Below are positions 1 to 64,000 of a stretch of DNA of 64,000 nucleotides, piece by piece; positions within the stretch are counted from its first letter, which is position 1, and every line of letters begins with the position of its first letter. The notes beneath the pieces are model-generated. The model had not been told where the DNA came from. It did no database searches and saw only the letters and a list, made by a program, of their open reading frames with translations. Where the stretch lies: assembly GCA_049297775.1 (NCBI GenBank), contig JBAQUX010000023.1, positions 18 to 64,017 on the forward strand. The letters are read 5' to 3'. Origin of the DNA: Minisyncoccia bacterium. GTDB lineage: Bacteria; Patescibacteriota; Minisyncoccia; Phycocordibacterales; UBA2100. The translations under genes and the position numbers were made by a program.

Positions 1-109
1 TACGTGCGCTGTTCATTGAAGCCAACACAACTGAAGAAAGGAGTCCGATGATCGCGATGACCACCAAGAGCTCGATCAAAGTGAAACCTTTGTTTGATGA
101 TGCTTTCAT
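1..109 (-). CDS. Type IV pilin/pseudopilin precursor, N-terminal part only (gene continues beyond window start)
   Basis: Reverse complement of 1-109 translates MKASSNKGFTLIELLVVIAIIGLLSSVVLASMNSAR: class III prepilin leader ending in G followed by FTLIE (prepilin peptidase cleavage/N-methylation motif) and the hydrophobic alpha-1 helix. It is the last gene of the minus-strand pil operon. Confidence 0.8.
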   Translation of the reverse strand, partial: MKASSNKGFTLIELLVVIAIIGLLSSVVLASMNSAR

Positions 110-134
110 GTGTGTTAATTATGAACTTGTAATA

Positions 135-156
135 AAATCTTTTTTGCAAAAGATTT
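135..156. promoter_or_regulatory. Perfect palindrome AAATCTTTT-TTGC-AAAAGATTT in the pilC-pilin intergenic region
   Basis: 9-bp arms at 135-143 and 148-156 are exact reverse complements, 4-nt spacer. Lies in the 5' region of the pilin gene. Candidate operator or weak AT-rich hairpin. Confidence 0.3.
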
Positions 157-181
157 GTATTCTACAGAGTATACATGTCCA

Positions 182-199
182 CAACAGAGTACTCTGTTG
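182..199. promoter_or_regulatory. Perfect 18-bp palindrome CAACAGAGTACTCTGTTG upstream of the pilin gene
   Basis: Exact self-complementary 18-mer. A partial direct repeat ACAGAGTA also occurs at 164-171. Sits between the pilC stop (372) and the pilin start (109) on the minus strand. Candidate regulator-binding site or pilC terminator stem. Confidence 0.35.
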
Positions 200-371
200 T
201 GTATAGCTTACTAAGCAGAATGAGCAGGACCTCTCTATAGTCCTGAAGAAAGTATACCAGCGATACACATTTGGCTTAGCTTTTATTTTTACAATCTGTG
301 CACAAGTACTGATGTAAACTCACATTTACAAATATTTTATGCAAGAAATTATTCTTACATTTTCTGCATGC

Positions 372-1583
372 CTACAGTCCTGCAGAAATATTGTAGATTG
401 GTACAAGTACAGATGCGAGCAATACACCCACACCGAGCGCGAGTGTCACAATCATCAACGGCTCAATCATAGAAACAAGTGTATCAACTGCAGTACTCAC
501 TTCACGTCTATAAAATTTTGCCATCGTGTCCAAAATTTTCCCCATATCTCCTGTCTCTTCTCCGACACGCACCATCGCTACAACAATGCTAGGAAATATT
601 TTTTGTTTCTCCATGGCGTCGGATGTATGGATACCAGTCTGTACTTCACGGGCAACGGCATTCAATGCTTTTTCGTAACTTGGGTCCCCCACTACTGCTG
701 CACTCATTTCAAGTGCGCGAATCATTTGGATACCACTCGTGAGCATGGTCGCCATGTTGTCAGCAATGCGAGAAAGAAAAAGTTTTTGATAGAGCGTTCC
801 AACATACGGTATTGAGAGTTTAATACGTGAGAAAATTTCTTTTCCGTTTGGACTTGAGAGGACTTTCCCGGCCATGATGACCGCAACAAAAAGTCCGATA
901 CCGACAAGCCAGAAGTAATGCACCAGAAAGTTACTGATAGCAAGTACGGCACGCGTATACACTGGGAGCTTTTGTCCTGTCTCCACAAGAATATCTGCCA
1001 TACGTGGAATAACCAGCGTCATCATCAAAATCATAACGATGACGAACACACCAATGACGAATGCTGGGTAGATTAATGCATTTTTTGCTTTCGCAGTAAT
1101 TTCGTAGTTTCTGTCGAGATAATCAGCGAGGAAGTTAAACGTGTCGTCAATCTTACCTGTCTCTTCACCGGTTCGAACCATTGAGACGTAGAAGTTGTCG
1201 AATACTTTTGGGTGCTTCGCCATTGCGCGCGACATGGGCATACCTGCCTGAATATCATTTGCGATAGTAGTGAGTCTATCCTGGAGAGCAGGATTGGTTG
1301 TTTCTGTTGCGAGAAGTCTAAATGCACGAAGTGCAGAAACCTGAGCTTCGAACAATGTTGCGACCTGACGCGAAAGCATCACCACATCTTTTGTTGAAAT
1401 TCTCTCAAAGAATGTGAGACTCTTGCCCATTATTGAGTTACCACCCTTAACAGGGTCAATGGTTTGGACTATAAGACCTCTGCGCTGTAATGAACTTACG
1501 GCGACATCAACAGTAACCGCATCAATAGTACCGGTTGCTGGCTTACCATCTGAATCAACTGCTTTATATGAAAAAAGTGCCAT
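372..1583 (-). CDS. pilC: Type IV pilus assembly platform protein PilC (GspF/T2SS-F family)
   Basis: 403 aa, two T2SSF-type repeats with polytopic membrane segments. Position immediately after pilT/pilB in a pil operon. Confidence 0.9.
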   Translation of the reverse strand: MALFSYKAVDSDGKPATGTIDAVTVDVAVSSLQRRGLIVQTIDPVKGGNSIMGKSLTFFERISTKDVVMLSRQVATLFEAQVSALRAFRLLATETTNPALQDRLTTIANDIQAGMPMSRAMAKHPKVFDNFYVSMVRTGEETGKIDDTFNFLADYLDRNYEITAKAKNALIYPAFVIGVFVIVMILMMTLVIPRMADILVETGQKLPVYTRAVLAISNFLVHYFWLVGIGLFVAVIMAGKVLSSPNGKEIFSRIKLSIPYVGTLYQKLFLSRIADNMATMLTSGIQMIRALEMSAAVVGDPSYEKALNAVAREVQTGIHTSDAMEKQKIFPSIVVAMVRVGEETGDMGKILDTMAKFYRREVSTAVDTLVSMIEPLMIVTLALGVGVLLASVLVPIYNISAGL

Positions 1584-1588
1584 GATAT

Positions 1589-2656
1589 TTACAATAGACG
1601 CTCGAGCATTTGCGGATTAAGAGAGTGTTCGTATGCACTCTCAATATTTATCTCTCCTTTTGCGACAAGCTCCGCAAGTGTTCTGTTCATATCAATCATT
1701 CCTTCTTCAGAGCCTGTTTCGATAATCGTGTTAATTTCATGCGTGCGTTTTTCTCGAATCAAGTTCGCAACAGCTTTATTGTTTATAAGAAGTTCATAGG
1801 CTGGAACCATACCTCCTGAAATTCTTGGAATAAGTCTCTGTGAAAATACACCAGCGAGCGACGCAGAAAGCTGGATGCGTATCTGATCTTGTTGTTCTGC
1901 TGGAAATGTATCAATAATACGGTCAATAGTTTGCGCTGCGTTGTTTGTGTGCAAAGTAGAAAAAACTAAGTGCCCAGTTTCAGCAGCAGTAACTGCTGCA
2001 CCCATAGTATCTGCCCCGCGCATTTCTCCAACGAGTAAGACGTCAATATCCTGACGAAACGCACTGCGTAATGCATTAGGAAAATCTTTTGTATCAACCG
2101 AAACCTCGCGCTGGTCAACGAGTGATTGCTTTGGATCATGCAGGTATTCGATTGGGTCTTCAATCGTGACGATGTGCGCTGCGCGCTCAACGTTAATGAG
2201 GTCTATCATTGCCGCAAGTGTTGTTGTTTTTCCCTGCCCCACTGGACCAACCACAAGAAAGAATCCTTGTTTCTTTCTCGCAAACGTGGTGAGTATTGGT
2301 GGTAAACTCAATTCTTCCAGTGAGCGAATTACTTTTGGAATGCGACGGAGCACAACCGCTGCTGAATTTTTTTGGAAGAATGCGTTACATCGAAAACGGT
2401 CTGTGCCTGGAACTTGATACGAAAAGTCGAGCTCTTGTTCTTGTTTAAAACGAGCCACCTGCTCTGGAGACGCGAGTACTTGAATAAACCCAAGAACATC
2501 TGCAGGGGTAAGTATCGGCTCATTCATCATCGGCACTAAAGAACCGTCCACACGAATTGTCGGTCGTGAATCCGCGGAAAGATGCAAGTCGGAACCGCCC
2601 TCATGCGTTACTGTATTTAAGTATTTGGGTAGATCTTTTTCGTACTGTAATGCCAT
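1589..2656 (-). CDS. pilT: Twitching-motility/retraction ATPase PilT
   Basis: Walker A GPVGQGKTTT. The DLHL motif sits near the N-terminus when the start is taken at MALQYEKDL (2656); the ORF-track start at 2695 is probably an upstream in-frame ATG. PilT/PilU family length and motifs (IEDPIEY, LVGEMRG). Confidence 0.88.
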   Translation of the reverse strand: MALQYEKDLPKYLNTVTHEGGSDLHLSADSRPTIRVDGSLVPMMNEPILTPADVLGFIQVLASPEQVARFKQEQELDFSYQVPGTDRFRCNAFFQKNSAAVVLRRIPKVIRSLEELSLPPILTTFARKKQGFFLVVGPVGQGKTTTLAAMIDLINVERAAHIVTIEDPIEYLHDPKQSLVDQREVSVDTKDFPNALRSAFRQDIDVLLVGEMRGADTMGAAVTAAETGHLVFSTLHTNNAAQTIDRIIDTFPAEQQDQIRIQLSASLAGVFSQRLIPRISGGMVPAYELLINNKAVANLIREKRTHEINTIIETGSEEGMIDMNRTLAELVAKGEINIESAYEHSLNPQMLERLL

Positions 2657-2724
2657 ATGGTAACTATACGTGATGCGCGAGTGAGTGACAATCAACTGCT
2701 CTGCATAAGTCTCAGTGATAATTT

Positions 2725-3114
2725 CTATTTTTGCCAGCCAAGCACCACTTGCTCAATTTTACTCACCATCTCATCTGGGAGTGACTGCGCCTTAATGAAC
2801 TGTCCCGCGACTTTTAAGTCTTTCATTCGAGCAAAATCTTCTGGCTCACTTTGGTTAGAGAGCACAATTATTGGAAGCCCTTCCGCAAGGTGTTCATCTC
2901 GAAGCGTTTTGATGAACTCAAATCCATTCATCTGAGGCATAATTATATCAGCGACTATTATATCTACTCTGAGTCCACCTCGTAATTTTTCTAACGCAAC
3001 CTTAGCGCTCTGACATGGAACCACCACATGCCCTCTCTCAAGGATTTTTGTTGCATAAATATCAACAATGAATTCATCGTCATCGAGAAACAGTATAGTA
3101 AATTTTTTATCCAT
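2725..3114 (-). CDS. Single-domain response regulator (REC/CheY-like receiver only)
   Basis: 129 aa. Acidic pocket LFLDDDE, phospho-acceptor Asp in IIVADIIMP, conserved T/S and K positions of receiver domains. No output domain. Embedded between pilB and pilT. Confidence 0.8.
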   Translation of the reverse strand: MDKKFTILFLDDDEFIVDIYATKILERGHVVVPCQSAKVALEKLRGGLRVDIIVADIIMPQMNGFEFIKTLRDEHLAEGLPIIVLSNQSEPEDFARMKDLKVAGQFIKAQSLPDEMVSKIEQVVLGWQK

Positions 3115-3115
3115 A

Positions 3116-4888
3116 TTATTTATTTTTTTCCTCTTGTAGCGCTACTTCTTCAGCCAGGAGCACTCCACCCAATGTGCTAATCTCCGAAAACGGAATCACT
3201 TTATTGAACGCTTTCAGCATAGCATCTTCACGCATGGTGAGCATACCCTTACTGCGAATAATCTTAAGAATTTCGTCATCACCTTTTCTGTCCAAAATTG
3301 CACGCTCAACTTCGGCACTCATTCCAAATGCCTCGATAACTGCACTTCGTCCTCGCATTCCTGACGCTGACGCAGACGTTGGCTGTGGGTCGTACACAAC
3401 ATTTGGAATAGTGAAACGATATTCTGGCGGTAAATCCTTAATTGAATCTTCCATAAATAAACGCATGCTTGGTGTAACTGGTATTTCTGTTCCAGTTCCT
3501 GGGTGCAATTTACGCACCAATCGCTGTGCCACCGCAAGAATTAATGTTGGCGCAATAAGATAGGGATCAACACCCATATCTATAAGACGAGGAATAACGC
3601 CGACAGAATCGTTTGTGTGAATAGTTGAGAGTACCAAGTGACCAGTAAGCGCGGCTTGAATTGCGAGCTTTGCAGTTTCTGCGTCACGGATTTCTCCCAC
3701 CATGATAATGTCTGGGTCTTGGCGAAGCGCAGTACGCAAACCAGAGGCAAATGTATACCCAATTTCTGGACGCATTTGGGATTGATTAACTCCTTCCATG
3801 TGATACTCAACCGGGTCTTCAAGCGACATCACGTTTTCTGATTCACGATCAAGCTCATTTAACATCGAATACAATGTGGTTGACTTACCGGAACCCGTTG
3901 GACCAGAAACGAGAATAAGGCCATACGGTCTTTCGAGTGCTGTGCGAATGAGATTAAGATTTTTTTGTGAGAGACCGAGGTCAGCGAGCGGTACCACGCC
4001 TTTATTTTTATCCAAGATACGCATCACCACCTTCTCACCTTCTGGTAGTGGAAATGTAGAGACACGAAAGTCAATTTTTCTTCCGCTCACCGTTGCTGAA
4101 AATCTACCATCTTGCGGTTTTCGTCGTTCGTCAAGCCTCAGTGCTGCCAAAACTTTAATACGCGCCACGATTGCCTGTTGTGTATTTTTGGGAAGCATCA
4201 GACTTGTATGCAACGTACCGTCAACACGAAAACGCACACGCACACCCGCCTCGCTTGGCTCTATATGTACGTCAGATGCAGAACCATCTACTGCGTAGCG
4301 CAACACTGTTGCGACGATTTTTATTATCGGTGCATCCTCTTGAAAGTTTTTTGCATCCTTTGGTCCTTGTGCTTGCTTATCAAGTTCGGCCTGAACGTCA
4401 ACTTGGTCACTTGACGCCTCGGTCGCCAATTCATCGAGCGCGTTCCCGACATCTCCAGTAAGCCCTCGATACATGGCGAGCACTTTTTCAAAATCTGCCT
4501 TAGTTATATGAAAAACTTTGTACGGCAAGCCAGCCTTACGGGTAATAAAGTTAAGTGCGTCTACTGCCTCAATGTCATCAGGACTCACAAAACCCACTTC
4601 GAGCACCCCATCTTCAATTCCGAGCGCAACAAACTTATAGTGATTTGCTGATTCTTCTGGAATATTTTGCAAAATTTGCAACGCAATTTTACTATCACCT
4701 ATAGTACGAGTTGGGATACGAACACTGCCACCCTGCTCTGCAGCTAATATTTCTTCATCAGAAAAACCGCGATTACGGAGAGCTGTATCGATATCTATTT
4801 TTTTGGACTCAACCTCTGACCGTACTTCTTCGGCAACTTTGGGTGATATAAGTCCTTGAGCAATAAGTATTGAGAGCGGGTCTTCCAT
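3116..4888 (-). CDS. pilB: Type IV pilus assembly (extension) ATPase PilB/GspE family
   Basis: 590 aa with N-terminal GSPII_E_N-like region. Walker A GPTGSGKSTT, Asp box, Walker B MVGEIRD, His box of secretion ATPases. Confidence 0.9.
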   Translation of the reverse strand: MEDPLSILIAQGLISPKVAEEVRSEVESKKIDIDTALRNRGFSDEEILAAEQGGSVRIPTRTIGDSKIALQILQNIPEESANHYKFVALGIEDGVLEVGFVSPDDIEAVDALNFITRKAGLPYKVFHITKADFEKVLAMYRGLTGDVGNALDELATEASSDQVDVQAELDKQAQGPKDAKNFQEDAPIIKIVATVLRYAVDGSASDVHIEPSEAGVRVRFRVDGTLHTSLMLPKNTQQAIVARIKVLAALRLDERRKPQDGRFSATVSGRKIDFRVSTFPLPEGEKVVMRILDKNKGVVPLADLGLSQKNLNLIRTALERPYGLILVSGPTGSGKSTTLYSMLNELDRESENVMSLEDPVEYHMEGVNQSQMRPEIGYTFASGLRTALRQDPDIIMVGEIRDAETAKLAIQAALTGHLVLSTIHTNDSVGVIPRLIDMGVDPYLIAPTLILAVAQRLVRKLHPGTGTEIPVTPSMRLFMEDSIKDLPPEYRFTIPNVVYDPQPTSASASGMRGRSAVIEAFGMSAEVERAILDRKGDDEILKIIRSKGMLTMREDAMLKAFNKVIPFSEISTLGGVLLAEEVALQEEKNK

Positions 4889-4891
4889 GGC

Positions 4892-5290
4892 TTACTCGGA
4901 GATTTCTTCTTGTGCTCCAGTGCGTGCGCCACGACCTTGAAATTGTACTGGTATTTCCTCAGAAATTATATCGTCATCGTTACCTACAGGGGCAAAAGGA
5001 TTTTTTCGTCCCACCGGCTCAGGAATAATTTGTTGCCCTGTATCTTTAAGCACATTAAACGCTGGATTTTGAAAAATAGTGTCATCTAGCTTAATTGTAC
5101 GCATATCCAATAGTAACTTGAGCACCTCAGAGTCATCATTATTTTCAGTAACTACCTGGCTATTAAGTACGCCATCTGCAGACGATGTACCGAGAGTGGC
5201 ATTTTCTTCTCCGGAATTCATCGAAAGACCATACCAACCTCCGATGATGACAACGATTACTATGACTGCAATTATTATTTTATTGTTCAT
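4892..5290 (-). CDS. Small single-pass membrane protein, PilP-like pilus-assembly accessory (hypothetical)
   Basis: 132 aa, N-terminal TM helix (IIIAVIVIVVIIGGWYGL), acidic C-terminus. Position between pilO and pilB. Assignment by context only. Confidence 0.4.
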   Translation of the reverse strand: MNNKIIIAVIVIVVIIGGWYGLSMNSGEENATLGTSSADGVLNSQVVTENNDDSEVLKLLLDMRTIKLDDTIFQNPAFNVLKDTGQQIIPEPVGRKNPFAPVGNDDDIISEEIPVQFQGRGARTGAQEEISE

Positions 5291-5301
5291 GGTTCAATAT
5301 A

Positions 5302-5958
5302 TTATGGAAGCCAGTATGTTCGTATCGCAACAGTAAATCTATATATTGGGTCTGTGGTATCGCGTGAACCACTTGTTGAAATACTTTGACCCTGAAGTCC
5401 GACGAGCTCTTGCGGAATTGCACCTCCTGCAGGAGCCTGTTTTGCAGTTTCAGACATAGATAATGATACAAGGTCTACAACTCGCAAACTCTGCTCGAGG
5501 TCACGCATAAAACTCACAAAATCGTCATATGTTGATGCCACGCCAAATTCAAGCACCAAGGATTTATATCGCTGGTTTTGTAATGCTGACGCTGCTTCAA
5601 TAGAGCCTGCGACTTGCGTTTTCCCCTTCTCGTCGCCATCTCTACGCACCTGCACGTTTCCAATGCGCAATCCATGCTTGGTCGCAAGCGCATCAAAATC
5701 GAGCACTAAGTGCACGTTATCTACGAAGTCTGGGAGAAATTTTTCAAGACGTTCAGTGTTTGTACCAGTAAGCGTATTATATTTTTGTGAGAGTGCATTA
5801 CCAAGCGCCTGCACTTCTTTTGCCTTAGCTAGACCTTCAGCATATTTGTCCACCTCTTTCTTTTTTGAAAGTGTAGCGTTATATGTAGGCGTTACATATC
5901 CAAAGATAAGACCGCCAGAGACAAGTATCATTATTATTGCAAGTATAAGTTTAGTCAT
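5302..5958 (-). CDS. pilO: Pilus assembly protein PilO-like
   Basis: 218 aa. Short cytoplasmic N-terminus, one TM helix, coiled-coil then periplasmic/extracellular domain. Gene order pilM-N-O. Confidence 0.6.
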   Translation of the reverse strand: MTKLILAIIMILVSGGLIFGYVTPTYNATLSKKKEVDKYAEGLAKAKEVQALGNALSQKYNTLTGTNTERLEKFLPDFVDNVHLVLDFDALATKHGLRIGNVQVRRDGDEKGKTQVAGSIEAASALQNQRYKSLVLEFGVASTYDDFVSFMRDLEQSLRVVDLVSLSMSETAKQAPAGGAIPQELVGLQGQSISTSGSRDTTDPIYRFTVAIRTYWLP

Positions 5959-5971
5959 AATGGTACATTAA

Positions 5972-6787
5972 TTATTCGCTGGTGTTTCCAAATAATCCAT
6001 CTGATGCCGGCTTTCCTGTTTGCGGTTTAGGTAACGGACGAGGTGTTGGCGTGGTTTGTTGTTGCACACCGCCTGCAGGCCTTCGGTTCAAATTTCCTGT
6101 AACGTCCTGGGGAGCTTCTTCTTCAGTGAAAGAACTTTGTGTTGCACTTGTATCATCTAGGGATTCTTCACTTCCTCCATTTTGAGCACTAAGTGCCGCG
6201 GCGACAAGTGATTCAAATTTTACTGTTTCTGGATTTAAATTTAAATTAACTGCGAACGTAACTCCTTGCGCACCGATATCCAAATCTGAGAAAATTGGCT
6301 CTTTAATAGCGTTATGCCTACTAAAAATTGACGCCTGGAGTGCAATACCGTTTACACTCGCTGCCTTCCCTTTCATTTCAACATGCAGGTCGCCTTCTGG
6401 TTTTACCGTATAGTTCACGTTGGTAAATTGTACTGACTTAAGTGTTGTCTGTTCGAGGACCTTAAAAAATATTGAAGGTGCAAGGTGAGCACCAAGTACG
6501 CCGTTTGCAGAACGGATACGCTCGTCGAGTCTCATTATTTTTGTGACGAGTGAAGGTGCAAACGCTCCGCGCGCCTTTTCGAGTTGCGCCTTTTTATCAG
6601 CCAAGTCCTTTGTAACAAACTGTTGATAGAGAAAAACTCCCGCTGAAAGCGTCCCCGCAATCACGAGGGCGATTATTCCCAAAAGCATGACCACGTCAAA
6701 TCCATCACTTCCTCCGTAGTTGCTTTGAGGAGACTCCATTGTAGGGAGTTTTGTGGGGATGAATGATGATTGAATTGGTGATTCCAT
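5972..6787 (-). CDS. pilN: Pilus assembly protein PilN-like with Pro/Thr/Gln-rich C-terminal tail
   Basis: 271 aa, single TM (VVMLLGIIALVIAGTLSAGVFLY) followed by coiled coil. Low-complexity C-terminus QQQTTPTPRPLPKPQTGKP. Immediately downstream of pilM. Confidence 0.6.
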   Translation of the reverse strand: MESPIQSSFIPTKLPTMESPQSNYGGSDGFDVVMLLGIIALVIAGTLSAGVFLYQQFVTKDLADKKAQLEKARGAFAPSLVTKIMRLDERIRSANGVLGAHLAPSIFFKVLEQTTLKSVQFTNVNYTVKPEGDLHVEMKGKAASVNGIALQASIFSRHNAIKEPIFSDLDIGAQGVTFAVNLNLNPETVKFESLVAAALSAQNGGSEESLDDTSATQSSFTEEEAPQDVTGNLNRRPAGGVQQQTTPTPRPLPKPQTGKPASDGLFGNTSE

Positions 6788-6810
6788 ACGTTTTAATTAT
6801 TCCACATAAT

Positions 6811-7971
6811 TTATCCCTGCTGGATAATGCGCATCGCTGCACCTACCGCAACTGAAAATTCTGGGCCTACTTCTTTAAGTACATCGTGCAAAAATGCTGG
6901 ACCTTCTACGTGATCAAATGGCTGAGCCAATTGGACCTGGGCACCAAGTCTTTCTTGCGCATACGGAATTAAGTCTTTGATAGTCGCACCTCCTCCTGTC
7001 AAAATAACATGAGGTACATTTTTCTGATACTTTTTCCCGTAGTTCAATAATACTTTATGTACCTCTGGGAATATACGTCCGAGTGTTGATAACAATGCGG
7101 TGCGCACTGGAGGCGTCGGCATTGCTGTTCCGGTTCCTGCTTCTTTAGTCATCGGCACGTCAATGCTCAGCCCCTGCTCCTTCTTCATTCGCTCAGCTTT
7201 TTCAAAATCCCAACTCATCGATCTACTAATCGAAAGGGTCATATCTTGGCCACCTTGATTGATGGTATGCGACATGCGTACGATACCTCGCTCAATAATA
7301 GATACTTTTGTTGTTGAGGCACCGATGTCTACAACCATGATTGGTGCAACTCCGTGCCCCAAAGAAGATCGCGCAGTACTGAATATTTCAAGTTCATAAA
7401 ACTGTGGCTGAATATTAAGCCCTTGCATAATTGACTGAAAATTACTGAGTGTGTCGTTATGTATCGCAACGAGTAAAACCTCAATGACATCCTTCTTTCG
7501 CTCTCCCGTATCAGGCTGTGTCGCATTTTCATATTCATCTTTTGGAATAGCAAACCAATCAAGGGAAATTTCATTCATAGGAACTGGAATGTACTTACGA
7601 GCCTCAAGAGGTACGGCACGTTTGAGCGCATCATCGCTCATAGGTGGCAATTCAATAACCGAAGTCAGGCTTGCTGAGAACGGAATAGCGACTCCGGCTA
7701 TAGTAGCCGTCATGTTTGATTCTTTCATGAGGTCCTGAATTGCTTCTCCTATTTTTTGTGCAGGAAGTCGTGCCACTTGCCCAGTCTGCAACTCAGCAAA
7801 TGGACCAAGGGCAATTGCGCCATATGTCTCAAGTATTGCACGACCGTGTTCTCTGCGTAATTGAACAATTTTTACTGAAGATGATCCAATATCTATACCA
7901 AGCACACTCCCAGTACCACCGATGGAAGGCAGTCCACTGAGTCTTTTTGTAATTGCATCAAATAAACCCAT
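6811..7971 (-). CDS. pilM: Type IV pilus assembly ATPase-fold protein PilM (actin-like)
   Basis: N-terminal GIDIGSSSVKIVQL actin/FtsA-like phosphate-1 motif and second half with DIGASTTKVSI. Start taken at MGLFDAITKRL (7971); the ORF track extends to 8025 through non-conserved residues. Confidence 0.85.
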   Translation of the reverse strand: MGLFDAITKRLSGLPSIGGTGSVLGIDIGSSSVKIVQLRREHGRAILETYGAIALGPFAELQTGQVARLPAQKIGEAIQDLMKESNMTATIAGVAIPFSASLTSVIELPPMSDDALKRAVPLEARKYIPVPMNEISLDWFAIPKDEYENATQPDTGERKKDVIEVLLVAIHNDTLSNFQSIMQGLNIQPQFYELEIFSTARSSLGHGVAPIMVVDIGASTTKVSIIERGIVRMSHTINQGGQDMTLSISRSMSWDFEKAERMKKEQGLSIDVPMTKEAGTGTAMPTPPVRTALLSTLGRIFPEVHKVLLNYGKKYQKNVPHVILTGGGATIKDLIPYAQERLGAQVQLAQPFDHVEGPAFLHDVLKEVGPEFSVAVGAAMRIIQQG

Positions 7972-8019
7972 ATAGTAGATGCATTGTACCATACTCACCT
8001 GTAGAATGTTGAGTACACT

Positions 8020-8664
8020 ATGCACTTTTTACGCAAATATATAGCGAGTTTTATCGACTGTGTACTGCCCCCAAGAGAGGCTGAGCTTCAACTGCGTAAA
8101 CTCACACCAAATAACTTTCCATTCATAAAAAGTGAATTCAAAACTGAGAGTGGCATGAGCGTGCTTACACTCTCTGTATTCACCGATGAGCGCGTTCGGC
8201 TCGCTATTCATGAATTAAAATTTCATAAAAATTCTCACGCTGCATCGCTGTACAGCGAAAATGTACATGACGCGCTACAAGAAGTATGCTCAAGAAGTAA
8301 CTTAGAGTATTTAATTGTCCCCATACCTCTTCATAAAAAGAGGTACCGCGCTCGCGGATACAATCAGGTAGTGACTATTATCATGTCTGCGCATTCCAAG
8401 GGTACGGAGCATCCGCTCAACACAATTTTCTCAGCAGACGCACTTACTCGCATTCGCGAAACAAAACCCCAAACAGAACTATCACGCGAGTCTCGTTTAA
8501 AAAATCTACATCACGCCTTTTCCGCTTCGTCTGAAGTGCGTGATAGAAATGTCATTGTTGTTGATGACGTGTACACGACCGGTGCTACATGTGCAGAGGC
8601 ACAGCGAGCACTCATGTACGCAGGAGCACGCAGTGTCACCTGTATTGTTTTGGCAAGGGCTTGA
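8020..8664 (+). CDS. comFC: ComF family protein (ComFC-like phosphoribosyltransferase-fold competence protein)
   Basis: C-terminal PRTase motif VIVVDDVYTTGAT typical of ComF/GntX. Divergent from the pil operon. The real start may be an internal Met (e.g. MSVLTLS at 8155) to leave room for divergent promoters. Confidence 0.75.
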   Translation: MHFLRKYIASFIDCVLPPREAELQLRKLTPNNFPFIKSEFKTESGMSVLTLSVFTDERVRLAIHELKFHKNSHAASLYSENVHDALQEVCSRSNLEYLIVPIPLHKKRYRARGYNQVVTIIMSAHSKGTEHPLNTIFSADALTRIRETKPQTELSRESRLKNLHHAFSASSEVRDRNVIVVDDVYTTGATCAEAQRALMYAGARSVTCIVLARA

Positions 8665-8753
8665 AATCGTCCTATTTTGCTAAAATAGCCCATTCATATC
8701 GGCTATTTTGACAAACGACAAGCTATGATGTAGATTGCGAAAAGATTTTCTTA

Positions 8754-9242
8754 TTGGTACCCCGATTGAAAATCGCAGTACACCATATACTTATGAACCC
8801 AGTGCATCCATATCGTCGCGTAGCCCTCATACTTCTTGGAGGATTTTTCCTTTGGGGTGCAGTATCTTATTACTGGTATGCCTGTGGCATCAAAAACCTC
8901 TGCAGTACACAGCAGGTTACGATTACTCAAGCCACTCATGAGGTTGCAAAAATTCCAGATGATATACATGTAACCCAGGTACTCGTCTACGAAAAGAACG
9001 AGTGTGCACCGTACCTTACTGGCTCAGTAGGTGTAGCAACTCGAAACAACCCTGCCGACGTGTCCCTCGTTGAACAATTTTTATCTGTATACCAGAACGA
9101 AAATATTGTTATTGATGGTGTGTATACCAGTGATGATATTGCGGGAATTCGCAGGTTTCAAAATGCGCAAGGCATTTCAGCGACTGGTAATGTATTCAAT
9201 AAAACACGTGAGGCAATAAATGCATTAGTGTGTGCCGAATAA
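8754..9242 (+). CDS. Membrane-anchored protein with C-terminal PG_binding_1 (peptidoglycan-binding) domain; cassette copy 1, gene A
   Basis: N-terminal TM helix followed by SYYWYACGIKNLC motif, shared with the 21586 paralog. C-terminal LVEQFLSV...DGVYTSDDIAGIRRFQNAQGISATGNV matches the PG_binding_1 consensus. Probable start at MNPVHPY (8793). Confidence 0.7.
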   Translation: MVPRLKIAVHHILMNPVHPYRRVALILLGGFFLWGAVSYYWYACGIKNLCSTQQVTITQATHEVAKIPDDIHVTQVLVYEKNECAPYLTGSVGVATRNNPADVSLVEQFLSVYQNENIVIDGVYTSDDIAGIRRFQNAQGISATGNVFNKTREAINALVCAE

Positions 9243-9270
9243 TTATAATTATTAAAAAATAAATTTATTT

Positions 9271-9723
9271 ATGTTTACTCAACCAGTAACCCAAGCTTAC
9301 GACCTCACCGACGCCACGTGGGAAATAATTGTAATGCTTACTGTCTCTTTTTTGCTCGGTTGGTTTTTTCGATATCTTTGGTCTCGTACAGATGCTGAAC
9401 AACAGATAGTTTACGTTCCCCAGACACCCGCTGTTCCAGACAGACCTGAACGTTATAGAAAATATTCAGAAAATGATTTACAAATCGTAGAAGGTATTGG
9501 TCCAAAAATTGAAGAACTTTTAAAGACTAATGGTGTATATTCATGGGAAGATTTAGCACGTTCGTCAATTGAGAGTCTCCGTGCCATTCTCCAAAAAGGA
9601 GGTGAGCGCTTCCAAATGCATGACCCGAGTAGCTGGGCTGACCAAGCAGCACTTGCTGTTGAAGGAAAATGGGCGGATTTAGAAGAATATCAAACCCTAC
9701 TTCCCGGCGGACGGATGCGATAA
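9271..9723 (+). CDS. Membrane-anchored helix-hairpin-helix (GIGPK) domain protein, ComEA-like candidate; cassette copy 1, gene B
   Basis: TM helix (IIVMLTVSFLLGWFF) then DLQIVEGIGPKIEELLKTNGVYSWEDLA HhH motif and conserved FQMHD...WA.QA.LA..GKW tail. Paralog of 22254-22718. Confidence 0.65.
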   Translation: MFTQPVTQAYDLTDATWEIIVMLTVSFLLGWFFRYLWSRTDAEQQIVYVPQTPAVPDRPERYRKYSENDLQIVEGIGPKIEELLKTNGVYSWEDLARSSIESLRAILQKGGERFQMHDPSSWADQAALAVEGKWADLEEYQTLLPGGRMR

Positions 9724-9727
9724 CAAT

Positions 9728-9753
9728 AAGGCGCCCTATGGCGCCTTTTGTAA
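9728..9753 (+). terminator. Rho-independent terminator (AAGGCGCC-CTAT-GGCGCCTT + TTTG)
   Basis: 8-bp GC-rich stem, 4-nt loop, U-rich tail directly after the stop of the 9271-9723 gene. Confidence 0.6.
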
Positions 9754-9771
9754 AACTACTCTCGTAAGTGC

Positions 9772-10566
9772 TTACTGTACGGTAATTGTTTTTTGTGACA
9801 CAACTGGCGCCTGAGATACATACCCGCGAATAGTTCTAAAACTCACGGTGTAACTGCCTCGTGATTGATATATGTGTGTAAGTTGTCTATTTATCTGATC
9901 TGACTCACAACCACTATTACCGCCCTCCCGAGATACTATTGGTGAACCATCTCCCCAATCAAGCGAATACGATGTGCAGGTAGTCCCATTTACAGCAAAA
10001 AACGCAGACACCGCATGTGGTGCAGGACCACTTGCAGGTTCGACAGTGAACGAAAAGTTATCTACGGGCGCCACTCCAGTCTTTACCGGAGTACGTGTGG
10101 TTGTTCCTGTACTTGTAGTCTTCGCTTGGGTTACCGAAGTTCCTGACGCACATGCAGCCTTCATAACATCGGCTGTACGTTTATCAATAGAACCTGTAAC
10201 AGATAGGTGTGACAAAAGTTGCCAACGCGAAACTGCATCTTTAGTAATACCTCCATAATATCCAGTACCATACTCATCTGACAAAACGCCTTGTTCAATT
10301 AGAAATCCTTGAAGTGCGATCACATCTTGCCCTGATGCGCCCACTTGTAACGAACGATTCACTGGCAAGCACTCCCCGCTTCCAGTGGTTCCGGTGTTCG
10401 TTCCATCAGGATCAATACCAATTGCTCGGAGTTGCACTTTTATAGCATCGACGATTTTGATAAGCCGAGCAATTTCAGAAAGTATTTCATCTCGTGTCAT
10501 CGCTGAGGTCATAGCGGGCACAACAACAAGCACTGTAATAATAAGGGCTGAAAGTGATTTATACAT
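9772..10566 (-). CDS. Secreted protein: signal peptide + PG_binding_1 domain + C-terminal PKD-like domain
   Basis: N-terminal signal/TM. IALQGFLIEQGVL...GTGYYGGITKDAVSRWQ is a PG_binding_1 motif. C-terminal LDWGDGS...HIY...GSYTV matches the PKD motif (WDFGDG...HxY...GxYxV). Confidence 0.7.
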   Translation of the reverse strand: MYKSLSALIITVLVVVPAMTSAMTRDEILSEIARLIKIVDAIKVQLRAIGIDPDGTNTGTTGSGECLPVNRSLQVGASGQDVIALQGFLIEQGVLSDEYGTGYYGGITKDAVSRWQLLSHLSVTGSIDKRTADVMKAACASGTSVTQAKTTSTGTTTRTPVKTGVAPVDNFSFTVEPASGPAPHAVSAFFAVNGTTCTSYSLDWGDGSPIVSREGGNSGCESDQINRQLTHIYQSRGSYTVSFRTIRGYVSQAPVVSQKTITVQ

Positions 10567-10614
10567 ATCGTTAGTATATCGCGATATTACAAATACTTGA
10601 GCACCACCAGTGGA

Positions 10615-11634
10615 TTACCGCACAGTAATCTGCGCCTGATTAATAACTGGTAACTTTGAAAGTACATTTTGTCCCTGTTTCAGCGTAACGGTATAGATGC
10701 CAGGCCTTGTGTACACATGCGGAATATAGAGCGTAATTGCTTTTGCCGTACACGTAGCAGGCTTCCCAGCATCAAATGCTTCAGGTGCTGTGCCATCTCC
10801 CCAACTAATTTCGTATGAAGTACACGTAGTACCATTCACCGCAAACGAAAGGCCAATCGTAAGTGGTGCACTTCCCGACGCAGGCTTTATAAAGAATGAG
10901 TACCGTTCTGATTTTCGCTCTGACCCCGCATTCGCGCCACCACATTTTGCAATCCTGTCTCGCGTCGCACCATTTGTGGTACCACTTTGCGTCAGACCCT
11001 TTGTTCGTTGCCATGACAGCAAAGCTCGCTCAGTTGATGGACCGAACGCTCCTGTAATAAGTGAGGTGCTTAACGTGCCTTCACGAGCAAGGAAACATTG
11101 AAGCGTTGCAACATCTCCGAGTACCCCTTGCGCATCAACTGACCCGCGGGCAATAACATTTGCGATAACTGGGCAATCAGGGACATTTGTGCACGAAACT
11201 AATTTACGTGGAATGATTGGCTCACAGCTTTGATTTTTATTTATATAGGCACGTGTCTTTTCCTCAACAATGCCATATCCAGTTTTACACGATAACCCGG
11301 GCTTTACGATGTTAAACTTTTTTTGTAGTCGCCGCACCGCAAGCTCAGTTTCTTCACTATATTCACCCGTAACTAAACCACTAGGATATAGTGAGGGAAA
11401 ATCACGCAAGTATTTTTGTAACCGAGTTACCTCACCATTTGTAGTACTGTCACTCACACCAAAATAGAGAAGCTCCTTGAAAGCGGGACATTTAGTTTTG
11501 GCATCTTCTGTTGTTGCTGTCTCCTCACCTTTCATTTCAGTTGATTTTCCAGTAACAGGAGCGACTCGTGTTTGCGCAGACACCGTCTGACCGAGAAGCA
11601 CGCATATACATACCGCAAAAAGTATTCGAATCAT
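10615..11634 (-). CDS. Secreted protein: two PG_binding_1 repeats + C-terminal PKD-like domain (paralog of 9772-10566)
   Basis: Signal peptide MIRILFAVCICVLLGQTVSA. LQKYLRDFPSLYPSGLVTGEYSEETELAVRRLQ and VATLQCFLAREGTL...GAFGPSTERALLSWQ motifs. C-terminal ISWGDGTAPE...HVYTRPGIYTVTL PKD signature. Confidence 0.7.
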   Translation of the reverse strand: MIRILFAVCICVLLGQTVSAQTRVAPVTGKSTEMKGEETATTEDAKTKCPAFKELLYFGVSDSTTNGEVTRLQKYLRDFPSLYPSGLVTGEYSEETELAVRRLQKKFNIVKPGLSCKTGYGIVEEKTRAYINKNQSCEPIIPRKLVSCTNVPDCPVIANVIARGSVDAQGVLGDVATLQCFLAREGTLSTSLITGAFGPSTERALLSWQRTKGLTQSGTTNGATRDRIAKCGGANAGSERKSERYSFFIKPASGSAPLTIGLSFAVNGTTCTSYEISWGDGTAPEAFDAGKPATCTAKAITLYIPHVYTRPGIYTVTLKQGQNVLSKLPVINQAQITVR

Positions 11635-11691
11635 GAAGTAAGTATCGCATGCATTAGTACGCAATCAATTACCACACTGTTTATAATAGGA

Positions 11692-12231
11692 CTATTCCTT
11701 TAAAAAATTTTTGAGTGCTTCGAATGGTTTTATACGCAAATATGTATCACGGTCATCTTTCTCTCCGAGTGACGCCCGTGTGGCTGTATACCCTTCTGGA
11801 ATAAAAATCCTATCCCAGCCGTATCCGTGCGCGCCTTCAGGTATACGTGCAATAGTCCCCTGCATACTCCCTTCAAATAAGCGTAACGTAGTGCCATCAT
11901 AGTATCCCATGACACATCGCGCAGTTGCAGTACGCGCATCATTACCCACTAGTGTGCACAATTTTTCAAGCGGCATTTGTTCAAGAAAAAATCTAATGAA
12001 CGGACCAGGAAGCCCGCCGAGCGCATCATATTCAAGGGATACATCCTCTACGAGCACAGGAGATTGAAGAATATCGTATGCTTGGCGCACCTTATGTTCT
12101 ACAATGTCACGAACCGAGAGTGACTGAATTTCGTCGAGGTCAATCTTTTGGTGCGACACAGGTACACCCAAATACTTTGCCAGATACTCTGCTTTGTGTA
12201 CATTTCCAGTGACAAATGTTACCTCCTTCAT
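11692..12231 (-). CDS. rdgB: Non-canonical purine NTP pyrophosphatase (RdgB/Ham1 family, ITPase)
   Basis: MKEVTFVTGNVHKAEY...VLVEDVSL...GGLPGP...RIKPFEALK are Ham1 family motifs. Start at MKEVTF (12231). Confidence 0.8.
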   Translation of the reverse strand: MKEVTFVTGNVHKAEYLAKYLGVPVSHQKIDLDEIQSLSVRDIVEHKVRQAYDILQSPVLVEDVSLEYDALGGLPGPFIRFFLEQMPLEKLCTLVGNDARTATARCVMGYYDGTTLRLFEGSMQGTIARIPEGAHGYGWDRIFIPEGYTATRASLGEKDDRDTYLRIKPFEALKNFLKE

Positions 12232-12300
12232 GCACGTAGCATACACAAAAAACCTGCAGTACGCAGGTTTTTTGTGTATCACACTCTAAACAAACAGCGA

Positions 12301-12729
12301 CTACAGCGTCGTTCCGTCTTCCATCTGCAATGATTGCTTGAACTGCTCAATAACTTCTGGATGCTTCCCTGCTTTACAGTCTACAAGATACGCATCGGAT
12401 GCAGCACCGTCAGTAAACGTAGTAAATGCAAGCGAATCGTCACAAATCTGGTTGATATCAAGCTTCATTCCGACAGGAGCTTCTTCAACTTGTTCATACT
12501 TTGGCTGATTATTATCCATATCAAACGACCCATTCTTCATGCCAGAAAACAATGCCCCACTAATTAGAAACGCGAAAAGTGCAATAAAAGGAATATAGAG
12601 AATGAGACTTCCCACAAATGAGTACCCGAGCACTCCAAGGGCACGCTTTATAAATGAATCACTATTTAACCACCCTTTGTAACTATATGTCTCACCTACC
12701 GGTTGTGCATTTTCTGGATTCATACTCAT
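12301..12729 (-). CDS. Hypothetical membrane protein
   Basis: 142 aa, two predicted TM helices (LILYIPFIALFAFLISGALF). No recognisable domain. Confidence 0.4.
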   Translation of the reverse strand: MSMNPENAQPVGETYSYKGWLNSDSFIKRALGVLGYSFVGSLILYIPFIALFAFLISGALFSGMKNGSFDMDNNQPKYEQVEEAPVGMKLDINQICDDSLAFTTFTDGAASDAYLVDCKAGKHPEVIEQFKQSLQMEDGTTL

Positions 12730-12773
12730 TAAATATATCTATAATGAGTAAAGCTTAGCATGGCACCACTACC

Positions 12774-13259
12774 TTGTTGTATACTTTTCCTATGAAATTA
12801 GGTCTGCGTATTTTTGCCACCGTATTACTGCTCTTACTGACTGTTATTTTTGTACCTCCTCACACGCAATCAGCTCCACAAACTCGTGCACCTTCTGCAC
12901 CGTCACGCGAAAATATACGAAAACCACAAACTGAATTGCATGCTACTGAAAAAACCATAGCGTATCTACGGGAGCATGGCTCACTTCCTGACTATTACCT
13001 CACGAAGCGAGAGGCATCGAAGTTAGGTTGGGTACCATCACGGGGTAACCTGTGTGAAGTCGCCCCCGGTATGTATATTGGAGGAGATATCTTCACTAAT
13101 GCACAAAAACTACTGCCGACGGCCAAAAACCGAAAGTGGTATGAGGCAGATTTTGATTATGCGTGTGGAAACAGAAATGCGCGAAGAATCTTATTCTCGA
13201 ATGATGGACTCATATATATAACTTACGACCATTATAAAACGGTAACTCCCGCACCATGA
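12774..13259 (+). CDS. Secreted barnase-family ribonuclease (guanyl-specific RNase, microbial RNase N1/T1 superfamily)
   Basis: Signal peptide, then TIAYLREHGSLPDYYLTKREASKLGWVPSRGNLCEVAPGMYIGGDIFTNAQKLLP...RKWYEADFDYACGNRNARRILFSNDGLIYITYDHYKTV. Near-colinear with Bacillus barnase (DYLQTYHKLPDNYITKSEAQALGWVASKGNLADVAPGKSIGGDIFSN...RTWREADINYTSGFRNSDRILYSSDWLIYKTTDHYQTF), including catalytic Glu/Arg/His positions. Confidence 0.85.
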   Translation: MLYTFPMKLGLRIFATVLLLLLTVIFVPPHTQSAPQTRAPSAPSRENIRKPQTELHATEKTIAYLREHGSLPDYYLTKREASKLGWVPSRGNLCEVAPGMYIGGDIFTNAQKLLPTAKNRKWYEADFDYACGNRNARRILFSNDGLIYITYDHYKTVTPAP

Positions 13260-13501
13260 AAAAACTAGTACTTACCATTGACTGCGCGAAAACAAAAACA
13301 GCAACATCTATCCATCAAAGTATTGCGTCACAACTGAGCTTCCCTACATATTACGGTCATAATCTTGACGCATTACATGATTGCCTTTCTGACACACTGC
13401 TAGAACATGCAGTTATTTTAAAATGGAAAGACACCGCGCATTCGAAGAAAATTATTTCAATAAAAGAAATAAAAGCTCTGTTGAAAACAGCATTAGCGTA
13501 G
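13256..13501 (+). CDS. Barstar-like ribonuclease inhibitor (immunity protein)
   Basis: 81 aa. LSFPTYYGHNLDALHDCLSD...VILKWKD matches barstar ([20 protein letters not shown]...LVLEWRQ). Overlaps the barnase stop by 4 nt (ATGA), so translationally coupled. Confidence 0.8.
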   Translation: MKKLVLTIDCAKTKTATSIHQSIASQLSFPTYYGHNLDALHDCLSDTLLEHAVILKWKDTAHSKKIISIKEIKALLKTALA

Positions 13502-13520
13502 CGCCTAGACGGAAGAAAAA

Positions 13521-13925
13521 TCAGTCGATAAGATTCTGTGCTTTTAAGTCGTCAAATAGTAATTGGTCAACAAGAGAAACATCACTTCTTTTCGAGTAGT
13601 CAAACCAGCCCATCTTTTCCACTTCAGCACTCGGCTTTAGTTCGCCATCGTATTGACCGGTGTAGCATGTGATGCGTACCATCGTTCCTTCCGGCTTTCC
13701 ATGAGCTTGAGCTTCGTAAGTGCCGAAATATTGAATAGATTCTGGAATTACATCAACGAGTAGTTCTTCTTTTATTTCGCGAATCAATGCGTGCTGGTCT
13801 GTTTCACCTCCTTCTCTTTTGCCACCCGGTACATACCATTTATCTTTCCCGAAACTGCACGTCTCCAAAATTTTTCTATTTTGAATCTCGATAAAAGCTA
13901 GTTTGTCAATATAATTCTTTTCCAT
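13521..13925 (-). CDS. NUDIX hydrolase
   Basis: Nudix box GGKREGGETDQHALIREIKEELLVDV (GX5EX7REUXEEXGU). Confidence 0.8.
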   Translation of the reverse strand: MEKNYIDKLAFIEIQNRKILETCSFGKDKWYVPGGKREGGETDQHALIREIKEELLVDVIPESIQYFGTYEAQAHGKPEGTMVRITCYTGQYDGELKPSAEVEKMGWFDYSKRSDVSLVDQLLFDDLKAQNLID

Positions 13926-13986
13926 ACAACAAAGTATACTCGAATAAATGAGGAAGCACGTAGCGAAACGCTGCCTCTAGTCTTTG

Positions 13987-14071
13987 CGGAGAGAGTGAGA
14001 TTCGAACTCACGGTTCCTTGCGGAACGACGGTTTAGTAAACCGTTGATTTAAACCACTCATCCATCTCTCC
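13987..14071 (-). tRNA. Type II (long variable arm) tRNA, Ser-like, apparent anticodon ACU (unusual)
   Basis: Minus-strand sequence GGAGAGA-TG-GAT-GAGTGGTTTAA-ATC-A-ACGGT-TTACTAA-ACCGT-CGTTCCGCAAGGAACCG-GTGAG-TTCGAAT-CTCAC-TCTCTCC-G. 7-bp acceptor, 3-bp D stem, canonical T loop GTTCGAATC, long variable arm, G73 discriminator as in tRNA-Ser. Anticodon loop U33-ACU-A37. CCA not encoded. Confidence 0.7.
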
Positions 14072-14139
14072 GTGGCTGATACTCTAGCACAAAGCAAGGT
14101 CTTTTTTAATAGCCACATTATGATATTCTAGTCCCACCT

Positions 14140-14231
<92 letters not shown>

Positions 14232-14257
14232 AAAATAAAAATTTTTAACTAAAAAAT

Positions 14258-14518
14258 ATGGAAAAGCAAAATCGCGATACAGAAGAAGATGATACCGAAG
14301 TAAAAATACTTGATTCAAACGGAAATGAACTTAACAATGGAGATAGTGTGATTATTATAAAAGATTTACCTGTAAAAGGTGCACCGAAGCCAATAAAGGC
14401 AGGAACTAAAGTTAAAAATATTCGCTTAGCTAACGGTGGAAACGGACACGATATTAGCTGTAAAATCGAAGGCTTTGGATCTATGTCTTTAAAGTCAGAG
14501 TTCGTTAAAAAAGCTTAG
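14258..14518 (+). CDS. PhnA-like protein (C-terminal PhnA domain only; YjdC/PhnA family)
   Basis: [68 protein letters not shown] is colinear with the C-terminal domain of E. coli PhnA. Confidence 0.7.
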
Positions 14519-14714
14519 TTTCCATAACAATATAGTATTTAATAGGTGTGACTTTTCAGACAATTTTTGTGTGATTCTCAAGTTTTTATATCTGACCCGT
14601 TTACTTTAAAATAGTAGACGTTTGAACCTCTTGCCATTCTCATTAAAATGAAATTGGTTTTAGAAGCAAAAAAATAGCGTCACCCTGTTTTCAAACACTT
14701 ACTTGTACTCACCA

Positions 14715-15137
14715 CTATTTAGCGTCAAAGTCTACCATCCACTCAATACCGTACTTGTCTCGGAACATGCCAAAGTAAGAACCCCAAGGGCTATCCCCTA
14801 TTGGAAACTCGACAGTACCACCAACAGTAAGCCCGGCAAACAATCTATCTGCTTCTTCTTTACTTTCGCAGTTTATTGAAATCTTGCTTCTGTTTTCGTT
14901 TTCATTTGTCTTGCCCATAATTTCCGGCACGTCGTTACCCATCAGCATATTGGTGCCGATTGGCAAAGCTATATGCATTATTTTGTTTTCCTCCTTTTCA
15001 GATACTTGAAATTCAGAACTTGCCATGTCCTTAAAACGGGCAATCCGCGTGAACTCACCACCGAATACTGATTTATAAAATGTGAATGCTTCTTCAGCAT
15101 TTCCATTGAAGTTTATGTATGGATTAATTGTTGCCAT
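14715..15137 (-). CDS. VOC/glyoxalase-fold protein (PhnB-like)
   Basis: 140 aa with YINFNGNAEEAFTFYKSVFGGEF N-terminus and paired beta-alpha-beta-beta-beta modules typical of the PhnB/3-demethylubiquinone-9 methyltransferase-like VOC family. Confidence 0.6.
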   Translation of the reverse strand: MATINPYINFNGNAEEAFTFYKSVFGGEFTRIARFKDMASSEFQVSEKEENKIMHIALPIGTNMLMGNDVPEIMGKTNENENRSKISINCESKEEADRLFAGLTVGGTVEFPIGDSPWGSYFGMFRDKYGIEWMVDFDAK

Positions 15138-15211
15138 GACGATGGTAAGTTATTACTAATTGTCCAACTGTATCATTTTCTCTACTTTTATCTATTAACA
15201 ATCTGCGCACA

Positions 15212-15628
15212 TCACTTACTCTTACGATGTGAACTCAGTTCAGCAAGTGTTATATGGCGAAATCGCTTCAATAGCGTATTCTCTGCCTCAAGAAATGCGC
15301 TCAGCGTTACTTTGTTAACTGCACTCTCGATACGACACAGCGGTGAATCTGTCCGGTTTCCCATGGCAAAAAATGCTGGGGATCCAATCATTGTATAAAT
15401 ATCATACAGTGAAACCTTCTTCACATCACATGAGAGTTGCCATCCACCACCATGCCCTTTTTCAGAGATTACGAAACCTTTTTCTCTAAGTGCAGCCATT
15501 ATTCTTCGCACCACAACAGGATTTGTCTGCATTGCTTTAGCTAGTGTTTCTGATGTTCTAGGTTCTTTAGATTGAGCCATGTGTAAAAGAATATGAAGTA
15601 TGTCTGAAAATTTAGTACTCTTTTTCAT
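15212..15628 (-). CDS. Rrf2 family (BadM/IscR-like) winged-helix transcriptional regulator
   Basis: SDILHILLHMAQSKEPRTSETLAKAMQTNPVVVRRIMAALREKGFV matches Rrf2 HTH architecture. Confidence 0.75.
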   Translation of the reverse strand: MKKSTKFSDILHILLHMAQSKEPRTSETLAKAMQTNPVVVRRIMAALREKGFVISEKGHGGGWQLSCDVKKVSLYDIYTMIGSPAFFAMGNRTDSPLCRIESAVNKVTLSAFLEAENTLLKRFRHITLAELSSHRKSK

Positions 15629-15636
15629 ATGCTTTA

Positions 15637-16293
15637 CTAAGCTCGCTTAAACGCTAAGTAATATTGAACAGGTAACAGAAAATCATAATCATTAACCAAC
15701 TCAAACCCGGCTTGTCTCATTTCCTTTACAACTTCTTCTTTAGGAACTCTATGTCCCATTGGTTGACCTTCTACTTTTTCTTCTGTTCGGTCAATTACGA
15801 CGAGTACACCATCTTGCTTTAAGTATTGAGTTACTTTTGAAAAGTAAGTAATGCGATCTTTGAGATGGTGATATACATCGACCGAAAAGATTAGATCAGC
15901 ATTTTCCTCCAGTTCAAAACTTCCATCTGGATTTGTCACTCGTGAATCTATATTACCAAGCCCTAACTCGCTCGCACGAGCTTTTAAGTGTAAAGCCATT
16001 GGTGAAGATTGATCAAAACAAATAACTTTTCCATTTTTTAACTGAGGTGCTAATCGAACTGCAAAGTATCCAGTACCTGCACCAATGTCAACAACTACTG
16101 CATTTTCAGGAAGATTAAATGAGTTAATAACCTCATCTGGCTTTTGCCATTTCTCTCTATCTGCACCGTCGAATTTTTCGACAAACAACTCTACATTGTC
16201 GAAGATATTTTTTGCATGAGTACCATCTGCATGGTGGTGAGTAGTGTTAGTGTATGTATGTTTCATGTAACTTATCATATTACATAAATACAC
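15637..16293 (-). CDS. Class I SAM-dependent methyltransferase
   Basis: Motif I VVDIGAGTGYFAVRLA and downstream acidic residue and motif post-I. The start may be an internal Met (16266/16281). Confidence 0.75.
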   Translation of the reverse strand: MYLCNMISYMKHTYTNTTHHHADGTHAKNIFDNVELFVEKFDGADREKWQKPDEVINSFNLPENAVVVDIGAGTGYFAVRLAPQLKNGKVICFDQSSPMALHLKARASELGLGNIDSRVTNPDGSFELEENADLIFSVDVYHHLKDRITYFSKVTQYLKQDGVLVVIDRTEEKVEGQPMGHRVPKEEVVKEMRQAGFELVNDYDFLLPVQYYLAFKRA

Positions 16294-16338
16294 CTATTAC
16301 AACACAGGGCATTTCGAAATGAAAAATATTACCAACTG

Positions 16339-17349
16339 CTATTTCTTTCTTCGAATTAACGGCTTATGCAAAATTGATTCTGGCCACATGAAGTGAAAGA
16401 ATTTTGTTTTCCCATGACCAAAAAAGAACAAGACTACTGCAGCTGCGTAAACCGGCAAATCTTCAATTTCTACAACGCCGGTTTGTGCAAGCATGGCAAT
16501 CATAGAGGTAACGAAGAACGCAGCAATACTCACTGTGGTGATGCGAGTGAGATATCCCATCAAGAACAATATGCCGAAAATTCCTTGTGCAAAACCTGTA
16601 CTTAAGGTGAGCAGTGCATCTGAATACCACGGGAAGATTGGTTGCATAAAATTCCACTTATATATTTCTATAAAGCGTATAGTAAGCTCTGGGTAAAAGA
16701 GTTTCTCAGTGAGAGCTAGTGCTATCAACTCAAAAGCTGCGCCGATGCGGATGATTTCGCCTGCGTGGCGCTTCAAGTTAAATACATCCTCCTCACCTTT
16801 CATGGCGTTCAAGTATATGTATGCAGCAAATGATGGTAAGAGTGCGTTTTCAAAGAAGAGCTGGTACCCGCCGATAATTCCCGCGCTACAGTACAGTGCA
16901 AAAATACCAAGTGCAGCGGTACGGCGGAACAGTCCTGTGAGCAATAAAATACCGAGTGCCACTTCTACATACTGAAGTGATGTGAGCACAGGCCCTACCG
17001 CATGTAAATTTGGCGCAAGTATAAGCTCCCAGAAAACACCGACAGAGATAAAGAATACACCAAGAATTACATCAATGAGTCTTTGTAAATAGTACTCATA
17101 CTTATAGGCAAACGCGATTAATTTCTTTGGCTCAGGAATAAACGTATCGGCAATACTGAATAACAGTACAATGATAAGTGTTAACCCTGACCACACCAAT
17201 ACTTCGAGACTTCCCATACCATAAAACGGAATGATACCGTGCTGGCTTGCAATAATTGCAGGCGCATCAACAAACCATTTTGCGTGTGCGTAACTAATAC
17301 TGGGGGCTACCGATAATAAGGCTCCTATATAAAAAAATGTGTATTTCAT
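16339..17349 (-). CDS. Polytopic integral membrane protein (DoxX-like?), hypothetical
   Basis: 336 aa with about 8 predicted TM helices. No catalytic motif recognised. Confidence 0.45.
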   Translation of the reverse strand: MKYTFFYIGALLSVAPSISYAHAKWFVDAPAIIASQHGIIPFYGMGSLEVLVWSGLTLIIVLLFSIADTFIPEPKKLIAFAYKYEYYLQRLIDVILGVFFISVGVFWELILAPNLHAVGPVLTSLQYVEVALGILLLTGLFRRTAALGIFALYCSAGIIGGYQLFFENALLPSFAAYIYLNAMKGEEDVFNLKRHAGEIIRIGAAFELIALALTEKLFYPELTIRFIEIYKWNFMQPIFPWYSDALLTLSTGFAQGIFGILFLMGYLTRITTVSIAAFFVTSMIAMLAQTGVVEIEDLPVYAAAVVLFFFGHGKTKFFHFMWPESILHKPLIRRKK

Positions 17350-17508
17350 ATACTAAAGTATAAACCTGGGAGCAAGCGCTTACAACAAGTTACGCTCTTT
17401 TTATTATTTTTTGGTATCGCTTATGCGTGTCACTATCCTTCCTTAGTGCACATAACATATGAACGATGCGGCCCAGATTTACTCTATAAAAAACTTTGTG
17501 TGAGCGCG

Positions 17509-18090
17509 TCACAGCTTGGTGCTGTCATATGCCCAATGCAGTAATGCTTGGCGTTGACGAGGCCGACAGTGCAAATCCCCCACACTGCAGGCACCATGCA
17601 ACCACACAATATGTCGGGCCATTTTCCGCCAACGCTCAATTTGTCGTGCGTCATCTTCGTGCCGACGACCCATATAATATCTACAGTACCATTGAAACCA
17701 CCCTCGTGGATCATCTGGGTGTATCCATCCTTTACGTACCCACTCCTCACGAGACTGACTCGCATCAACTTGAAAATAGTTGAGTAATTCATCATACCCA
17801 CGGCCAAACCGGATATGGTCTCGTTTGCTATTTGCCTTTTCCCCTAGGAAGCGAGGTTCAAAAATACTGAGTAGTATTTTTGCATTCTTGAACCATTCTT
17901 GTGGGTACTCATCGATACAGCCTTCAAAATAATTACCTCCGAAAACCCCCATCTCAAGCATCATCTGTGGAGTAAGTTGTGGTTTGAAGCTTGGAGAGAA
18001 ATGTGTTCCTTCTTGCGAAACAAGTTCATATGTATAGCCTGGCTGTAATAAATCACTCGAATATACGTTGCGCATATATGCAGTATACAC
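17509..18090 (-). CDS. Hypothetical protein (Trp/Arg-rich conserved core)
   Basis: 193 aa. Conserved-looking block GWIHPDDPRGWFQWYCRYYMGRRHEDDARQIERWRKMARH. Family not recognised. Confidence 0.4.
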   Translation of the reverse strand: MYTAYMRNVYSSDLLQPGYTYELVSQEGTHFSPSFKPQLTPQMMLEMGVFGGNYFEGCIDEYPQEWFKNAKILLSIFEPRFLGEKANSKRDHIRFGRGYDELLNYFQVDASQSREEWVRKGWIHPDDPRGWFQWYCRYYMGRRHEDDARQIERWRKMARHIVWLHGACSVGDLHCRPRQRQALLHWAYDSTKL

Positions 18091-18156
18091 TCAGTGCTTA
18101 GATAAATTACTTCGTATGCAGCATATATTTTAATATGAACATGATACGATATATAC

Positions 18157-18852
18157 ATGCGTGAATATAAACCAAGTATCCTCCGAGCAGAACGGACTCG
18201 TAATTCACTCCCAGAAACATCTGTGCCGTTATATCAATTCAACGGCGATGAACCTATCGATTTTAAAGACGTGCCCGGACTTGCGGCGAAGGCCCGCGAA
18301 TATATGCGCCTGCGCTCAATAATCAGCAAGGATAGAGCAAAACATTATCGTAGTAAAACAAAAACGTCTGTGGAAGCACAGCGCCTTTCTGAACTCGACA
18401 GAGAGTTAACAAGGTATTTTTCTCGACGTGCACAACTTCGTCATAAAAGTATTCTCTCAGCTTCAATACGCCGAGAAAACGGTATTGATAGTGGGGGTGA
18501 CGTACGCGTACTCTCCTACGGTCACCCCGACTCATGGCTGGCACAGCACTGGGTATGCAAATATTCTCACAAAAGAAATATCACTGGTCCTGAAGTTGAA
18601 TACTTGCAGAAAAAATATGCAGTGCTCAGATTACTCATGAAGGAGCATATCCCCGAAGCGGTAGTTATCTGGGGTGAATATCGTGGAGGTACATTTAATA
18701 AGGATGACCCTTTTAAGCCTCTCCCACTTCAGCGTCGCGCCATTACGTTGCAACGACGAATTCATGGGAAAACAATGAAGGATATGACGCCAGACGAGCG
18801 GAGACGACCTGAGGTACGTGATGCTCTGAAAAAAGCGCTGCAGTATACATAG
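18157..18852 (+). CDS. Hypothetical protein
   Basis: 231 aa, basic, no recognised motif. Good coding periodicity and RBS-compatible context. Confidence 0.4.
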   Translation: MREYKPSILRAERTRNSLPETSVPLYQFNGDEPIDFKDVPGLAAKAREYMRLRSIISKDRAKHYRSKTKTSVEAQRLSELDRELTRYFSRRAQLRHKSILSASIRRENGIDSGGDVRVLSYGHPDSWLAQHWVCKYSHKRNITGPEVEYLQKKYAVLRLLMKEHIPEAVVIWGEYRGGTFNKDDPFKPLPLQRRAITLQRRIHGKTMKDMTPDERRRPEVRDALKKALQYT

Positions 18853-18866
18853 ACGCCGCAAGTACG

Positions 18867-19103
18867 TTGGACAAAGTTGCACTCTTGCGGGATAAAATGC
18901 CAGGGACATTAAAGCTCGGCCTAGATATAGGACTTTCATCAGACTCTCAAGATGCTATAAAAAATGCAAACCTAAACGAGCTTACCTCGCCAAACCTTAT
19001 GTATGACGATAAAACTCAAACGATTTATTTTATTGACCTTGGAGAAGGGTTCTGGGATACAGGCATGGAAGCGATATACACAGAACTGCAGCGCACGCAC
19101 TAA
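18867..19103 (+). CDS. Small hypothetical protein
   Basis: 78 aa ORF 14 nt after the previous gene, probably co-transcribed. 4-nt convergent overlap with the purA-like stop. Confidence 0.3.
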   Translation: MDKVALLRDKMPGTLKLGLDIGLSSDSQDAIKNANLNELTSPNLMYDDKTQTIYFIDLGEGFWDTGMEAIYTELQRTH

Positions 19104-20104
19104 ATCGCGTCTTTCTTGTGTGAGAAGAAGATATTTTTTGACTTTACTCCCAAGGAGACAAACTTTGTGCGCAAATATTTCTGCATTTCTTTTCCATTTT
19201 TAAATGTACGTATCTTTTTTCCTTCTCTAATTTTCCATGCTCCTACGGCGTCAAGCACATCTGTTTTATTGAGCACGAGATGTGTTACTCCATTCACCGC
19301 AATCGCAGTTTCTAACATATCGAGCGACAACCAATTGCATTGACGCGGCCGGCCTGTCGTAGCGCCAAATTCTTCTCCAGCCTCACGAATCTTCTTGAAA
19401 ATTTCCTCATTTGGTTCAAAGTCCTTATTTCCTACGTAAGTCTCGTATACCTTCACGACTCCCCATACATTTCGAAGCGACTGTGGTGCGATACCGTTTA
19501 GAAGTGCCCCTGCACTCGTACAATGACTTGAAGTAACGTACGGATAATCCCCCCAATCAATATCGAGTCCGAAACCTTGTGCACCCTCACCAAGAATCAC
19601 TGGGCTTTTTTTGCTTTTTTGAAACTCTGTGTGCAAATTTATAAGATATGGCGCAAGTGCAGGAACATCTTTGGCGCGCGTTCCGACGCGCGCATACTTG
19701 TCTCGGTATGTAGGGCCGATACCACGCTTTGTGGTTCCGATTTTTTTATCGCCACCGTCCTCATCTTTATGCTTTTGCATCACCACATGAGAGTTGTCTG
19801 CAACAAATACAAGGCCTTTCGTTTTGATGCCACCAGCATGGAGCATAGCGAGCTCCTCTTTGAGACCTTCTGGGTCAACGACGCACCCCGATCCAATAAT
19901 CGACTTGATACCAAAAAATACACCCACTGGAATTTGATGCGTAACGAACTTTACCCCCTTATGGTATATGGTATGCCCCGCATTGCTACCACCGTTGTAA
20001 CGGAGCACATGGGTATACTTTTTGTCCTTGCATAAAAAATGGGCTACCTTGCCCTTGCCCGAATCTCCGAACTGTAAATCAACAATGACATCAAGTGTAA
20101 CCAT
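19100..20104 (-). CDS. purA: Adenylosuccinate synthetase, short (archaeal-type, ~334 aa) form
   Basis: P-loop QFGDSGKGKV (GDEGKGK), NGGSNAGHTI (QGGNNAGHT), IGTTKRGIGPTY (GTTKKGIGP), C-terminal GATTGRPRQCNWLSLD (TGRKRRCGWLD). Confidence 0.8.
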   Translation of the reverse strand: MVTLDVIVDLQFGDSGKGKVAHFLCKDKKYTHVLRYNGGSNAGHTIYHKGVKFVTHQIPVGVFFGIKSIIGSGCVVDPEGLKEELAMLHAGGIKTKGLVFVADNSHVVMQKHKDEDGGDKKIGTTKRGIGPTYRDKYARVGTRAKDVPALAPYLINLHTEFQKSKKSPVILGEGAQGFGLDIDWGDYPYVTSSHCTSAGALLNGIAPQSLRNVWGVVKVYETYVGNKDFEPNEEIFKKIREAGEEFGATTGRPRQCNWLSLDMLETAIAVNGVTHLVLNKTDVLDAVGAWKIREGKKIRTFKNGKEMQKYLRTKFVSLGVKSKNIFFSHKKDAI

Positions 20105-20388
20105 GCTTATTTCGTTACTTGTTAATAGCTAAGTATGACGTGAAAAAATGAATGTGCAATACCTTTCATTCATGAACACTGTGCACAGCACATATCCACA
20201 GGATAATGCTCATGTACGCACCAGTACGAGCACTTGCTGTTAAGCCATTTTCTATTGGACAATAAGAGACATGTTAATTATGTCCTTTATATAAGCCACG
20301 GAATTCGTGCCAGGTCTTGCATTTTAGATACATTTTTTGTAGGGTATTGACATACACTCACTTTAACAGTGTACCTATAACTACATAT

Positions 20389-21414
20389 ATGACATCATCT
20401 TTTGCATCGAGAGCGACAGTGGCAACACTCAGTGTTCTCGGTATGACACTCTTTGCATTGCTCAGCACTGCCCCATATGCTTTTGCTGAAGATGGTGGCG
20501 GGAGCACACTTGGAAACGGACCCATCGCAGGTACTGTTATATATATGCCAGAAAATATCTATACTGGTTCAGGACTTATTCCACTTGGAAACGGTGGCGC
20601 CGCAGGTACGAGCAGTGTTGGTTTGGGAGGTGCAGCATGCGCACCATATATTCAGTCCTTCAACTCTATTGGCGATCGCGGTGAATCAGTAATTGCACTT
20701 CAGAGATTTCTTAATCAATATGAAGGTGCAGGACTTCCTCTTACTGGATATTTTGGTACTCGTACTGAATCAGCAGTGAAACATTTCCAAGCACGCTATG
20801 ACATCAGACCTACTGGAAGACAGCTTATACTCACCACGACAAAGATAAATGAGCTCGTCTGCCAATTTGGAGGACATGGTGTCGGAAAACCACCAGTACA
20901 AAAAAGTACGGCACTCTGCCCTGCATACCTCGCCATGACTACGACACCGACAGTGCACAGTGCTGAAGTCGCGAAATTGCAGCTTTTCTTAAACGTATAC
21001 GTCAATGCGAAAATACCACTCACTGGATTTTACGGACCTCAAACTAAAGACGCAGTATTGTTCTTTGAGACCGGCCACAAACTTCCTTCCCCTGACGGAC
21101 GCATCGATGTAGATACAGTAAAAAAAATTAATGACCTGTACTGTGCATACGGTGGTAAAACAGTAACGGCAGTTCCTAAAATAGTTTCTGTTAAACAAGT
21201 AGTGATCACGCCTGTGTCTACAGCCGTACCTACTGTTTCAATAACTCAAAACACTGTAGCGTCTGACACATCGTCACAGACCGCAGGAGTAGTACTTGGT
21301 GATGCTGTAGAAAACACAGCACCGACACCTGCACCATTTAAGCGACCAGCCGTAATCGTTGGTATCCTCGCTGCACTACTTGCTGCTGGATTCGCCTTTC
21401 GTAAGACTGCATAG
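20389..21414 (+). CDS. Secreted/anchored protein with two PG_binding_1 domains and C-terminal hydrophobic anchor
   Basis: Signal peptide MTSSFASRATVATLSVLGMTLFALLSTAPYAFA. IALQRFLNQYEGAGLPLTGYFGTRTESAVKHFQ and VAKLQLFLNVYVNAKIPLTGFYGPQTKDAVLFFE motifs. C-terminal AVIVGILAALLAAGFAFRKTA hydrophobic anchor (sortase-like/TM). Confidence 0.65.
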   Translation: MTSSFASRATVATLSVLGMTLFALLSTAPYAFAEDGGGSTLGNGPIAGTVIYMPENIYTGSGLIPLGNGGAAGTSSVGLGGAACAPYIQSFNSIGDRGESVIALQRFLNQYEGAGLPLTGYFGTRTESAVKHFQARYDIRPTGRQLILTTTKINELVCQFGGHGVGKPPVQKSTALCPAYLAMTTTPTVHSAEVAKLQLFLNVYVNAKIPLTGFYGPQTKDAVLFFETGHKLPSPDGRIDVDTVKKINDLYCAYGGKTVTAVPKIVSVKQVVITPVSTAVPTVSITQNTVASDTSSQTAGVVLGDAVENTAPTPAPFKRPAVIVGILAALLAAGFAFRKTA

Positions 21415-21434
21415 CAGAAATAGATATACCCATG

Positions 21435-21479
21435 ACGGCTTAGGGTACTTATAAATAGTATATTCTAAGCCGTTTTTTT
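21435..21479 (+). terminator. Rho-independent terminator (ACGGCTTAG...CTAAGCCGT + T7)
   Basis: 9-bp stem with AT-rich 21-nt loop followed by TTTTTTT. Confidence 0.6.
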
Positions 21480-21585
21480 GGTATTGCTCTCAGAAATCTC
21501 TGGCGTATACTTGTGGCATCTTGTAGATGAGTGCGCAACTTCATCCCAAGAACGTAAGGTCGTACATAACATTCATTAATATTAC

Positions 21586-22230
21586 TTGATACATAACAAT
21601 ATATACATGCAATTATTATCACATCTCTCACAGAAGCAGTGGTCTCTACTCGGTATCCTCGGTCTTTGGCTCGTGTTCGGCTCATATTGGTACACCTGTA
21701 ACATTAAGTACCTCTGCAAAAATACACCCATCGCCCCTGTGGTATCAGTTAACACATCAGTACCTAACATGCCAGTTGTACTTGGTGATACTACTTCTAC
21801 AGAAGTTAGCGGAACACCAGCGGAAAGTTTAGTACGTCAAACGCCAGAAGCTACATGGAACGCATTGATTGCTAACCCAGTACTTGTGTACTTTGGTGTC
21901 AATAATGACAATGTTATTACTGAGAACGTAGATTCTGTCTTAAAGAATATTGTAAGCTATCTCTCTCAAAACGAGGGTCAACGTATCGTTGTGACAGGAC
22001 ACACAAATGCGCACCCAAATGACGCATACGCAGTTGCACTTGGTCTCGAACGCGCACATAAAGTAAAGGAGCTTCTTGTCTCCTACGGTGCCCCTGCTTC
22101 AGCAATTCTTGTCGCTTCACTTGGCGATACGCAACTCGCTGCGCCTGCAACAACACTGGCAAATCAAGCACTTAACCGACGTGCGGTTATTTCTGTTGCT
22201 CGTCCTGACGCATACGATATCAAATACTAA
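21586..22230 (+). CDS. Membrane-anchored protein with C-terminal OmpA-like peptidoglycan-binding domain; cassette copy 2, gene A
   Basis: N-terminal TM + SYWYTCNIKYLC motif, homologous to SYYWYACGIKNLC in the 8754 gene. C-terminal OmpA_C-like motif VVTGHTNAHPNDAYAVALGLERAHKVKELLVSYGAPASAILVASLGDT...NRRAVISV. Probable start MQLLSHL (21607). Confidence 0.7.
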   Translation: MIHNNIYMQLLSHLSQKQWSLLGILGLWLVFGSYWYTCNIKYLCKNTPIAPVVSVNTSVPNMPVVLGDTTSTEVSGTPAESLVRQTPEATWNALIANPVLVYFGVNNDNVITENVDSVLKNIVSYLSQNEGQRIVVTGHTNAHPNDAYAVALGLERAHKVKELLVSYGAPASAILVASLGDTQLAAPATTLANQALNRRAVISVARPDAYDIKY

Positions 22231-22253
22231 ATTATAGATTAAACACACCTACC

Positions 22254-22718
22254 ATGTTCCAAGTTCTAAACCCAATGACAAAAAGCACAGCAATTCTTGA
22301 AATACTCATACTTATGGGTATCTCAGCACTACTCGGATACCTCCTTGCACGAAGCTGTAAGGACAACTGTTGCTGTGGCACCTCATGTGACGCAACAGCA
22401 AAGGCGAAGCCTGCTACCCCATCAGTACCGAAGGCAGTGATGTCAGCTCCGGTAGTATCTGCTTCAGATGACTTAAAAAAGATTGAGGGCATCGGACCAG
22501 CGATTGAAAAACTTCTCAACGCAGAAGGTATAAAAACATTTGCACAGCTCGCAGATGCAAAAGTTGAAAAAATTAAAAATATACTTGACGCCGCAGGACC
22601 GCAATTCCAAATGCACGACGGAGAGACTTGGGCTGAACAAGCTCGCCTCGCACGCGACGGAAAGTGGGTTGAGTTTAAGGCTCTTACTGACAAACTCCAG
22701 AACGGCAAGCACGTCTAA
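22254..22718 (+). CDS. Membrane-anchored HhH (GIGPA) domain protein with Cys-rich juxtamembrane segment, ComEA-like candidate; cassette copy 2, gene B
   Basis: TM (AILEILILMGISALLGYLLA), CKDNCCCGTSCD cluster, then DDLKKIEGIGPAIEKLLNAEGIKTFAQLA...QFQMHDGETWAEQARLARDGKW. Same domain as 9271-9723. Confidence 0.65.
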   Translation: MFQVLNPMTKSTAILEILILMGISALLGYLLARSCKDNCCCGTSCDATAKAKPATPSVPKAVMSAPVVSASDDLKKIEGIGPAIEKLLNAEGIKTFAQLADAKVEKIKNILDAAGPQFQMHDGETWAEQARLARDGKWVEFKALTDKLQNGKHV

Positions 22719-22743
22719 CATACGCAACTTTTAGATTGCAAAC

Positions 22744-22786
22744 GTACTACACCCTCTACTCGCACACCGAGTAGAGGGTGTAGTAC
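22744..22786. repeat. Perfect 19-bp inverted repeat (GTACTACACCCTCTACTCG / CGAGTAGAGGGTGTAGTAC) with 5-nt loop
   Basis: Arms 22744-22762 and 22768-22786 are exact reverse complements. Lies between the 22254 gene stop and the ATG of the phosphoesterase gene (22796). No U-tract follows. Confidence 0.5.
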
Positions 22787-22795
22787 TATGTATAT

Positions 22796-23290
22796 ATGAA
22801 GTTACTGATACTTTCTGATGTGCATCGTGCCTGGGATAAACTCTCCCTTGCAATTCGTAGTGGAAATGCAGAGAATTGTGAGGTGCTTCTTTTCGCGGGC
22901 GATGCAGAGTCTCCAGATGTTTATAGAATACTTGAAGAGTTTAACGGTGAGATACACACCGTCTGGGGCAATAATGATATCCCACACTTTGAGTTTAATT
23001 TGTACCGCATGGTACACCCTCAGATTACTCACCATGGTCACGAAATGAATATGCTTTTCGATGGTGTGCGGATATTCATGCATCACTATCCAGAAAATGC
23101 AGAGGAAGCCGCACGTACAGGAAAATTTGATGTCTGCATCCACGGCCACACACACCGGACACGGAACGAGCTCTGTAAAGAAACTATCATACTTAATCCT
23201 GGTGAGATCTGCGGAACGAGATTTGGGACAGCCACGTATGTACTTTTTGACACAGAGACACGTACAGCAGCACTTAAAACGATTGGGTGA
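22796..23290 (+). CDS. Metallophosphoesterase (YfcE/MJ0936 family)
   Basis: MKLLILSDVHRAW, GDAES, GNND, HHYP, HGHTH metal-ligand motifs of the calcineurin-like phosphoesterase fold. Confidence 0.8.
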   Translation: MKLLILSDVHRAWDKLSLAIRSGNAENCEVLLFAGDAESPDVYRILEEFNGEIHTVWGNNDIPHFEFNLYRMVHPQITHHGHEMNMLFDGVRIFMHHYPENAEEAARTGKFDVCIHGHTHRTRNELCKETIILNPGEICGTRFGTATYVLFDTETRTAALKTIG

Positions 23291-23311
23291 TGTGTTTGAT
23301 ATACTAGTACC

Positions 23312-25483
23312 ATGAAAGAATCCGACCTTCTGACTCAGCACTTTCGCCTTACACCCATACAAAAAAGTGCACTTAAGCGATTAAGGATAATTACTATCCA
23401 CGATCTTTTGTATCACTTTCCTACACGGTATGAAGTTCCTGGAAAACGTACACTTGTTGAACAGGCTACTACAGGAACAGAAGTAACCCTATACGGGCAA
23501 TTCATAAAACTAGAAATAAAAAAATCTTGGAAGCGACGTATACCTATTTCTGAGGGACTTTTTGAAGATGGCACAGGGAGAATGAAGACGATGTGGTTTC
23601 ATCAACCATATATCGCAAAAATGGTTCCCCTAAACATGCCAGTAAAAATAAGTGGGAAAATTACTGGAAGCGACGCCAAGAGATACATCGCTAACCCGAG
23701 CGTCGAAAGACTGACTTCACTTCCGGAAAATTCAGAGACATTACTCAGCGAGGAACCAAGTGTTGACGACACATCACCTGACGTACCAGTGCTCATGCCC
23801 ATATATCCAGAAAGCAAAGGTATTACAAGTCTTTGGTTCTATCATGCATTGAAACGTATTTTCGACTCAGCATTGCACGAAGTAATTGTTGATCCACTAC
23901 CAATTACACTACGCGAAAAATATCACTTACCTTCCATTCATTCTGCACTTGTATTTATTCATACTCCACATAAGGAACGAGATGCCGAGGCTGCTCGAAA
24001 ACGCTTTGCATTTGAAGAGGTACTTTGTGTGCAGTTAATAGCCATGGGAAGAAGGTATGCTCGCGAGTCTTTGGGGGCGCTGCCTATTCCACTCTCGCCT
24101 AAGGATATACATACATTCACGAGCCGTTTTCCCTTCGCATTAACAAATGCGCAGAAAACTGCCATTAACACTATCGTACATGACATGGGAAGACCTCGCC
24201 CTATGTCACGCCTTCTTGAAGGCGATGTGGGCTCTGGGAAAACAGCAGTTGCTGCCACGGTCTGCTATGCAGCTATTAACGCACGTGACGCACATAATAC
24301 ACACTTGTTTACACAAGTTGCCTATATGGCACCAACAGAAATACTTGCTCGGCAACTCTATGCATCTTTCATACAATACTTTGAACATTTACCCATCAAG
24401 ATTGGTCTATTAACGTCAGGCTCCGTACAGCGCTTCCCTTCTAAATCAGACCCTACACAACCTACCGATATCTCAAAGGCACAACTCTTAAAATGGACCG
24501 AGGCCGGGGATGTGCAAATACTTATTGGCACACACGCCTTGATACAAAAGTCTGTTGCATTTAGAAACTTGGCACTCGTCATAATAGATGAGCAACATAG
24601 ATTTGGCACAAAACAACGGCTTGCGCTTACTAAAAAGCACACAGCCCCACACTTGCTTTCTATGACAGCGACACCGATACCACGCACCCTCGCGCTCACT
24701 GTCTACGGTGATTTGGACCTCACCTTACTTGATGCAATGCCACCGGGGAGAAAACCAGTGATTACTGAGGTACTTTCACCAGCAACGAGAAAAAATGCGT
24801 ACGACGCTATCGTTGCAGAATTAAAACGGGGACGCCAGGCCTATGTTATTTGTCCGCGCATTGATGCACCAGACCCAGACGAGATGTTTGCATTGAACGC
24901 AAAATCTGTAGTTGAAACAGTGAAAGAATTGCGAGCTGGCGTATTTAAAGACTTTTCTGTTGGTGCCGTGCACAGTAAGCTTTCTCAAGATATGAAAGAG
25001 ACAGTGATGGAAGAATTTGCAGACCATCGTATCGATGTACTTGTCGCGACATCAGTTGTTGAGGTTGGTGTGAATGTACCGAACGCTACGTGCATTGTGA
25101 TAGAGGGAGCAGAGCGATTTGGACTCGCGCAACTACATCAGTTACGAGGCCGTGTTATTCGCTCAACACATCAGGCGTATTGCTACTTAATTAATGAATC
25201 CAAAGGTACCACCAGCAAAGAACGATTAAAGGCCATCGCGACTGCAAAAAATGGATTTGAACTCGCGGAAAAAGATTTAGCACTTCGTGGGGCTGGAGAA
25301 TTGTATGGAGGAAAGCAGTGGGGTGTTTCTGATATAGGTATGGAGGCAATTAAGAATATAAAAATGGTTGAGGCAGCACGCATTGAAGCTCAAAAAATTG
25401 TCGAGACAGACCCAATGTTAAAACAGCATCCTAAACTCAAAACTCGCGCCGAAGCGCGAGAAGAGGTACTCCATTTTGAGTAA
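23312..25483 (+). CDS. recG: ATP-dependent DNA helicase RecG
   Basis: 723 aa. N-terminal wedge domain, helicase motif I GDVGSGKT, motif II DEQHRFG, TRG motif region, C-terminal helicase domain. Confidence 0.9.
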   Translation: MKESDLLTQHFRLTPIQKSALKRLRIITIHDLLYHFPTRYEVPGKRTLVEQATTGTEVTLYGQFIKLEIKKSWKRRIPISEGLFEDGTGRMKTMWFHQPYIAKMVPLNMPVKISGKITGSDAKRYIANPSVERLTSLPENSETLLSEEPSVDDTSPDVPVLMPIYPESKGITSLWFYHALKRIFDSALHEVIVDPLPITLREKYHLPSIHSALVFIHTPHKERDAEAARKRFAFEEVLCVQLIAMGRRYARESLGALPIPLSPKDIHTFTSRFPFALTNAQKTAINTIVHDMGRPRPMSRLLEGDVGSGKTAVAATVCYAAINARDAHNTHLFTQVAYMAPTEILARQLYASFIQYFEHLPIKIGLLTSGSVQRFPSKSDPTQPTDISKAQLLKWTEAGDVQILIGTHALIQKSVAFRNLALVIIDEQHRFGTKQRLALTKKHTAPHLLSMTATPIPRTLALTVYGDLDLTLLDAMPPGRKPVITEVLSPATRKNAYDAIVAELKRGRQAYVICPRIDAPDPDEMFALNAKSVVETVKELRAGVFKDFSVGAVHSKLSQDMKETVMEEFADHRIDVLVATSVVEVGVNVPNATCIVIEGAERFGLAQLHQLRGRVIRSTHQAYCYLINESKGTTSKERLKAIATAKNGFELAEKDLALRGAGELYGGKQWGVSDIGMEAIKNIKMVEAARIEAQKIVETDPMLKQHPKLKTRAEAREEVLHFE

Positions 25484-25485
25484 TA

Positions 25486-27687
25486 TTACTTACCGTTTAT
25501 CACTCGATAGAAACCATGTGCAGCTGATGCTGTCTGTTGCATGATGCTTTCAGTACCGGACAAGAGACCGACTACACGGTGCCAGAGGTATGCCGAGGTG
25601 TCCTCGTCAACAACAATATTCTTTGTAGTTGAAAGAGTCTGCGCAATATCACTTCTTCCAGAAGTAAGTTTGAGCGTGAAATTACCCACGGTTGTATATG
25701 AGTGTGAGAATGATTTCTCAACCAAGCTAGACGTGTGAGTGGTACCACACGCAGGAAGTGTCACACTGTGCGTAGTTGGCGCAGTACTGTCTCCCCAGTC
25801 AATGGTATAAGTTGCTGTAGCTGCAGCGGATGCAGAACATGATTGATCTGCCTTGAAGCTTGCTGTTGCTGTCATCGGCTTAAAACCAAATGTTGGGCTT
25901 ACCGTAAGTGTTGGCGCTCCAAGATTTACACCACTTGTTGCGTCATAACTATATGTACCATTACTTGCACGGTATTTTACGGTGCGTGAACCAGAGTCAG
26001 TATATACGTGTGTCAACACTTGCTGAGTAATTGTTTGTCCAAGTGGGATATCATTTACACAACGTGTCGGTGTAAATTCATATACAGATGTCTCTGACGC
26101 GTCGCCCCAATCAACGGTATAGCGTCGTGAGTTAGCATTACCAAGAGAACAGCTTGTATCCACATCAAATGTAGCTTTTGCAGTCGCAGGTGCATATGCG
26201 CCGTCGCGAGGAATGACTGCAAATTTTGGTGTATCTACAGTAATTTGAGCTGAGCCCACATTCTGAACTGCGCCTGATGGTCGCAATTCAACTGTGTAAT
26301 TCCCTGTTTTTGTATACGTATGAGGTATGTCGCGAACAGTTGAACGTGTTTCCCCGATAGGAATATGGATGGTGTATTTTTGTGAGTTATCTCCAAAATC
26401 TACTTCAAAGTTTGATGCTGTTGATGTTGGTGCGATTTCTGTGTGGATGTTAACGGCGAGTGGGGCGATACCACGAGTATTTGAGACAGTAATTGGTGTG
26501 CCACCTGATGTACCGAGCTGAGTCACCGCAAAATTACCTGACTCCGTTACCAATACAACACTTGCACGCTTGTCATCTGCTCCACAGAAGTCGATACAGC
26601 CGTCGGCTGGCGTGTACATTGCTGCACGAATTTTGTAACTTCCTGTAGGCATTTGTACTGAACAGGTGTTACCGTCACAGACACCATCACCTACTATCCA
26701 ATCAAACTCACTCGAACGCATACTTCGCTTCGCGAATGAGTATGTTTGTGTCGGACCAACAACATAAAACGCTATAGCTGAATCTGTTGGGTAGTTACCA
26801 GTAGTCCATTTAATTTTTGTTAAATCACCAAGGCGAACAGAGCTACCTGCGGATGGAGAATCCATACGAAGATACGGCTCACCTTTTGCAATTTGTATTG
26901 AGCGAGTCAACAACTTAGGTAAACCACTGCGAGGTCCCTTTCCTGCTTTAAGTGTTGCAATGTATGTTCCTGCACTTGTATATGTATGTTGGAGTGTTCT
27001 CTCTGAAATTCCTGAGCCACACACCGTTGATTGTGGAGCCTCGAAAACTGTTGGATCTGTTTTATCTCCCCAATCTACTTCATATGACACACATGCCGTA
27101 TCTAAGGTAGAAAGCTTTATACGCGCGTCATATGGTGCTGTACCAGATGATTGGTCAAAGGCAAAGTTAACTACTTGTGCAGCAGAAGTTCCTGTTCCCG
27201 TTCCCGTTCCCGTTCCCGTTCCTACAGTACTTGTACCAGTATCACCGCTACATGCAGAAGCAAGTACCAGTCGTGTACGTGTACCTACAAGTCCGTAACC
27301 TGTGGTGTCCGCAGTCCCCGCAACGGCAATACCGTGACGCTCCTGAAAACGTTGCACCGCGCGCTCTGTCGCAAAACCAAAAAATCCTGAAGCGGTTCCC
27401 TCTGGATAAATATTTGCATCTCGTGCCAAATACGATTGCAGTGCCAAAACATCTGAACCTTTTGATCCACGGCGAAGCATGCGAGTAATCTTTGGACAGC
27501 CACTGACTGATCCTGAACCAACATCTGTTGTGCCCAATTGCGCCTTAAGACTGTTAATTTGATTCAGGACACTTTTAAGCTGATTTTGTAAATCCGTCGC
27601 TGTATCTGCTGTAGCAAATGGAACAGTGCCGGTGAGGACAGTAACACACAATGTAAGCGCTATTAAAAAACGGGTACTACGGTTCAT
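25486..27687 (-). CDS. Large secreted protein: signal peptide, PG_binding_1 domain, (Gly-Thr)n linker and multiple PKD-like repeats
   Basis: Start at MNRSTRFLIALTLCVTVLTG (27687). VLALQSYLARDANIYPEGTASGFFGFATERAVQRFQ PG-binding motif, then GTGTGTGTGTGTGTS linker. Repeated xxDWGD...H.Y...G.YT blocks: YEVDWGDKTDP, FEVDFGDNSQ, YTVDWGDASE, YTIDWGDSTA. Confidence 0.7.
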   Translation of the reverse strand: MNRSTRFLIALTLCVTVLTGTVPFATADTATDLQNQLKSVLNQINSLKAQLGTTDVGSGSVSGCPKITRMLRRGSKGSDVLALQSYLARDANIYPEGTASGFFGFATERAVQRFQERHGIAVAGTADTTGYGLVGTRTRLVLASACSGDTGTSTVGTGTGTGTGTGTSAAQVVNFAFDQSSGTAPYDARIKLSTLDTACVSYEVDWGDKTDPTVFEAPQSTVCGSGISERTLQHTYTSAGTYIATLKAGKGPRSGLPKLLTRSIQIAKGEPYLRMDSPSAGSSVRLGDLTKIKWTTGNYPTDSAIAFYVVGPTQTYSFAKRSMRSSEFDWIVGDGVCDGNTCSVQMPTGSYKIRAAMYTPADGCIDFCGADDKRASVVLVTESGNFAVTQLGTSGGTPITVSNTRGIAPLAVNIHTEIAPTSTASNFEVDFGDNSQKYTIHIPIGETRSTVRDIPHTYTKTGNYTVELRPSGAVQNVGSAQITVDTPKFAVIPRDGAYAPATAKATFDVDTSCSLGNANSRRYTVDWGDASETSVYEFTPTRCVNDIPLGQTITQQVLTHVYTDSGSRTVKYRASNGTYSYDATSGVNLGAPTLTVSPTFGFKPMTATASFKADQSCSASAAATATYTIDWGDSTAPTTHSVTLPACGTTHTSSLVEKSFSHSYTTVGNFTLKLTSGRSDIAQTLSTTKNIVVDEDTSAYLWHRVVGLLSGTESIMQQTASAAHGFYRVINGK
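27191..27222. repeat. Hexanucleotide microsatellite (CCCGTT)x5 inside CDS, encoding (Gly-Thr)n on the minus strand
   Basis: cctgtt cccgtt cccgtt cccgtt cccgtt cc. The in-frame 6-nt unit corresponds to the GTGTGT linker of the 25486-27687 protein. Confidence 0.8.
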
Positions 27688-27780
27688 ATATATGTATTGT
27701 ATACCCTGCATAGAAAAAAGTGGAGTTTCGTGTGCACAGTAGTCCGTTTCTCTCGCAAGGCTCTCAAGCCTAAGCAAATA

Positions 27781-27804
27781 AAATCGTGCCTTTGCACGAT
27801 TTTT
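27781..27804. terminator. Bidirectional hairpin terminator (AATCGTGC-CTTT-GCACGATT flanked by A/T runs)
   Basis: 8-bp stem with A-run upstream and T-run downstream on both strands. Located 3' of nothing on plus but upstream of the 25486-27687 gene; may insulate the tRNA locus. Confidence 0.4.
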
Positions 27805-27922
27805 CTAGTTCTCTGTCGTCACGCATAAAATTGTTGACCCAATTTTTGCGCGACCCCACCTCGCGTTTTTTGCCTTGTCGATACGACAAACAAAAACATC
27901 GCTCTGGCTTTGACCTTTATTT

Positions 27923-27948
27923 AAAAAACTCCCGCAGGGGAGTTTTTT
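27923..27948 (-). terminator. Terminator hairpin downstream of tRNA-Ile (AAAAAACTCCCGCAGGGGAGTTTTTT)
   Basis: CTCCC-GCAG-GGGAG stem flanked by A6/T6. A T-tract follows on the minus strand just 3' of the tRNA. Confidence 0.6.
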
Positions 27949-27957
27949 AAATAAAGG

Positions 27958-28031
27958 TCCACCCTCTTGGACTCGAACCAAGGACCGCGGAGGTATAAGC
28001 TCCGTGCTCTAACCAACTGAGCTAAGGGTGG
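27958..28031 (-). tRNA. tRNA-Ile (anticodon UAU)
   Basis: CCACCCT-TA-GCTC-AGTTGGTTA-GAGC-A-CGGAG-CTTATAC-CTCCG-CGGTC-CTTGG-TTCGAGT-CCAAG-AGGGTGG-A. Anticodon loop C-U-UAU-A-C. CCA not fully encoded (ACCT). Confidence 0.8.
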
Positions 28032-28103
28032 ATATCATCTACCTACACAGCGCAGGTGTGAGTACTGTAATCTAAAGTGGCAGTTAGCACAACTATAAAA
28101 ATA

Positions 28104-29180
28104 CTACTGCAGTGGCGTAATTTTTTGAGATTTAGCTGCCCAATTTGCAAGGTTCCAAAGCACTCGCATGCCTACGTTTGCATCCCACTCACTATGCGCA
28201 GTAGGACTTACTTCATTCACGTCAAACCCAATAATTTTTTTACCTGATTCTGCAACTGCACGAATTAGATATAACGCTTGGTCGAATTCGAGTCCTCCTG
28301 GGACTGGGGTTCCTGTGTTAGGGCATAACTTCGGATCAAGGCCATCAATATCAAAACTGATATATACTTCCGACGGTAACGCGTGCACAATTTTTCCTAC
28401 TATTGTTTTCCATGCTACTCCTTCGTACATATCGCGTTTCATATCTGCATCAAAAAATGTCTGTATTCTGCCGTTACTTGCATCAATTTTCTTACGCTCA
28501 TCTATTGAATAGTCACGGATACCCACTTGCACCAATCGCGTCACTTCAGGAATAGTTAGTGCATTAGTCATTATTGACGCGTGACTATATACAAACCCTT
28601 CATATGCATCACGTAAATCACAATGCGCATCAATTTGCAAAATACCAAATGACGTATGTTTTTCAGAAAGTGCCTGCATAAGCCCGAACGGGGTTGAATG
28701 GTCGCCTCCAACAAGCCCCACGAGCTTCCCTGCTTTCAAAAGCGTGCCCGCTTCTTTTTTTACCGTTGCATGAAAATCAATACATGCAGTATTTATTTTT
28801 GACAGCACCTTTATATTTTTCTTTGCAGAACCTGACTCAAGCGAAGCTATGTACTTCTCAGCATCTTTCCGTAGTTTTTTACCAAGCGTATACCAGGAAG
28901 ACCACTTCTTTTGCAGTTGTAATGCAATGCCTATTTTCCATGTATCTGCACCATAACTATCGTGATAATAATCAATTTGTGGCGATGCGTCATATATCGC
29001 ACGTGGTCCATCTTGAGTACCCCCGCCATACGACACAGTAACCCCCCACGGCGCTGGGATGATGAGCACCTGCGCTTCTTCTTCAGAAAACGGTAGGCCG
29101 AACAACCCGGCTGTAATGTCGCCTGGTGCGTTAGTATCAAAATGACGCCAATTGTTTTGTGGTTCTTTTTTCATATGCAA
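28104..29180 (-). CDS. speB: Arginase/agmatinase-family ureohydrolase, probable agmatinase
   Basis: Mn-binding motifs GGDHSTPFG, DAHCDLRD, SFDIDGLDP. Sits in a polyamine cluster next to nspC/CANSDH/speA, hence the agmatinase assignment (context inference). Confidence 0.65.
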   Translation of the reverse strand: MHMKKEPQNNWRHFDTNAPGDITAGLFGLPFSEEEAQVLIIPAPWGVTVSYGGGTQDGPRAIYDASPQIDYYHDSYGADTWKIGIALQLQKKWSSWYTLGKKLRKDAEKYIASLESGSAKKNIKVLSKINTACIDFHATVKKEAGTLLKAGKLVGLVGGDHSTPFGLMQALSEKHTSFGILQIDAHCDLRDAYEGFVYSHASIMTNALTIPEVTRLVQVGIRDYSIDERKKIDASNGRIQTFFDADMKRDMYEGVAWKTIVGKIVHALPSEVYISFDIDGLDPKLCPNTGTPVPGGLEFDQALYLIRAVAESGKKIIGFDVNEVSPTAHSEWDANVGMRVLWNLANWAAKSQKITPLQ

Positions 29181-29188
29181 ACACCATC

Positions 29189-30406
29189 CTACCCCATTCT
29201 GTTTTTAAAGTCCTTATAGGTGAATGTCCGGATGGTTTTCTGCTTATTATTCTTTGTAAGAATAATTGACGGATGTTGTACACCGTTAAACATCGTACAC
29301 TGCACCATGTTGTACTGGATACCATCTTCAAGGACGAGCATGTCACCAACCTGTAGTGGCTTTTGAAACTCGTGAAAGTGTCCGAGAACATCACCTGTCA
29401 CACAAGTTCCCCCTGCGAGTTGATATATGTTTCTTCTGCGAGTTTCAGTCAGGTCACGCATGACTCGAGCACCTAACACTGGCATATCCAAATCAGTACT
29501 CAAAAGAAAGTCGGGAGTGTGTGCATTAAAGGATATGTCGAGGATTGCAATTTTGTAAGCAACATCATCACGCTCAACAATATCGAGCACTTTCGTTACG
29601 AGCGCGCCTGCATTTTTAACGATAGCGGCACCTGGCTCAAAATGAACAATTACGTTGTACTTTTTTTGTATACGCACGACAAGACGAATGAGCCCTTGCA
29701 CGTCATATCCATCGTCGGTAATTTTCTGACCCCCACCAAAGTTCACCCACTTCAGCGCGTGCAAGTACTCTCCGAAATTACTTTCAATCACAGATACAGC
29801 ACCGGTGAGTTCGTCGAAATTTTTGTCGAAGAACATATGAAAATGAAAGCCACTCAACCCGACAAGTAATTTTGAATTTGCGGCCAGTGCTTTTTTAAGT
29901 TCAGACTTTCTTACACCAAGGCGACTCGCCGGTGCACACGGACTCCACAGTCCTCCGTGCTCATCTGTGCCGGTGAATTCTGGGTTAATACGAAGCCCCC
30001 ACTCTATTTGCTTTTTATTCTTTTTATTATATGCCCGGATGCGTGGTACGTATTTTTCTAGTTGACTACATGAGTTAAAAATAACCGTATGAGTATACTT
30101 AAGCACCTCAGAAAATTCTGATTCTGTGTATGCCGGGGCAAACATATGCACCTGTTTGTTAAAATAATCATACCCAAGTCGGGCCTCATTGAGAGAGCTC
30201 ACTTCAGTGCCATCAAGGTACTCTTTAGTGATAGAGAAAAGTGGGTATGTCGCCCATGTTTTTAATGCCTGAAACATTTTGCATCCTGTTGCATCTTTAA
30301 CATGCTTGAGGATGCTTAAGTTATATCTCAGCACTTGTTCATCTACGACAAAAGCAGCAGAGGTAATTTTTTTTGTGTTAATTGTGAGTGCAGGACGCGT
30401 ATGCAT
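29189..30406 (-). CDS. nspC: Carboxynorspermidine/carboxyspermidine decarboxylase (NspC/CANSDC)
   Basis: Colinear with Vibrio NspC, including FNSCSQ, LRINPEF, SRLGV, FHFHMF and FGEYLHALKWVNFGGG (FGEYLHRMKWVNFGGG in V. cholerae). Start MHTRPALTIN (30406). Confidence 0.85.
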   Translation of the reverse strand: MHTRPALTINTKKITSAAFVVDEQVLRYNLSILKHVKDATGCKMFQALKTWATYPLFSITKEYLDGTEVSSLNEARLGYDYFNKQVHMFAPAYTESEFSEVLKYTHTVIFNSCSQLEKYVPRIRAYNKKNKKQIEWGLRINPEFTGTDEHGGLWSPCAPASRLGVRKSELKKALAANSKLLVGLSGFHFHMFFDKNFDELTGAVSVIESNFGEYLHALKWVNFGGGQKITDDGYDVQGLIRLVVRIQKKYNVIVHFEPGAAIVKNAGALVTKVLDIVERDDVAYKIAILDISFNAHTPDFLLSTDLDMPVLGARVMRDLTETRRRNIYQLAGGTCVTGDVLGHFHEFQKPLQVGDMLVLEDGIQYNMVQCTMFNGVQHPSIILTKNNKQKTIRTFTYKDFKNRMG

Positions 30407-30407
30407 A

Positions 30408-31649
30408 CTATATCTGTTCTGGCAGTGGCTTGAAGTCAACTATTTCATACGGTAAGCCATTCGCGCTCACCACTTCAAGAAATGGCTCTGGGTCGAGTTG
30501 CTCCATGTTGAATACTCCCTTCCCACTCCATACTCCAGTCATGAGCATATACGCTGCAGACATTGCAGGAACTCCCGTAGTGTACGAAATTGCTTGAGAA
30601 CCAACCTCTTTGAAACACTTCGCGTGGTCACACACGTTGTAAATATATTTAGTACTTTCCTTACCATCTTTTACTCCGGTCACTATGCAGCCAATATTTG
30701 TCTTCCCAGAATAGTTTGTCGCGAGTGATGCAGGGTCAGGAAGGAGTGCTTTCAAAAATTCCATCGGGACAATCTTCTGCCCTTTAAAATCGATTGGCTT
30801 AATACCTGAAATGCCAATGCTTTCCATGACACGTAAGTGAGTAAGGTAATTCTGCCCGAATGTCATCCAGAAGCGCATGCGCTCAAGTCCTGGCAAATTC
30901 TTTACCAAAGATTCCATCTCTTCGTGATACAGCAAGTAACTTTCCTTGGGACCAATATGCGGATATTCAAAAGCAAAATGAACACTTCCTTCATTCATGA
31001 CGGCTGGTGTGGTTATCCATTTTCCATTTTTCCAGTGACGCACTTCTTGTGTCACTTCGCGAATATTTATTTCTGGATTAAAGTTTGTGGCAAATGACTT
31101 ATCGTGACTTCCTGCATTTGCATCAAGAATATCTACGAATCGGATAGTGTCAAAATATTTTTTGAGTATATATGCGCAGTACATGTTGGTGACACCAGGA
31201 TCAAATCCCGCACCCAAGACTGCCATGAGACCTGCCTTTTTGAAGCGTGCCTGGTATGCCCACTGCCACTTGTATTCAAACTTGGCAATGTCTTTTGGTT
31301 CGTAGTTTGCGGTATCAATATAATGCACTCCGGTCTTCAGGCAGGCATCCATTATGGTTAAATCTTGATACGGCAACGCAACATTTAAAACTAAGAATGG
31401 CTTCACTTTTTTTATAAGCGTTACCAATTGTGGCACCTTATCTGCATCTACAGCATGTGTGGTTATAGAAACACCCCAGCGTTTTTTTATATCCTTCTTA
31501 ATAGCGTCAGGTTTTTTAAGCGAACGACTCGCTAAGTGAATCTTCTTAAATACTGACGAATTCATTGCACACTTATGTGTAACTACACTGCCCACTCCCC
31601 CTGCACCAATAATGAGAATGGTTCCGTTATTTTTTTGTGATGCTTGCAT
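30408..31649 (-). CDS. Carboxynorspermidine synthase / carboxyspermidine dehydrogenase (saccharopine dehydrogenase family)
   Basis: N-terminal Rossmann ILIIGAGGVGSVVTHKCAMNSSVFKKIHLASRS nearly identical in pattern to Vibrio CANSDH (VIGAGGVGRVVAHKCAMNSDVFKRICLASR). 413 aa. Confidence 0.85.
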   Translation of the reverse strand: MQASQKNNGTILIIGAGGVGSVVTHKCAMNSSVFKKIHLASRSLKKPDAIKKDIKKRWGVSITTHAVDADKVPQLVTLIKKVKPFLVLNVALPYQDLTIMDACLKTGVHYIDTANYEPKDIAKFEYKWQWAYQARFKKAGLMAVLGAGFDPGVTNMYCAYILKKYFDTIRFVDILDANAGSHDKSFATNFNPEINIREVTQEVRHWKNGKWITTPAVMNEGSVHFAFEYPHIGPKESYLLYHEEMESLVKNLPGLERMRFWMTFGQNYLTHLRVMESIGISGIKPIDFKGQKIVPMEFLKALLPDPASLATNYSGKTNIGCIVTGVKDGKESTKYIYNVCDHAKCFKEVGSQAISYTTGVPAMSAAYMLMTGVWSGKGVFNMEQLDPEPFLEVVSANGLPYEIVDFKPLPEQI

Positions 31650-31677
31650 GACGCAATACTACGAAATATACCCCAAA

Positions 31678-32751
31678 TTACAAGTATTTTTTCGCAACAA
31701 GCAGTTCTGCGATAAGCACACCGCCACCAGCTGCTCCGCGAATAGTATTGTGAGAGAGACCTACAAACTTCCAGTCCAAGATTGGATCCTCGCGCAACCG
31801 TCCCACCGAGACAGCCATCGCCTTATCTCTGTCTCTGTCGAGTCGTGGCTGAGGTCGGTTATCTTGCTCAAAATAATGAATTGGCCGTACTGGCGCAGAT
31901 GGAAGCTCGAGTGCCTGTGGCTCACCACTAAATGTGTTCCACAAGAGGAGTATGTCATCCTTACTTGGTTTTTCTTTACATGAGAATGAAACGCACGCCA
32001 TGTGTCCGTCCATAACACCAACCCGGTTACAGTGGGCAGAAATAACAAATGAAGTATCGTCGACGAATGACTTTTCTGAAATTGTACCGAATATTTTCCT
32101 TGGTTCCATTTCAGACTTCTTCTCTTCACCACCAATATACGGAATAACGTTATCAATGATGTCATATGATGATACTCCGGGGTGCCCGGCACCAGAGATT
32201 GCTTGCAACGTCGTGACGATAACCTTTTCTAAGTGATATTTTTTGTGGAGCGTTGCGAGTGGCGCCATATAGCTTTGGATTGAGCAATTTGGTTTCACAA
32301 CAATAAATCCGGTATCCCAACCACGATTTTTTTGTTGAATTGGAATCATGGCAAGATGTTCTGGATTTATTTCAGGGATAATCATCGGCACATCAGGAGT
32401 AGTGCGATGCGTAGATGCGTTTGAGACAACAGGAATACCTGCGGCCGCATACTTCTCCTCCCACTCTTTCGCAATATCACCGTCAAGTGCTGAAAAAACA
32501 AAATCGCACGATGCTTGCACAGCGACAATATCGTCAACGGTATGCACCATCAATTGTCCTACGCCTTCAGGAAGTTCGGTGTGCATATGCCATCTTCCAG
32601 AAACGGCCTCAGCGTAAGTCTTCCCTGCAGACGATGCGCTCGCAACCACGTGCGTAATTTCAAACCAAGGATGGTCTGCAATCAGTGTGAGATATTGCTG
32701 GCCAACCATGCCTGTGGCACCTAATATGCCTACTCGTTTTTTTTGTATCAT
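31678..32751 (-). CDS. asd: Aspartate-semialdehyde dehydrogenase
   Basis: VGILGATGMVGQQYLTLIADHPWFEI NAD(P)-binding N-terminus, active-site Cys region (KPNCSIQ), Semialdhyde_dh C-terminal domain. 357 aa. Confidence 0.85.
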   Translation of the reverse strand: MIQKKRVGILGATGMVGQQYLTLIADHPWFEITHVVASASSAGKTYAEAVSGRWHMHTELPEGVGQLMVHTVDDIVAVQASCDFVFSALDGDIAKEWEEKYAAAGIPVVSNASTHRTTPDVPMIIPEINPEHLAMIPIQQKNRGWDTGFIVVKPNCSIQSYMAPLATLHKKYHLEKVIVTTLQAISGAGHPGVSSYDIIDNVIPYIGGEEKKSEMEPRKIFGTISEKSFVDDTSFVISAHCNRVGVMDGHMACVSFSCKEKPSKDDILLLWNTFSGEPQALELPSAPVRPIHYFEQDNRPQPRLDRDRDKAMAVSVGRLREDPILDWKFVGLSHNTIRGAAGGGVLIAELLVAKKYL

Positions 32752-32762
32752 AGCAGTATTAA

Positions 32763-34100
32763 TTATGTAATAAACGCTTTATGCAATACTTGAATTGACC
32801 GTACCGCGTCCTCCTCACTCACCACGAACGTAATACTAATTTCTGATGATGCCTGTGAAATCATTTCTACAGCAATAGCGTGCTCTTTTAATGTTGAGAA
32901 CATTTTTCCTGCAACGCCGGCAATATCAATACCACCCCCCACAACACATACGATAGCCTTTTCACTTCGCACATCAACAGTTCCCAACTTTTGTAAATTC
33001 TTTAAAATTTTTGGCAATTGCACAATAGAGTCTATGGTGACCGAAACACTTGCCACAGACGTCGAGATGACATCTACGCTTGTTTTACAGTCGTGAAATA
33101 TTTTAAATATTTCAATCATCAGACCATTGCTATCAAAAAACTCGGGAGAATGTACCTCGAGTATGGTAACTCCTTTTTTGAAAGTAAATGCTTCAACGGA
33201 ATTACTTTTAATGCGCCGTTCAGAGTAAGAATTAACGATAGTAGTACCACGCCCTTCTGGTTTAAAAGTATTAAGTACTTGTACTGGCACGCCCTTTTTC
33301 ATTGCGGGTAAAATCGTTTTTGGATGGAGCACTTTTGCACCAAAATAAGCAAGCTCACTCGCCTCTTCAAACGCAAGCTCTCTGATGACACGAGCATCAG
33401 AGACAATGCGTGGATCAGTTGTCATAATGCCATCTACCTCTTTCCATATTTGTATTACAGCTGCATCTAATGCGGTACCCAAAAGAGCCGCAGTATAATC
33501 TGAACCTCCGCGACCAAGCGTCGTTATGTGTCCCTGTGCACTCTTCCCAATAAAACCAGTGACTACAGGTATATTTTTTTGTGCACGTAACTTCTTTCCC
33601 ATACGTGCAAGCGATGTAGGAAGTGGTTCGGCGTTTCCGTGGTCTGCAGTAGTAATCATGCCAATCTCCCATGCTGGGAATGCAACCGCGGTACATCCGA
33701 TACGTGTAAGGTGGCCAGCAAGTAATGTCGCTGAGAGACGCTCGCCAAAAGAGACAAACGTATCTTTGCGTGCGGGGCTCAACTTTTTTCCTAGTGATTT
33801 CTTGGTGACAGCTGACAATTCTTTCAAGTCATGTTGTATCAGTGTTTGATCCAGCTCAAGCTCATGAGCGATAGTCATATGTAACGACGTGATTTTTTCA
33901 AGTAAGCTTGCTCGGTCAGATTTTGTACGACTTTCTGCCAAGTCTATGAGCATATTCGTGACTCCGGCAACTGCAGAGACAACAACAACTGGTCGAGAAC
34001 TCAATGCAGCAGTTTGTATAATATGTGCAACTGCGCGCATGCGAACTGCGTCCCCCACAGAAGTACCTCCAAACTTCATGACACGAAATTTTTTCTCCAT
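32763..34100 (-). CDS. Aspartate kinase with C-terminal ACT domains
   Basis: KFGGTSVGDAVRMRAV kinase N-terminus, amino-acid kinase fold, tandem ACT region (VAGVAGKMFSTLKEHAI...ISITFVV). Confidence 0.85.
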   Translation of the reverse strand: MEKKFRVMKFGGTSVGDAVRMRAVAHIIQTAALSSRPVVVVSAVAGVTNMLIDLAESRTKSDRASLLEKITSLHMTIAHELELDQTLIQHDLKELSAVTKKSLGKKLSPARKDTFVSFGERLSATLLAGHLTRIGCTAVAFPAWEIGMITTADHGNAEPLPTSLARMGKKLRAQKNIPVVTGFIGKSAQGHITTLGRGGSDYTAALLGTALDAAVIQIWKEVDGIMTTDPRIVSDARVIRELAFEEASELAYFGAKVLHPKTILPAMKKGVPVQVLNTFKPEGRGTTIVNSYSERRIKSNSVEAFTFKKGVTILEVHSPEFFDSNGLMIEIFKIFHDCKTSVDVISTSVASVSVTIDSIVQLPKILKNLQKLGTVDVRSEKAIVCVVGGGIDIAGVAGKMFSTLKEHAIAVEMISQASSEISITFVVSEEDAVRSIQVLHKAFIT

Positions 34101-34167
34101 GTAAAAACACTATCATATTTAGAAGGATGGTAAAGCTTTTAGATGTTCGCCGTGATACTGTAGTTGC

Positions 34168-35199
34168 ATGCAAAATATCCAAACTGGAACAATAGGAATC
34201 GTTGGTGCGGGCGGCATCGGAAAAGCACTGCACGGACGATTGTTAGAACTCGGATACTCTGTCCTCTTTACCATGAATATTGACGTGACCACTCTTGCAG
34301 ATGGTACGACTCTGCCCACAGAGAAAAATCTTGCACTTTTTTTAGAATTACACCCGGAACTACGGCCTCAGTGCATCGTCATATCAATCCCAACAGTAGA
34401 CACTGGAGAAACTGCCCTACAGATTATTGAAGCCGCGAGCGCACTAGGTATTACTATAGTTACCTGCGAAAAGGGCGCACTCGCATATCATGCAGAAAAG
34501 ATTATTCCTAAAATCAAAGATGGGTCTCTGCGCATAGGATACTCAGCATCGGTTGGAGGCGGAACCCACATGCTTAATTATCTAGCACTTCGAAATCCTG
34601 CGCTTCGACACACAGAAATTCAAGCCGTAGTGAATGGTACCTGCAACTTTATTTTTCATCAAACAGCATTTGGAGGACGAACGCTTGGAGAAGCATGTTC
34701 AGAGGCGGTACGACTTGGATACGCAGAGCCGGGCGCCACAGAACCACTCGATATTATTAACGGTGAGTTGCACGACATCCGCATGAAGACCTGTGTGCTT
34801 TTCAATACCATTCTTGCTGACAGTGTGTATATCACTCCACGAGATTTAGGAGCACTGAAACTGTCTGAATCAGCACTTGAAGATATCCGTAGAAAAAGTG
34901 GCCAATACCGACTGGTTGTCACCCTAAGTAATGCCCCGAGTCCACAACCATTCGAATATACAGGTGCGCATTTTATGACTAACGTGGATGGGTGGAATAT
35001 TCAAGGTGGTTTTCGTGACACACAAAAGGAACCAGAACTTCACACCTGGCTCCCTCCAGGCGTAAACAATGCACTCCATATTACCGAAGGAAAACTTGGA
35101 AGTGGCGGACGATTCTTAGTGTCTGGACCAGGAGCAGGACATGAACCTACAACCTCAGCAATAATGAATGACATTAAAAAATACTTCGGGAGCAAATAA
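34168..35199 (+). CDS. hom: Homoserine dehydrogenase (short form without ACT domain)
   Basis: Rossmann IGIVGAGGIGKAL. Catalytic-domain blocks AVVNGTCNFIF / EAVRLGYAEPGATEPLDIING / DIRMK match HSDH (GIVNGTTNFIL / EAQQLGFAEADPTADVEG / D..K). Confidence 0.65.
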   Translation: MQNIQTGTIGIVGAGGIGKALHGRLLELGYSVLFTMNIDVTTLADGTTLPTEKNLALFLELHPELRPQCIVISIPTVDTGETALQIIEAASALGITIVTCEKGALAYHAEKIIPKIKDGSLRIGYSASVGGGTHMLNYLALRNPALRHTEIQAVVNGTCNFIFHQTAFGGRTLGEACSEAVRLGYAEPGATEPLDIINGELHDIRMKTCVLFNTILADSVYITPRDLGALKLSESALEDIRRKSGQYRLVVTLSNAPSPQPFEYTGAHFMTNVDGWNIQGGFRDTQKEPELHTWLPPGVNNALHITEGKLGSGGRFLVSGPGAGHEPTTSAIMNDIKKYFGSK

Positions 35200-35301
35200 T
35201 CGCACAAAAAGCTATCTTTTTTTGAAATATGCGCTAGTATACTTTTCTCCAGGAATTGTGGGGTTTCCACAAGCCGGGCTTTATCATTTTTCCTTAAAAA
35301 A

Positions 35302-36684
35302 ATGGGCACAATAAAAAAAACAAAAAAGAACGGATTTCGAAAAAAGTGGCGCCTCGGTCTTGAGGACATGAACACAGGCCACTTCGATATTGATGCTGAC
35401 GGACACCTCACGGTGAACGAGGGTAATTATCAGTACGACATTTACAGTATTATAAAGAAATACGGTACTGCTACTGAGATATTCTTCCCTACTATTGTTG
35501 AAAACCGTGTGCGCGACCTTATTGATACATTTAACGCATACATAAAAGTACTCGGGTACAAAGGTAAATACTATTACCACTACCCAATGAAGGTAAACCA
35601 AAATAAAGAATTCGTACTCCCCGCTGTCGCCGAGGGCGCAAACCTTGACGTCGCCTCTGCAAACGAACTATACCTGGTGAAGCGCATGATTGAGCAGGAC
35701 CGTTTTAATGTACGTATTCGTGTTATCTGTAATGGCCCAAAAACTGACCGGTACATGGAACTAATTGAGGAACTCAAAGGTAAAGGGCTTATCGTTATCC
35801 CGATTATCGAAGATTACAATGAGCTCGAACGAATGAAGAAGTTTAAAGGTGAGGTTGGTATTCGTGTTGACCTTAACGTGAAGGTAAAATCTCATTGGGA
35901 CAAGCGTCACAACCGTTTTGGTTTTAGTGAGGAAGAAATTCTCCATATTGGAAAAATCAAAAACCTCTCAACGTTGCATTACCATATCTCAAGCCAAGTC
36001 GAACAAGTAGACGGATTTCTCCAACCGCTGAAGCGTGCTATTGCAATTTTTGCTCAAATGAAACTAAAGAATCCAGGACTCGATACATTAGATATTGGTG
36101 GTGGCGCAGGAGTTCCCTACAACAAGAACAAGAAGTTCTATTCTGGAAAGAATGTTATCCAAAAAATTGTTAAGACTGCCAAAACAGAGTGCGACCGTCA
36201 CGGTATCCGCCATCCAAACCTTATTACAGAATGGGGACGTTACGTTGCTGCGCCGGCACAAATAACCATCTACAAAGTCATCGCCGAAAAGAAAATCGCG
36301 GGCAAAGCAGGCCATAAGTGGTACATCGTTGATGGAAGTTTCATGAACGACCTCTGTGATACCTGGGCACTGCACCAAAAATGGCACGTCACTCCAATCA
36401 ACAATCTGCGCAATACTAAAATGGAGAAAGTATGGTTTGCCGGTAGCTCATGCGATAGTGACGACAAGTACACAAATGGCAGTACCTATGTCCTGCTTCC
36501 AAAATTAAGTGATTGTGACGACCTCTATGTTGCGTTTTTTGACACCGGAGCATACCAAGACTCACTCTCGTCTCACCACTGCCTTCTCTCATCACCGACA
36601 AAACTCATCGCGACGAATGGTGAAGTAAAAGTAGCCCGCAAGCGAGAAACTCCTGAAGAAGTTGGCAAGCAATTTGGCTGGTAA
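35302..36684 (+). CDS. speA: Biosynthetic arginine decarboxylase, SpeA-like short form (alanine-racemase-fold PLP decarboxylase)
   Basis: PLP-lysine motif YPMKVNQN (SpeA YPVKVNQ). ICNGPKTD, IEDYNELERM, GIRVDLN, HYHISSQ, DIGGGAGVPYN are colinear with E. coli SpeA blocks (VCNGYKD, VIEK.SE, LGVRARL, HFHLGSQ, DVGGGLGVDY). Start may be the internal MNTGHFD (35371). Confidence 0.75.
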   Translation: MGTIKKTKKNGFRKKWRLGLEDMNTGHFDIDADGHLTVNEGNYQYDIYSIIKKYGTATEIFFPTIVENRVRDLIDTFNAYIKVLGYKGKYYYHYPMKVNQNKEFVLPAVAEGANLDVASANELYLVKRMIEQDRFNVRIRVICNGPKTDRYMELIEELKGKGLIVIPIIEDYNELERMKKFKGEVGIRVDLNVKVKSHWDKRHNRFGFSEEEILHIGKIKNLSTLHYHISSQVEQVDGFLQPLKRAIAIFAQMKLKNPGLDTLDIGGGAGVPYNKNKKFYSGKNVIQKIVKTAKTECDRHGIRHPNLITEWGRYVAAPAQITIYKVIAEKKIAGKAGHKWYIVDGSFMNDLCDTWALHQKWHVTPINNLRNTKMEKVWFAGSSCDSDDKYTNGSTYVLLPKLSDCDDLYVAFFDTGAYQDSLSSHHCLLSSPTKLIATNGEVKVARKRETPEEVGKQFGW

Positions 36685-36686
36685 TA

Positions 36687-37181
36687 TTAGCGTAACGTTT
36701 TTCTACCGAGCAAGATATCGAAACCTTTTTGAATGACGAGGGCCTCATGGTCTTCGCTTGCCTTTTGTGTGGTATAGAGGTGCGGTAGCTCCTCTTCAGT
36801 TACCCATACATAATGCGAATGGTCTTCAGGATTTAGCTGTATCCGTGTTGTGTCACCGACAAATTGGGCAAAGTACACTACCTCAATCGAGTGGGATTTT
36901 TTTATCTGATTCGTATACGTAAATGCTGCAAACTCATCACCGATAGTAATTTCCATATGTAACTCTTCGCGAATTTCCCGCGCAAGTCCCGCCTTAATGT
37001 CTTCACCAAAATCAATGTGTCCGCCGGGAAGCTCAAAAACATTCGGAAGAAACTTTTTAGTAGCAGCGCGGTATGGAAGAAAGACTTCTACATACCCATC
37101 ATTCAAGCGGTATAAAAATGCACAGGCAGTAATGACCTGTGCACCTTCATCTAATCTTTCACTATCTCCTATAGTGCTCAT
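36687..37181 (-). CDS. NUDIX hydrolase
   Basis: Nudix box GGHIDFGEDIKAGLAREIREELHMEI. Start MSTIGDSE (37181). Confidence 0.8.
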   Translation of the reverse strand: MSTIGDSERLDEGAQVITACAFLYRLNDGYVEVFLPYRAATKKFLPNVFELPGGHIDFGEDIKAGLAREIREELHMEITIGDEFAAFTYTNQIKKSHSIEVVYFAQFVGDTTRIQLNPEDHSHYVWVTEEELPHLYTTQKASEDHEALVIQKGFDILLGRKTLR

Positions 37182-37188
37182 ATAGCTA

Positions 37189-39156
37189 TTACGAAACAAT
37201 ATCTTGCGGTGTCTGTTCCAAGACTTTCTTCTCTTTTAAGACAATGCCATGTGCTGATACTACTTTTTCATACTCTTCTCTCTCAAGTGTTTCTACTTCT
37301 ATGAGCTTATTTGCCACCGCATCAAGTGCACTGCGGTATTTGATGATGGTGTCTTCTGCACGCTGTAATTGCTCACTAATTATCTTCTTTACTTCTGCAT
37401 CAATGACACTACTTACCTGCTCAGAATATTCACGTGAGGTGTAACTACCTCCAATGATACGTCCGCCATCGTCTATGAGTGCAATAGGACCGATGACATC
37501 TGACATACCCCAGCGAGTCACCATGCTCCGTGCAAGACTTGAAGATACAGCGAGGTCATGTGACGGACCAGTAGTGAGGTCGTCAAAAATCATCTTCTCT
37601 GTCACATAGCCTCCGAGTGACACAGCGATATCATCAAGAAATTCCTTCTTAGATTGCATCTTTTTATCTTCGTCTGGCAACTTCCAGGTATATCCCGCCG
37701 CACGTCCACGGCTAATGATAGATACTTTGTGCACTGGGTCTGCGTACTCTAATACTGAGGCAATAATTGCGTGACCTGCTTCATGGTATGCTGTGATGCG
37801 CTTCTCTGCCGTGTTCATTACATGACTCTTGCGTTCAGGACCGAGCATTACTTTCTCGATAGATTTAATAAGGTCATCTTGAAGTACCTCTTTTCTATTC
37901 TCACGAGCTGCAAGGAGCGCCGCTTCGTTCATTAAGTTTGCAAGATCAGCACCTGAAAATCCTGGCGTGCGCTTTGCAATTTCTGGCAGGTGTACATCAC
38001 TTGCGAGTGGTTTCTTTTTTGAATGTACCACAAGAATTTCTTCGCGCTCACCTCTGTCTGGCGGATCGATGGTGACACGTCTATCAAATCTACCTGGGCG
38101 CAAGAGTGCGGGATCAAGCACATCTGAACGGTTTGTTGCTGCCATCACGATTACTTTTTCTGTAGGATTAAAGCCGTCCATCTCTACAAGAATCTGGTTT
38201 AATGTTTGCTCTCGCTCATCATTTCCGCCACCCATGCCCGTACCGCGTGTTCGCCCAACCGCATCAATCTCATCAACAAACACGATTGATGGTGCCATCT
38301 TTTTTGCAATATCGAACAAGTCGCGCACACGAGATGCGCCGACACCTACAAACATTTCTACGAATTCAGAACCAGAGATTGAGAAGAATGGCACACCTGC
38401 CTCTCCTGCAACCGCACGGGCAAGAAGCGTCTTTCCGGTACCAGGACTTCCCATCAACATGACGCCCTTTGGAATCTTTGCGCCCATATCCAAAAACTTT
38501 TGCGGGCTCTTCAAGAAATCTACAATTTCTGACAACTCTTGCTTTGCTTCTTTTGCGCCGGCAACATCAGCAAAAGTAACTCGGTTCGCTTCATCGTTTG
38601 GATCTATCATACGCGCACGTGACTGCCCAAAAGAGAATGCCTGCATACCTACACCTTTTACTTGTCGCGTAAAGAACCATAAACCAAAAAGAATAATGAG
38701 GAGCGGACCAAAGAGTGGCGCGAGTGCACCAAGCCAGTATTTAAAACCTGTAGGCTCGGCTACTTCAATTGGCACAGAACGTAAATCTTCAGGAGTCGCA
38801 CCGTAGTTTTTAAGTGTCTCAGTAATCCCACTTTCATTCTCTTTCTTCGAATGCTTAATTACTTCTTCCTTGTCTTTTCCGTACGAAACATCAACGCGCT
38901 CCCCTCGTACTACAATTTTACTTACCTTCTTATCAGTAATATCTGTCGCAAGTTGTGAGAGTGTTACCTGTTCTGGGGTTTTAAATGCATCGCGCACCGT
39001 CGTATAACCACCGAGGAGTACGAGAAATATCATGATGGTAAGTACCACCTGAATACCGAACTGCTGATTTACACCAAGGTTATCCATTATTTTTTTTGGA
39101 CCGCCCGGCGTTTTCTTTTCTTTCTTCTTTTCTGGTTTTGTATGTTTTTCCGTCAT
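37189..39156 (-). CDS. ftsH: ATP-dependent zinc metalloprotease FtsH
   Basis: Two N-terminal TM helices, AAA Walker [24 protein letters not shown], Walker [12 protein letters not shown]. Zn-binding HEAGHAI and peptidase M41 C-terminal domain. Confidence 0.92.
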
Positions 39157-39199
39157 GCGGAATAGTATACATGATGAGCCCTAAAAATACATGAAGATA

Positions 39200-39520
39200 T
39201 TTTGGGTATAAAAATTGCCCGACAGCGGTGAGGCTGACGGGCGGTGAGCAACGGAGAGGGGTTCCGCTACTCTGCGGGCTTGGGTTTCGCCAAGAGATTT
39301 ACTCCCGAGACCGGAACACACTCTTCGACATGTTTCGTGATATCACGGAACAGGTCAGCGAGGCCTTCATGGGTCATCGTGAGACTGATGGGAATACGCA
39401 CCCGCACAAGGAGGACAGCCGGAGCGGTCCTCGCTTTCTTTGTGACTACATAACGTGGCTTAAGCACAGGTATTGTCATGGTGACTCCCTTCTCCTCATG
39501 CTTAAAGTATTTCTACAGAA
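39200..39520. ncRNA. Candidate structured non-coding RNA or leader (GC-rich island; identity unresolved)
   Basis: About 320 nt non-coding gap in a dense genome. Local GC is clearly above flanks. Multiple stable hairpins: CCCGACAGC-GGTGAG-GCTGACGGG at 39218-39241 with an A5/T5 flank (terminator-like on the minus strand), CTTGG-GTTTCG-CCAAG, GAGGAC-AGCCGGAGCG-GTCCTC. The only ORF here (39228-39587) has no homolog-like features. Confidence 0.3.
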
Positions 39521-39583
39521 ATTTTACGTAAAATGCAAGCTTTTCCGGTTATTTTTAGGACGAGCTGTGGTACTATCCTACCT

Positions 39584-40471
39584 ATGAAACCAATATCCAT
39601 AGTCACACATAGTGGTACATTCCACGCAGATGATGTATTTGCAGTCGCCATGGTGAAGCTACTCTTAAAGGAAACACCACACACACTCACTCGTACACGT
39701 GACGAAGCGATACTACACAGCGCCGATTGGTTACTCGACATTGGTAACACCTATAACCCTGAAACCAAACGATTCGACCATCATATGCGAGAAGGAGCAG
39801 GGGCACGTGAGAACGGTATTCCCTATGCAGCCTGCGGTCTGGTATGGAAGCACTACGGAGAAACACTTGCGGGAAGCCCTGAAGCGCAGGAGATTGTAGA
39901 CACGGAACTCATTCAGACCATTGATGCACTTGATAACGGCTCGCATGCAGTTTCATTTAATCCGCATCTCGGCGATAGTCCGTACACCATTCGCACACTC
40001 ATCCAGCGGTCTTTCAGACCTGCGTGGAACTCCACTGAGAGCTTTGATGAGGCATTTGATAAAGCGGTTACGTACGCACAAGAGATTTTACTCCGAGAAA
40101 TACACCAAGCGTCAAGCAGTATCGCGAAACGTGCATATGCAAAAAAACTCTATGATGAGAGTGCTGATAAACGTATACTTATAAGCCCGATTGGCATTTC
40201 AGCAGGTTCATTTATTCCCTTTCCTGAAGTCAACGTAGTAATCGCACCAGACCTCTCGCGTGACGGATACTATGCAGTGCAGGCAGTGGGTGTAAGTCCT
40301 GATACCTTTGATGCGCGCGTCTACTTCCCTGAAAGCTGGGCCGGCCTTCGCGATGACGCGCTCGTGCAACACACAGGTATCGCAGGTTCTGTGTTTTGCC
40401 ACAAAGGTAGACACTTTGCAGTTGCAAATAACTTAAAGGACGCACAGCGTCTTGCACTGCTTGCAAAGTAA
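39584..40471 (+). CDS. MYG1/UPF0160 family metal-dependent hydrolase
   Basis: N-terminal IVTHSGTFHADDVFAVAMV (family signature THSGxFHADE), further His/Asp blocks (DHH, LDNGSH). Start at MKPISIV (39584) rather than the ORF-track 39533. Confidence 0.75.
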   Translation: MKPISIVTHSGTFHADDVFAVAMVKLLLKETPHTLTRTRDEAILHSADWLLDIGNTYNPETKRFDHHMREGAGARENGIPYAACGLVWKHYGETLAGSPEAQEIVDTELIQTIDALDNGSHAVSFNPHLGDSPYTIRTLIQRSFRPAWNSTESFDEAFDKAVTYAQEILLREIHQASSSIAKRAYAKKLYDESADKRILISPIGISAGSFIPFPEVNVVIAPDLSRDGYYAVQAVGVSPDTFDARVYFPESWAGLRDDALVQHTGIAGSVFCHKGRHFAVANNLKDAQRLALLAK

Positions 40472-40497
40472 GCGTGCCAGTTTGCTATACTAGGCAC

Positions 40498-40938
40498 ATG
40501 TCCATATTGGAGAATAAAAAAGCGCGACTCAACTATACATTTCTCGATACTTTCGAGGCAGGCATTGAACTGCACGGTCATGAAGTAAAATCATTGCGTG
40601 ATGGCAAAGGTAAACTTGATGGCGCACGTGTGGTTGTGCGCGGTGGCGAAGCGTACGTAGTAGGTATGTCTATTTCTCCATGGCAAGTGGCAAACACTCC
40701 TAAGGATTACGAGCCCGAACGCACGAGAAGACTCCTTTTGCACACAAAAGAAATTCTTGCCATTCAGCGTGCGGAGCAAGAGCAAGGTTTGACAGCTATC
40801 CCTATTTCATTGTATAATAAAAAACGATTCTTGAAGCTTTCCGTGGTTATCGCAAAGGGTAAGAAAAAGCATGACAAGCGTGCTAGTATTCGCGAACGAG
40901 AAGTGGCTCGCGATATCAATCGTTCTTTGAAAAGTTAA
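40498..40938 (+). CDS. smpB: SsrA-binding protein SmpB
   Basis: NKKARLNYTFLDTFEAGIELHGHEVKSLRDGK...LLLHTKEI...KGKKKHDKR is colinear with E. coli SmpB ([32 protein letters not shown]...GKKQHDKR). Start MSILENK (40498). Confidence 0.9.
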   Translation: MSILENKKARLNYTFLDTFEAGIELHGHEVKSLRDGKGKLDGARVVVRGGEAYVVGMSISPWQVANTPKDYEPERTRRLLLHTKEILAIQRAEQEQGLTAIPISLYNKKRFLKLSVVIAKGKKKHDKRASIREREVARDINRSLKS

Positions 40939-40986
40939 CTCTAGTCATTCACTATTACTATCTGAGCTCCCCGTCGGGTGGTGTTA

Positions 40987-41402
40987 GGGGGTGACTAGTA
41001 TCGACAGAGAGATTCGGTTTTCGTATGTGCACAGGTGTTTGAACATACACTCAAAAGTTCACAATCTAAGTGCAAAAAATTCTGCACAGGCAGTCGCTTC
41101 ATCTTTCAAGGTGAGCGACTTCCAGTTCGCTTACGCTCGCGCGTAGTCTGAAATTTTTTAATTTCAGGTGAGCTTCGGCTCGCGACCGTTATCTTGGTGG
41201 ACGTCTGATAAGCCACGGATAATGTAATACTATCGGAATCGATATACTGCCCTGTTCACGCAGTAGTCTAAATAATAGAACTCGCGTACTACGATTTTGC
41301 ATACCTTTGCCCGTAGTCCGTTAAACATTAAGGTACGCTACCTGTTGTAGATGCGTACGGAAATCCTCTTTTGGACTGGGGTGCGACTCCCCACACCTCC
41401 AC
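40987..41402 (+). ncRNA. ssrA: tmRNA (ssrA), one-piece
   Basis: 5' end GGGGGTGACTAGTATCGACAGAG matches tmRNA consensus GGGGnUGAnnnnGnnUCGACnnG. 3' end GGGG-TGCGACT-CCCC T-arm followed by CACCTCC-A-C. 5' GGGGGTG pairs with 3' CACCUCC, giving a G3-U70 wobble (Ala identity). Candidate tag ORF after CAGUC: GCU UCA UCU UUC AAG GUG AGC GAC UUC CAG UUC GCU UAC GCU CGC GCG UAG (ASSFKVSDFQFAYARA*). Immediately downstream of smpB. Confidence 0.8.
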
Positions 41403-41415
41403 ACATACATAACAA

Positions 41416-41436
41416 GGCGCCCTTATGGGCGCTTTT
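41416..41436 (+). terminator. ssrA terminator hairpin GGCGCCC-TTAT-GGGCGC + TTTTGTTG, centre of a longer inverted repeat
   Basis: GC stem + U-tract 14 nt after the tmRNA 3' end. Flanked by a ~21-23-bp imperfect IR (41393-41415 vs 41435-41455). Confidence 0.65.
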
Positions 41437-41657
41437 GTTGTATGTGTGGAGGTGTAGCGAGGCATCTGCATGCCTCGCATGGGGAGTCGCAAGGCGGAGC
41501 TATGTTTTTGTTTGTGTAATCACAAGGCAAAAACTGCGAGCTGGGGTCGCGAGATTTTTTCGTCAGAAAAAATACTTGTGACCGACTCAGCTTCGAAATG
41601 TATGGGCAAAAGACTTGGTTACTTGTTGCCCTTTTTTCCCCTGATATACTCCCTTTC

Positions 41658-41957
41658 ATGTCTACAAAAATCATTATCACACTCACTGGACTATTACTGG
41701 CCGTAACAGGTCTCTATATGCTTAAAAACATGCCAAGCACTCCAGAGACACAACCCGTCAAACACGCTTCCCCTTCTGCAACACTTGCGAACCCTGCTTC
41801 CGTCTTTTGTATTGAGCACGGCGGAACGCTTACGATGAAAACAAACAGCGTAGGAGAATACGGCGAGTGTTCGTTCCCTTCTGGAGAAACTTGTGAAGAG
41901 TGGGCACTCTTCCGAGGCGAGTGTACTGTCGCGGGAGTTACGGCACCCACACACTAG
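41658..41957 (+). CDS. DUF333-like (putative hemolysin/YoaF-like) small secreted protein
   Basis: Signal/TM MSTKIIITLTGLLLAVTGLYML. NPASVFCIEHGGTL...GECSFPSGETCEEWALFRGEC matches the DUF333 Cys pattern. Confidence 0.6.
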   Translation: MSTKIIITLTGLLLAVTGLYMLKNMPSTPETQPVKHASPSATLANPASVFCIEHGGTLTMKTNSVGEYGECSFPSGETCEEWALFRGECTVAGVTAPTH

Positions 41958-42012
41958 ACCTAGGAAGTCGACGCGACTTCCATCTACACATTAATGTGCG
42001 GGGGTTCGTTGC

Positions 42013-43068
42013 ATGTTCAGTAACCCTCTCTGCTATACTTCTCTCATGGGAAACCCAGAGGGTGGCGGATACAATCGCAAGCTTGATGTTGAAGGTGAAC
42101 GTAATGCATTTCTGACTGATGCGTATGAAAAGAGCTATAGTAGAGCTCTGAGAGAACACCACCCGGAAATAGGGAAAACTATTGAATACATACGGCAGAG
42201 CATTGATTGGGAAATACTCATGCCATTACTGATTGCCCGACTTCGAGACGCAGGAGTGCCTGAAGAACGATTCAACTTAGGACCACTTACCAGTGAAATG
42301 CCCGCACGACCTACGGACGATTATGCTGCAGTGTATAATGCAATATCTAACACCGTAGGATTCTCATCCTTTGATGATAATTTTATGGCTGCAGTCCGAT
42401 TACTAAAAAAGAACGGCTCCTTACCAAGGCTTTTAACCATGAAGATACAGCTGGTCATGATTCATGAGATATGCCATGCCCTTTCCGAAAATACTATAAA
42501 GTCTCAAAGCGTGAATAAAAACCAAGTTCGCATGAGTGGTAAGTCAGGATTTTCACAGGTATTTGATATTACTGAGAAAACTAAACGCGGTAATGAAAAG
42601 AAACGGCAACCGATAAAATTCTACGAGGCACTTAATGAGGCGGTGACGCAACGACTTGCTGAAGAAATAATGGTTGAATACTCACGCATCGCTGAAGTAA
42701 AACATGGAGAACATTTTGTTGCTTCGTTTATAGAAAAAATGAGTAAGCGTCTATGGTCCTACACAATATTTGCAAATCAGTTAGATAATATTTGCAAGAG
42801 AGTTGCTGAGCAAAGTGGTAAAACGCAAGAAGAAATATGGCGCAACTTTAAGCGTGCATATTTTAAAAACCCTGAAAGTTTTATAGCGGAAACTCAAGCT
42901 GTCCTTGAAAATATTTATGGACAAGATTTCTGGAAAAAATATCAGCGCTTTGGTAATGGCGAATCTATGCAGGGTATCGGGGCGTTTGATAGCGAGCATG
43001 AATTTCTACATCCACGAACATACCCAGAACGATGGCTTGCGCAACTCGGGATAGCAAAAAATACCTAG
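42013..43068 (+). CDS. Hypothetical protein with HExxH zinc-metallopeptidase-like motif
   Basis: 351 aa. LVMIHEICHALSE contains HEICH. No other recognised domain. Alternative start MGNPEGG (42046). Confidence 0.45.
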   Translation: MFSNPLCYTSLMGNPEGGGYNRKLDVEGERNAFLTDAYEKSYSRALREHHPEIGKTIEYIRQSIDWEILMPLLIARLRDAGVPEERFNLGPLTSEMPARPTDDYAAVYNAISNTVGFSSFDDNFMAAVRLLKKNGSLPRLLTMKIQLVMIHEICHALSENTIKSQSVNKNQVRMSGKSGFSQVFDITEKTKRGNEKKRQPIKFYEALNEAVTQRLAEEIMVEYSRIAEVKHGEHFVASFIEKMSKRLWSYTIFANQLDNICKRVAEQSGKTQEEIWRNFKRAYFKNPESFIAETQAVLENIYGQDFWKKYQRFGNGESMQGIGAFDSEHEFLHPRTYPERWLAQLGIAKNT

Positions 43069-43109
43069 AAACTAAGCGGTTATCATATTAGCGAGTAAGA
43101 GGTGCCCCC

Positions 43110-43463
43110 TTACGAACTCGGCGCACATTCGGCACGATTCCCATCTATGCCCTGCGTATAGGGATTCGTTACGCGCTCAATGACCCGCCCCGTTTTATCC
43201 CGCACTATAAATCCACCTTTCGGTACATACTCAACAACAATTTCACCTTCATACAATTCAAGTTTATTAGTTCCGTCTGCAGGTGGCTCAATAGGAACTT
43301 GCACATGTCCTAAATTTGTAATCGCAGGGATGTCAGTAACTGGCACGGAATATTCAGCACATGTTGGAATACGCCCTAACCCAGCTTCTGCATTATCAGT
43401 TTTTGCAGTAACTCCTGCAAAGAGAAGCGCGCCTGCAACTGTTCGTAGTATTTTTTCTCTCAT
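43110..43463 (-). CDS. Small secreted hypothetical protein
   Basis: 117 aa with N-terminal signal peptide (ILRTVAGALLFAGVTAKT). Confidence 0.4.
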   Translation of the reverse strand: MREKILRTVAGALLFAGVTAKTDNAEAGLGRIPTCAEYSVPVTDIPAITNLGHVQVPIEPPADGTNKLELYEGEIVVEYVPKGGFIVRDKTGRVIERVTNPYTQGIDGNRAECAPSS

Positions 43464-43483
43464 GTGAAAAGTATAACAATGAA

Positions 43484-44962
43484 ATGACCTATATACCTCA
43501 TCCTCCCTGCTATACTAACCGTATGCCAACTGATGACATATCTCTTACATCACTCACACGACAGAAAAACTACGATACTAAATTTGATACTCTCGAAAAA
43601 GATACACGTTACACCGCACTTACCTATCTTGCGCGTGCAGGAGGCGCTGGTGATTTACAGGTAACCAAACTTCTTACTTCTGTGGGGCTTCCCGAAATTA
43701 CACCAGACGCCATCCGTATGCGCGCCCGCTATGTCGTACAGAAAGACACGCCTGATACCGCAGAGTACGGAGACATGCGTGATGCTTATCATGCAAAATT
43801 AAGAGAGGCCTACGACCGACTCGACAACGACAAGAAATCAGAATACCTTGAGCTTACTGATGCGTTTCTTCGGGCAGAAGTTGGAAATAAATACTGGCAA
43901 CACGAACCAATAGCGCGAGCATTGGTGTACCACTTATTGAAAAAAAATATACCTCTTGGCCTTATTGGGACCGCAGTCTCACTCTACTTTGGCTCAACAG
44001 TAAAAGGCGCAACGATTCGAGAGGCACTCAAGCATGCAGGAAAGGACATTTTGTTAGCACGTCTCAGCGATGTAACTGACAAAGAGCATTTTTCACAACT
44101 AGAACCTCTCGCAGATACATATGTAGCAAAAGCGCGCGCGTATATTGCTGAAACGCGAAAGTACAAATCGGTATGGAACGCAGTACCGAAGAATCGCGCA
44201 CTTGCACAACAACTGTACAAAGCCGGTGTATCGCCACAAGGAGTTGCGTACTTGATAGAAAAACACACAACACTTATTGTTCCCACGGTAAGCATGAAAA
44301 GCTTTTTACAACGCGAGAGCGCGCTTCCTACACTTTCACAAACAGATACTGCTTGGATTGAAAGTATTCTCGCGTCGGGGCCAGACGAGTACCGTGCAGA
44401 GAAAAAGCGTAACTACACGCGAGGTGCAGAACAGCGAAATGTTCCTCTGCGCGAGCGTAAACTTTGTGCGGAATACTATGCACCACTCCTTGCATACGCA
44501 CGTCGCATTCATCCCCTCTTTGCAGAAGAACTGACCCAGCTTACTTTTATGAAACTCGTGGTAGCACTGAGAAATGGATTTCGTCCGTGGAAAAACGCAT
44601 CGCTCATGCCGTGGTTAAAAGTCGTCTGTGAAAATGCATCCATGGATGAATTTAGAAAGAGGAAACCTGAGACAGGACACGATGTATACACTATAGAAAA
44701 CTACGCGGACCCACTCGCAGACTCAAAGGCACCAACCTTACTGTACGATGCTGAACGTTCATATGCTATTTTAAGCGCACTACAAACACTTCCTGATGAG
44801 CAGCGTGAGATTGCTCGACTTAAGTTTTATGAAGACCTTTCTGAGGTAGAGGTAGCACGACGCCTTGATGTGCCACTTGGTACAGTAAAATCAAGGTGGC
44901 GACTTGCGAGTCAAAAATTAAAAGTTCTTCTCGAAGATTTTGATGACTTTGAGGATACGTAG
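43484..44962 (+). CDS. Sigma-70 family (ECF-like region 2 + region 4) factor with ~300-aa N-terminal extension
   Basis: C-terminal ~180 aa: region-2-like LMPWLKVVCENASMDEFRKRKPE and region-4 HTH DEQREIARLKFYEDLSEVEVARRLDVPLGTVKSRWRLASQKL. N-terminal 300 aa of unknown function. Alternative start MPTDD (43523). Confidence 0.6.
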   Translation: MTYIPHPPCYTNRMPTDDISLTSLTRQKNYDTKFDTLEKDTRYTALTYLARAGGAGDLQVTKLLTSVGLPEITPDAIRMRARYVVQKDTPDTAEYGDMRDAYHAKLREAYDRLDNDKKSEYLELTDAFLRAEVGNKYWQHEPIARALVYHLLKKNIPLGLIGTAVSLYFGSTVKGATIREALKHAGKDILLARLSDVTDKEHFSQLEPLADTYVAKARAYIAETRKYKSVWNAVPKNRALAQQLYKAGVSPQGVAYLIEKHTTLIVPTVSMKSFLQRESALPTLSQTDTAWIESILASGPDEYRAEKKRNYTRGAEQRNVPLRERKLCAEYYAPLLAYARRIHPLFAEELTQLTFMKLVVALRNGFRPWKNASLMPWLKVVCENASMDEFRKRKPETGHDVYTIENYADPLADSKAPTLLYDAERSYAILSALQTLPDEQREIARLKFYEDLSEVEVARRLDVPLGTVKSRWRLASQKLKVLLEDFDDFEDT

Positions 44963-44963
44963 C

Positions 44964-46493
44964 TTATCTAAAAAAGCTTACAATATATGCCCAAAGTGAA
45001 CCAAATGCATCTGATGCTGAGGCTGTTTGTACGCTCGTATCAATAGTATTTCCTACGCCGTTTCCGACAAGTCCATTTGTAATACTTGCACCCGCAACAA
45101 CAGGTGCGTTATTACGTGGCTGAGGGCGGACGACAACGCGCTGTACCGGCACAGATGTTTGCTGTGTAATTCGTCGTGGTGCTGGAGGTATGACAACAAC
45201 TGGATTTACCACAGGAGGAATTATCGCAACTACCGGAGCTGGTGGTGTGATGACTGCGAGACCTGATGTCGGCGTCAGAGCACTCTGACCATCTAATACA
45301 AAGCGTCCTGGATTTGGCTGTTCCCCACTTGATGTCATTACTACTGGTGACACTCCCCCAGTTGAGCCTCCGGTCACAATTGAAATAGGACCGTTTGCAC
45401 CTGAGGGTGCGCCTACAGACACTCCCCCTCCTGCCCCGACTGGTGGCTCGACGGGCGGAAGTACAGGAACCTCTGGTATCACCACTACGAACTCAGGGAT
45501 TGTGACGTAAATAATTTTACCTGCTAAGTCGGTAACTGTTATAAAACAGCGCGGGTCTTCTCCGCCGGGAAGTTCAGAGATTATTTCTGAAACATTCCCT
45601 CGACCGTATACACCTGCGGTCAGAGTATTAAACGTAAGAACCGTACTCCCAGCATTTACAGAAGATGGTGTGGCATTCCCGCACGATTCTTCGAACTGAA
45701 GTGTTACCGGTTCATTTGTAGTAAGTGTAAACGTTGGCTGAGTTGAAAAAGTTGGCGTTGCTACTGGCACTGTTACAGATGTAACGGGTGGCGTCACGTC
45801 ATATGTAATCGTTATGATTGTCCCCTTACTGTATGAAGGGATTGTTTCGTTATTTGAACTGTCGCGTGCCATAACTACAAACGTGTACTCCCCTTCAGGC
45901 ATATCTTCGAGAGGAAAGAAATACTCTACACTCAGTTCACCTATGTTTGGCTGACATGGCGTAAATTCCACATCAGTGAGTGATGCGCCTGTAACTCGTG
46001 CGCAAAATAAACTATCTTCAGGTGATTTTGCGGTTACAGAAAATGTTTGTCCCTCACCAACTACAGATCCATTTACTACCTCATTTGAAACAACAACCGT
46101 CGGAGAAAAATCGCCGTAGCGTACAGTGACGCGTGATTCTGTTTGTCCGAGCTCATTCCCTGCCGCATCCTGTACCGAATAATCGCGTACACGGAGTGTA
46201 TGTATATCACTTGGTCCTGTTACTGAAAAAGTGTATGAAGCACCATCTGACGTGGTAAGTCCACTTATACTCAATGCAGGTGTTGTCTCGATGTCAGAGA
46301 TATCAAAGGTCCCCGCAACACTCTCAGAAAAGACAACGGTTACAGTATATGGCTCAGTTGTAAAACGAGTCGATGCCGTGATACTTACCAAAGATGGTGA
46401 CACCGTGTCTTCAACATCAATCGCATGCACTTGCGCGCTCGGAGCACAGATAAATACTAAGAGGGCAACTGCGAGGTACACATGTATTTTCAT
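44964..46493 (-). CDS. Large secreted/cell-surface protein with Ig-like beta-rich repeats and Pro/Val-rich C-terminal region
   Basis: 509 aa. Signal peptide MKIHVYLAVALLVFICAPSAQVHA. Thr/Val/Ser-rich beta-strand-like segments. PPVEPPVGAGGG...PVVAIIPPVVNPVVVIPPAPRR low-complexity C-terminal region. Confidence 0.5.
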   Translation of the reverse strand: MKIHVYLAVALLVFICAPSAQVHAIDVEDTVSPSLVSITASTRFTTEPYTVTVVFSESVAGTFDISDIETTPALSISGLTTSDGASYTFSVTGPSDIHTLRVRDYSVQDAAGNELGQTESRVTVRYGDFSPTVVVSNEVVNGSVVGEGQTFSVTAKSPEDSLFCARVTGASLTDVEFTPCQPNIGELSVEYFFPLEDMPEGEYTFVVMARDSSNNETIPSYSKGTIITITYDVTPPVTSVTVPVATPTFSTQPTFTLTTNEPVTLQFEESCGNATPSSVNAGSTVLTFNTLTAGVYGRGNVSEIISELPGGEDPRCFITVTDLAGKIIYVTIPEFVVVIPEVPVLPPVEPPVGAGGGVSVGAPSGANGPISIVTGGSTGGVSPVVMTSSGEQPNPGRFVLDGQSALTPTSGLAVITPPAPVVAIIPPVVNPVVVIPPAPRRITQQTSVPVQRVVVRPQPRNNAPVVAGASITNGLVGNGVGNTIDTSVQTASASDAFGSLWAYIVSFFR

Positions 46494-46547
46494 ACGGCGA
46501 TACTACCCTTTTTATAGCCGTACGCAATAGCTGAAAGCGTGCGTGTC

Positions 46548-47435
46548 TCAGGCGCTAAAAACCTCACCTGGAAAGCCAGCGGATTTTTTATAGGAACCAT
46601 CCTGCATTAAAACCAGGTATTCAAACGAAAAGTGAGTACTCAAGAGATCTGGTGTCACGAAAAAGAGTGCTGTCGCAAGGCCGTCAGCGAAGAGTGCAGA
46701 ATCGGCAAGTGCCCATGTGGCAACAACATCTGAGACGGAACGTAATGTGTGCGGATTAAAAACATGATGATGCTCGCCCCATGCCCGACGACTCCCCGCA
46801 GACGCACATAAACTATTGTTATGGACGCGCACCGTCCCAATAACCTCATCTGTTGCATGCGGATTTTCTAACCCTACCACAAGCGGTTCGCCATCTGGGT
46901 GCACATATAAAATGTCACCGCCTGCGTCGATTGAAAACGCAACGATCCCGTGTCTTTGCATGAGTGTCGCTACGATGTCTACAAGATACCCCTTCCCTGC
47001 AGCTCCCACATCAATCACCACACGCCCTTCTGTGGTGAGAGACAACGGGTCTCGTGCTGAAAATACCTCTTCCCATTTTTTTGGGTGGTGCATTTTTTTT
47101 GGTTGCAGTGAATACGTTGCATCATAACCCGCCTCCTCAAGAACAGTCCCTATGAGCGGTGTCACCGCTCCATTCGTAATATCGTACAACTTTTTATAGA
47201 GCTCAATCATTGGTCGGGCATCTTCTCTCAGCGTGTACGTACCTGGAGTATCGGCGATGTGCGAAATGAATGAAGTTGGTATAAAACGAGAATAGTATGC
47301 ATCGTAGTCTGTAATGCATTTCACTATATGCGTGTACAGATGTGCCTCGTCTACTGATTCAGGAACCCCATACGCATCAAGCACCCAATGGGTGCCGATA
47401 GCGTCAAATATGTACTGCAAATTTCGTGCAGACAT
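46548..47435 (-). CDS. apbE: FAD:protein FMN transferase (ApbE family)
   Basis: VIDVGAAGKGYLVD (ApbE GGIAKGYAVD motif), FSIDAGGD, Mg/FAD-binding C-terminal block. Confidence 0.8.
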   Translation of the reverse strand: MSARNLQYIFDAIGTHWVLDAYGVPESVDEAHLYTHIVKCITDYDAYYSRFIPTSFISHIADTPGTYTLREDARPMIELYKKLYDITNGAVTPLIGTVLEEAGYDATYSLQPKKMHHPKKWEEVFSARDPLSLTTEGRVVIDVGAAGKGYLVDIVATLMQRHGIVAFSIDAGGDILYVHPDGEPLVVGLENPHATDEVIGTVRVHNNSLCASAGSRRAWGEHHHVFNPHTLRSVSDVVATWALADSALFADGLATALFFVTPDLLSTHFSFEYLVLMQDGSYKKSAGFPGEVFSA

Positions 47436-47449
47436 GGTTTTGTATTTGT

Positions 47450-47962
47450 TTAGTTAAGTGCTTGTGTCTTTATCGCCTCAAGCGCTTGGTTAAAACCGTT
47501 TGGTGTAAGTGATGCACCAGCAACTTTCGTCAATCTAAGATCACTGATTTTCTTTCCAACAACATACTGTTTGTACTCTGCAGCAAACGCTGTCTGAAGT
47601 TTTTTAGAAACTTGGTTTTCAGCATGTACGGTAAGTGATGTATCTGTAACGATATCATCTACAATAGTAAGTGAGAGACTTACAGATTCTGGACCAGCTG
47701 GTGAGCGGTATTCGCCATCGGCTGTATACGTACCATTTTTGTACATTGGCGCAACAACTTCTTCTGCAACTGTAGTTGTAACTGGCGGTACAGTCTCCTC
47801 CTTTACCATTGTTGGTACCATCTCTTCGTTAGTCATCCCTGGCATGTTGTGTGCCTCTTCTACAACTGCCACTTCATTCCCCTTGTAATAGGTTGCTCCG
47901 AAATAAACGAGTGCGAGGAGGAGCACTCCACCACTTGCTTGCATAATTGTTTTGTTATTCAT
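47450..47962 (-). CDS. Secreted FMN-binding-domain protein (probable ApbE flavinylation substrate)
   Basis: Signal/TM MQASGGVLLLALVYFGATYY. YKNGTYTADGEYRSPAGPESVSLSLTIVDDIVTDTSL resembles the FMN_bind domain, with a Thr in a S/T-containing motif. Adjacent to apbE. Confidence 0.5.
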   Translation of the reverse strand: MNNKTIMQASGGVLLLALVYFGATYYKGNEVAVVEEAHNMPGMTNEEMVPTMVKEETVPPVTTTVAEEVVAPMYKNGTYTADGEYRSPAGPESVSLSLTIVDDIVTDTSLTVHAENQVSKKLQTAFAAEYKQYVVGKKISDLRLTKVAGASLTPNGFNQALEAIKTQALN

Positions 47963-48020
47963 GCGAGGAGTATACGATATTTATAGAAAAATTCACTGTG
48001 TACAACCTCACCCTGCTTTT

Positions 48021-49058
48021 TTACAAAAAAGGGTGCATAAATCGCACACAATACGTAAATATCCACTCATACCACGTAAGATGGTATGCACTTGCAGTAA
48101 AGAGTGTCCCTTCCTCTTGCCACTCAGCACTTATTGTCGTGAGCGCACGCACCGCAGCGGTGTCCGTGAAAAAAACCCCGAGCTCATTGTTTCGCTCAAA
48201 GGAAATAGGATCAACATTTGCTGAACCAATGAGGCACTCAGACGCATCAATCAAAACCGCCTTGCCGTGGTTCATGCCAGGAACTAGATACACTGACGCG
48301 CCCAAATGTGTCATCTGTAATGCATAATATCTATTTGCATGATCAACAAAAAGTGGGTCAGTATGCTGAGGAAGCAAAATGGTGACCCGCAACTTACGTA
48401 CCACGATTGCATGACGGAGCACATCAAAAAGCCATGCACTAGGAATAAAGTACGGGGTGATAAACACGATTGACCGTCGTGCAGATTGTATTTTGTCTTC
48501 GTAATACTTACGGAGCCGTTTTCTGCCCACAAATGGTGTATGGTCAAGAAGCCACGCGCGCACTTGTTGTCGCTCACGTTTTTTTTGAGAAAGTGTGTGC
48601 ACTACTTTTTTCCCACCAAGTTCTTTATAATTTTTAGCGAACACTGCTGTTAATCGTTGCACGATGTACCCAGACAATTCTATCTGCAAATCACGCCATG
48701 CAAACGAGTACTGCACAATATTTACCCCACCTACAAATGCACGCGCTTCATCAACAATTACAAATTTTCTATGCGTACGGTACAGCCAATGGCCGTAAAA
48801 AAAGACTTCCACTCCGGCAGATCTAAGCGTAGTAATGACCGAGCGTGAAAGATACAAACTTCCTAATGAGTCAAGAATCATTGCGACGTGCACACCCTCG
48901 CGCGCTTTTTTGGAAAGCAAAGATACAAAATCGTGCGTCTCCTTCGTGTCGTCAGAGAACGTATACATCTCTATATAAATTGATTTCTGGGCTGACACCA
49001 TGCTACTAAACATTGCGTCCCAAGCATCTGTTGAACGTGTATGCAGTGAAAGAAACAT
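48021..49058 (-). CDS. Phospholipase D family protein (cardiolipin synthase-like, two HKD motifs)
   Basis: HRKFVIVDEARAFVGGVN and HGKAVLIDASECLIGSANVD are the two HxK(x)4D motifs. Confidence 0.8.
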   Translation of the reverse strand: MFLSLHTRSTDAWDAMFSSMVSAQKSIYIEMYTFSDDTKETHDFVSLLSKKAREGVHVAMILDSLGSLYLSRSVITTLRSAGVEVFFYGHWLYRTHRKFVIVDEARAFVGGVNIVQYSFAWRDLQIELSGYIVQRLTAVFAKNYKELGGKKVVHTLSQKKRERQQVRAWLLDHTPFVGRKRLRKYYEDKIQSARRSIVFITPYFIPSAWLFDVLRHAIVVRKLRVTILLPQHTDPLFVDHANRYYALQMTHLGASVYLVPGMNHGKAVLIDASECLIGSANVDPISFERNNELGVFFTDTAAVRALTTISAEWQEEGTLFTASAYHLTWYEWIFTYCVRFMHPFL

Positions 49059-49071
49059 ACACAGGCGTTAT

Positions 49072-49896
49072 TTAATTGAGCACGAGTTTACGCACGGCAT
49101 CGGCGAGCATAAGAATCTCCTCGAATACAACAACCTCATCATGTGCTGATGCAATACGCCATCGTGGAATAATGGCATCCACATCGTTGAGCATTTCTCT
49201 CAAGTGTGCAACACTCTCTTCGTGCTTTCTCCATGGGATTTTTTGCGCATCAAAAAATTCAAGCATCTCAGTAAGACGCACAAAGGTGCGGTGAAATGCC
49301 TCTAAAAGCAATCGTTCACGGTATGCATCAATACTATATAAATCACCGTCATCTGCATAAAAGAGCGGCACTTCTCGTAATAAATTTCCGCACAGCTCAT
49401 ACGCAACAGTGAGAAGTTCTGTGTGACGCGGGGTGAGCGATTCACCTGCCTGTGCCTCACTTATTATCTGGCGAAAATCATCTCTAATAATATGTAAATC
49501 TTCACGAATATTATGGAATGAATTTTCAAATGAAATTTTATGCATTTGTCGTAGTGCAACATCTTGGCGACGAGAAACTAATTTTGACATAAACAAAGCG
49601 AACAAAAACAACCCGAGAAAGGCTTCGAGCGCAGCAAAGAAACGAGAAAATCCCACTGGGAGTATATCGCCATACCCCGTATTGGTTGCAGTGATAACAC
49701 TATAGTAGAGGCCAGCAAAAAACCTATCGACTACAGAACTATACCCTGCAAGCTCTGCCGGGCCATTCCCCGGACTATAACTTAATAGTGCATACACGAC
49801 AGCGAAAAAGACTAGGTTGAGACCCCAAAGTAAAAAAATAGAGTTGTAAGAGAATGTGTCGAGTCTATCAACGAATGACTTTTTACTTGTTGCCAT
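49072..49896 (-). CDS. Potassium channel (2TM/P-loop) with cytoplasmic C-terminal domain
   Basis: TM1, pore helix and selectivity filter SVITATNTGYGDILP (TxGYGD), TM2, ~170-aa cytoplasmic tail. Confidence 0.8.
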   Translation of the reverse strand: MATSKKSFVDRLDTFSYNSIFLLWGLNLVFFAVVYALLSYSPGNGPAELAGYSSVVDRFFAGLYYSVITATNTGYGDILPVGFSRFFAALEAFLGLFLFALFMSKLVSRRQDVALRQMHKISFENSFHNIREDLHIIRDDFRQIISEAQAGESLTPRHTELLTVAYELCGNLLREVPLFYADDGDLYSIDAYRERLLLEAFHRTFVRLTEMLEFFDAQKIPWRKHEESVAHLREMLNDVDAIIPRWRIASAHDEVVVFEEILMLADAVRKLVLN

Positions 49897-49917
49897 AGGT
49901 CTAGGGTATCACAAAAA

Positions 49918-50712
49918 TTACTCTCCCATAACGAGCCCTCCCAGTCCGCCCAAAACTGAACCACTGTCTGCATTCGCTAATGAGGAATTTCTTGGCATGA
50001 GTGAAAACACTTTTCCAGCAAGACGTGAGAATGGCAATGATTGTACCCACACTTTTCCAGGACCGGTAAGTGTTGCAAGGAAAAGACCTTCACCGCCAAA
50101 AACTCCGGTTTTAATACTTCCGATATACTGTATGTCGTATTTCACCGATGCATGAAATGCAACGATACATCCTGTATCTACTTTCAATACTTCCCCGGCG
50201 GCAAGTGTATGCTCAATAATGTGACCTCCTGCGTGCACAAACGCATAGCCATCACCTTCAAGTTTTTGCATGATAAAGCCCTCGCCACCAAATAAACCGA
50301 CGCCGATTTTTCTTTGAAATTCAATGCCTACTGAGACCCCTTTTGCTGCACACAAAAAAGAATCCTTTTGACACACAATTTTTCCTGCATGCTCAGCAAG
50401 GTTGAATGGCAATATTTTCCCTGGGTATGGTGCTGCAAAAAATACCGTTCCCTTGCCTGCTGTTTTTTGTGTATAGGTGGTCATAAACAAACTTTCCCCC
50501 GTAAGCACACGCTTACCCGCACCAAGTACCTTACTCCACATTGTTTGCTGTTCGTCGTTGCCACTCCCAAATACTGTTTGTAATTCAATACCTGAGGTCA
50601 TCGACATGAGTGAGCCTGCCTCAGCAATTACTGTTTCGTTTGTGTCGAGTTCAATTTCTACCGCTTGTAATTCTTCCCCGTGGATTGTGTAATCAATTTC
50701 ATGTGAATTCAT
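49918..50712 (-). CDS. AIM24/TIGR00266 family protein
   Basis: 264 aa. MNSHEIDYTIHGEELQAVEIELD...AEAGSLMSM and Gly-rich GGEGF repeats typical of TIGR00266/DUF124. Confidence 0.7.
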   Translation of the reverse strand: MNSHEIDYTIHGEELQAVEIELDTNETVIAEAGSLMSMTSGIELQTVFGSGNDEQQTMWSKVLGAGKRVLTGESLFMTTYTQKTAGKGTVFFAAPYPGKILPFNLAEHAGKIVCQKDSFLCAAKGVSVGIEFQRKIGVGLFGGEGFIMQKLEGDGYAFVHAGGHIIEHTLAAGEVLKVDTGCIVAFHASVKYDIQYIGSIKTGVFGGEGLFLATLTGPGKVWVQSLPFSRLAGKVFSLMPRNSSLANADSGSVLGGLGGLVMGE

Positions 50713-50738
50713 ATATATGCAGTGTATACCGAAAATTA

Positions 50739-51311
50739 TTACAGCGCGAAAACATGCGCAACTCCTGCGCCTGCCACAAGTGCTGCGGTGAGTATAAGGA
50801 GTACTTTCGCATGTCGTGTTGTCACCCGTTTATACAGGTAAAAAATTGCTATGATTACAATACATGATTCTACTGGTGCAAAAATCGTACCGTAATGCGC
50901 AGGGTCCCAATATGAAACGGGGCTTACGAAGCGCCAGTCAGTAAATGGTAAGAAGTTAGTATACGCATCATCTGCATGCAGGAAGAAGTCACAGAGCGCA
51001 TGCATGGTTGCACTCATCCCGAATAAAAAGACAAGCCGCCTTTTAAACAGGTACCCGCATATGGCAATACTTGGCAATAGCACGAGTGAGTGCGCGAGAT
51101 TAAACCAGACATTAATCGAGGGCGTCCAATAATATGACTCCCAGATATCTCCAAATTGCATGCCGATAGTAGAGAAAAACCAAAGTGAGAATATCCACAC
51201 CGCAACGTCTGGCATGAGCGCACCGAAAAGTATCGTACTGCGCTCTGTGATTGTCTCATTCTTGTTTCCGAGTATGGCCCAGTTAAGGAGAAGATGCGAT
51301 GGTGTCATCAT
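50739..51311 (-). CDS. Membrane-bound metal-dependent hydrolase-like protein (YdjM/DUF457-like), hypothetical
   Basis: Multi-TM protein with conserved His/Asp positions (HSL..., HALCDFFLHADDAYTNFLPF). Start at MMTPSHLL (51311) avoids overlap with the divergent LOG gene. Confidence 0.4.
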   Translation of the reverse strand: MMTPSHLLLNWAILGNKNETITERSTILFGALMPDVAVWIFSLWFFSTIGMQFGDIWESYYWTPSINVWFNLAHSLVLLPSIAICGYLFKRRLVFLFGMSATMHALCDFFLHADDAYTNFLPFTDWRFVSPVSYWDPAHYGTIFAPVESCIVIIAIFYLYKRVTTRHAKVLLILTAALVAGAGVAHVFAL

Positions 51312-51380
51312 GTGACTACATAGTACTCCCCCGGCAGATACTCGCAAACACCACCAGTGACAGGTATACTTCTGCGCATG

Positions 51381-52154
51381 ACGAACAACAAACGAAACTT
51401 TGATACACCGCAATTCACGCAAGCAGTTATTCATGCTTGTCCAATGCTTATTTCAGGCGAAGCACGCAATGCAGAAAAAGAATTATTTCGCGGGCTTGAA
51501 GTCATGCAGAAATATGCAAAGTCTATTACCTTCTTCGGCTCAGCCCGTCTGGGACCCGACACTAAATACTATAAAATCGCAGAGAGTCTCGCAGCAAAGT
51601 GCGCTAAGCTCGGATTTGCAGTGGTTTCTGGTGGAGGACCTGGAATTATGCAGGCCGCAAACAAAGGCGCTTTTGAAGCTGGTGGAGTAAGTATCGGATT
51701 TAACATTGAACTCCCTATGGAGCAAAGTGAAAACCCCTATCTGACAGAATCTGTGCCATTTGAATACTTCTTCACACGAAAAACTGCCCTCACGTTTACC
51801 GCAGAAGCATTTATTGTCTTCCCAGGAGGCTTCGGCACCTATGACGAGACGTTCCAAGTGCTGTGCCATATTCAAACACGCAAAATGCCTAAAGTACCTG
51901 TAATTCTTGTCGGCTCAGATTTCTGGGGGCCACTCCATGAGAGTAACGTGGCCATTCTTGATAAAGCATTCCACACCATTAACCCTGAAGATGTAGACTT
52001 GTACACAATTCTCGATGACGAAGACGAAATCATGAAGATTGTTGCACATGCACCAGTGCGTGATGTTTGCAAAGAAATCGCTGAAGAAAACTTTATGCAC
52101 GAGAAGCACTTACATGATGACTGGAACACGTTAACGAATACAGAGACAAAGTAG
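51381..52154 (+). CDS. LOG family protein (TIGR00730; cytokinin riboside 5'-monophosphate phosphoribohydrolase-like)
   Basis: ITFFGSARLGPDTKYY, VVSGGGPGIMQAANKGA, FIVFPGGFGTYDETFQVL (PGGxGTxxE) motifs. Confidence 0.8.
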   Translation, partial: TNNKRNFDTPQFTQAVIHACPMLISGEARNAEKELFRGLEVMQKYAKSITFFGSARLGPDTKYYKIAESLAAKCAKLGFAVVSGGGPGIMQAANKGAFEAGGVSIGFNIELPMEQSENPYLTESVPFEYFFTRKTALTFTAEAFIVFPGGFGTYDETFQVLCHIQTRKMPKVPVILVGSDFWGPLHESNVAILDKAFHTINPEDVDLYTILDDEDEIMKIVAHAPVRDVCKEIAEENFMHEKHLHDDWNTLTNTETK

Positions 52155-52156
52155 CG

Positions 52157-53230
52157 TTGCCTTCTCACTTGCGATACACTCAGAGCATGAAACACAACTT
52201 CCCTGTTGTGCAGCACGTAACATTTTTTGCTGCAATTATTAGTGGCATAACATTATTCTTATATATAATCTCGACTTTTCTACAGTCGATATTTTGGGCA
52301 TCGGTATTAGCAATAGTCTTTTACCCGATATACCTAAAAATTAAACATGTATACGGAGGTAAAGAGACTCTTGCGTCAATAAGTACACTTCTCATCATTA
52401 TACTTGTTGTGTGCCTCCCAGCCGGACTCATCGGTACACTTCTTGCGAGTGAGGCGAGAGATACCTATTCATATGTACGGGCAAACCCTGAAGCACTCAA
52501 AGGATACGCAACCCAGATTCAAAGCACACTTGCAACCCTTGGCGTACCCGCAGATGACATGAGTGAACGAATACATGAATATGGAGAAACGGCACTCCAG
52601 TACGTAGCTGACCAGGCGGTGTCCATAGGAAAAGCAACGCTCCAGACTACAGTGAAGGTTATCATCATGCTCTATATGCTGTTCTTTTTACTTCGTGATG
52701 GCGAACGCTTACTTGCATACATACGCTTTTTCTTACCCCTGGGAAGCAAGCGGGAACACCAACTCATGCACACATTTACGAGCATTACTCGCGCTCTATT
52801 TAAAGGAACCGTATTCGTTGCGTTAGTCCAAGGAAGTATTGGCGGTCTTCTATTTTTTATTGCAGGCGTTCCGAGCCCCTTGCTTTGGATGGCGGTAATG
52901 ACGGTGCTTGCCTGCATTCCTGGCATTGGCCCAACACTTGTTTGGCTCCCTATTGGACTGATTGAGATAATCATCGGGAACACTTTTGGTGGACTTGTGA
53001 TACTCATTGGTGGATTTGGTGTCATAAGCGTTATTGATAACGTACTCAGACCGCTCCTTGTTGGAAAAGAGACTGCTCTCCCCGACCCGATTATTATGAT
53101 TTCAATTTTAGGAGGACTTGCGACATTTGGTGTTGCCGGTGTTATTATTGGCCCAGTATCTGCCGGACTTGCCATTGCTCTTGTCGGCATGTTTGCAGAT
53201 GAATACCGCGAAGAATTACAAGCTAACTAA
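52157..53230 (+). CDS. AI-2E family transporter (UPF0118/PerM/TqsA-like)
   Basis: 357 aa, 8 TM helices, family-typical length and central conserved block. Start may be MKHNFPVV (52187). Confidence 0.75.
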   Translation: MPSHLRYTQSMKHNFPVVQHVTFFAAIISGITLFLYIISTFLQSIFWASVLAIVFYPIYLKIKHVYGGKETLASISTLLIIILVVCLPAGLIGTLLASEARDTYSYVRANPEALKGYATQIQSTLATLGVPADDMSERIHEYGETALQYVADQAVSIGKATLQTTVKVIIMLYMLFFLLRDGERLLAYIRFFLPLGSKREHQLMHTFTSITRALFKGTVFVALVQGSIGGLLFFIAGVPSPLLWMAVMTVLACIPGIGPTLVWLPIGLIEIIIGNTFGGLVILIGGFGVISVIDNVLRPLLVGKETALPDPIIMISILGGLATFGVAGVIIGPVSAGLAIALVGMFADEYREELQAN

Positions 53231-53370
53231 ATTCCTATGAGTCTTGAATCGAGAATGAGCCCTTCAGTTCCGCGAGATACACTTACTCAAGCACTTGAAG
53301 GAGAAGCTGGTGCCAAAGCTGCGGGACGTATCATGGAAATAATTGCTAAAGAACTTGGCATACACTAACT

Positions 53371-53595
53371 ATGGTAAAGCCCGAACTTATCGCACATATT
53401 ATTTCTGAGGTACGCCGTAAGGGTGGCGAAGTTGCTGATGAGCTACATCTAGCCGAACTCATTGAAGCTGGTTTTTTAAAACTGAAGCATGAAAATGAGA
53501 AGAAATACTTAGAGTTGATCCATGAACTCTCAGAACAGCTAGAAATTTTGGCAAAGGAAATGGGGAGAGTACGAAACCAACATACACACGCATAG
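53371..53595 (+). CDS. Small hypothetical protein (helical, acidic)
   Basis: 74 aa ORF, 3 nt after the stop of the preceding 43-aa ORF (53237-53368). No known motif. Confidence 0.3.
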   Translation: MVKPELIAHIISEVRRKGGEVADELHLAELIEAGFLKLKHENEKKYLELIHELSEQLEILAKEMGRVRNQHTHA

Positions 53596-53610
53596 CGTAT
53601 ACTACACAGT

Positions 53611-53928
53611 ATGGACGAATTTGCTGAGGCAGAAAATGCTCATCAAGACCTCAATAGTGCTAACCTTGATTTCATTGGAATGGTTGGCATTATTAACTGG
53701 ATCATTGATTTCCTCCCTTTTGATAACATACTAAATGTTTTTACTTCTGGAGCACTTATTGTCGCAGTCATACATTTAAAGAACAGAGAGGCACGCTCCA
53801 CAGGCATACGGGGCATGCTTATCGCTACCCTTATGGGCGTCATTCCACTCGTTGAGTGGATTCCGGCAGAATTTATTGCCCGGCACATGATACGCAAGAC
53901 AGTAAAACAGGCTGCGGAGTCATTGTAG
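53611..53928 (+). CDS. Small hypothetical membrane protein
   Basis: 105 aa with two hydrophobic helices (FIGMVGIINWIIDFLPF; MLIATLMGVIPLVEWIP). Confidence 0.35.
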   Translation: MDEFAEAENAHQDLNSANLDFIGMVGIINWIIDFLPFDNILNVFTSGALIVAVIHLKNREARSTGIRGMLIATLMGVIPLVEWIPAEFIARHMIRKTVKQAAESL

Positions 53929-53969
53929 CTTTGCGGTTTACTGTTTTCGTGCTATATTCTTTGTAACAA

Positions 53970-54545
53970 ATGGATGAAGAAGTAAGAATTAACGAAGCCA
54001 TCAAAGCGACTGAAGTGCGTGTTGTAGGCGTAAATGGTGAGAATCATGGTGTCCTCCCTATTAAAAAAGCTATTGAGCTTGCTCGTGCTGCAAACCTAGA
54101 CCTTATTGAAGTTTCTGGAAAAGCTATTCCTCCTGTTACAAAAATATCAGATTACGGTAAGTATAAGTACGAACTCAAGAAAAAGAATAAAGAAATTAAG
54201 TCTAAGGCGCATGTGACAGAGACAAAAGAGATGCAGGTCAAGATTGGAACTGGCGATCGAGATATGGAGGTTAAATCTAAAAAGGTTGCCGAGTGGCTCA
54301 AAGATGGTGACCGAGTAAAAATTGACCTCTTCCTTTGGGGACGCTACAAATTCATGGATTTTGAGTTTTTGAAGACTCGATTAGAGCGTTTTCTTGCAAT
54401 TATTCCAGAATCATTTAAGATAGCCGAGCCTATTCAAAAAGGACCGAAAGGCCTATTGACGGTTATCGAGTTTGATAAGACTGGAAAAAAGCCCATTTTC
54501 GCTTCCCTCGGAAATGACGCAGAGACACCAGTAAAAAAAGATTAG
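53970..54545 (+). CDS. infC: Translation initiation factor IF-3
   Basis: INEAIKATEVRVVGVNGENHGVLPIKKAIELARAANLDLIEVS (IF3_N). C-terminal IF3_C with the KVKIGTGDRDMEVKSKKVAEWLKDGDRVK autoregulatory-region-like pattern. Confidence 0.88.
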   Translation: MDEEVRINEAIKATEVRVVGVNGENHGVLPIKKAIELARAANLDLIEVSGKAIPPVTKISDYGKYKYELKKKNKEIKSKAHVTETKEMQVKIGTGDRDMEVKSKKVAEWLKDGDRVKIDLFLWGRYKFMDFEFLKTRLERFLAIIPESFKIAEPIQKGPKGLLTVIEFDKTGKKPIFASLGNDAETPVKKD

Positions 54546-54555
54546 GACAACAACC

Positions 54556-54741
54556 ATGAAAACCAATAAATCATATACAAAACGTCTACGCGTCACGAAG
54601 AACGGCAAGATAATTGCACGTATGCCAGGACAAAACCACTTCAATTCACGCGTTTCTCGTGCATCTGCTATGGCTAAGCGCCGTAAGCAGACAATCAACA
54701 TTGGTGCTAAGGACATGGCTCGTTTTCTTCCAAACCACTAG
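54556..54741 (+). CDS. rpmI: 50S ribosomal protein L35
   Basis: 61-aa highly basic protein between infC and rplT (conserved operon order). Confidence 0.8.
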   Translation: MKTNKSYTKRLRVTKNGKIIARMPGQNHFNSRVSRASAMAKRRKQTINIGAKDMARFLPNH

Positions 54742-54781
54742 CACTATCTTTATTTTAAAGCTTATTATTTAATATTATTTT

Positions 54782-55126
54782 ATGGTACGAGTAAAAGGAG
54801 GAATGCATGCACTGAAGAGACGCCGAAACGTCTTGAAGTCTGTAAAGGGGTATCGTCTCCAACGATCAAAGAAGGAGCGCGCAGCAAAGGATGCAATCCG
54901 ACACGCGGGTAATTACGCATTTAGAGACCGAAAGACAAACAAGCGTAATTTCCGCCAGATGTGGACTGTGCGCATTAACGCCGGTGTTCGCGCACTTGGT
55001 GTGAAGAGTTACAGTGTGTTCATAGACATGCTCAAGAAGAAGAATATTGCCCTTGATAGAAAAGTAATGTCAGAGATGGCAAAAGACTACCCTACAGCTT
55101 TCGAACGATTAGTTAAATCTCTCTAG
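54782..55126 (+). CDS. rplT: 50S ribosomal protein L20
   Basis: MVRVKGGMHALKRRRNVLK...KGYRLQRSK...FRDRKTNKRNFRQMWTVRINAGVRALG matches L20. Confidence 0.9.
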   Translation: MVRVKGGMHALKRRRNVLKSVKGYRLQRSKKERAAKDAIRHAGNYAFRDRKTNKRNFRQMWTVRINAGVRALGVKSYSVFIDMLKKKNIALDRKVMSEMAKDYPTAFERLVKSL

Positions 55127-55144
55127 TATCAAAGGATACAATTT

Positions 55145-55167
55145 AAAAGCCCCTTGCGGGGCTTTTT
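55145..55167. terminator. Bidirectional rho-independent terminator AAAAGCCCC-TTGC-GGGGCTTTTT
   Basis: Perfect 5-bp GC stem extended by A4/T5 arms. Sits between convergent rplT (+) and purH (-). Confidence 0.8.
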
Positions 55168-55180
55168 ATGTACATCACGA

Positions 55181-56734
55181 TTAATGTTTGAAGTGACGGA
55201 TGTGTGTAAAGACCATAGCCATATCACGCTCGTCAGCAGCGGCAATCACCTCTACATCTTTCAACGACCCTCCAGGCTGAATAACCGCTGTGGCTCCTGC
55301 AGCATGCGCCGCGATGACACCATCCGGGAACGGAAAGAACGCATCACTCGCAAGGGCGCTTCCCTGAAGGGAAAGGCCTACATCATTCGCTTTGGTAACG
55401 GCAATGCGTGTAGAATCAATCCGACTCATCTGTCCAGCACCGATGCCAAGTGTCTGATGTTCATTTGCGAATATAATCGCATTTGATTTAACATGATGCG
55501 CAATTTTCCACGCAAATAACAACGCGCGCATCTCTGCTTCACTTGGGACTCGTTTAGAAACTACAGTGACATCTTCAACATGTAATTCTTTGTTATCTGG
55601 TGTCTGGGCAACGTAACTTTCTGCTCCGACACTACGTACACGAATAGTCGTATCTCGAGGGTCTTTACGTAAGACCATAAGACGTAGGTTTTTCTTCTTA
55701 GTAAGCACGGCAAGTGCCGTATCAGTAAATCCGGGTGCAATGATTACTTCAGAAAAAATTTCACGTATTTCGAGCGCGAGAGATTCGTCGACACACACAT
55801 TTACTGCAATAATTCCTCCAAATGGTGCCTGAGTATCTGTTGCAAATGCGCGCCTCCACGCCTCTACTGACGTGCTTCCTGTTCCTACACCACAAGGGTT
55901 CATGTGTTTAAGAATAACTACTGTTGGTGCCCCGTCTGTAAATTCGAGCATTATCTCAGTTGCAGCAGTTAAATCCAAAATATTATTATAGGACAATTCT
56001 TTACCGTGAAGCTGTTGGTAATACTCATTGAATTTCCCATAGAGCCCTGCACTTTGGTGAGGGTTTTCTCCGTAACGCAGCACTTGAATTTGTGGCGAAA
56101 ACACCGTCAACTCTGTGGGTATACGCGCCTCTGTTTCTGCAAAGTACCTTGCAATAGCTGCATCGTAGGTGGCAGTCGTTGCGAAGACTTTTCCTGCGAG
56201 GCGTATACGCGTTTCATACGTCGTACTCCCTGTTATGCCAATTTCTTGTAACACGTTCTTGTAGTCACTGGGGTCAACGACAACTGTAACTGCATCGAAG
56301 TTTTTTGCCGCACTGCGAAGCATCGCGGGACCACCGATATCAATATGTTCGATTATTTCTTCATGTGTTGCATCCTTTTTTGCACGCGTACTTTCGAATG
56401 GGTACAAATTTACCACCAGTAAATCAATTGGCGGGATATTGTTCTCTGCTACAGTACTTTCGTGACTTGCAACTCCACGCTTATAGAGTAGCCCCCCATG
56501 TACTTTTGGGTGTAGTGTTTTAACACGACCTTCAAGCATCTCAGGGTATTTGGTGTATTCTGCAATTTCTGTAACCGGTATGCCTGCTTTTGAAAGTGTT
56601 TGCGCGGTACCACCCGTTGAGAGCAACTCGATACCTGCGTCATGTAACGATTTCGCAAATGGAACAATGTCCGTCTTATCGAATACGGAGATGAGTGCTC
56701 TCTGTATGCGATATGGCGTATGTTCTTTTTTCAT
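55181..56734 (-). CDS. purH: Bifunctional AICAR formyltransferase / IMP cyclohydrolase
   Basis: N-terminal MGS-like domain (RALISVFDKTDIVPFAKSLHDAGIELLSTGGTA). C-terminal AICARFT domain ending ...VFTHIRHFKH. Start MKKEHTPY (56734); its start abuts the stop of the upstream gene. Confidence 0.9.
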   Translation of the reverse strand: MKKEHTPYRIQRALISVFDKTDIVPFAKSLHDAGIELLSTGGTAQTLSKAGIPVTEIAEYTKYPEMLEGRVKTLHPKVHGGLLYKRGVASHESTVAENNIPPIDLLVVNLYPFESTRAKKDATHEEIIEHIDIGGPAMLRSAAKNFDAVTVVVDPSDYKNVLQEIGITGSTTYETRIRLAGKVFATTATYDAAIARYFAETEARIPTELTVFSPQIQVLRYGENPHQSAGLYGKFNEYYQQLHGKELSYNNILDLTAATEIMLEFTDGAPTVVILKHMNPCGVGTGSTSVEAWRRAFATDTQAPFGGIIAVNVCVDESLALEIREIFSEVIIAPGFTDTALAVLTKKKNLRLMVLRKDPRDTTIRVRSVGAESYVAQTPDNKELHVEDVTVVSKRVPSEAEMRALLFAWKIAHHVKSNAIIFANEHQTLGIGAGQMSRIDSTRIAVTKANDVGLSLQGSALASDAFFPFPDGVIAAHAAGATAVIQPGGSLKDVEVIAAADERDMAMVFTHIRHFKH

Positions 56735-56735
56735 A

Positions 56736-58097
56736 TTACCAATTAATTTCAAACGATTCCTTCTCTTGTGGGGCAACTGTTTCAATCCCCATAAAATCAT
56801 GTACGCGTTGTGCCAAAAATTGAGCAGCGCGAGGTTCACCCATAATTACAAAAACTTTTTCTAGAGATTTTTCTGACTGCCCGATAAAATCCATTAAGCC
56901 ATCCCTGTCTGCGTGCCCAGAATACCCATGGATAGTCTCAATTCGCGCACGCGCCTTTACCCATTCCTCCCCGAACTTCAACTTCTTTTGTCCTTCTTGT
57001 ATGCGCCTACCTAATGTACCTGGCGCTTGGAAACCAACAAACAAAATTGTGGTATTTGCGTCACTAATGAGCGCCTGCTCATGGCTCACTACTCTCCCCC
57101 CAACAGACATCCCAGAACCAGCAATAATAATTTTAGGATTGTTTGTATGCTGAATAAGTTCTGACGAATGACCGTTTTTGATAATCGATAGTTTTGGAAA
57201 AGCAAAGACGTCATCTCCTCCTTGAATTTGTTTTTTTACGACATCGTTAAAGTGTCTCGTTGCCCCTTGATATATTTCGGTTGCTTTTGCGGCAAGCGGT
57301 GAGTCAAGAAATACTGGAATTTGTGGAATTTCTTGTGATTCAACCATGTTATTAATCTCGAGCAACAGTGACTGCGTTCTGTGAACCGCAAATGACGGTA
57401 TGAGTAAGCATCGCTTGTGCGCAATTGTGTCAATAATAATATTTTTGAACAACTCTGTACGTTGCTCCCTGTCATCGTGCAACCTGTCACCGTAGACACT
57501 CTCAGTAACCATAAATTGCGCATCGGATATTGCTTCTGGATGAGGCAAGAGCACGTCTGGACTATTGCCGATGTCACCAGTACACACGAGCTTCTTTCCG
57601 TGACGCACAAAGTGCACTGCGCCAGCGCCTAGGATATGACCCACTGGAGTCATATGAGCAACAACACCATCCTTCAAGTGCACCTGCTCGTTAAATGAAA
57701 TTTCTTTCCAGAGCGACAAAGCTTTTTGTACATCTGCATGCGTATATAAAGGCTTAATGCCATATTTTTTTTCATGGTCTTCAAATATTTTTAGCGAGTC
57801 TTCGAGTACCAGTGCTGCTATGGCTTTGGTCTCATGCGTAGAGTAAATGACCCCTGAAAATCCCTCGTGTGCAATTTTAGGCACCCGACCTACGTGGTCT
57901 GCGTGTGCATGAGTAATAAAAAGTACATCCATAGTGCTCGGGTCATATGCAAACTTCTCAGCGTTTTTTTCATCAGTTTCTTCAGATGATCCTTGATGAA
58001 GCCCACAATCAACGAGTATTTTTTGTGTTTCAGTTTCAATACAAATGTTTGCGCCAGTTACTTCCCCTGCCCCGCCGAAAAATGTAAGTTTAGCCAT
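56736..58097 (-). CDS. MBL-fold beta-CASP family hydrolase (RNA-metabolising metallo-beta-lactamase, RNase J/CPSF-like)
   Basis: FFGGAGEVTGANICIETE..., HAHADHVG (HxHxDH), beta-CASP insert and C-terminal His motif (GHADRD). 453 aa. Confidence 0.75.
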   Translation of the reverse strand: MAKLTFFGGAGEVTGANICIETETQKILVDCGLHQGSSEETDEKNAEKFAYDPSTMDVLFITHAHADHVGRVPKIAHEGFSGVIYSTHETKAIAALVLEDSLKIFEDHEKKYGIKPLYTHADVQKALSLWKEISFNEQVHLKDGVVAHMTPVGHILGAGAVHFVRHGKKLVCTGDIGNSPDVLLPHPEAISDAQFMVTESVYGDRLHDDREQRTELFKNIIIDTIAHKRCLLIPSFAVHRTQSLLLEINNMVESQEIPQIPVFLDSPLAAKATEIYQGATRHFNDVVKKQIQGGDDVFAFPKLSIIKNGHSSELIQHTNNPKIIIAGSGMSVGGRVVSHEQALISDANTTILFVGFQAPGTLGRRIQEGQKKLKFGEEWVKARARIETIHGYSGHADRDGLMDFIGQSEKSLEKVFVIMGEPRAAQFLAQRVHDFMGIETVAPQEKESFEINW

Positions 58098-58098
58098 G

Positions 58099-58677
58099 TT
58101 AATTTTTAGTAGTAATACGTCCTAACCAATAGGCGAGCACTGCCCCTCCCGCATCCATACAAATATCCTTCCCGGTATCAAGAGTAAAAAATATATTGCT
58201 TTTATATACAATTTCAAACACCTCCCAGACCAAACCCACCACAAGAACGATGAATATCATCGCCCACAATGGAAACTCAGGAATAGTATTCGGGATAAGT
58301 ACGTTGATCATGTCCTTCCCTATTAAAATACCCAGACCTGTCGCGAGTCCGCCGAGGAAATGCGTCACCATATTCAAAAGTATATCGATGGGCATATTGT
58401 AATAGCGCATTTCGAGCTGCACCATTGCATACGTACACATAAGCGTTGCAGAGCATAGTACGATGCGTAAAATCATATATACAGTATAGCATTCTGTATT
58501 AGAAAATAGCACCTGCAAAAAAATGACGACGTAAACAAAATGCCTCACGATGAGGCATACTGTTAACTGGGGGCATTCCTGGAAAATCCAGGTGGGTGGC
58601 CGCAGTGGAGTACCAAGGTACCACACGATATGGGCCTCCCTATATATTGAATACGAGGAAATACCCCACAGCTTCAA
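58099..58677 (-). CDS. Hypothetical membrane protein (start uncertain; likely internal Met near 58473)
   Basis: C-terminal ~125 aa has 3-4 TM helices (LGGLATGLGILIG; LWAMIFIVLVVGLVWEVFEIV). The upstream 60 aa overlap a structured putative terminator/promoter region and are probably not translated. Confidence 0.35.
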   Translation of the reverse strand: MKLWGISSYSIYREAHIVWYLGTPLRPPTWIFQECPQLTVCLIVRHFVYVVIFLQVLFSNTECYTVYMILRIVLCSATLMCTYAMVQLEMRYYNMPIDILLNMVTHFLGGLATGLGILIGKDMINVLIPNTIPEFPLWAMIFIVLVVGLVWEVFEIVYKSNIFFTLDTGKDICMDAGGAVLAYWLGRITTKN

Positions 58678-58704
58678 TTAGTATATCACAGAGGGATGTT
58701 GGTA

Positions 58705-58917
58705 CTACTTTTTAAATGAATCTTTTTGACTCCCACCTTTGCCATCCTTTTTTTCCTGCACCGTTTTTACTGCTACACCACCAAACGCAATGAGTACAAT
58801 AAAACTAATTATGTAGAGAGAGAATGGTACATGTATTCCCTTTCCTTGTTCCGCCCTAAAGGAGACCGTGTCTGATTGTGGTGCGAGTCCTGCAGAAAAT
58901 TCATTTACTTTGTCCAT
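58705..58917 (-). CDS. Small membrane protein, hypothetical
   Basis: 70 aa, one TM helix (IISFIVLIAFGGVAV), Lys-rich C-terminus. Confidence 0.3.
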   Translation of the reverse strand: MDKVNEFSAGLAPQSDTVSFRAEQGKGIHVPFSLYIISFIVLIAFGGVAVKTVQEKKDGKGGSQKDSFKK

Positions 58918-58931
58918 ACGTATATAATAAA

Positions 58932-59525
58932 TTAATATCCGAGACGCTTGTAATCAAATATTCTGTCTGTTCCTTCAAACCAATGCTCAATCTCATGCGC
59001 TGCTTCCTCTGGAGTCTCTGACGCATGCAGAATGTTCATAACTGCACGCTTTTCAGCATTGGCAATCGCTGCTGAATCTGCAGAGAAATCTCCGCGAATT
59101 GTTCCCATGTCTGCCAGTGATGGCATGGTAGGGCCTGCGATTTTTCTGACCATATCAACGGCGTGTACTCCTTCCACAACCATGCGTACCAGTGGCGCAG
59201 ATGTCATGAACTCAAGAAGCCAGCCGCGAACCATTTTGCCTAATTCAAGCGGATTAGCAGTGCCCATTTCTGTTTGAGCATCGATGCCATACTTCTCGTA
59301 GATAGCAAGAGTCTTCTCACCTAAACGCTGTATCCACGCCTCAGTCTTTGGATAATGATCATTCATTTTATCGTACGTAGGCATAAACATCTCAAGCGCC
59401 ACGATTTTTAGGTCACGCCGCTCAAAACGGTTAATTATTTCTCCAATGAGTCCCTTGCGCACCCCATCAGGTTTAATAAGTACAAATGTCTTTTCTTCTT
59501 TTAATCTTTTTGCTGTATGTGACAT
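58932..59525 (-). CDS. ndk: Nucleoside diphosphate kinase with C-terminal extension
   Basis: FVLIKPDGVRKGLIGEIINRFERRDLKIVALE (NDK signature IKPDGV...RGL.G.I..RFE), followed by the active-site His region. 197 aa, longer than the typical ~140 aa. Confidence 0.75.
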   Translation of the reverse strand: MSHTAKRLKEEKTFVLIKPDGVRKGLIGEIINRFERRDLKIVALEMFMPTYDKMNDHYPKTEAWIQRLGEKTLAIYEKYGIDAQTEMGTANPLELGKMVRGWLLEFMTSAPLVRMVVEGVHAVDMVRKIAGPTMPSLADMGTIRGDFSADSAAIANAEKRAVMNILHASETPEEAAHEIEHWFEGTDRIFDYKRLGY

Positions 59526-59576
59526 AGAGTGTTAAGTCGATTATGTATAACACCGTCAGTGTAGCGAGAAATAGTG

Positions 59577-60626
59577 CTATTGGGAAGGTGTCGTCATACC
59601 CTTAGTTTCCTCAGCCCGTTTAATCATAGTTGTGGTGTACACGTCCAGATTTGGACCAATAGCCTTTTCGGCAAGCTCAGCATAGTAACTATACATAATG
59701 TGCGGAAACGTTTGTCGTCTCTCAGTTATTGGATTATGTGTGGTTGCATACATTGCGAGACATCCGAATCTGTCTTCAGGGTCTACATCAAGTGATTCGC
59801 TGGCTTTCTGAAGTTGAAATTGCTCAAACATCTGGAGAAATTCTTCTCGTAAATTGAGTGTAAAAATACCCGCGACATCTTGTGATATTTCAAAGAACTC
59901 AAGAGGAAGAAATTTTTCGTCAACTCGTGTCCCCACAAACCCCTCACCTATCCCGTTTAAATCGTGATGGGCGTTCACATGCATAAAAGCTGCGTCGGTG
60001 ATAAATCGCTCGCCATCTTTCAATAGCTGTACATATTCTTCTTGAGACGGCGCGCGTCCAAACTGCCGCTGAAAAATGATTGGAATACTTCGTACGAGCC
60101 CCCAAGAATATTTTGATGCTGTGTTGATACCGCCAATCAAAAACGCTTCCATCGAGTTTACGTCCGCCTTATCTTCTGTAACCTCACGTATTTGTTCACG
60201 TAAATGGAGCACACGATGCGTTAACTGCTCATATGTATATTGTCCGAGAGTGGCATTTTCATGCTGAGCAGCTGAGAAAACCCTTCGTGCAACGTTCGCA
60301 AACGAATTTTGAAATGCAGCGCTTACTCCTGCAGGATCAGATTTCATGCTTTCTACAATCTGTTCTTCATGCATCGGTATGCGTATCTGAGTTCCGGTAT
60401 ACCAGGCGCGGCGCTCTCTATCACGCGCAAGTAATTCAGTAAATTTTGGACCGAGTGATTCAAGTACTGCCGCACCAATTCTATACATCTCTCGTTTAAT
60501 ATCAGTCGCTGACCTTTCACGCATAGGCTTCATCGTATGAGGGAGCCCGTCGTTTAAATCTTTTTTAGCTCGCAATAACCCAGTTCCGTGAGTAGTCCCG
60601 ACATTAAGGCGATCACGCTGTTTCAT
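59577..60626 (-). CDS. Hypothetical protein (349 aa), co-oriented and adjacent to the large ATPase
   Basis: No recognised motif. 12-nt spacing to the upstream 946-aa ATPase gene suggests co-transcription. Confidence 0.4.
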   Translation of the reverse strand: MKQRDRLNVGTTHGTGLLRAKKDLNDGLPHTMKPMRERSATDIKREMYRIGAAVLESLGPKFTELLARDRERRAWYTGTQIRIPMHEEQIVESMKSDPAGVSAAFQNSFANVARRVFSAAQHENATLGQYTYEQLTHRVLHLREQIREVTEDKADVNSMEAFLIGGINTASKYSWGLVRSIPIIFQRQFGRAPSQEEYVQLLKDGERFITDAAFMHVNAHHDLNGIGEGFVGTRVDEKFLPLEFFEISQDVAGIFTLNLREEFLQMFEQFQLQKASESLDVDPEDRFGCLAMYATTHNPITERRQTFPHIMYSYYAELAEKAIGPNLDVYTTTMIKRAEETKGMTTPSQ

Positions 60627-60638
60627 GCAAGCACTATA

Positions 60639-63479
60639 CTAGAATCTAGCAAATGGGTCCATCATGCGTGGGTCGGGAGCAGCTGGCATGTACCGTGCCT
60701 GAATTTCATTTTCAACCTCAAGTCTATCCCGACCAAACGTCTCGTATGCATGCTTTTTGAGCGCTTCAATCTGATGATAATCTGCATCTTTTGGTGGCAA
60801 TGTCTCCATGTTAAATGGCTTTGCAGGATACCCATCTATAAGGAGTGAGAGGTACGCGTTTCTATTCTCAAGGCCAGTAATATCTTTTGCCATAAATTCA
60901 GGCTTGAATGTTTTCTCAAGAAATTCTGCGTCTTCGACACCCACGCGGAATACACACTTGGTGCCGACGTTACCAAACACCGCGTCGCGAATTTTTTCAT
61001 CTAGTTGTTTAATGAACTGGTGTGCTACATGGAGCGCGAGACCGTACTTACGTGCTTCTGACAAAATGGTTGAGATTGATGGAGTCGTAAAGTTCTGGAA
61101 TTCATCGATGTATAAATAGAATGTAGGAAGCTTGCCTGGTTCACTATCTGCGCGTGAGAGTGCAGCTTGAGTAATTTTCCCAACAATAAAGAGACCCAGA
61201 ATACTTGCGTTCATGTCACCCAAACGACCTTTCGAAAGGTTAGCAAGGAAAATTTTCTTGCCGTCCATAATCTCACGGAAGTTAAATGATGAGTGTGGCT
61301 GCGCCAGTATTGGACGCATAATATCGTTTGCCAAGAAGATGTCCGTTTTCGATGTAATGTACGGCACGACGTTTTCAAGTGATGCTTCCCCACCAGCCTT
61401 CTCGGCTACTTCAACCCAAAACTGATTGATGATTGGATTTTTACACTTTGCGATACAATCTTTTCTAAAACGAGAGTTAGACAAGACACGAGGAATGTCA
61501 GCAAGTGTTGCGGTTCCTGGCTCCTGACCCTCAAGAACAAGCATCGCTCCATTTCTAAAATATTGTTGAAACATAGGTCCAAGCGACTCCGGGACTGAAC
61601 CAAAAAGCTTCTCAAAGATACTGAATATTTCGTTTACAACGAATGTTTTTTGCTCAGGATAATTTGGGTCATACTCCATCATGTTGAGGCCCATCGGACG
61701 GTCCGCGTATGCAGGGTCAAAATAAATGACATCTTTATGACGCTCTGGAGGAATTGAACCCAAGATATCAACGATATCAGAACCGTGCGGGTCGATATAG
61801 CACACTCCATCGCCATTCATAATATCTTGCACTATCATGTTTTTAAGGAGTGTTGATTTACCGGTACCAGTCTGACCAATAGCGTAGAAGTGTCTTAGAC
61901 GGTCAGATTTTGGCCCAGGCTGACCACCAAACTTAATAGGTATATTACCACCACCAAACTTGTTTACACCAAGTGTGATGCCATTATCCGGCATACCCAC
62001 AGGGGCAGGTGATTGCTTTGCTTTTGAGAACTTCAATTCACGTGAGGTAGAGACTCCAGTAGCAGTTAAGTGACACATGGTAGTGAGCTCCGCAATAGAA
62101 AGAGGTGCGATACTATTTTGTGAAAATGTTCTGAAGGTGAATGCACGGACAAATTCTGACAATGCCCTCCCCTTTACTAACTCGAACGCAAAGTGGTTCC
62201 CTTGCGCTTCATCAAACTGGTTAAATGTGGAAGCAATCGAATGAACAATTTCATCTGCGCGGTGCTTATCTTTCGCAGAGGCGATAATGCGTATATTTGT
62301 GGGAACAATGCGACTTGCTGCTTTTGCGGTGATTTGTTCGACTGAGACTTGGTCAATAGTTTTATTGTCATCATGGCTTGAAAACATAAAACTTTTCAGT
62401 TCGTGCATCACGAGACCTATAAGCGAATCTACTTTTTTAATCGCTTTTTTTGCAGAACCACCTTTACGCACCTCATCAAGAATTTTTTTAAACCGATAGT
62501 TATAATTATCGCCTTCGTTACCTATCACAAACTGTATCGCCGCACCTTCACCATGTTTTGCCATTTTTGAAAACGACGATAACACCACGTTTAGTGGGTC
62601 ATGCTGAAAATGTTTGTAGAGCTTTATCGGGTACGCAGGGTGGTTAGCGAGATGCGCATAGGCACCAGACTCATGTCCGTCAGGATGGAAAATATTGTAA
62701 TCATCTTGTACTTCAGTAATACGAGCTCCAGGGTAAATCGAAAGTAGATGCTTCTCAAATGTTCCTCGTTTTTCTTTAGGCACACTCACATAGAAGACTA
62801 CTTCCTCAGAACCTTGAGCTACTGCCATCTCGACAGTAAATATATTCTCGCGTGACGAGCGGTCACCTTCTGCCATTGACCGCATTCCTGCAAAAAATTG
62901 CTCCATCGAGTTTAATATTTTTTCTAGTTCAACTTGTTTAGTTTGATCGTCGCGGTCACTAGAAATTGAAACCTCAAACAAAACCATGTGGAGTGAGCGC
63001 CACACTTCTCCTTTACCTGAAAGACCTCTCGCAGGAAGGCCTTGCGCAATATATTGCACAAGGACACGATGGAAATCATCTTCAAGGTGAGAGCCAATGC
63101 GAGTCGCGATGGCGAGCGCGTTTTTGATTCCTTTCTCTGTCATGAGCTTTATAAGCTCATCTACCTGCACATCGTGAGTTTCTTTTTTGAGTCCGAGTGC
63201 CATACCCGTTGATTCGTACTCAGGTACTGCATATTTTGGCGCAAGCACTTCATGTGTTGGCTTTGCAGCATATTGCTGAATTTCATGCTGAATAATTCTA
63301 TGGGTATCAGGAGATGAAGGACCGGCACCAAGCGCTTTCTCATGAGCGTCTATACGTGAGCGTAAGTACTTTAACTCTTCTTCCATTGAAGAAAAATGAG
63401 TTGGGCCATGCTGAGGAATTTTTTCTGACATGCTTCTAGTATACCGCGCAAAATATTTCCTGTACCGCTCCCTGTACAC
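60639..63479 (-). CDS. Large P-loop ATPase with C-terminal VirD4/TraG/TraD-like (AAA_10/TrwB-type, HerA-FtsK superfamily) domain and ~520-aa N-terminal extension
   Basis: Walker A AIGQTGTGKSTLLKNM, Walker B FYLYIDEFQNF, coupling-protein motif RKYGLALHVAHQFIKQL (TraG/VirD4 R.YG....Q...QL). No TM helices. 946 aa. Possible start MSEKIPQ (63431). Confidence 0.6.
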   Translation of the reverse strand: MYRERYRKYFARYTRSMSEKIPQHGPTHFSSMEEELKYLRSRIDAHEKALGAGPSSPDTHRIIQHEIQQYAAKPTHEVLAPKYAVPEYESTGMALGLKKETHDVQVDELIKLMTEKGIKNALAIATRIGSHLEDDFHRVLVQYIAQGLPARGLSGKGEVWRSLHMVLFEVSISSDRDDQTKQVELEKILNSMEQFFAGMRSMAEGDRSSRENIFTVEMAVAQGSEEVVFYVSVPKEKRGTFEKHLLSIYPGARITEVQDDYNIFHPDGHESGAYAHLANHPAYPIKLYKHFQHDPLNVVLSSFSKMAKHGEGAAIQFVIGNEGDNYNYRFKKILDEVRKGGSAKKAIKKVDSLIGLVMHELKSFMFSSHDDNKTIDQVSVEQITAKAASRIVPTNIRIIASAKDKHRADEIVHSIASTFNQFDEAQGNHFAFELVKGRALSEFVRAFTFRTFSQNSIAPLSIAELTTMCHLTATGVSTSRELKFSKAKQSPAPVGMPDNGITLGVNKFGGGNIPIKFGGQPGPKSDRLRHFYAIGQTGTGKSTLLKNMIVQDIMNGDGVCYIDPHGSDIVDILGSIPPERHKDVIYFDPAYADRPMGLNMMEYDPNYPEQKTFVVNEIFSIFEKLFGSVPESLGPMFQQYFRNGAMLVLEGQEPGTATLADIPRVLSNSRFRKDCIAKCKNPIINQFWVEVAEKAGGEASLENVVPYITSKTDIFLANDIMRPILAQPHSSFNFREIMDGKKIFLANLSKGRLGDMNASILGLFIVGKITQAALSRADSEPGKLPTFYLYIDEFQNFTTPSISTILSEARKYGLALHVAHQFIKQLDEKIRDAVFGNVGTKCVFRVGVEDAEFLEKTFKPEFMAKDITGLENRNAYLSLLIDGYPAKPFNMETLPPKDADYHQIEALKKHAYETFGRDRLEVENEIQARYMPAAPDPRMMDPFARF

Positions 63480-63526
63480 AAAAGGCGCACTATTTGTGCG
63501 CCTTTTTTCTACTCTTCTAGAGTGCG

Positions 63527-63949
63527 TTAATATACGTACATTGATTGTGACGTCACTACTTCATACGGATATACAGTGTTTTTTATACTAATAGTATATG
63601 TTCCCGGTGAACTGTAATAGTGCGTGTAACTATTATATTGATACCCACATGCTGTTGTACCCGAGTTTGGTGTCGAAATACTTGTTGTTTGCCCGTCACC
63701 ATATTCAAGAATGAGTGAACTTGGAATTGAACACTGGGAACCGGCCGTTGGAGTACGTGCGGAAACATTTACCATATACGGAGAGCCGGCGTATCCATCC
63801 GATGTAACAGTAAGAAGTGCCGTAAAGCTACTGCCACCACCACCCGATGCGGCACCAATAGTAAATGGGCTACTTTCACGAGTCGCAAGGATCTGTGAAC
63901 CTGATACCTGCTGACAGTATCCCCAGCAATAATTGTATGGTGTATACAT
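63527..63949 (-). CDS. PKD-like domain secreted protein, C-terminal portion
   Basis: LILEYGDGQTTSI...YTHYYSSPGTYTISI matches the PKD motif; Gly/Ser/Thr-rich. The N-terminal limit is uncertain near the window end. Confidence 0.45.
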   Translation of the reverse strand: MYTPYNYCWGYCQQVSGSQILATRESSPFTIGAASGGGGSSFTALLTVTSDGYAGSPYMVNVSARTPTAGSQCSIPSSLILEYGDGQTTSISTPNSGTTACGYQYNSYTHYYSSPGTYTISIKNTVYPYEVVTSQSMYVY

Positions 63950-64000
63950 AATTGCACGGATTACATATTGTCTCCCCGGAACGATTTGCGAACTACAGAG

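Follow-up and report, generated by a model that had tools for sequence, protein, structure and literature searches.

Gene layout and signals between ftsH and MYG1

The window, meaning the whole 64-kb stretch of DNA that was analysed, carries ftsH as a minus-strand ORF at 37189–39156, with matches to Peptidase_M41, AAA and FtsH_ext, and MYG1 on the plus strand. MYG1 has its true start at 39584 and encodes 295 aa, with the same gene call in L001–L004, four further assemblies of this organism; beyond it lie smpB (40474–40938) and then the tmRNA gene (40987–41404). The divergent starts of ftsH (39156, minus strand) and MYG1 (39584, plus strand) are ~427 nt apart, and the sequence between them has a GC content of 0.53–0.55 compared with 0.44 for the window as a whole. 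A sequence-only reading had described this stretch as a ~320-nt non-coding gap of elevated GC. The GC content was confirmed, with peaks as high also present inside ordinary genes of the window, but the gap is occupied: it holds a 70-codon minus-strand ORF at 39267–39479 which was already in GenBank.

This ORF runs from an ATG at 39479 to a TAG included in the above coordinates, and its product is a 70-aa orphan protein (MTIPVLKPRY...AKPKPAE) that carries MTIPVLKPRYVVTK... The feature is an orphan small gene, annotated before as a hypothetical protein; its GenBank entry, from a CPR/Patescibacteria MAG, reads "hypothetical protein WAX38_03530 [Minisyncoccia bacterium]", and essentially identical DNA is found in four further contigs, one from an NCBI assembly and three from Logan assemblies. 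GC1, GC2 and GC3 are 0.62, 0.41 and 0.56, a gene-like order of GC1 over GC2 with GC3 raised, and the GC excess that had been noticed stems largely from the GC-rich third codon positions of the ORF. Because frames other than 39479..39267 are also open across the GC-rich stretch, the length of the ORF by itself proves nothing. Within the ORF, at 39331–39352, lies a near-perfect palindrome of 18–22 bp, TTCCGTGATATCACGAAA, with a GATATC core, which makes both strands read 'FRDIT'. A role for it as an operator was ruled out, as it is not kept in the close relative L018 (see below).

Upstream of the ATG, on the minus strand, a putative −35 box TTGCAT (39533–39538) is followed after 17 nt by a putative −10 box TAGAAA (39510–39515) preceded by TG, both read from sequence and conservation. 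A generic sigma-70 promoter scan called no promoter at the locus. A Shine-Dalgarno-like leader, GGAGAAGGGAG, occupies 39485–39495 and ends 5 nt before the ATG, in the layout AGGAGAAGGGAG-N5-ATG; its motif GCAYRAGGAGAARGGAGG occurs a single time in the window.

At the other end of the ORF, two hairpins follow one another on the minus strand. The first is a predicted 10-bp hairpin spanning the stop codon, GAGUAGCGGA-ACCCCUC-UCCGUUGCUC (39246–39272). The second, for which the sequence-only reading had given 39218–39241, is present as 39242..39217 with the sequence GCCCGUCAGC-CUCACC-GCUGUCGGGC, and is followed by the run AAUUUUUAU (39216..39208), which ends ~50 nt before the ftsH ATG. A GC-rich stem-loop, a U-run directly after it and a position downstream of a stop codon are all in place, and we predict that the hairpin at 39217–39242 is a good intrinsic terminator. 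It was missed by a simple terminator scan, presumably on account of its internal mismatch. In L018 the terminator hairpin is kept, with changes limited to a single mismatch position in the stem and a single base in the run; the stop-codon hairpin is also present there, with its 5′ arm and loop changed and its register different.

The strong hairpins attributed to the region are evident in folding calculations, where their contribution is confined largely to the 3′ end. The 86-nt 3′ segment that contains both hairpins folds with a z-score of −7.1 relative to dinucleotide shuffles; across the whole 376 nt the minus strand scores −5.2 and the plus strand −3.1. Once both 3′ hairpins are left out, the stability of the remaining ORF body exceeds chance only modestly (z −2.8 for the window and −2.0 for L018), and values of −2.8 or lower are reached by ~5.6% of 284 equally long windows across the 64 kb. 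For the ORF body, the window and L018 yield different predicted folds; in this one informative pair only the two 3′ hairpins persist, and the expectation that structure would be conserved across homologous intergenic regions was not sustained for the body. By eye, the sequence-only reading had found no match to RNase P RNA, SRP RNA, 6S RNA or common riboswitch cores, and this held: Rfam at gathering score returned only the tmRNA and three tRNAs in the whole window, with no match in 39100–39620, and the best match there in a relaxed search (E up to 10) was sX13, whose 17.6 bits (E 0.52) fall short of its threshold of 50. Elsewhere in the window, a 213-nt scan gave unusually stable predicted folds at 58501–58713 (minus strand, z −5.9) and 12151–12363 (plus strand, z −4.9). 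Long nested inverted repeats are also present right after the tmRNA 3′ end (41405–41500, and 41401–41613; z about −6 on both strands), and these are probably the tmRNA terminator.

Small ORFs ahead of ftsH in related genomes

The lineage is thinly sampled, with MYG1 homologue identities falling from 89% and 72% directly to 48%. The most informative relative, L018, came from the 90% cluster that contains the window FtsH, as did L019 and L020, the three being independent assemblies. In L018 a small ORF precedes ftsH at 2709–2888, with the same start position (GTG), nearly the same stop position and a length of 59 aa. Gene callers had left it uncalled in L018, and also in L019 and L020, and had stretched MYG1 on the opposite strand to 356 aa across it (1718–2788 in L018); this MYG1 extension is an annotation artefact that hides the small gene. 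Similarity of L018 to the window breaks off precisely at the 3′ end of the tmRNA (window position 41403). Beyond that point L018 carries a DUF5677 gene, which suggests that the tmRNA gene was the site of an insertion or replacement. A more distant relative, L005 (72% MYG1 identity), has the promoter and Shine-Dalgarno sequence in the same place as the window, followed by an ORF with a similar start (MLPVFKW compared with MTIPVLKP) which extends for more than 101 aa before it is cut by the contig end. In a profile-profile comparison the L005 ORF matched the window profile at E 0.069, which is suggestive only.

A scan of metagenomes and genomes with the FtsH N-terminus gave at least three usable relatives (L011, L012 and L013) among the matches listed, and a sister clade represented by L011, L013, L015, L016 and L017 has FtsH N-termini 73–77% identical to that of the window. 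The gene order in this clade is smpB (minus strand), ORF A, ORF B, ftsH, with ORF A encoding 72–73 aa and ORF B 75–80 aa; small ORFs before ftsH lie at 336–578 in L011, at 2200–2421 and 2572–2799 in L013, and at 3001–3219 and 3374–3604 in L017. ORF A and ORF B are paralogues (hhalign probability 92.8%, E 4e-7), and both are under purifying selection, with dN/dS of ~0.14–0.34. Between L013 and L015, the closest pair, dS of ORF A and ORF B is 0.39 and 0.13 compared with 0.58 for ftsH, so that the small ORFs evolve in step with their neighbour and not faster. The L017 contig of this clade also carries a reverse-transcriptase gene (120–1511; RVT_1, 463 aa), ~850 nt from smpB.

Nine leaders were aligned, comprising those of the window, L018, L005, three copies of ORF A and three of ORF B. 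All share the same series of blocks: CTTGCA at −35, ~17 nt, TAGAA or TACAA at −10, ~10 nt, GCACAGGAGAA(A)GGAGG, 5–8 nt and ATG, with the Shine-Dalgarno-like leader kept in 9 of 9. The −35 box is preserved as (C)TTGCA in L018, L005 and L006 and in the sister-clade ORF A and ORF B leaders. For the −10 box, the plus-strand complement TTCTACAG is invariant among the window, L005, L006 and L018, and the sister-clade equivalents are TAGAAC for ORF A and TACAAA or TAAAAA for ORF B. At the other end, folding of six 3′ ends of ORF A and ORF B (from L011, L013 and L017) gave in each a predicted hairpin that spans or abuts the stop codon, with a strong putative terminator and its U-run behind it. GC3 of all small ORFs before ftsH is 0.52–0.74, compared with 0.39–0.45 in neighbouring genes; expression level, mRNA stability or biased gene conversion may be responsible for the raised GC3 and the stop-region hairpin.

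Position and promoter/leader thus match ORF A and ORF B, with synteny of smpB, MYG1 where present, small ORF(s) and ftsH and with leader blocks in common, and the window ORF is very probably the positional counterpart of the ORF A/B cassettes. The resemblance takes in place, the ftsH strand, a size of 59–80 aa, the leader CTTGCA...TAGAA/TACAA...GCACAGGAGAAAGGAGG...ATG, a stop-codon hairpin followed by a terminator, raised GC3, and predicted strands followed by helices. In contrast to the sister clade, the clade of the window has one copy instead of two, its predicted protein seems to lack one helix, and there is no significant protein similarity: the window ORF, or a two-sequence profile built with L018, matched ORF A and ORF B in hhalign at E 0.49–0.72 with a probability of ~0.1%.

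The strong Shine-Dalgarno sequence of the small gene is unusual in a genome otherwise poor in such sequences. Among ATG ORFs of at least 150 aa in the window, 1 of 55 has an SD-like motif at −18 to −6; SD-led exceptions in the window include the small ORF and a gene at 54803–55126 that we take, by eye, to resemble rplT (bL20). Many window genes instead have a TATACT-like box ending ~5–8 nt before the ATG, which suggests that initiation in this genome is mostly leaderless or SD-independent; a search of the literature on leaderless translation in CPR found nothing relevant. MYG1 follows this layout, with a putative −10 box TACTAT at 39571–39576 (plus strand), 7 nt before its ATG at 39584, which is kept as TAGTAT in L005 and TACTAT in L006. 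So does ftsH: a putative −10 box TATACT (39169..39164) precedes its ATG at 39156 by 7 nt, with no SD, and 39157–39169 on the minus strand would constitute a leaderless start. The same layout is found before many window genes and before ftsH in L013.

These start signals bear on a possible role of the region as an ftsH regulatory leader, in which the small ORF would encode a leader peptide, the hairpin at 39217–39242 would act as an attenuator, and read-through would set ftsH expression. The arrangement invites such a view, since the ORF lies directly upstream of ftsH on the same strand, its terminator is ~50 nt from the ftsH ATG, in both clades that strand invariably carries one or two small ORFs ahead of ftsH, and a stop codon placed inside a hairpin could couple translation to folding. 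However, ftsH has its own TATACT box and no SD, so that a read-through mRNA would offer an internal start lacking a ribosome-binding site, and a separate ftsH promoter is likelier than attenuation by the upstream terminator. The long GC-rich stem and U-run are typical of efficient stops, and no conserved pairing that competes with the terminator was noticed when folds and alignment were read by eye; one 6-nt candidate pairing in the window ORF (GCUGAC, also found by eye) is replaced in L018. Leader peptides are, moreover, usually much shorter than 59–80 aa. We regard an ftsH leader, which the sequence-only reading had also raised, as improbable, although partial read-through into ftsH may occur.

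Coding signature and divergence relative to L018

The small ORF was compared with its L018 counterpart using simple Nei-Gojobori counts on what is one informative allele pair. The two proteins are 55% identical over 58 positions (alignment z-score 10.3 relative to shuffles), and tblastn between them gives E 2e-7. Net length differences between the ORFs are 15, 9 and 9 nt, all in frame, and differences at codon positions 1, 2 and 3 number 26, 19 and 34; pS exceeds pN (0.635 compared with 0.392; Fisher p 0.008). To keep the frame test free of protein bias, it was run on a nucleotide-only MAFFT alignment. In the ORF frame, the best of the six, 48% of amino acids are retained, and 14 of the 44 codons that changed did so synonymously. 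The four out-of-phase frames retain 22–31%, and the mirror antisense frame, which shares third positions with the ORF frame, 42%. The MAFFT alignment shows promoter and terminator nearly unchanged between L018 and the window, the leader and SD region recognisably kept with several changes, and the body 58% identical. The retained frame, start and stop, the synonymous excess and the in-frame length differences together constitute a coding signature.

These substitutions are difficult to reconcile with a structured non-coding RNA transcribed from the minus strand (~39505..39210) and acting as RNA, with the ORF incidental. In its favour are the strong fold of the 376 nt and especially of its 3′ part, the raised GC, the placement of the ORF-body z-score of −2.8 in the 5% tail of the window, and database searches that returned no protein homologues. 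Yet the two 3′ hairpins account for the greater part of the fold signal, Rfam has no match, the body is 58% identical to L018 with predicted folds that differ, the GC excess sits in third codon positions with the usual order of GC1 over GC2, and the changes are those of a protein, falling most often at third positions with pS above pN, in-frame lengths and the same start and stop. A functional RNA of this kind is very improbable. The sequence-only reading had proposed the 3′ end of a minus-strand ncRNA; the strand and the 3′ end of a short transcript are supported, and its non-coding nature is not, given the coding signature against L018.

Outside the small ORF, L018 and the window are close: blastn identity is 96.5% on the ftsH side, 94.9% on the MYG1/smpB side and 99.4% in the tmRNA. 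Matches stop at 39252 and resume at 39462, leaving a divergence island at 39253–39461 that is ~58% identical (island compared with flanks, Fisher p 2e-52). Nei-Gojobori estimates for the surrounding genes are dS 0.16 and dN 0.001 for ftsH, 0.12 and 0.008 for the NUDIX gene, 0.20 and 0.009 for MYG1, and 0.14 and 0.013 for smpB, compared with dS 1.4–2.0 and dN 0.55–0.61 for the small ORF, where synonymous sites are saturated and dN/dS is accordingly rough. Silent divergence of the small ORF is ~10 times that of the genes around it, and neither in-place drift nor relaxed constraint can explain the island. As each allele is found in several independent assemblies, the island is not an assembly artefact. 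Samples SRR28011841, SRR28011690 and SRR28011830 carry one allele, and SRR22372511, ERZ2855122 and ERZ27314162 the other.

The same numbers weigh on the notion of a spurious or decaying frame in a fast-evolving spacer, called because the stretch is GC-rich and stop-poor: although the ORF is an orphan in protein searches, other frames are open and it is uncalled in the L018 relatives with their extended MYG1, a body dS of ~1.4–2 far above the neutral level of the flanks (0.12–0.20) is not simple spacer drift, and with frame, start and stop kept, 55% amino acid compared with 58% nucleotide identity, pN below pS, and a conserved promoter, rare strong SD and terminator that bracket exactly this ORF, such an origin is hardly credible.

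Most likely, judging from the contrast in silent divergence, an old divergent allele was set between young flanks by homologous recombination. A diversity-generating retroelement target was considered as another source of variation and judged unlikely: indels and substitutions at every base type separate the alleles, and the 64-kb window contains no other copy of the region that could act as template. Since the average dN/dS of the small ORF is below 1, positive selection is not demonstrated.

Based on these comparisons, the region appears to be a protein-coding small gene with its terminator and not an ncRNA, a reading to which we assign a probability of roughly 0.8. The best explanation of the locus, and a likely one, is a self-contained transcription unit at 39208–39538 on the minus strand that encodes a small lineage-restricted protein. 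A sigma-70-like promoter, TTGCAT-N17-TAGAAA, would start a minus-strand transcript of ~290 nt, on which a leader of ~25 nt with a strong Shine-Dalgarno sequence would direct translation of the 70-codon ORF. The stop-codon hairpin, and after it the GC-rich hairpin with its U-run, would end the transcript ~50 nt before ftsH, which would have a promoter of its own and probably yield a leaderless mRNA. The body of the small ORF would be an old allele exchanged by homologous recombination and not mutated in place. Promoter use, transcript ends and terminator function are here deduced from sequence motifs and their conservation. In a CPR genome, a "gap" rich in GC and hairpins can thus be an unrecognised small gene plus terminator, in this instance one that encodes an orphan protein with an allele far older than the surrounding genome.

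The protein product and comparison with known systems

Homologues of the window protein were sought in a word-index search of 5.8 billion proteins and in a full HMMER search of 1.84 billion representatives, and both returned the query alone; the L018 allele is the sole protein homologue found. Pfam, NCBIfam and PADLOC gave nothing for the window ORF, and searches against PHROGs and PDB sequences gave only matches at E 0.045 or worse, the best being PHROGs of unknown function (E 0.045–0.058) and a designed coiled coil (E 0.054). Nothing significant was obtained for the L018 allele, the L005 ORF or ORFs A and B in Pfam, NCBIfam, PHROGs, PADLOC or PDB sequences. A single-sequence AlphaFold model of the window protein, with a beta-hairpin and one helix, is poor (pLDDT 56), which makes its fold search meaningless. 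The ORF A model is fair (pLDDT 79), with three strands and two helices; its fold search found no significant neighbour (best PDB match E 0.22, best viral match E 0.09), with weak recurrent matches to RiPP-recognition-element-like domains and a chloroplast 30S protein. The predicted pI differs strongly between the two alleles (9.9 and 5.8), and no obvious signal peptide or membrane segment was seen by eye in the window protein. Our best guess is a soluble small protein, with a beta-hairpin and one helix, that works through binding to a partner.

Given its conserved position beside ftsH, the window protein is possibly linked with FtsH, and the small gene might point to small partners of this protease. 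Small protein modulators of FtsH include CIII of phage lambda and SpoVM of B. subtilis. Unlike these, the window protein has no sequence or fold similarity that we found and adjacency is its sole link to FtsH; it resembles them in being a small protein, encoded beside ftsH, with a predicted amphipathic helix.

The predicted terminator conforms in most respects to Rho-independent terminators, with a GC-rich 10-position stem (one internal mismatch), a 6-nt loop and a U-run, located just past a stop codon. It departs from them in that a second hairpin with no U-run lies ahead of it at the window locus, overlapping the stop codon, and in that the U-run in the window is short and interrupted (AAUUUUUAU).

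A broader proposal is that the small ORFs before ftsH form one fast-evolving cassette family whose bodies are repeatedly replaced by within-species recombination. We consider this unlikely. If true, it would be a sign of frequency-dependent or diversifying selection; the product might then be a strain-specific binder, such as an FtsH modulator or decoy substrate, or might take part in the interaction of these episymbiotic CPR bacteria with hosts or phages, and the raised GC3 would be a footprint of frequent gene conversion. Should the pattern of an allele far older than its surroundings recur as further alleles become known, the locus would offer a compact system in which to study recombination-driven small-protein diversification in uncultured Patescibacteria.

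Hyper-divergent alleles between conserved flanks are familiar from pherotype, bacteriocin-immunity and surface-antigen loci, where they arise by homologous-recombination replacement. Compared with these, the present locus offers two alleles and a possible third, longer one in L005; no partner gene such as a toxin, kinase or transporter adjoins the window ORF, inspection of its product by eye showed neither an obvious signal peptide nor a membrane segment, and the average dN/dS of the small ORF is below 1. What it has in common with them is the sharp borders of the island, an allele dS ~10 times that of the flanks, and the presence of both alleles in several assemblies.

Follow-up and report, generated by a model that had tools for sequence, protein, structure and literature searches.

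A family of structured RNA elements downstream of tRNA and tmRNA genes of Patescibacteria, with two copies in one Minisyncoccia contig

Tyrosine integrases place genomic islands and prophages at the 3' ends of tRNA and tmRNA genes, and the tmRNA gene ssrA is a frequent attachment site (PMC11915505). Group I introns occupy the T-loop of tmRNA and tRNA genes (PMC11915505). Theta ribozymes, which are minimal HDV-like ribozymes, adjoin phage tRNAs and have been proposed to act on the tRNA 3' trailer (PMC10879173). The element described here recalls these systems. It also resembles MITEs and the Correia, ERIC and BOX repeats in being short, non-coding, multicopy and intergenic, in having a stable RNA fold and in sometimes supplying a terminator.

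The window, a stretch of 64,000 nucleotides from a Minisyncoccia bacterium, carries ssrA with an unusually structured 3' flank. Patescibacteria, a large and little-understood bacterial branch, have streamlined genomes of about 1 Mb. In the features below, positions are those of the window and R1 is the covariance model of the conserved core, to whose training alignment both cores in the window belonged.

40498-40938, + strand: smpB (PF01668), with 100% identity to SmpB of 'Minisyncoccia bacterium'
40987-41401, + strand: one-piece tmRNA gene (ssrA), from Rfam RF00023 and from ARAGORN after an in silico G55T change
41072-41146, + strand: tag reading frame, with resume codon GCA, peptide AKNSAQAVASSFKVSDFQFAYARA and stop TAG
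41382-41415, + strand: left arm, from the T-loop to the trailer of ssrA
41416-41436, + strand: terminator-like hairpin (stem-loop 41416-41432), GGCGCCC-UUAU-GGGCGC and then a U-run, which marks the centre of the long palindrome
41435-41455, + strand: right arm, part 1, complement of the trailer and the acceptor 3' strand
41457-41478, + strand: HP0, a 9-bp hairpin with a CUGC loop
41480-41491, + strand: S1 (second part of the right arm), complementary at 12/12 positions to the T-loop and the T-stem 3' strand
41493-41583, + strand: conserved core (R1, 60.9 bits, E = 5e-12, as a training member), with covariation in 84 copies
41584-41588, + strand: GACUC, a putative decayed direct-repeat remnant of the tmRNA from nt 57 onward (distal GACTCAGCT versus tmRNA GACTCCCCA)
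41604-41637, + strand: second terminator-like hairpin, GGGCAA...UUGCCC followed by U6

The earlier note on this DNA, made from the sequence alone, had called ssrA a standard one-piece gene, and this is borne out. RF00023 matches 40987-41404 (+) with 69.1 bits (E = 8e-25, model positions 1-374), above the gathering score of 47. A tRNA-like domain, a tag with an alanine resume codon and a hydrophobic C terminus, and smpB, which lies upstream across a 48-nt gap, are all present. The gene ends at the discriminator A41401, and CCA is not encoded (the next letters are ACAC). Direct reading of the 7-bp acceptor stem, GGGGGUG/CACCUCC, likewise confirms the G3·U70 wobble that had been claimed. The T-arm is UGGGG-UGCGACU-CCCCA, in which the loop has an unusual G at position 55. 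ARAGORN called no tmRNA in the unmodified window, and after the G55T change alone it called one at 40987-41402 with the tag AKNSAQAVASSFKVSDFQFAYARA* encoded at 41072-41146, so that the G at position 55 is the sole cause of the miss. The YARA ending read by the earlier note is therefore correct, and it is consistent with the tmRNA tags of relatives, which end in ...AYALIA, ...AYALV and ...GYAFA. Annotators should be aware that tmRNA finders overlook T-loops with G55.

The inverted copy of the ssrA 3' end and the nested hairpin that had been described behind the gene are real, and their positions had been given correctly. The left arm comprises the T-loop UGCGACU (41382-41388), the T-stem 3' strand CCCCA (41389-41393), the acceptor 3' strand CACCUCC (41394-41400) and the discriminator A, followed by the trailer. 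Arms at 41387-41416 and 41432-41461 (30 nt) are 83% complementary, those at 41382-41393 and 41480-41491 are complementary at 12 of 12 positions, and 41439-41455 joined to 41480-41491 is the reverse complement of 41382-41410. The last 20 nt of the tmRNA and the trailer are thus present as an inverted copy split by a 9-bp hairpin. The interrupting 24 nt (41456-41479) consist of the stem strand GCGAGGCAT, the loop CUGC and the stem strand AUGCCUCGC, and HP0 lies at the acceptor/T-stem junction of the antisense arm. Part 1 of the right arm contains the acceptor complement GGAGGUG (41448-41454) and covaries with each relative's own acceptor (CACCUCC versus CAUCUCC). The placement of HP0 and its CUGC loop are also seen in relatives; no REP-like repeat of HP0 occurs elsewhere in the window, where it is unique. 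The 131-nt segment folds at -89.6 kcal/mol versus -45.3 ± 3.8 kcal/mol for shuffled sequences (z = -11.7), and 0 of 200 shuffles are as stable. The inverted structure behind ssrA is far beyond chance.

Following the inverted copy is the conserved core, which was missing from the earlier note. Cores are roughly 86-90 nt long (91 nt in the ssrA copy) and consist of P2 (GGC/GCU), an internal loop GGAGCnAUG / nGCGA with a tandem G·A that is K-turn-like, the hairpin H2, P3 (GGGUCG/UGACC, with a conserved G·U and a bulged A) and the hairpin H3. Across 84 aligned cores the proportion of paired cells is 95.5% versus 73.4% in shuffles, double-sided changes number 518 versus 139 in shuffles, and 22 of 29 pairs covary; slid controls of the same alignment are 32-43% paired. 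The G·U pair is kept in 82 of the 84 copies, and a second pair is GC or GU in 45 and 33, respectively. In 83/83 copies the fold is more stable for the sense than for the antisense strand, by 10.2 kcal/mol on average. Together, the covariation and the conserved G·U point to an RNA on the tRNA-sense strand. R1 also matches cores outside its training set, with 85.9 bits at L009 and 70.1 bits at L069, and further matches of this kind lie at L050, L032, L066, L034, L049, L083 and L038.

The covarying helices are nested and form no pseudoknot. Rfam searches of the window region and five canonical copies, at gathering and permissive thresholds, left the core unmatched; the permissive matches were a generic long-hairpin (miRNA) family and a sub-threshold tmRNA_permuted only. 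We also compared known folds by eye with the covarying helices of the 84-core alignment, and HDV-like, hammerhead, K-turn (box C/D) and group I folds failed on topology or on conserved nucleotides. Pairing of the HP0 loop (CUGC) with the H2 loop (GCAG) in a kissing interaction was dismissed on visual inspection of the aligned sequences, because the H2 loop varies (AGUA, ACUU) while the HP0 loop is constant.

The window holds a second copy, behind a tRNA gene:

27956-28031, - strand: tRNA-Ile(UAU), host gene of the second copy
27914-27957, - strand: 5' part of the second copy, trailer, stem, CUGC loop, stem, U-run and trailer complement
27817-27908, - strand: conserved core of the second copy (R1, 48.2 bits, E = 4e-9, as a training member; also nhmmer)
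27776-27816, - strand: 3' tail of the second copy, ACAGAGAAC, and a downstream terminator-like hairpin

Each of the two copies has an R1 core, a tRNA or tmRNA gene upstream on the same strand, and an arm with a CUGC-loop hairpin. Two kinds of arm occur in the family. In type-A copies the acceptor complement and the complement of the T-loop and T-stem (S1) surround the CUGC-loop hairpin, and in the ssrA copy this complementarity amounts to 12/12 and 8/8 positions plus the trailer. The shorter type-B arm is only a 5-nt complement of the last nucleotides of the gene. At tRNA-Ile(UAU) the arm is the trailer complement only, HP0 doubles as the terminator, and the ACAGAGA tail is one also present in type-B copies. 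From gene end to core there are 92 nt at ssrA and 48 nt at tRNA-Ile(UAU). The two cores are 71% identical to each other; the closest relative of the ssrA-linked core, at 86% identity, lies behind tRNA-Ala in another organism, and further tRNA-Ile(UAU)-linked copies occur in L014, L032 and L184.

With smpB as the anchor for retrieving orthologous ssrA loci of relatives, the comparison that the earlier note had proposed could be made: of 64 species loci of Paceibacteria, 11 have a core behind ssrA by the covariance model and a 12th by nhmmer only (19%). In 100 metagenome contigs, presumed to be of Patescibacteria, R1 has 111 matches. A tRNA or tmRNA gene lies on the same strand within 400 nt upstream in 90 of the 103 assessable matches, at a median distance of 59.5 nt, and the host genes in these contigs comprise 18 tRNA amino-acid classes and tmRNA. 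The element, about 100-200 nt of non-coding sequence, stands behind 80 of 144 tRNA genes, more than half, in contigs that had been selected for carrying it. The spacing from gene end to GGAGC in type-B copies is rigid, at 50-52 nt. Our results demonstrate a family of structured elements in Patescibacteria that is strictly linked to the 3' ends of tRNA and tmRNA genes, on the same strand. Literature searches found no description of a structured element linked to tRNA or tmRNA 3' ends, and the element, new to Rfam and to the searchable literature, is apparently undescribed.

These comparisons bear on the earlier note's alternative of an unusually elaborate bidirectional terminator, here taken as a long one, the stem of which extends into the gene by chance. 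A GC hairpin with flanking A- and T-runs does stand at the palindrome centre, and directly after ssrA (41414-41435) 9 pairs followed by TTTTGTTGT make up an intrinsic terminator. However, this covers just 22 of the roughly 200 structured nucleotides behind ssrA, the complement of the T-arm lies past a second hairpin, 45 nt beyond the U-run, and the extension of the palindrome is always accompanied by the conserved core. Nor is the inverted repeat a simple terminator conserved in all relatives: it occurs in about one-fifth of them, always with a core corresponding to 41493-41583, whereas the terminators of most relatives are ordinary and pair with 0-3 nucleotides of the gene. Covariation of the core, the R1 matches in relatives and these ordinary terminators refute the terminator reading, which we consider to have a negligible chance of being right; the arm and the hairpin belong to a structured element family that stands behind tRNA genes of all kinds.

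The 5' arm of each copy is complementary to the 3' end of its own gene. S1 has 0-1 mismatches to the host T-arm in most type-A copies. Of 21 informative cases, 20 have an S1 nearer to the proximal, functional gene, and none has one nearer to the distal repeat. The arm is matched individually to its gene, and it is the functional gene, not the distal repeat, that it follows. Right after the core, a direct repeat of 16-34 nt that runs from T-loop nt 57 to the gene 3' end is present in about 30 of 68 copies. Type-B copies, about half of the total, have no flanking repeat. At ssrA in the window the candidate repeat is GACUC alone (5 nt), and L066, L016, L060 and L083 have full repeats. In L083, L038, L109, L034 and L066 the encoded CCA and the gene's own terminator are kept by the distal, not the proximal, copy. 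Tandem arrays occur at L050 (three units), L171 and L100. SmpB and the flanks are the same in the window and in the strain variant L004, yet the element variants differ, a swap between near-identical strains: in L004 the terminator-like hairpin shows a compensatory change of C/G to U/A, and the sequence of the HP0 stem is replaced with full compensation.

We put at about even the chance that the inverted copy, the interrupting hairpin and the following ~100 nt are one copy of a protein-less family of structured elements, best read as a small non-coding insertion element or a tRNA-linked RNA module. Units would enter either between T-loop nt 56 and 57 or at the end of the gene; each insertion would bring a replacement 3' end and a terminator and push the original 3' end and terminator downstream. 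Insertion is supported for type-A copies only, because type-B copies have no flanking repeat, and no empty-site allele was recovered among the loci surveyed. At ssrA in the window the displaced 3' end may have decayed to GACUC, and the hairpin at 41604-41637 was probably the ssrA terminator before the insertion pushed it downstream; its flank is common to the window and L004, and in L034 and L066 a terminator is located after the distal copy. Transcripts of ssrA would normally end at the element-borne terminator at 41416-41436. In a read-through transcript the tRNA-like domain is predicted to be captured by the arm, and the predicted fold of 40987-41600 pairs 41382-41401 with it. Most speculatively, the antisense arm might recognize its target by pairing with the T-arm/acceptor strand, with an enzyme acting in trans. 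We know of no precedent for an element that must be equipped, for each tRNA, with a 3' end and an antisense arm that both fit the target. The matching of arm and gene could alternatively reflect selection for an RNA function in cis, or homogenization of the palindrome at the DNA level.

The element differs from MITEs in having neither fixed terminal inverted repeats nor a short fixed target duplication; its arm differs by host gene and its flanking repeats are 16-34 nt or absent. It is also unlike them in its specificity for the tRNA 3' end and strand, in an arm re-tailored for each target and in the covariation with a conserved G·U.

The earlier note had suggested a scar of past mobile-element integration at ssrA. 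The part of this that stands is the suspicion of an insertion at the ssrA 3' end; the classical form, in which a tyrosine integrase left a prophage or island scar and the inverted copy is incidental, is largely refuted, and we regard it as very improbable. It has in its favor that ssrA 3' ends are common att sites (PMC11915505), and related loci have direct repeats of the tmRNA 3' end, with a 1.5-kb island at the L038 locus. Insertion at the T-loop, a 3' end regenerated by the element and the original displaced as a direct repeat would be shared with integrase islands, as are tandem arrays at one site. In contrast to these islands, the unit is ~150-230 nt long without an integrase or ORF, stands behind all tRNA types in target-matched form, and combines a covarying RNA core with an antisense copy of its target. 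The search for integrase remnants that the earlier note had called for yielded none: within ±6 kb of ssrA there is no integrase or remnant, transposase or reverse transcriptase, and the att direct repeat is at most 5 nt. Pfam finds DUF333, sigma-70, Big_12, ApbE, MYG1, NUDIX and decarboxylase domains in 10 flanking ORFs, and no recombinase; no neighboring protein family is enriched around ~100 copies. Phage and plasmid BLAST gave no match, and viral contigs, scanned with the core pattern, had 4 matches, all of them due to chance in GC-rich coding sequence with no tRNA nearby. The internal hairpins covary, and a non-coding unit of ~200 nt recurs in distant lineages behind 18 tRNA classes and tmRNA, which independent decay of large islands would not yield.

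A mini-intron in the T-loop, with S1 as an internal guide that aligns nt 54-56, as the end of the 5' exon, with the distal copy from nt 57 onward, would fit the type-A geometry, which is like P1/P10 logic, and group I introns are known in tmRNA T-loops (PMC11915505). The element shares with them the T-loop region and an internal sequence complementary to the flanking exon. However, the proximal gene is already complete and intact without splicing, and half of the copies, among them the type-B copies and the window copy, have no downstream exon. The 86-nt core is far too small, consists of two hairpins without group I architecture, ends in C and not in a terminal G, and matches neither RF00028 nor any other Rfam intron. 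We give this reading hardly any weight.

A possible but rather unlikely reading, with better claims than the mini-intron, is a co-transcribed, cis-acting RNA module for tRNA and tmRNA 3'-end formation. The arm would pair, in a fixed geometry, with the 3' strand of the gene, and the core, as a small ribozyme or a platform that binds a protein or RNase, would direct the cleavage or termination of read-through precursors or their quality control; the direct repeats would be by-products of the way in which new copies arise. The invariant strand, the rigid 50-52-nt spacing of type-B copies, an arm that follows the functional gene and not the distal repeat, the RNA-type constraints (conserved G·U, tandem G·A and bulged A) and the presence of the element at 80/144 tRNA genes, in a sample selected for it, are consistent with such a module. 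Theta ribozymes at tRNA 3' ends are a precedent (PMC10879173): they too are small structured RNAs on the tRNA strand, directly behind the genes of many isotypes. The element nevertheless differs from them, since its predicted fold is three-way or tandem-hairpin and that of theta a nested double pseudoknot, its core starts ~45-60 nt past the gene and theta lies within ±5 nt, and it is chromosomal in Patescibacteria whereas theta belongs to gut phages. No HDV-family match appeared at E≤1-10 in the Rfam searches of the window region and canonical copies, and no Rfam ribozyme matched. A cis module also leaves unexplained the displaced 3' ends with native CCA and terminators, the tandem arrays and the strain-level replacement. 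The element occurs at only some tRNA genes and 19% of ssrA loci, and shows no association with encoded CCA (10/80 genes with the element versus 21/103 without). Many copies, including the window ssrA copy and the type-B copies, have a terminator-like hairpin between gene and core.

Less probable still is a trans-acting antisense or guide RNA, the bipartite arm of which binds the cognate tRNA or tmRNA 3' half as a sponge, regulator or enzyme guide. The bipartite complement around a hairpin, tailored to each gene, the K-turn-like tandem G·A and, in several type-A copies, a conserved mismatch at nt 65 that leaves the junction nucleotide unpaired suggest such a guide. Yet the 5-nt complement of type-B copies is too short for pairing in trans, and the window ssrA arm pairs perfectly and leaves no target nucleotide unpaired. 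RNA-guided modification is not known in bacteria, which also counts against this reading, and we consider it quite unlikely.

The element would be a very successful parasite of tRNA genes, or else a missing part of tRNA and tmRNA biology in Patescibacteria. An arm complementary to the T-arm and acceptor strand of the functional gene, in every isoacceptor, implies pairing-based targeting, processing or regulation, for which we know of no described counterpart. This raises the possibility, which we hold tentatively, of a nucleic-acid-guided system at the tRNA T-arm/acceptor strand, either a protein-less mobile RNA or DNA element, the bipartite antisense arm of which is rewritten for any tRNA or tmRNA gene as a new target, or a guide RNA or small ribozyme that works in cis or trans on the cognate 3' half. 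If true, ultra-small bacteria would have a new class of RNA-programmed activity. The 3' flanks of ssrA and tRNA genes in Patescibacteria should not be annotated as simple terminators, and R1 is ready for use on the family. GIY-YIG ORFs follow the element in only 2 loci, apparently at the same site.

The inverted ssrA 3' end in the window is the 5' part of an element family whose members are conserved, structured as RNA, linked to the 3' ends of tRNA and tmRNA genes, and equipped with an antisense arm tailored to the adjoining gene. The relevant features are as follows.

40987-41404, plus strand: one-piece, full-length tmRNA (Rfam, 69.1 bits)
41072-41146, plus strand: tag coding frame (ARAGORN on the G55T-edited sequence)
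41416-41436, plus strand: GC hairpin, then T-run, at the center of the inverted repeat
41457-41478, plus strand: hairpin splitting the inverted arm (perfect 9 bp, CUGC loop)
41493-41583, plus strand: element core, ssrA copy (covariance model R1, 60.9 bits)
27817-27908, minus strand: element core, tRNA-Ile(UAU) copy (R1, 48.2 bits)

Positions 41439-41455 and 41480-41491 are the reverse complement of 41382-41410, which spans the T-loop, T-stem 3' strand, acceptor 3' strand, discriminator, and trailer. These coordinates and the folding energy of the 131-nt segment (-89.6 kcal/mol, z = -11.7) confirm the inverted ssrA 3' end, nested hairpin, and central terminator described in the earlier note. 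In the predicted minimum-energy fold of a read-through transcript (40987-41600), the arm pairs with the T-loop and acceptor strand of the tmRNA, and the tRNA-like domain is abolished.

The window is from a MAG of the Minisyncoccia (Patescibacteria/CPR); its SmpB matches an NCBI "Minisyncoccia bacterium" protein at 100% identity (contig, JBAQTG010000041.1). ssrA lies 48 nt behind smpB, and the order MYG1-family (UPF0160) exonuclease-smpB-ssrA (window 39533-40938) is shared with the relatives' loci L001 and L003 to L006. ARAGORN did not call a tmRNA in the native window sequence; with a single in silico edit of the T-loop (G55 to T), it called one at 40987-41402 with the tag AKNSAQAVASSFKVSDFQFAYARA*. 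The boundaries, frame, and YARA tag end proposed previously are right, because they agree with the Rfam match and this call on the edited gene. The YARA end is a lineage variant of the relatives' ...AYA(L/F)(I)A tags. The gene does not encode CCA (A-CAC follows it). The T-loop UGCGACU (41382-41388), whose G at position 55 causes ARAGORN to overlook the tmRNA, also occurs in L010, L012, L015, L020, L025, and other loci, and further noncanonical T-loops (AUCAUUC, CUCACUA, UCCGAUA, and UGCAAUU) occur in other Paceibacteria tmRNAs.

In L004, whose SmpB and flanks are identical to those of the window, the arm architecture is kept, the terminator stem carries a compensatory change, the interrupting hairpin differs at 5 of 9 positions, on both arms, and the ~100 nt behind the arm are a different sequence variant. 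L001 (90% SmpB identity) has the same inverted arm with another terminator; ~70 nt of additional hairpins inserted into its core between GCGAG and GGGUC (~2360-2430) show that this junction tolerates insertions. We located tmRNAs in 80 SmpB loci of species-representative genomes (Kaiserbacteria, Yonathbacteria, Paceibacterota, and others; 55-63% SmpB identity). A subset has the same layout, with the arm in each case fitting the acceptor (CACCUCC or CAUCUCC) and T-loop of its own genome. The arm is invariably followed by the conserved stretch GGCGGAGCnAUG ... GCGAGCC ... GGGUC ... UGACC, after which the tmRNA 3' end is often repeated in direct orientation, in some cases with its own terminator or encoded CCA. 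R1 gave 16 matches in the SmpB loci, some outside the training set. Among the 64 species loci with sufficient sequence downstream of ssrA, 11 have the element by R1 and a 12th (L060) by nhmmer only (~19%); nhmmer also revealed three tandem units behind ssrA in L050. Apparent decayed remnants are present in L012, L017, L011, L025, and L081. CCA is encoded in 1 of the 12 tmRNA genes with the element versus 18 of ~52 without it, which fits a replaced 3' end.

The core, as aligned from 84 copies, comprises a 3-bp P2, an internal loop (GGAGCG/CGCGAG) that could form tandem G·A pairs beside GCG/CGC, hairpin H2, P3 (GGUCG/UGACC), and hairpin H3. Paired cells make up 95.5% of this alignment versus 73.4% in shuffles (32-43% in slid-register controls), double-sided changes number 518 versus 139, and 22 of 29 pairs covary; at the middle pair of P2, 43 copies have G-C and 40 have C-G. 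One G·U pair is kept in 82/84 copies, and in 83/83 the sense strand folds more stably than its antisense counterpart; both observations argue for an RNA on the tRNA-sense strand.

Two architectures were distinguished. Type A (about 30 of 68 copies) runs acceptor complement, CUGC hairpin, S1 (a 9- to 18-nt complement of the T-loop and T-stem 3' strand), and core, and directly after UGACC comes a 16- to 34-nt direct repeat of the host gene from T-loop nt 57. The window ssrA copy belongs to type A; it carries an additional terminator at the apex, and its distal repeat has decayed to GACUC. Type B (about 35 of 68) has rigid spacing, a CUGC hairpin resembling an intrinsic terminator (A-run, GC stem, U-run), only 5 nt of complement, to the last nucleotides of the gene, and a 3' tail, ACAGAGA, with no distal repeat. 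Among the 21 type A copies whose proximal (functional) and distal gene ends differ, S1 is nearer the proximal gene in 20 and nearer the distal in none; therefore, the constraint maintains complementarity to the functional 3' end, via selection or palindrome homogenization, and does not keep the unit closed on the distal fragment.

R1 found exactly two copies across the whole window. The second, found by motif search (region 27776-28031), is type B-like and adjoins the 3' end of tRNA-Ile(UAU), a tRNA with an anticodon uncommon among bacteria. Copies linked to this tRNA also occur in L014 and L032 (nhmmer), and the pairing recurs in L184. ARAGORN places a tRNA-Ser(ACU) (A34; 13986-14071, minus strand) back-to-back with tRNA-Ser(GCU) (14140-14231, plus strand), both without an element; a Ser tRNA with unmodified A34 would be unusual. 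A metagenome scan, using a pattern derived from the element family itself, collected at least 120 contigs, mostly from groundwater and assigned taxonomically from labeled MAG examples only. Among the matches listed, GGAGC lies 37-110 nt (mode, 50-52) behind a tRNA (nearly any isotype) or tmRNA on the same strand. R1 gave 111 matches in 100 metagenome loci, again among the matches listed. For 90 of 103 assessable matches, a tRNA or tmRNA on the same strand lies no more than 400 nt upstream (median distance, 59.5 nt); the hosts cover 18 tRNA amino acid classes plus tmRNA, and some of the misses are tmRNAs that ARAGORN does not call (e.g., L171). Among tRNAs, encoded CCA and the element showed no association. 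Units are tandem or clustered in L050 (3440-3920), L171, L100, L119, and L093: as many as 3 follow a single tmRNA in succession, and contigs rich in tRNA genes hold 4-6. The helix that closes unit 3 of L050 departs by covariation from the tmRNA sequence (GGAGGAGUC/GACUCCUCC).

The earlier note had raised a scar of mobile-element integration or excision and proposed a search for integrase remnants downstream. Its insertion component is supported: displaced 3' ends retain CCA, trailer, or terminator in loci whose proximal copy differs, and together with tandem arrays, variants between near-identical strains (window and L004), decayed remnants, and core kinship they point to insertion. The closest relative of the window ssrA-linked core lies behind a tRNA-Ala elsewhere (86% identity), versus 71% for the second window copy. 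An integrase island is not supported, as no integrase, remnant thereof, or other mobility gene was found near ssrA. No protein family was enriched among element neighbors, and no copies were found in the viral contigs, phage records, and plasmid records searched. The units may be insertions that regenerate the gene 3' end and bring a terminator; more speculatively, the arm could provide pairing-based target recognition or could act as RNA, in cis or in trans, on the 3' half of the tRNA. No family in Rfam 15 matches the element, nor was a description found in the searchable literature, which lacks many subscription papers. Integrase islands, theta ribozymes, group I T-loop introns, and MITEs each fail at least one defining feature tested.

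In this class, the ssrA 3' flank is a hotspot for insertions. L010, L020, L070, L071, and L086 (also L014, L024, L026, L027, and L062) carry a different insert at this site, 0-300 nt downstream, with a trailer inverted repeat (ACUCGAYUCG...), conserved CUCGUGGCAAGCCACC, a hairpin (GCCCUGAGCGAG..GAGUCGAAYGGGC), and then a ~100-aa GIY-YIG ORF. In L038, a 1.5-kb island (5120-6620) behind the mini element carries two ORFs (73 and 283 aa) and no integrase, and its edge is a third tmRNA 3' fragment (GAUUCUCCCCAUCUUCA).

Follow-up and report, generated by a model that had tools for sequence, protein, structure and literature searches.

Patescibacterial T4SS are nested within the MPF-FATA class (PMC12102498). 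In a 2025 census, VirB4 was found in 2,417 of 3,035 Patescibacteria genomes (80%) and homologues of the coupling protein (T4CP) in 2,918 (96%); a t4cp gene lying far from virB4 is common in these bacteria (PMC12102498). The T4SS of Ca. Southlakia epibionticum is essential for epibiotic growth and its t4cp homologue is not (PMC12102498). We analyzed a 64,000-nucleotide stretch of a Minisyncoccia bacterium genome (the window), near one end of which an ATPase of the coupling type had been noticed. This ATPase is best read as a vertically inherited translocase of T4CP lineage, which either serves a chromosomal Patescibacterial T4SS or has been exapted.

The ATPase gene and its start codon

The ATPase and its surroundings comprise the following features:

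58932..59525, minus strand: ndk (nucleoside-diphosphate kinase; PF00334), the conserved neighbor downstream of the ATPase
59577..60626, minus strand: lineage-specific ORFan of 349 aa, 12 nt 3' of the ATPase and outside the conserved unit
60639..63431, minus strand: coding sequence of the T4CP-like ATPase (DUF8128 type; 930 aa), running from an ATG to a TAG stop codon at 60639-60641 (ORF list)
63432..63479, minus strand: 16 extra codons of the GTG-started 946-aa ORF; the GTG (63479-63477) is in a T-tract, and the homologues and the NCBI call begin at the ATG
63476..63502, minus strand: terminator-like hairpin GGCGCAC-AAATA-GTGCGCC (stem-loop 63502-63484), then TTTTGTGT, 3' of the PKD-domain gene (read from the sequence)
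63527..64000, minus strand: 3' end of a gene for an 837-aa PG_binding_1/PKD surface protein, running past the window edge (L001 annotation)

The 946-aa ORF of the original prediction exists (60639..63479, minus strand, when read from GTG); its start, however, is most likely ATG 63431 rather than GTG 63479, which gives 930 aa. The ATG is preferred because a terminator-like hairpin has GTG 63479 in its T-tract, and because both the NCBI annotation and the homologous N-termini agree with the ATG. The 16 additional codons are probably not translated. A terminator scan returned the same stem-loop at 63485-63499, reported on the plus strand, and a TATACT box can be read 6 nt ahead of the ATG; judging from the sequence, the hairpin may act as a terminator. 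The 930-aa protein matches NCBI protein P0001 at 100% identity; P0001 is a "TraM recognition domain-containing protein" with the precomputed domains PF26449, PF10412 and PF12696. The gene is single-copy within the 64-kb window and the GC content around it is uniform (0.43-0.44).

Domain layout and identity of the ATPase

From N to C terminus, the protein consists of a variable helical N-terminus, a conserved 65-aa helical module, a DUF8128 alpha/beta domain and a TrwB/VirD4-like nucleotide-binding domain, in which a helical insert (residues about 594-723) separates Walker A from Walker B. An AF2 model of the ATPase has a pLDDT of 86.8. The corresponding coordinates are:

63222..63431, minus strand: variable helical N-terminal segment, residues 1-70, long form only; lowest conservation in the protein (0.30-0.43)
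63024..63215, minus strand: conserved helical module, residues 73-136, motif HD.Q.DEL...GIKNAL...HLEDDFHR.LV
62052..63014, minus strand: DUF8128 core, alpha/beta N-terminal domain, residues about 140-460, with a predicted fold like the VirB4 N-terminal domain
60792..61979, minus strand: T4CP-type P-loop ATPase domain, residues about 485-880 (Pfam, PDB sequence matches, Foldseek, PADLOC)
61854..61877, minus strand: Walker A GQTGTGKS, residues 519-526; G519, Q520, T521, G522, G524 and K525 invariant in 94 sequences
61101..61115, minus strand: Walker B LYIDE, residues 773-777; Y774, D776, E777 and F778 invariant in 94 sequences
61002..61052, minus strand: RKYG...AHQ...QL motif, residues 794-810, common to TrwB with identical spacing

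The first 70 residues, with helices at 16-34 and 42-56 in the AF2 model, are missing from short-form relatives. In the helical module, H86, D87, G101, N104, H115, D118 and D119 are invariant among the 94 sequences. This module (A2) forms a separate small gene 5' of two TM-anchored short forms (L007 and L091) and is fused N-terminally in the L008 form; hhalign matched it to these small genes of L007 and L091 over 65 columns (E 2.1e-5, probability 77%). The N-terminal ~500 aa, initially taken for unknown sequence, correspond to Pfam PF26449/DUF8128. The Walker A and B motifs and the R.YG...Q..QL signature predicted for the C-terminal half were all found there, as GQTGTGKS, LYIDE and RKYG...AHQ...QL; R794, K795, Y796, A803, H804, Q805, Q809 and L810 are invariant in the 94 sequences, and the last motif aligns with GRKAGL...GLQSTSQL of TrwB. 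No TM helix was detected in the 930 aa (maximum 19-residue Kyte-Doolittle mean 1.37).

The Pfam families TraG-D_C (30.1 bits, cut-off 22) and TrwB_AAD_bind (27.9 bits, cut-off 20.5) matched the protein; AAA_10 stayed under its cut-off (E 0.014, 14.9 bits, cut-off 27.5) and CagE_TrbE_VirB gave no match. TrwB and DotL were the only solved structures in the PDB matched by sequence, and Foldseek aligned the ATPase to TrwB with a TMt of 0.62-0.65 over about 460 columns. All three lines of evidence (Pfam, PDB sequences and folds) thus agree with the predicted VirD4/TraG-like coupling-type ATPase with a long N-terminal extension and no TM segment. The NCBIfam T4CP models, however, all scored far under their cut-offs, which counts against a T4CP role. 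A likeness to VirB4 was also apparent. TrwK/VirB4 gave the best Foldseek matches to the full-length model (E 4e-15, about 900 columns), and for the N-terminal model the matches with E<1e-3 were 10 TrwK/VirB4 chains only (best 3.9e-5, about 410 columns), at low TM-scores (0.30-0.34) and with an AF2 model pLDDT of 77. A sequence search with the N-terminal domain against the PDB and VirB4/TrsD returned no match. The ATPase aligned with the C-terminal domain of TrsE (hhalign, E 3.6e-6); with pSK41 TrsK, BLASTP found nothing and hhalign just 128 columns, and BLASTP scores against VirB4s were 38 bits or less. On sequence evidence, the gene is real and undamaged, and its product falls in the VirB4/VirD4 branch of the FtsK-HerA superfamily, as an ATPase predicted to be soluble and catalytically intact. 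It belongs to a distinct, little-studied "DUF8128-type" coupling-protein family.

An assignment to FtsK/SpoIIIE, which the original prediction had named as fatal to it, is ruled out by the Pfam score (13 bits, cut-off 24) and the lack of a TM segment. That the protein functionally replaces FtsK/SpoIIIE as a division-site chromosome translocase is very unlikely. The two share a superfamily, TM-anchored short forms lie near dcw/division genes at three loci, and there is a weak FtsK_SpoIIIE match at Walker A; but that match is below the cut-off, the Pfam matches listed up to E = 1 include no FtsK gamma-domain family, TM segments are missing from the long form, and most Patescibacteria bins reportedly encode FtsK/SpoIIIE themselves (PMC10469934). 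A role in anti-phage defense, as a MADS Mad8-like or HerA-like ATPase, is highly improbable: PADLOC mad8 matched residues 529-876 (E 4.2e-16) and HerA matches were weak, yet the similarity is confined to the ATPase domain, no other mad gene lies next to it, nor does a methyltransferase or nuclease, and housekeeping synteny with near-universal presence is unlike defense islands.

Genomic context and relatives

The gene had been called an orphan. On the contrary, it has more than 746 close homologues (900-990 aa), and the family occurs in at least 453 species genomes, every one of them patescibacterial. In five annotated contexts the gene order is ribosomal spc operon, SecY, adk, map, ATPase, ndk. 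The map gene lies upstream in 63 of 73 loci, and ndk is downstream on the same strand in 56 of 66, directly adjacent in 34 of these 66. This synteny is kept across orthologues of 40-70% identity. Since it is conserved and syntenic across Parcubacteria/Paceibacteria, the ATPase is a vertically inherited core gene of these bacteria, outside any mobile element. PurD, LOG and similar genes occur between map and the ATPase in related loci, and the PG_binding_1/PKD gene, whose like was seen in just 6 of 80 loci, is a lineage-specific insertion at this position. Across related loci, no conserved DNA-processing partner was found beside the ATPase, and roughly 90 inspected loci held no T4SS genes.

The locus is most unlikely to be left over from an integrated conjugative or mobile element. 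Plasmid and phage homologues exist in the family; against this stand the even GC content, the synteny across divergent orthologues, the invariant catalytic residues and the absence of any flanking integrase, relaxase, tRNA or repeat. As had been stated, the window contains no relaxase, VirB or Tra genes: tblastn, together with Pfam searches of the large ORFs, found no homologue of VirB4, VirD4, relaxase, PrgI or TrsD elsewhere in it, and no conjugative element lies nearby.

The ATPase and the 349-aa protein had been suggested to form a new two-gene system for DNA processing or transfer, possibly tied to type IV pilus uptake. The genes are indeed adjacent (12 nt apart, same strand), the 349-aa ORF has a native, coding-like codon usage, and the window also contains a type IV pilus cluster (372-8025). 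As a partner the 349-aa gene is not conserved, however: it is missing at 80 of 80 related loci and beside a 72%-identical ATPase orthologue, and its product has a single match (99% identity) among 5.8e9 proteins and none in Pfam, PADLOC or PHROG. The pilus genes are more than 50 kb off, and no related locus links them to the ATPase; we found no supporting evidence for a tie to pilus or competence genes. The 349-aa gene is a strain-specific insertion unrelated to the ATPase, and the two-gene system, to which we give hardly any credence, is largely refuted. The notion of an undescribed system is weakened, as the census had recorded T4CP homologues located far from virB4 in 2,918 of 3,035 genomes (PMC12102498) and clear homologues of the family hold the T4CP position in Gram-positive T4SS clusters.

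The closest non-CPR cellular homologues are all inside T4SS clusters. A B. subtilis plasmid protein aligned with the ATPase over 657 columns (hhalign, probability 99.8%, E 1.9e-27); its gene is directly 5' of a Replic_Relax relaxase, and the cluster has a separate VirB4. In Streptomyces, the homologue (BLASTP E 5e-55) stands in the order PrgI(VirB3)-VirB4-homologue-NlpC/P60+SLT hydrolase. Among the short forms, one homologue matched T4SS-DNA_transf (45 bits over 330 residues). Phage homologues were also recovered (PHROG E 5.9e-83; tblastn E 9e-39).

Possible roles and comparison with known systems

Distant members occupy the T4CP position of monoderm (MPF-FATA-like) clusters, and the Patescibacterial T4SS derive from that class; the most likely role is therefore that of substrate receptor or motor for a chromosomal T4SS, a reading that we favor tentatively, at somewhat less than even confidence. 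Such a T4SS, putatively relaxase-less, would be encoded elsewhere in the genome. By analogy with TrwB and VirD4, the ATPase would probably form a hexameric ring and might use NTP hydrolysis to pass DNA or protein substrates to the membrane channel. The fused helical module may replace the N-terminal TM anchor of the short-form relatives, as a docking or adaptor element.

Several observations count against a T4SS role: T4CP homologues are commoner than VirB4 and the Southlakia t4cp is dispensable (PMC12102498); no T4SS gene occurs in the window or in the roughly 90 loci, the protein lacks a TM anchor, and the phage homologues occur without a T4SS.

A reasonable but less probable explanation keeps the same molecular identity and makes the protein an exapted T4CP, that is, a T4SS-independent housekeeping translocase or remodeller of DNA or nucleoprotein, with a role for example in replication/recombination, imported-DNA handling or nucleoid segregation. 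The gene occupies a strictly housekeeping site, between the end of the ribosomal superoperon and ndk, and the short forms adjoin division and replication genes (MraZ-RsmH-FtsI, FtsQ, DnaX, RmuC, DnaB); CPR genomes are small and dense, however, so that housekeeping adjacency is weak evidence, and the genes inserted after map, such as PurD and LOG, include no conserved DNA-processing partner. More genomes carry a T4CP homologue than VirB4, a Saccharibacterium does not need its own for epibiotic growth, and the census authors left exaptation possible (PMC12102498), but MAG incompleteness could account for part of the gap between 96% and 80%. Phage and phage-plasmid homologues occur without a T4SS, one "DNA helicase or translocase" adjoining ParA/RepB, whereas the closest cellular homologues outside CPR are all in T4SS clusters.

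Whichever role applies to this T4CP-lineage translocase, it resembles VirD4, TrwB (R388), TraD, TraG and DotL in its P-loop nucleotide-binding domain with a helical insert, and TrwB in particular in Walker A, Walker B, the identical RKxG...Q..QL spacing and a TM-score of about 0.63. Unlike the VirD4/TrwB-type T4CPs, it has no N-terminal TM anchor, carries an extra N-terminal region of roughly 480 aa (helical module and DUF8128) and is not encoded alongside relaxase or T4SS genes. With VirB4 (TrwK of R388; TrsE of pSK41) it shares solubility and the succession of an N-terminal alpha/beta domain and a C-terminal RecA-like ATPase domain, but there is no N-terminal sequence similarity and it has no VirB3 or VirB6 neighbors. 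Homology with the Bacillus plasmid DUF87-annotated ATPases, which are likewise soluble, and with the Streptomyces protein spans the DUF8128 core and the ATPase domain; these proteins are only 24-28% identical, lack the helical module and are encoded in conjugation/T4SS clusters with a separate VirB4, and on plasmids; the CPR gene, by contrast, sits on the chromosome in a housekeeping setting. The phage relatives (phrog_5156, Bacillus phage G gp156 and the "DNA helicase or translocase" of phage-plasmid 0105phi7-2) are homologous over residues about 149 to 913 but phage-encoded, and one inspected case adjoins ParA and a RepB-primase. A further comparison is with the TM-anchored DUF8128 ATPases of about 790-840 aa (short forms) in other Patescibacteria. 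Over the DUF8128 core and ATPase they show 37-43% identity, and they share the helical module, either encoded by a small ORF of its own upstream (L007, L091) or fused (L008); L007, L091 and L092 differ in having one N-terminal TM helix and no residues 1-135, and the short forms lie in another conserved context, among FtsQ/PMT/GtrA/DnaX or dcw genes.

The ATPase and its 349-aa neighbour

It is very probable that 60639..63431 (-) is a core gene of Parcubacteria and encodes a soluble ATPase, catalytically intact, from a distinct DUF8128-type lineage of type IV coupling proteins (T4CPs). Both open reading frames of the original prediction lay where it had placed them: a 946-aa ORF from a GTG (60639..63479, minus strand) and a 349-aa ORF (59577..60626, minus strand) that starts 12 nt past the ATPase stop codon. 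The 946-aa start was not upheld, since GTG 63479 is located within the T-tract of a terminator-like hairpin:

63502-63476 (-): terminator-like hairpin GGCGCAC-AAATA-GTGCGCC followed by TTTTGTGT, after the upstream PKD-domain gene and directly 5' of the ATPase gene

The start called by NCBI, ATG 63431, gives 930 aa, agrees with the N-termini of homologues and yields a protein identical to the 'TraM recognition domain-containing protein' P0001 of the Minisyncoccia MAG GCA_049296875.1. Residues are numbered here on this 930-aa form. The hairpin, together with a TATACT box 6 nt upstream of the ATG, suggests that the ATPase gene may be transcribed as a separate unit whose leader is very short.

The motifs that had been read from the sequence were all present, and each was invariant in 94 aligned homologues: Walker A (GQTGTGKS, residues 519-526), Walker B (LYIDE, residues 773-777) and RKYG...AHQ...QL (residues 794-810), the last with TrwB-like spacing. 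The HMM searches bore out the coupling-protein call, with TraG-D_C (30.1 bits, cut-off 22) and TrwB_AAD_bind (27.9 bits, cut-off 20.5) above their gathering cut-offs and DUF87 (19.6 bits, cut-off 23.2) and AAA_10 (14.9 bits, cut-off 27.5) below theirs. T4CPs (TrwB and DotL) were the only PDB chains matched by sequence. By Pfam the motor falls on the VirD4 side, most clearly in the shorter relatives described below, one of which scored 45.2 bits over 330 residues with T4SS-DNA_transf, against 12.1 bits, below the cut-off, for the ATPase itself. The NCBIfam T4CP models remained far under their cut-offs (best SXT_TraD, 36.7 against 366, then conju_CD1115, 26.1 against 250). In an AlphaFold2 model built from the 94 homologues (pLDDT 86.8), the C-terminal domain superposed on TrwB (Foldseek TMt 0.62-0.65, ~460 columns, E 1.6e-11), and a helical insert occupied residues 594-723, between the two Walker motifs. 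The predicted lack of N-terminal transmembrane (TM) helices also held: no TM helix was found in the ATPase with either start codon, the best 19-residue hydropathy mean being 1.37 and no segment reaching 1.6.

Models of other ATPase families fitted poorly. VirB4 models gave no CagE_TrbE_VirB match and 17.4 against a cut-off of 643 for VirB4_CagE, and a HerA reading was not supported, with helicase_HerA at 12.5 against 970 and no NurA or other nuclease gene as a neighbour at the ATPase locus. The FtsK_SpoIIIE match, confined to Walker A, reached 13.1 bits against a cut-off of 24, and no FtsK gamma-domain family was among the Pfam matches listed up to E = 1. Since the ATPase falls short of the FtsK models and most Patescibacteria bins are reported to encode FtsK, it is unlikely to be a replacement for FtsK. 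The PADLOC mad8 profile did match the ATPase (E 4.2e-16), but it covered the ATPase domain alone and no other MADS genes lay beside it; the neighbours are the 349-aa ORF, ndk and a PKD-domain surface protein. A role in a MADS-like defence system is thus unlikely.

The original prediction had also paired the ATPase with the 349-aa protein, and this pairing was not borne out. The codon usage of the ORF is coding-like (+0.22 bits per codon in frame versus -0.45 and -0.72 out of frame), yet the protein had no Pfam, PADLOC or PHROG match, and a single match, 99% identical, was found among 5.8 billion proteins. The gene is absent from 80 of 80 related loci, and ndk directly follows a 72%-identical ATPase orthologue that also lacks it. 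Hypothetical neighbours at the other loci bore no resemblance to it. We took an MbeD match of 18 bits, against a cut-off of 60, as chance. A two-gene system with this ORFan is therefore unlikely; the 349-aa gene is a strain-specific insertion and should not be counted as a system component in annotation.

A predicted VirB4-like N-terminal fold and a helical module

The N-terminal half, previously regarded as unknown sequence, instead carries Pfam PF26449 (DUF8128) in the identical protein P0001 and in nearly all homologues, an assignment that comes from precomputed database annotation; in the local Pfam copy, PF26449 was not among the matches listed up to E = 1. A separate structural model of residues 1-482 (pLDDT 76.7) matched 10 chains at E<1e-3, all of them TrwK (best E 3.9e-5, ~410 columns, TMq 0.30-0.34). 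TrwK/VirB4 of R388 was also the best structural match of the full ATPase model (~900 columns, E 4e-15, Foldseek). At the level of sequence, the N-terminal half showed no relation to VirB4, TrsD or any PDB chain. Two specific candidates were rejected: hhalign against pSK41 TrsD, which is VirB4-N-terminal-like and abundant in the Candidate Phyla Radiation (CPR), was empty, and VirB4 kinship by sequence gave a negative result with a Bacillus plasmid VirB4 and a match to the C-terminal domain alone of TrsE. The models are consistent with a VirB4-like N-terminal domain joined to a VirD4-like motor, the VirB4-like part being a similarity of fold only.

Shorter relatives of ~790-840 aa lack residues 1-135, and three of these, from the Patescibacteria loci L007, L091 and L092, have a single N-terminal TM helix. 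In two of them a small ORF ends 1-3 nt before the ATPase start:

L007 9574-9999: small ORF of 141 aa, immediately 5' of the TM-anchored short-form ATPase, carrying the helical module
L091 5605-5997: small ORF of 130 aa, immediately 5' of the TM-anchored short-form ATPase, carrying the helical module

The C-termini of these small ORFs (...KGLNQAIQQARKTKNPYVIDRVHDELV... in L007 and ...KSLEYSVDVAKKTNDPLLIDLYHDIL... in L091) align to residues 73-136 of the long form (GIKNAL...HLEDDFHR.LV; hhalign E 2.1e-5, probability 77%). The L007 small ORF had no homologues in the database. At L008, another short-form locus, the small ORF upstream lacks the module because the ATPase has it fused at its own N-terminus; this protein has no TM helix. 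From these two loci and L008 we consider, with moderate confidence, that the module is fused to the motor in some genomes and encoded by a separate gene in others. Such a distribution argues for a functional partner of the motor, perhaps an adaptor or docking element, and this too we hold with moderate confidence, given the few loci. An HD-type metal site in the module (H86 D87 H115 D118 D119) was rejected as a catalytic site, since the split small ORFs keep D118 and H121 only. The short forms have housekeeping contexts different from that of the long form (FtsQ-PMT-x-[ATPase]-GtrA-DnaX; MraZ-RsmH-FtsI...[ATPase]...RmuC).

Genomic context of the long form

The gene comes after the ribosomal spc operon in each of five contexts annotated independently, in the order ...L15-SecY-(gmk)-adk-map-[ATPase]-ndk-...-beta-CASP RNase-...-IF3/L35/L20. 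We counted this synteny by tblastn on 80 species loci. Of the 73 loci with sufficient flank, 63 had map upstream in the same orientation, and ndk was downstream in 56 of 66, directly adjacent (<=200 nt) in 34. Where genes are inserted between map and the ATPase gene, they are housekeeping genes, e.g. PurD (31 loci) or a LOG-family gene, and GC content is flat across the ATPase region. The conserved synteny, the housekeeping inserts and the flat GC content together indicate that the ATPase gene is a vertically inherited core gene and not a mobile element; that it is the remnant of one is unlikely. In this lineage alone the map-ATPase interval holds a further gene, a strain-specific insertion:

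63527-64000 (-), continuing past the window end: 837-aa PKD/PG-binding gene, between map and the ATPase gene, found in 6 of 80 loci

Other proteins with PG_binding_1 and/or PKD domains are encoded at 25486-27777 (-) and 10615-11664 (-); all are probably at the cell surface.

The window contains no second copy of the ATPase and no homologues of VirB4, VirD4, PrgI, TrsD or relaxases, in agreement with the earlier statement that relaxase and VirB genes are missing from it. It does contain a type IV pilus cluster:

372-8025 (-): type IV pilus cluster (PilM, PilN/O/P-like ORFs, PilB, regulator, PilT-like, PilC)
6811-8025 (-): PilM
within the cluster (-): three small ORFs with no Pfam match, PilN/O/P-like by position
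3116-4888 (-): PilB with MshEN domain
2725-3114 (-): response regulator
1589-2695 (-): PilT-like ATPase
372-1583 (-): PilC

Beyond the shared window, nothing was found that connects the ATPase to this cluster.

Three further observations concern the annotation of the window. The PurH ORF (55181-56839, minus strand) overlaps the upstream beta-CASP/RNase J-like gene (56736-58097, minus strand) by 104 nt; from its first GTG it encodes 552 aa against 517 aa in the NCBI call, and this mechanical start is probably too far upstream. ARAGORN identified a tRNA-Ile with anticodon TAT (UAU) at 27956-28031 (-), an uncommon bacterial route to AUA, which is usually read by a lysidine-modified CAU tRNA. It also identified two divergent tRNA-Ser genes 70 nt apart, at 13986-14071 (-) and 14140-14231 (+), with anticodons ACT and GCT; an A34 Ser tRNA alongside the standard GCU tRNA is odd-looking.

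Relatives, probable role and comparison with known systems

A word-indexed search returned more than 746 homologues. The best 120 of these were 757-1031 aa long (mostly 900-990 aa) and 49-75% identical, with at least 85% query coverage bar one fragment at 65%, and all names given by their sources were Patescibacteria/Parcubacteria. The N-terminal half alone recovered 916 clusters at 50% identity among 1.84 billion representatives. With each GTDB species represented by one genome, at least 453 genomes had a homologue; the organism-specific titles were of Patescibacteria lineages (Kaiser-, Nomura-, Campbell- and Taylorbacteria, Paceibacterota and '(uncultured) Saccharibacteria'), and a few titles read just 'bacterium' or 'uncultured bacterium'. 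Many ATPase-bearing records among the related loci L011-L088 are titled 'uncultured Candidatus Saccharibacteria bacterium'. Their nearest relatives in this set are Kaiserbacteria and Paceibacterota, so the name may have been used as a generic CPR label and need not denote true Saccharibacteria.

Relatives also occur outside the CPR. Plasmid records matched by tblastn numbered 678, all at <60% identity; Bacillus (358) and Streptomyces (76) supplied most of them. One Bacillus subtilis plasmid encodes an 885-aa 'DUF87 domain-containing protein' that shares the DUF8128 core and the motor (hhalign probability 99.8%, E 1.9e-27, 657 columns) and has no TM helix. Its gene immediately precedes that of a Replic_Relax relaxase, and the operon also encodes conjugal-transfer proteins and a distinct VirB4 (AAA_10, E 8e-116); a second plasmid has the same arrangement plus TcpD- and TcpE-like genes. 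We excluded pLS20 as the source of these matches; its T4CP has two TM helices, which indicates a different plasmid family. In Streptomyces, where the homologue matches with BLASTP E 5e-55, the gene order is 767 aa - PrgI (VirB3) - VirB4 - [homologue] - 166 aa - NlpC/P60+SLT hydrolase. These positions show that the DUF8128 family fills the T4CP slot in monoderm T4SS clusters. The Streptomyces region (L090 3456-13874, Streptomyces sp. BHT-5-2 replicon p1) is unannotated and appears to be a monoderm T4SS cluster on a 2.8-Mb linear 'plasmid'. Relatives were found in Bacillus phages (phrog_5156, E 5.9e-83; phage G gp156, E 9e-39), and in the phage-plasmid 0105phi7-2 the homologue adjoins ParA and RepB; these phage and phage-plasmid proteins evidently work without a T4SS.

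In a BLASTP matrix the CPR long and short forms and the Streptomyces, Bacillus plasmid and phage proteins formed a single coherent group (54-1100 bits), as against at most 38 bits to VirB4s and to TrsK, the VirD4 homologue of pSK41. Profile comparison linked the family to the C-terminal domain of pSK41 TrsE (VirB4; E 3.6e-6) and to TrsK (E 4e-5). Judged by these sequence comparisons, the family is a distinct branch of the VirB4/VirD4 assemblage.

A 2025 census (PMC12102498) found the patescibacterial T4SS nested within the monoderm MPF-FATA class, with VirB4 in 2,417 of 3,035 genomes, 5,713 VirD4-type T4CP homologues in 2,918 genomes (just 148 of the homologues close to virB4) and a relaxase in no more than 103 genomes; in Ca. 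Southlakia epibionticum, it notes, the t4cp homologue proved not essential for epibiotic growth, unlike the T4SS. The DUF8128 architecture and the ribosomal-operon synteny are not described there. No paper on 'DUF8128' turned up in a literature search. We tentatively prefer a role in secretion, because the family is homologous to T4CP-slot genes, the CPR T4SS is of MPF-FATA ancestry and some relatives are TM-anchored; in this role the ATPase would serve as substrate receptor or motor for a chromosomal T4SS encoded elsewhere. Second to this, and a possibility to be taken seriously, is an exapted DNA translocase independent of any T4SS, in favour of which are the greater prevalence of T4CP homologues than of VirB4, the fact that one Saccharibacterium can dispense with t4cp, the occurrence of homologues in phages and the housekeeping synteny. 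We think it improbable that the DUF8128 ATPases form a third, hitherto uncharacterised lineage alongside VirB4 and VirD4, in which a VirB4-like N-terminal domain is combined with a VirD4-like motor and whose Parcubacteria copy, in the ribosomal superoperon, is a T4SS-independent core DNA/nucleoprotein translocase with its adaptor module fused or separate; such an enzyme might, for example, handle imported or replicating DNA, near the nucleotide kinases gmk, adk and ndk.

The T4CP-like ATPase as a kind is already known, this family is covered by a Pfam DUF, a PHROG and an NCBI name, and bulk figures on its CPR abundance are in print. Apparently not yet described are the pairing of a predicted VirB4-like N-terminal fold with a VirD4-like motor, the lost TM anchor, the fused-or-split helical module and the fixed map-ndk position of the gene. 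Few secretion-related genes are as widespread in the CPR as the T4CP-like ones (reported in 96% of genomes), which nearly always lie at a distance from T4SS genes, with relaxases largely missing. The DUF8128 family, with the anchor lost in one lineage and the gene locked into a ribosomal-operon neighbourhood, thus offers in its architecture, anchor loss, module and synteny four handles on whether these ATPases feed a host-interaction T4SS or are a conjugation motor recruited for housekeeping, and its architecture bears on the divergence of VirB4 and VirD4.

Compared with known systems, the ATPase differs from canonical T4CPs in lacking the N-terminal TM anchor, which the short forms at L007, L091 and L092 share with them as one TM helix. 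The linkage of T4CPs to relaxase and mating-pair-formation genes is absent from the window and the related CPR loci and is found just in the distant Bacillus and Streptomyces homologues. The ATPase has the layout of the DUF8128 family, with a TraG-D_C-type ATPase after an N-terminal half that carries PF26449, and its predicted structure has the nucleotide-binding domain with an inserted all-alpha domain typical of T4CPs such as TrwB, the helical insert at 594-723 being the counterpart of the TrwB all-alpha domain.
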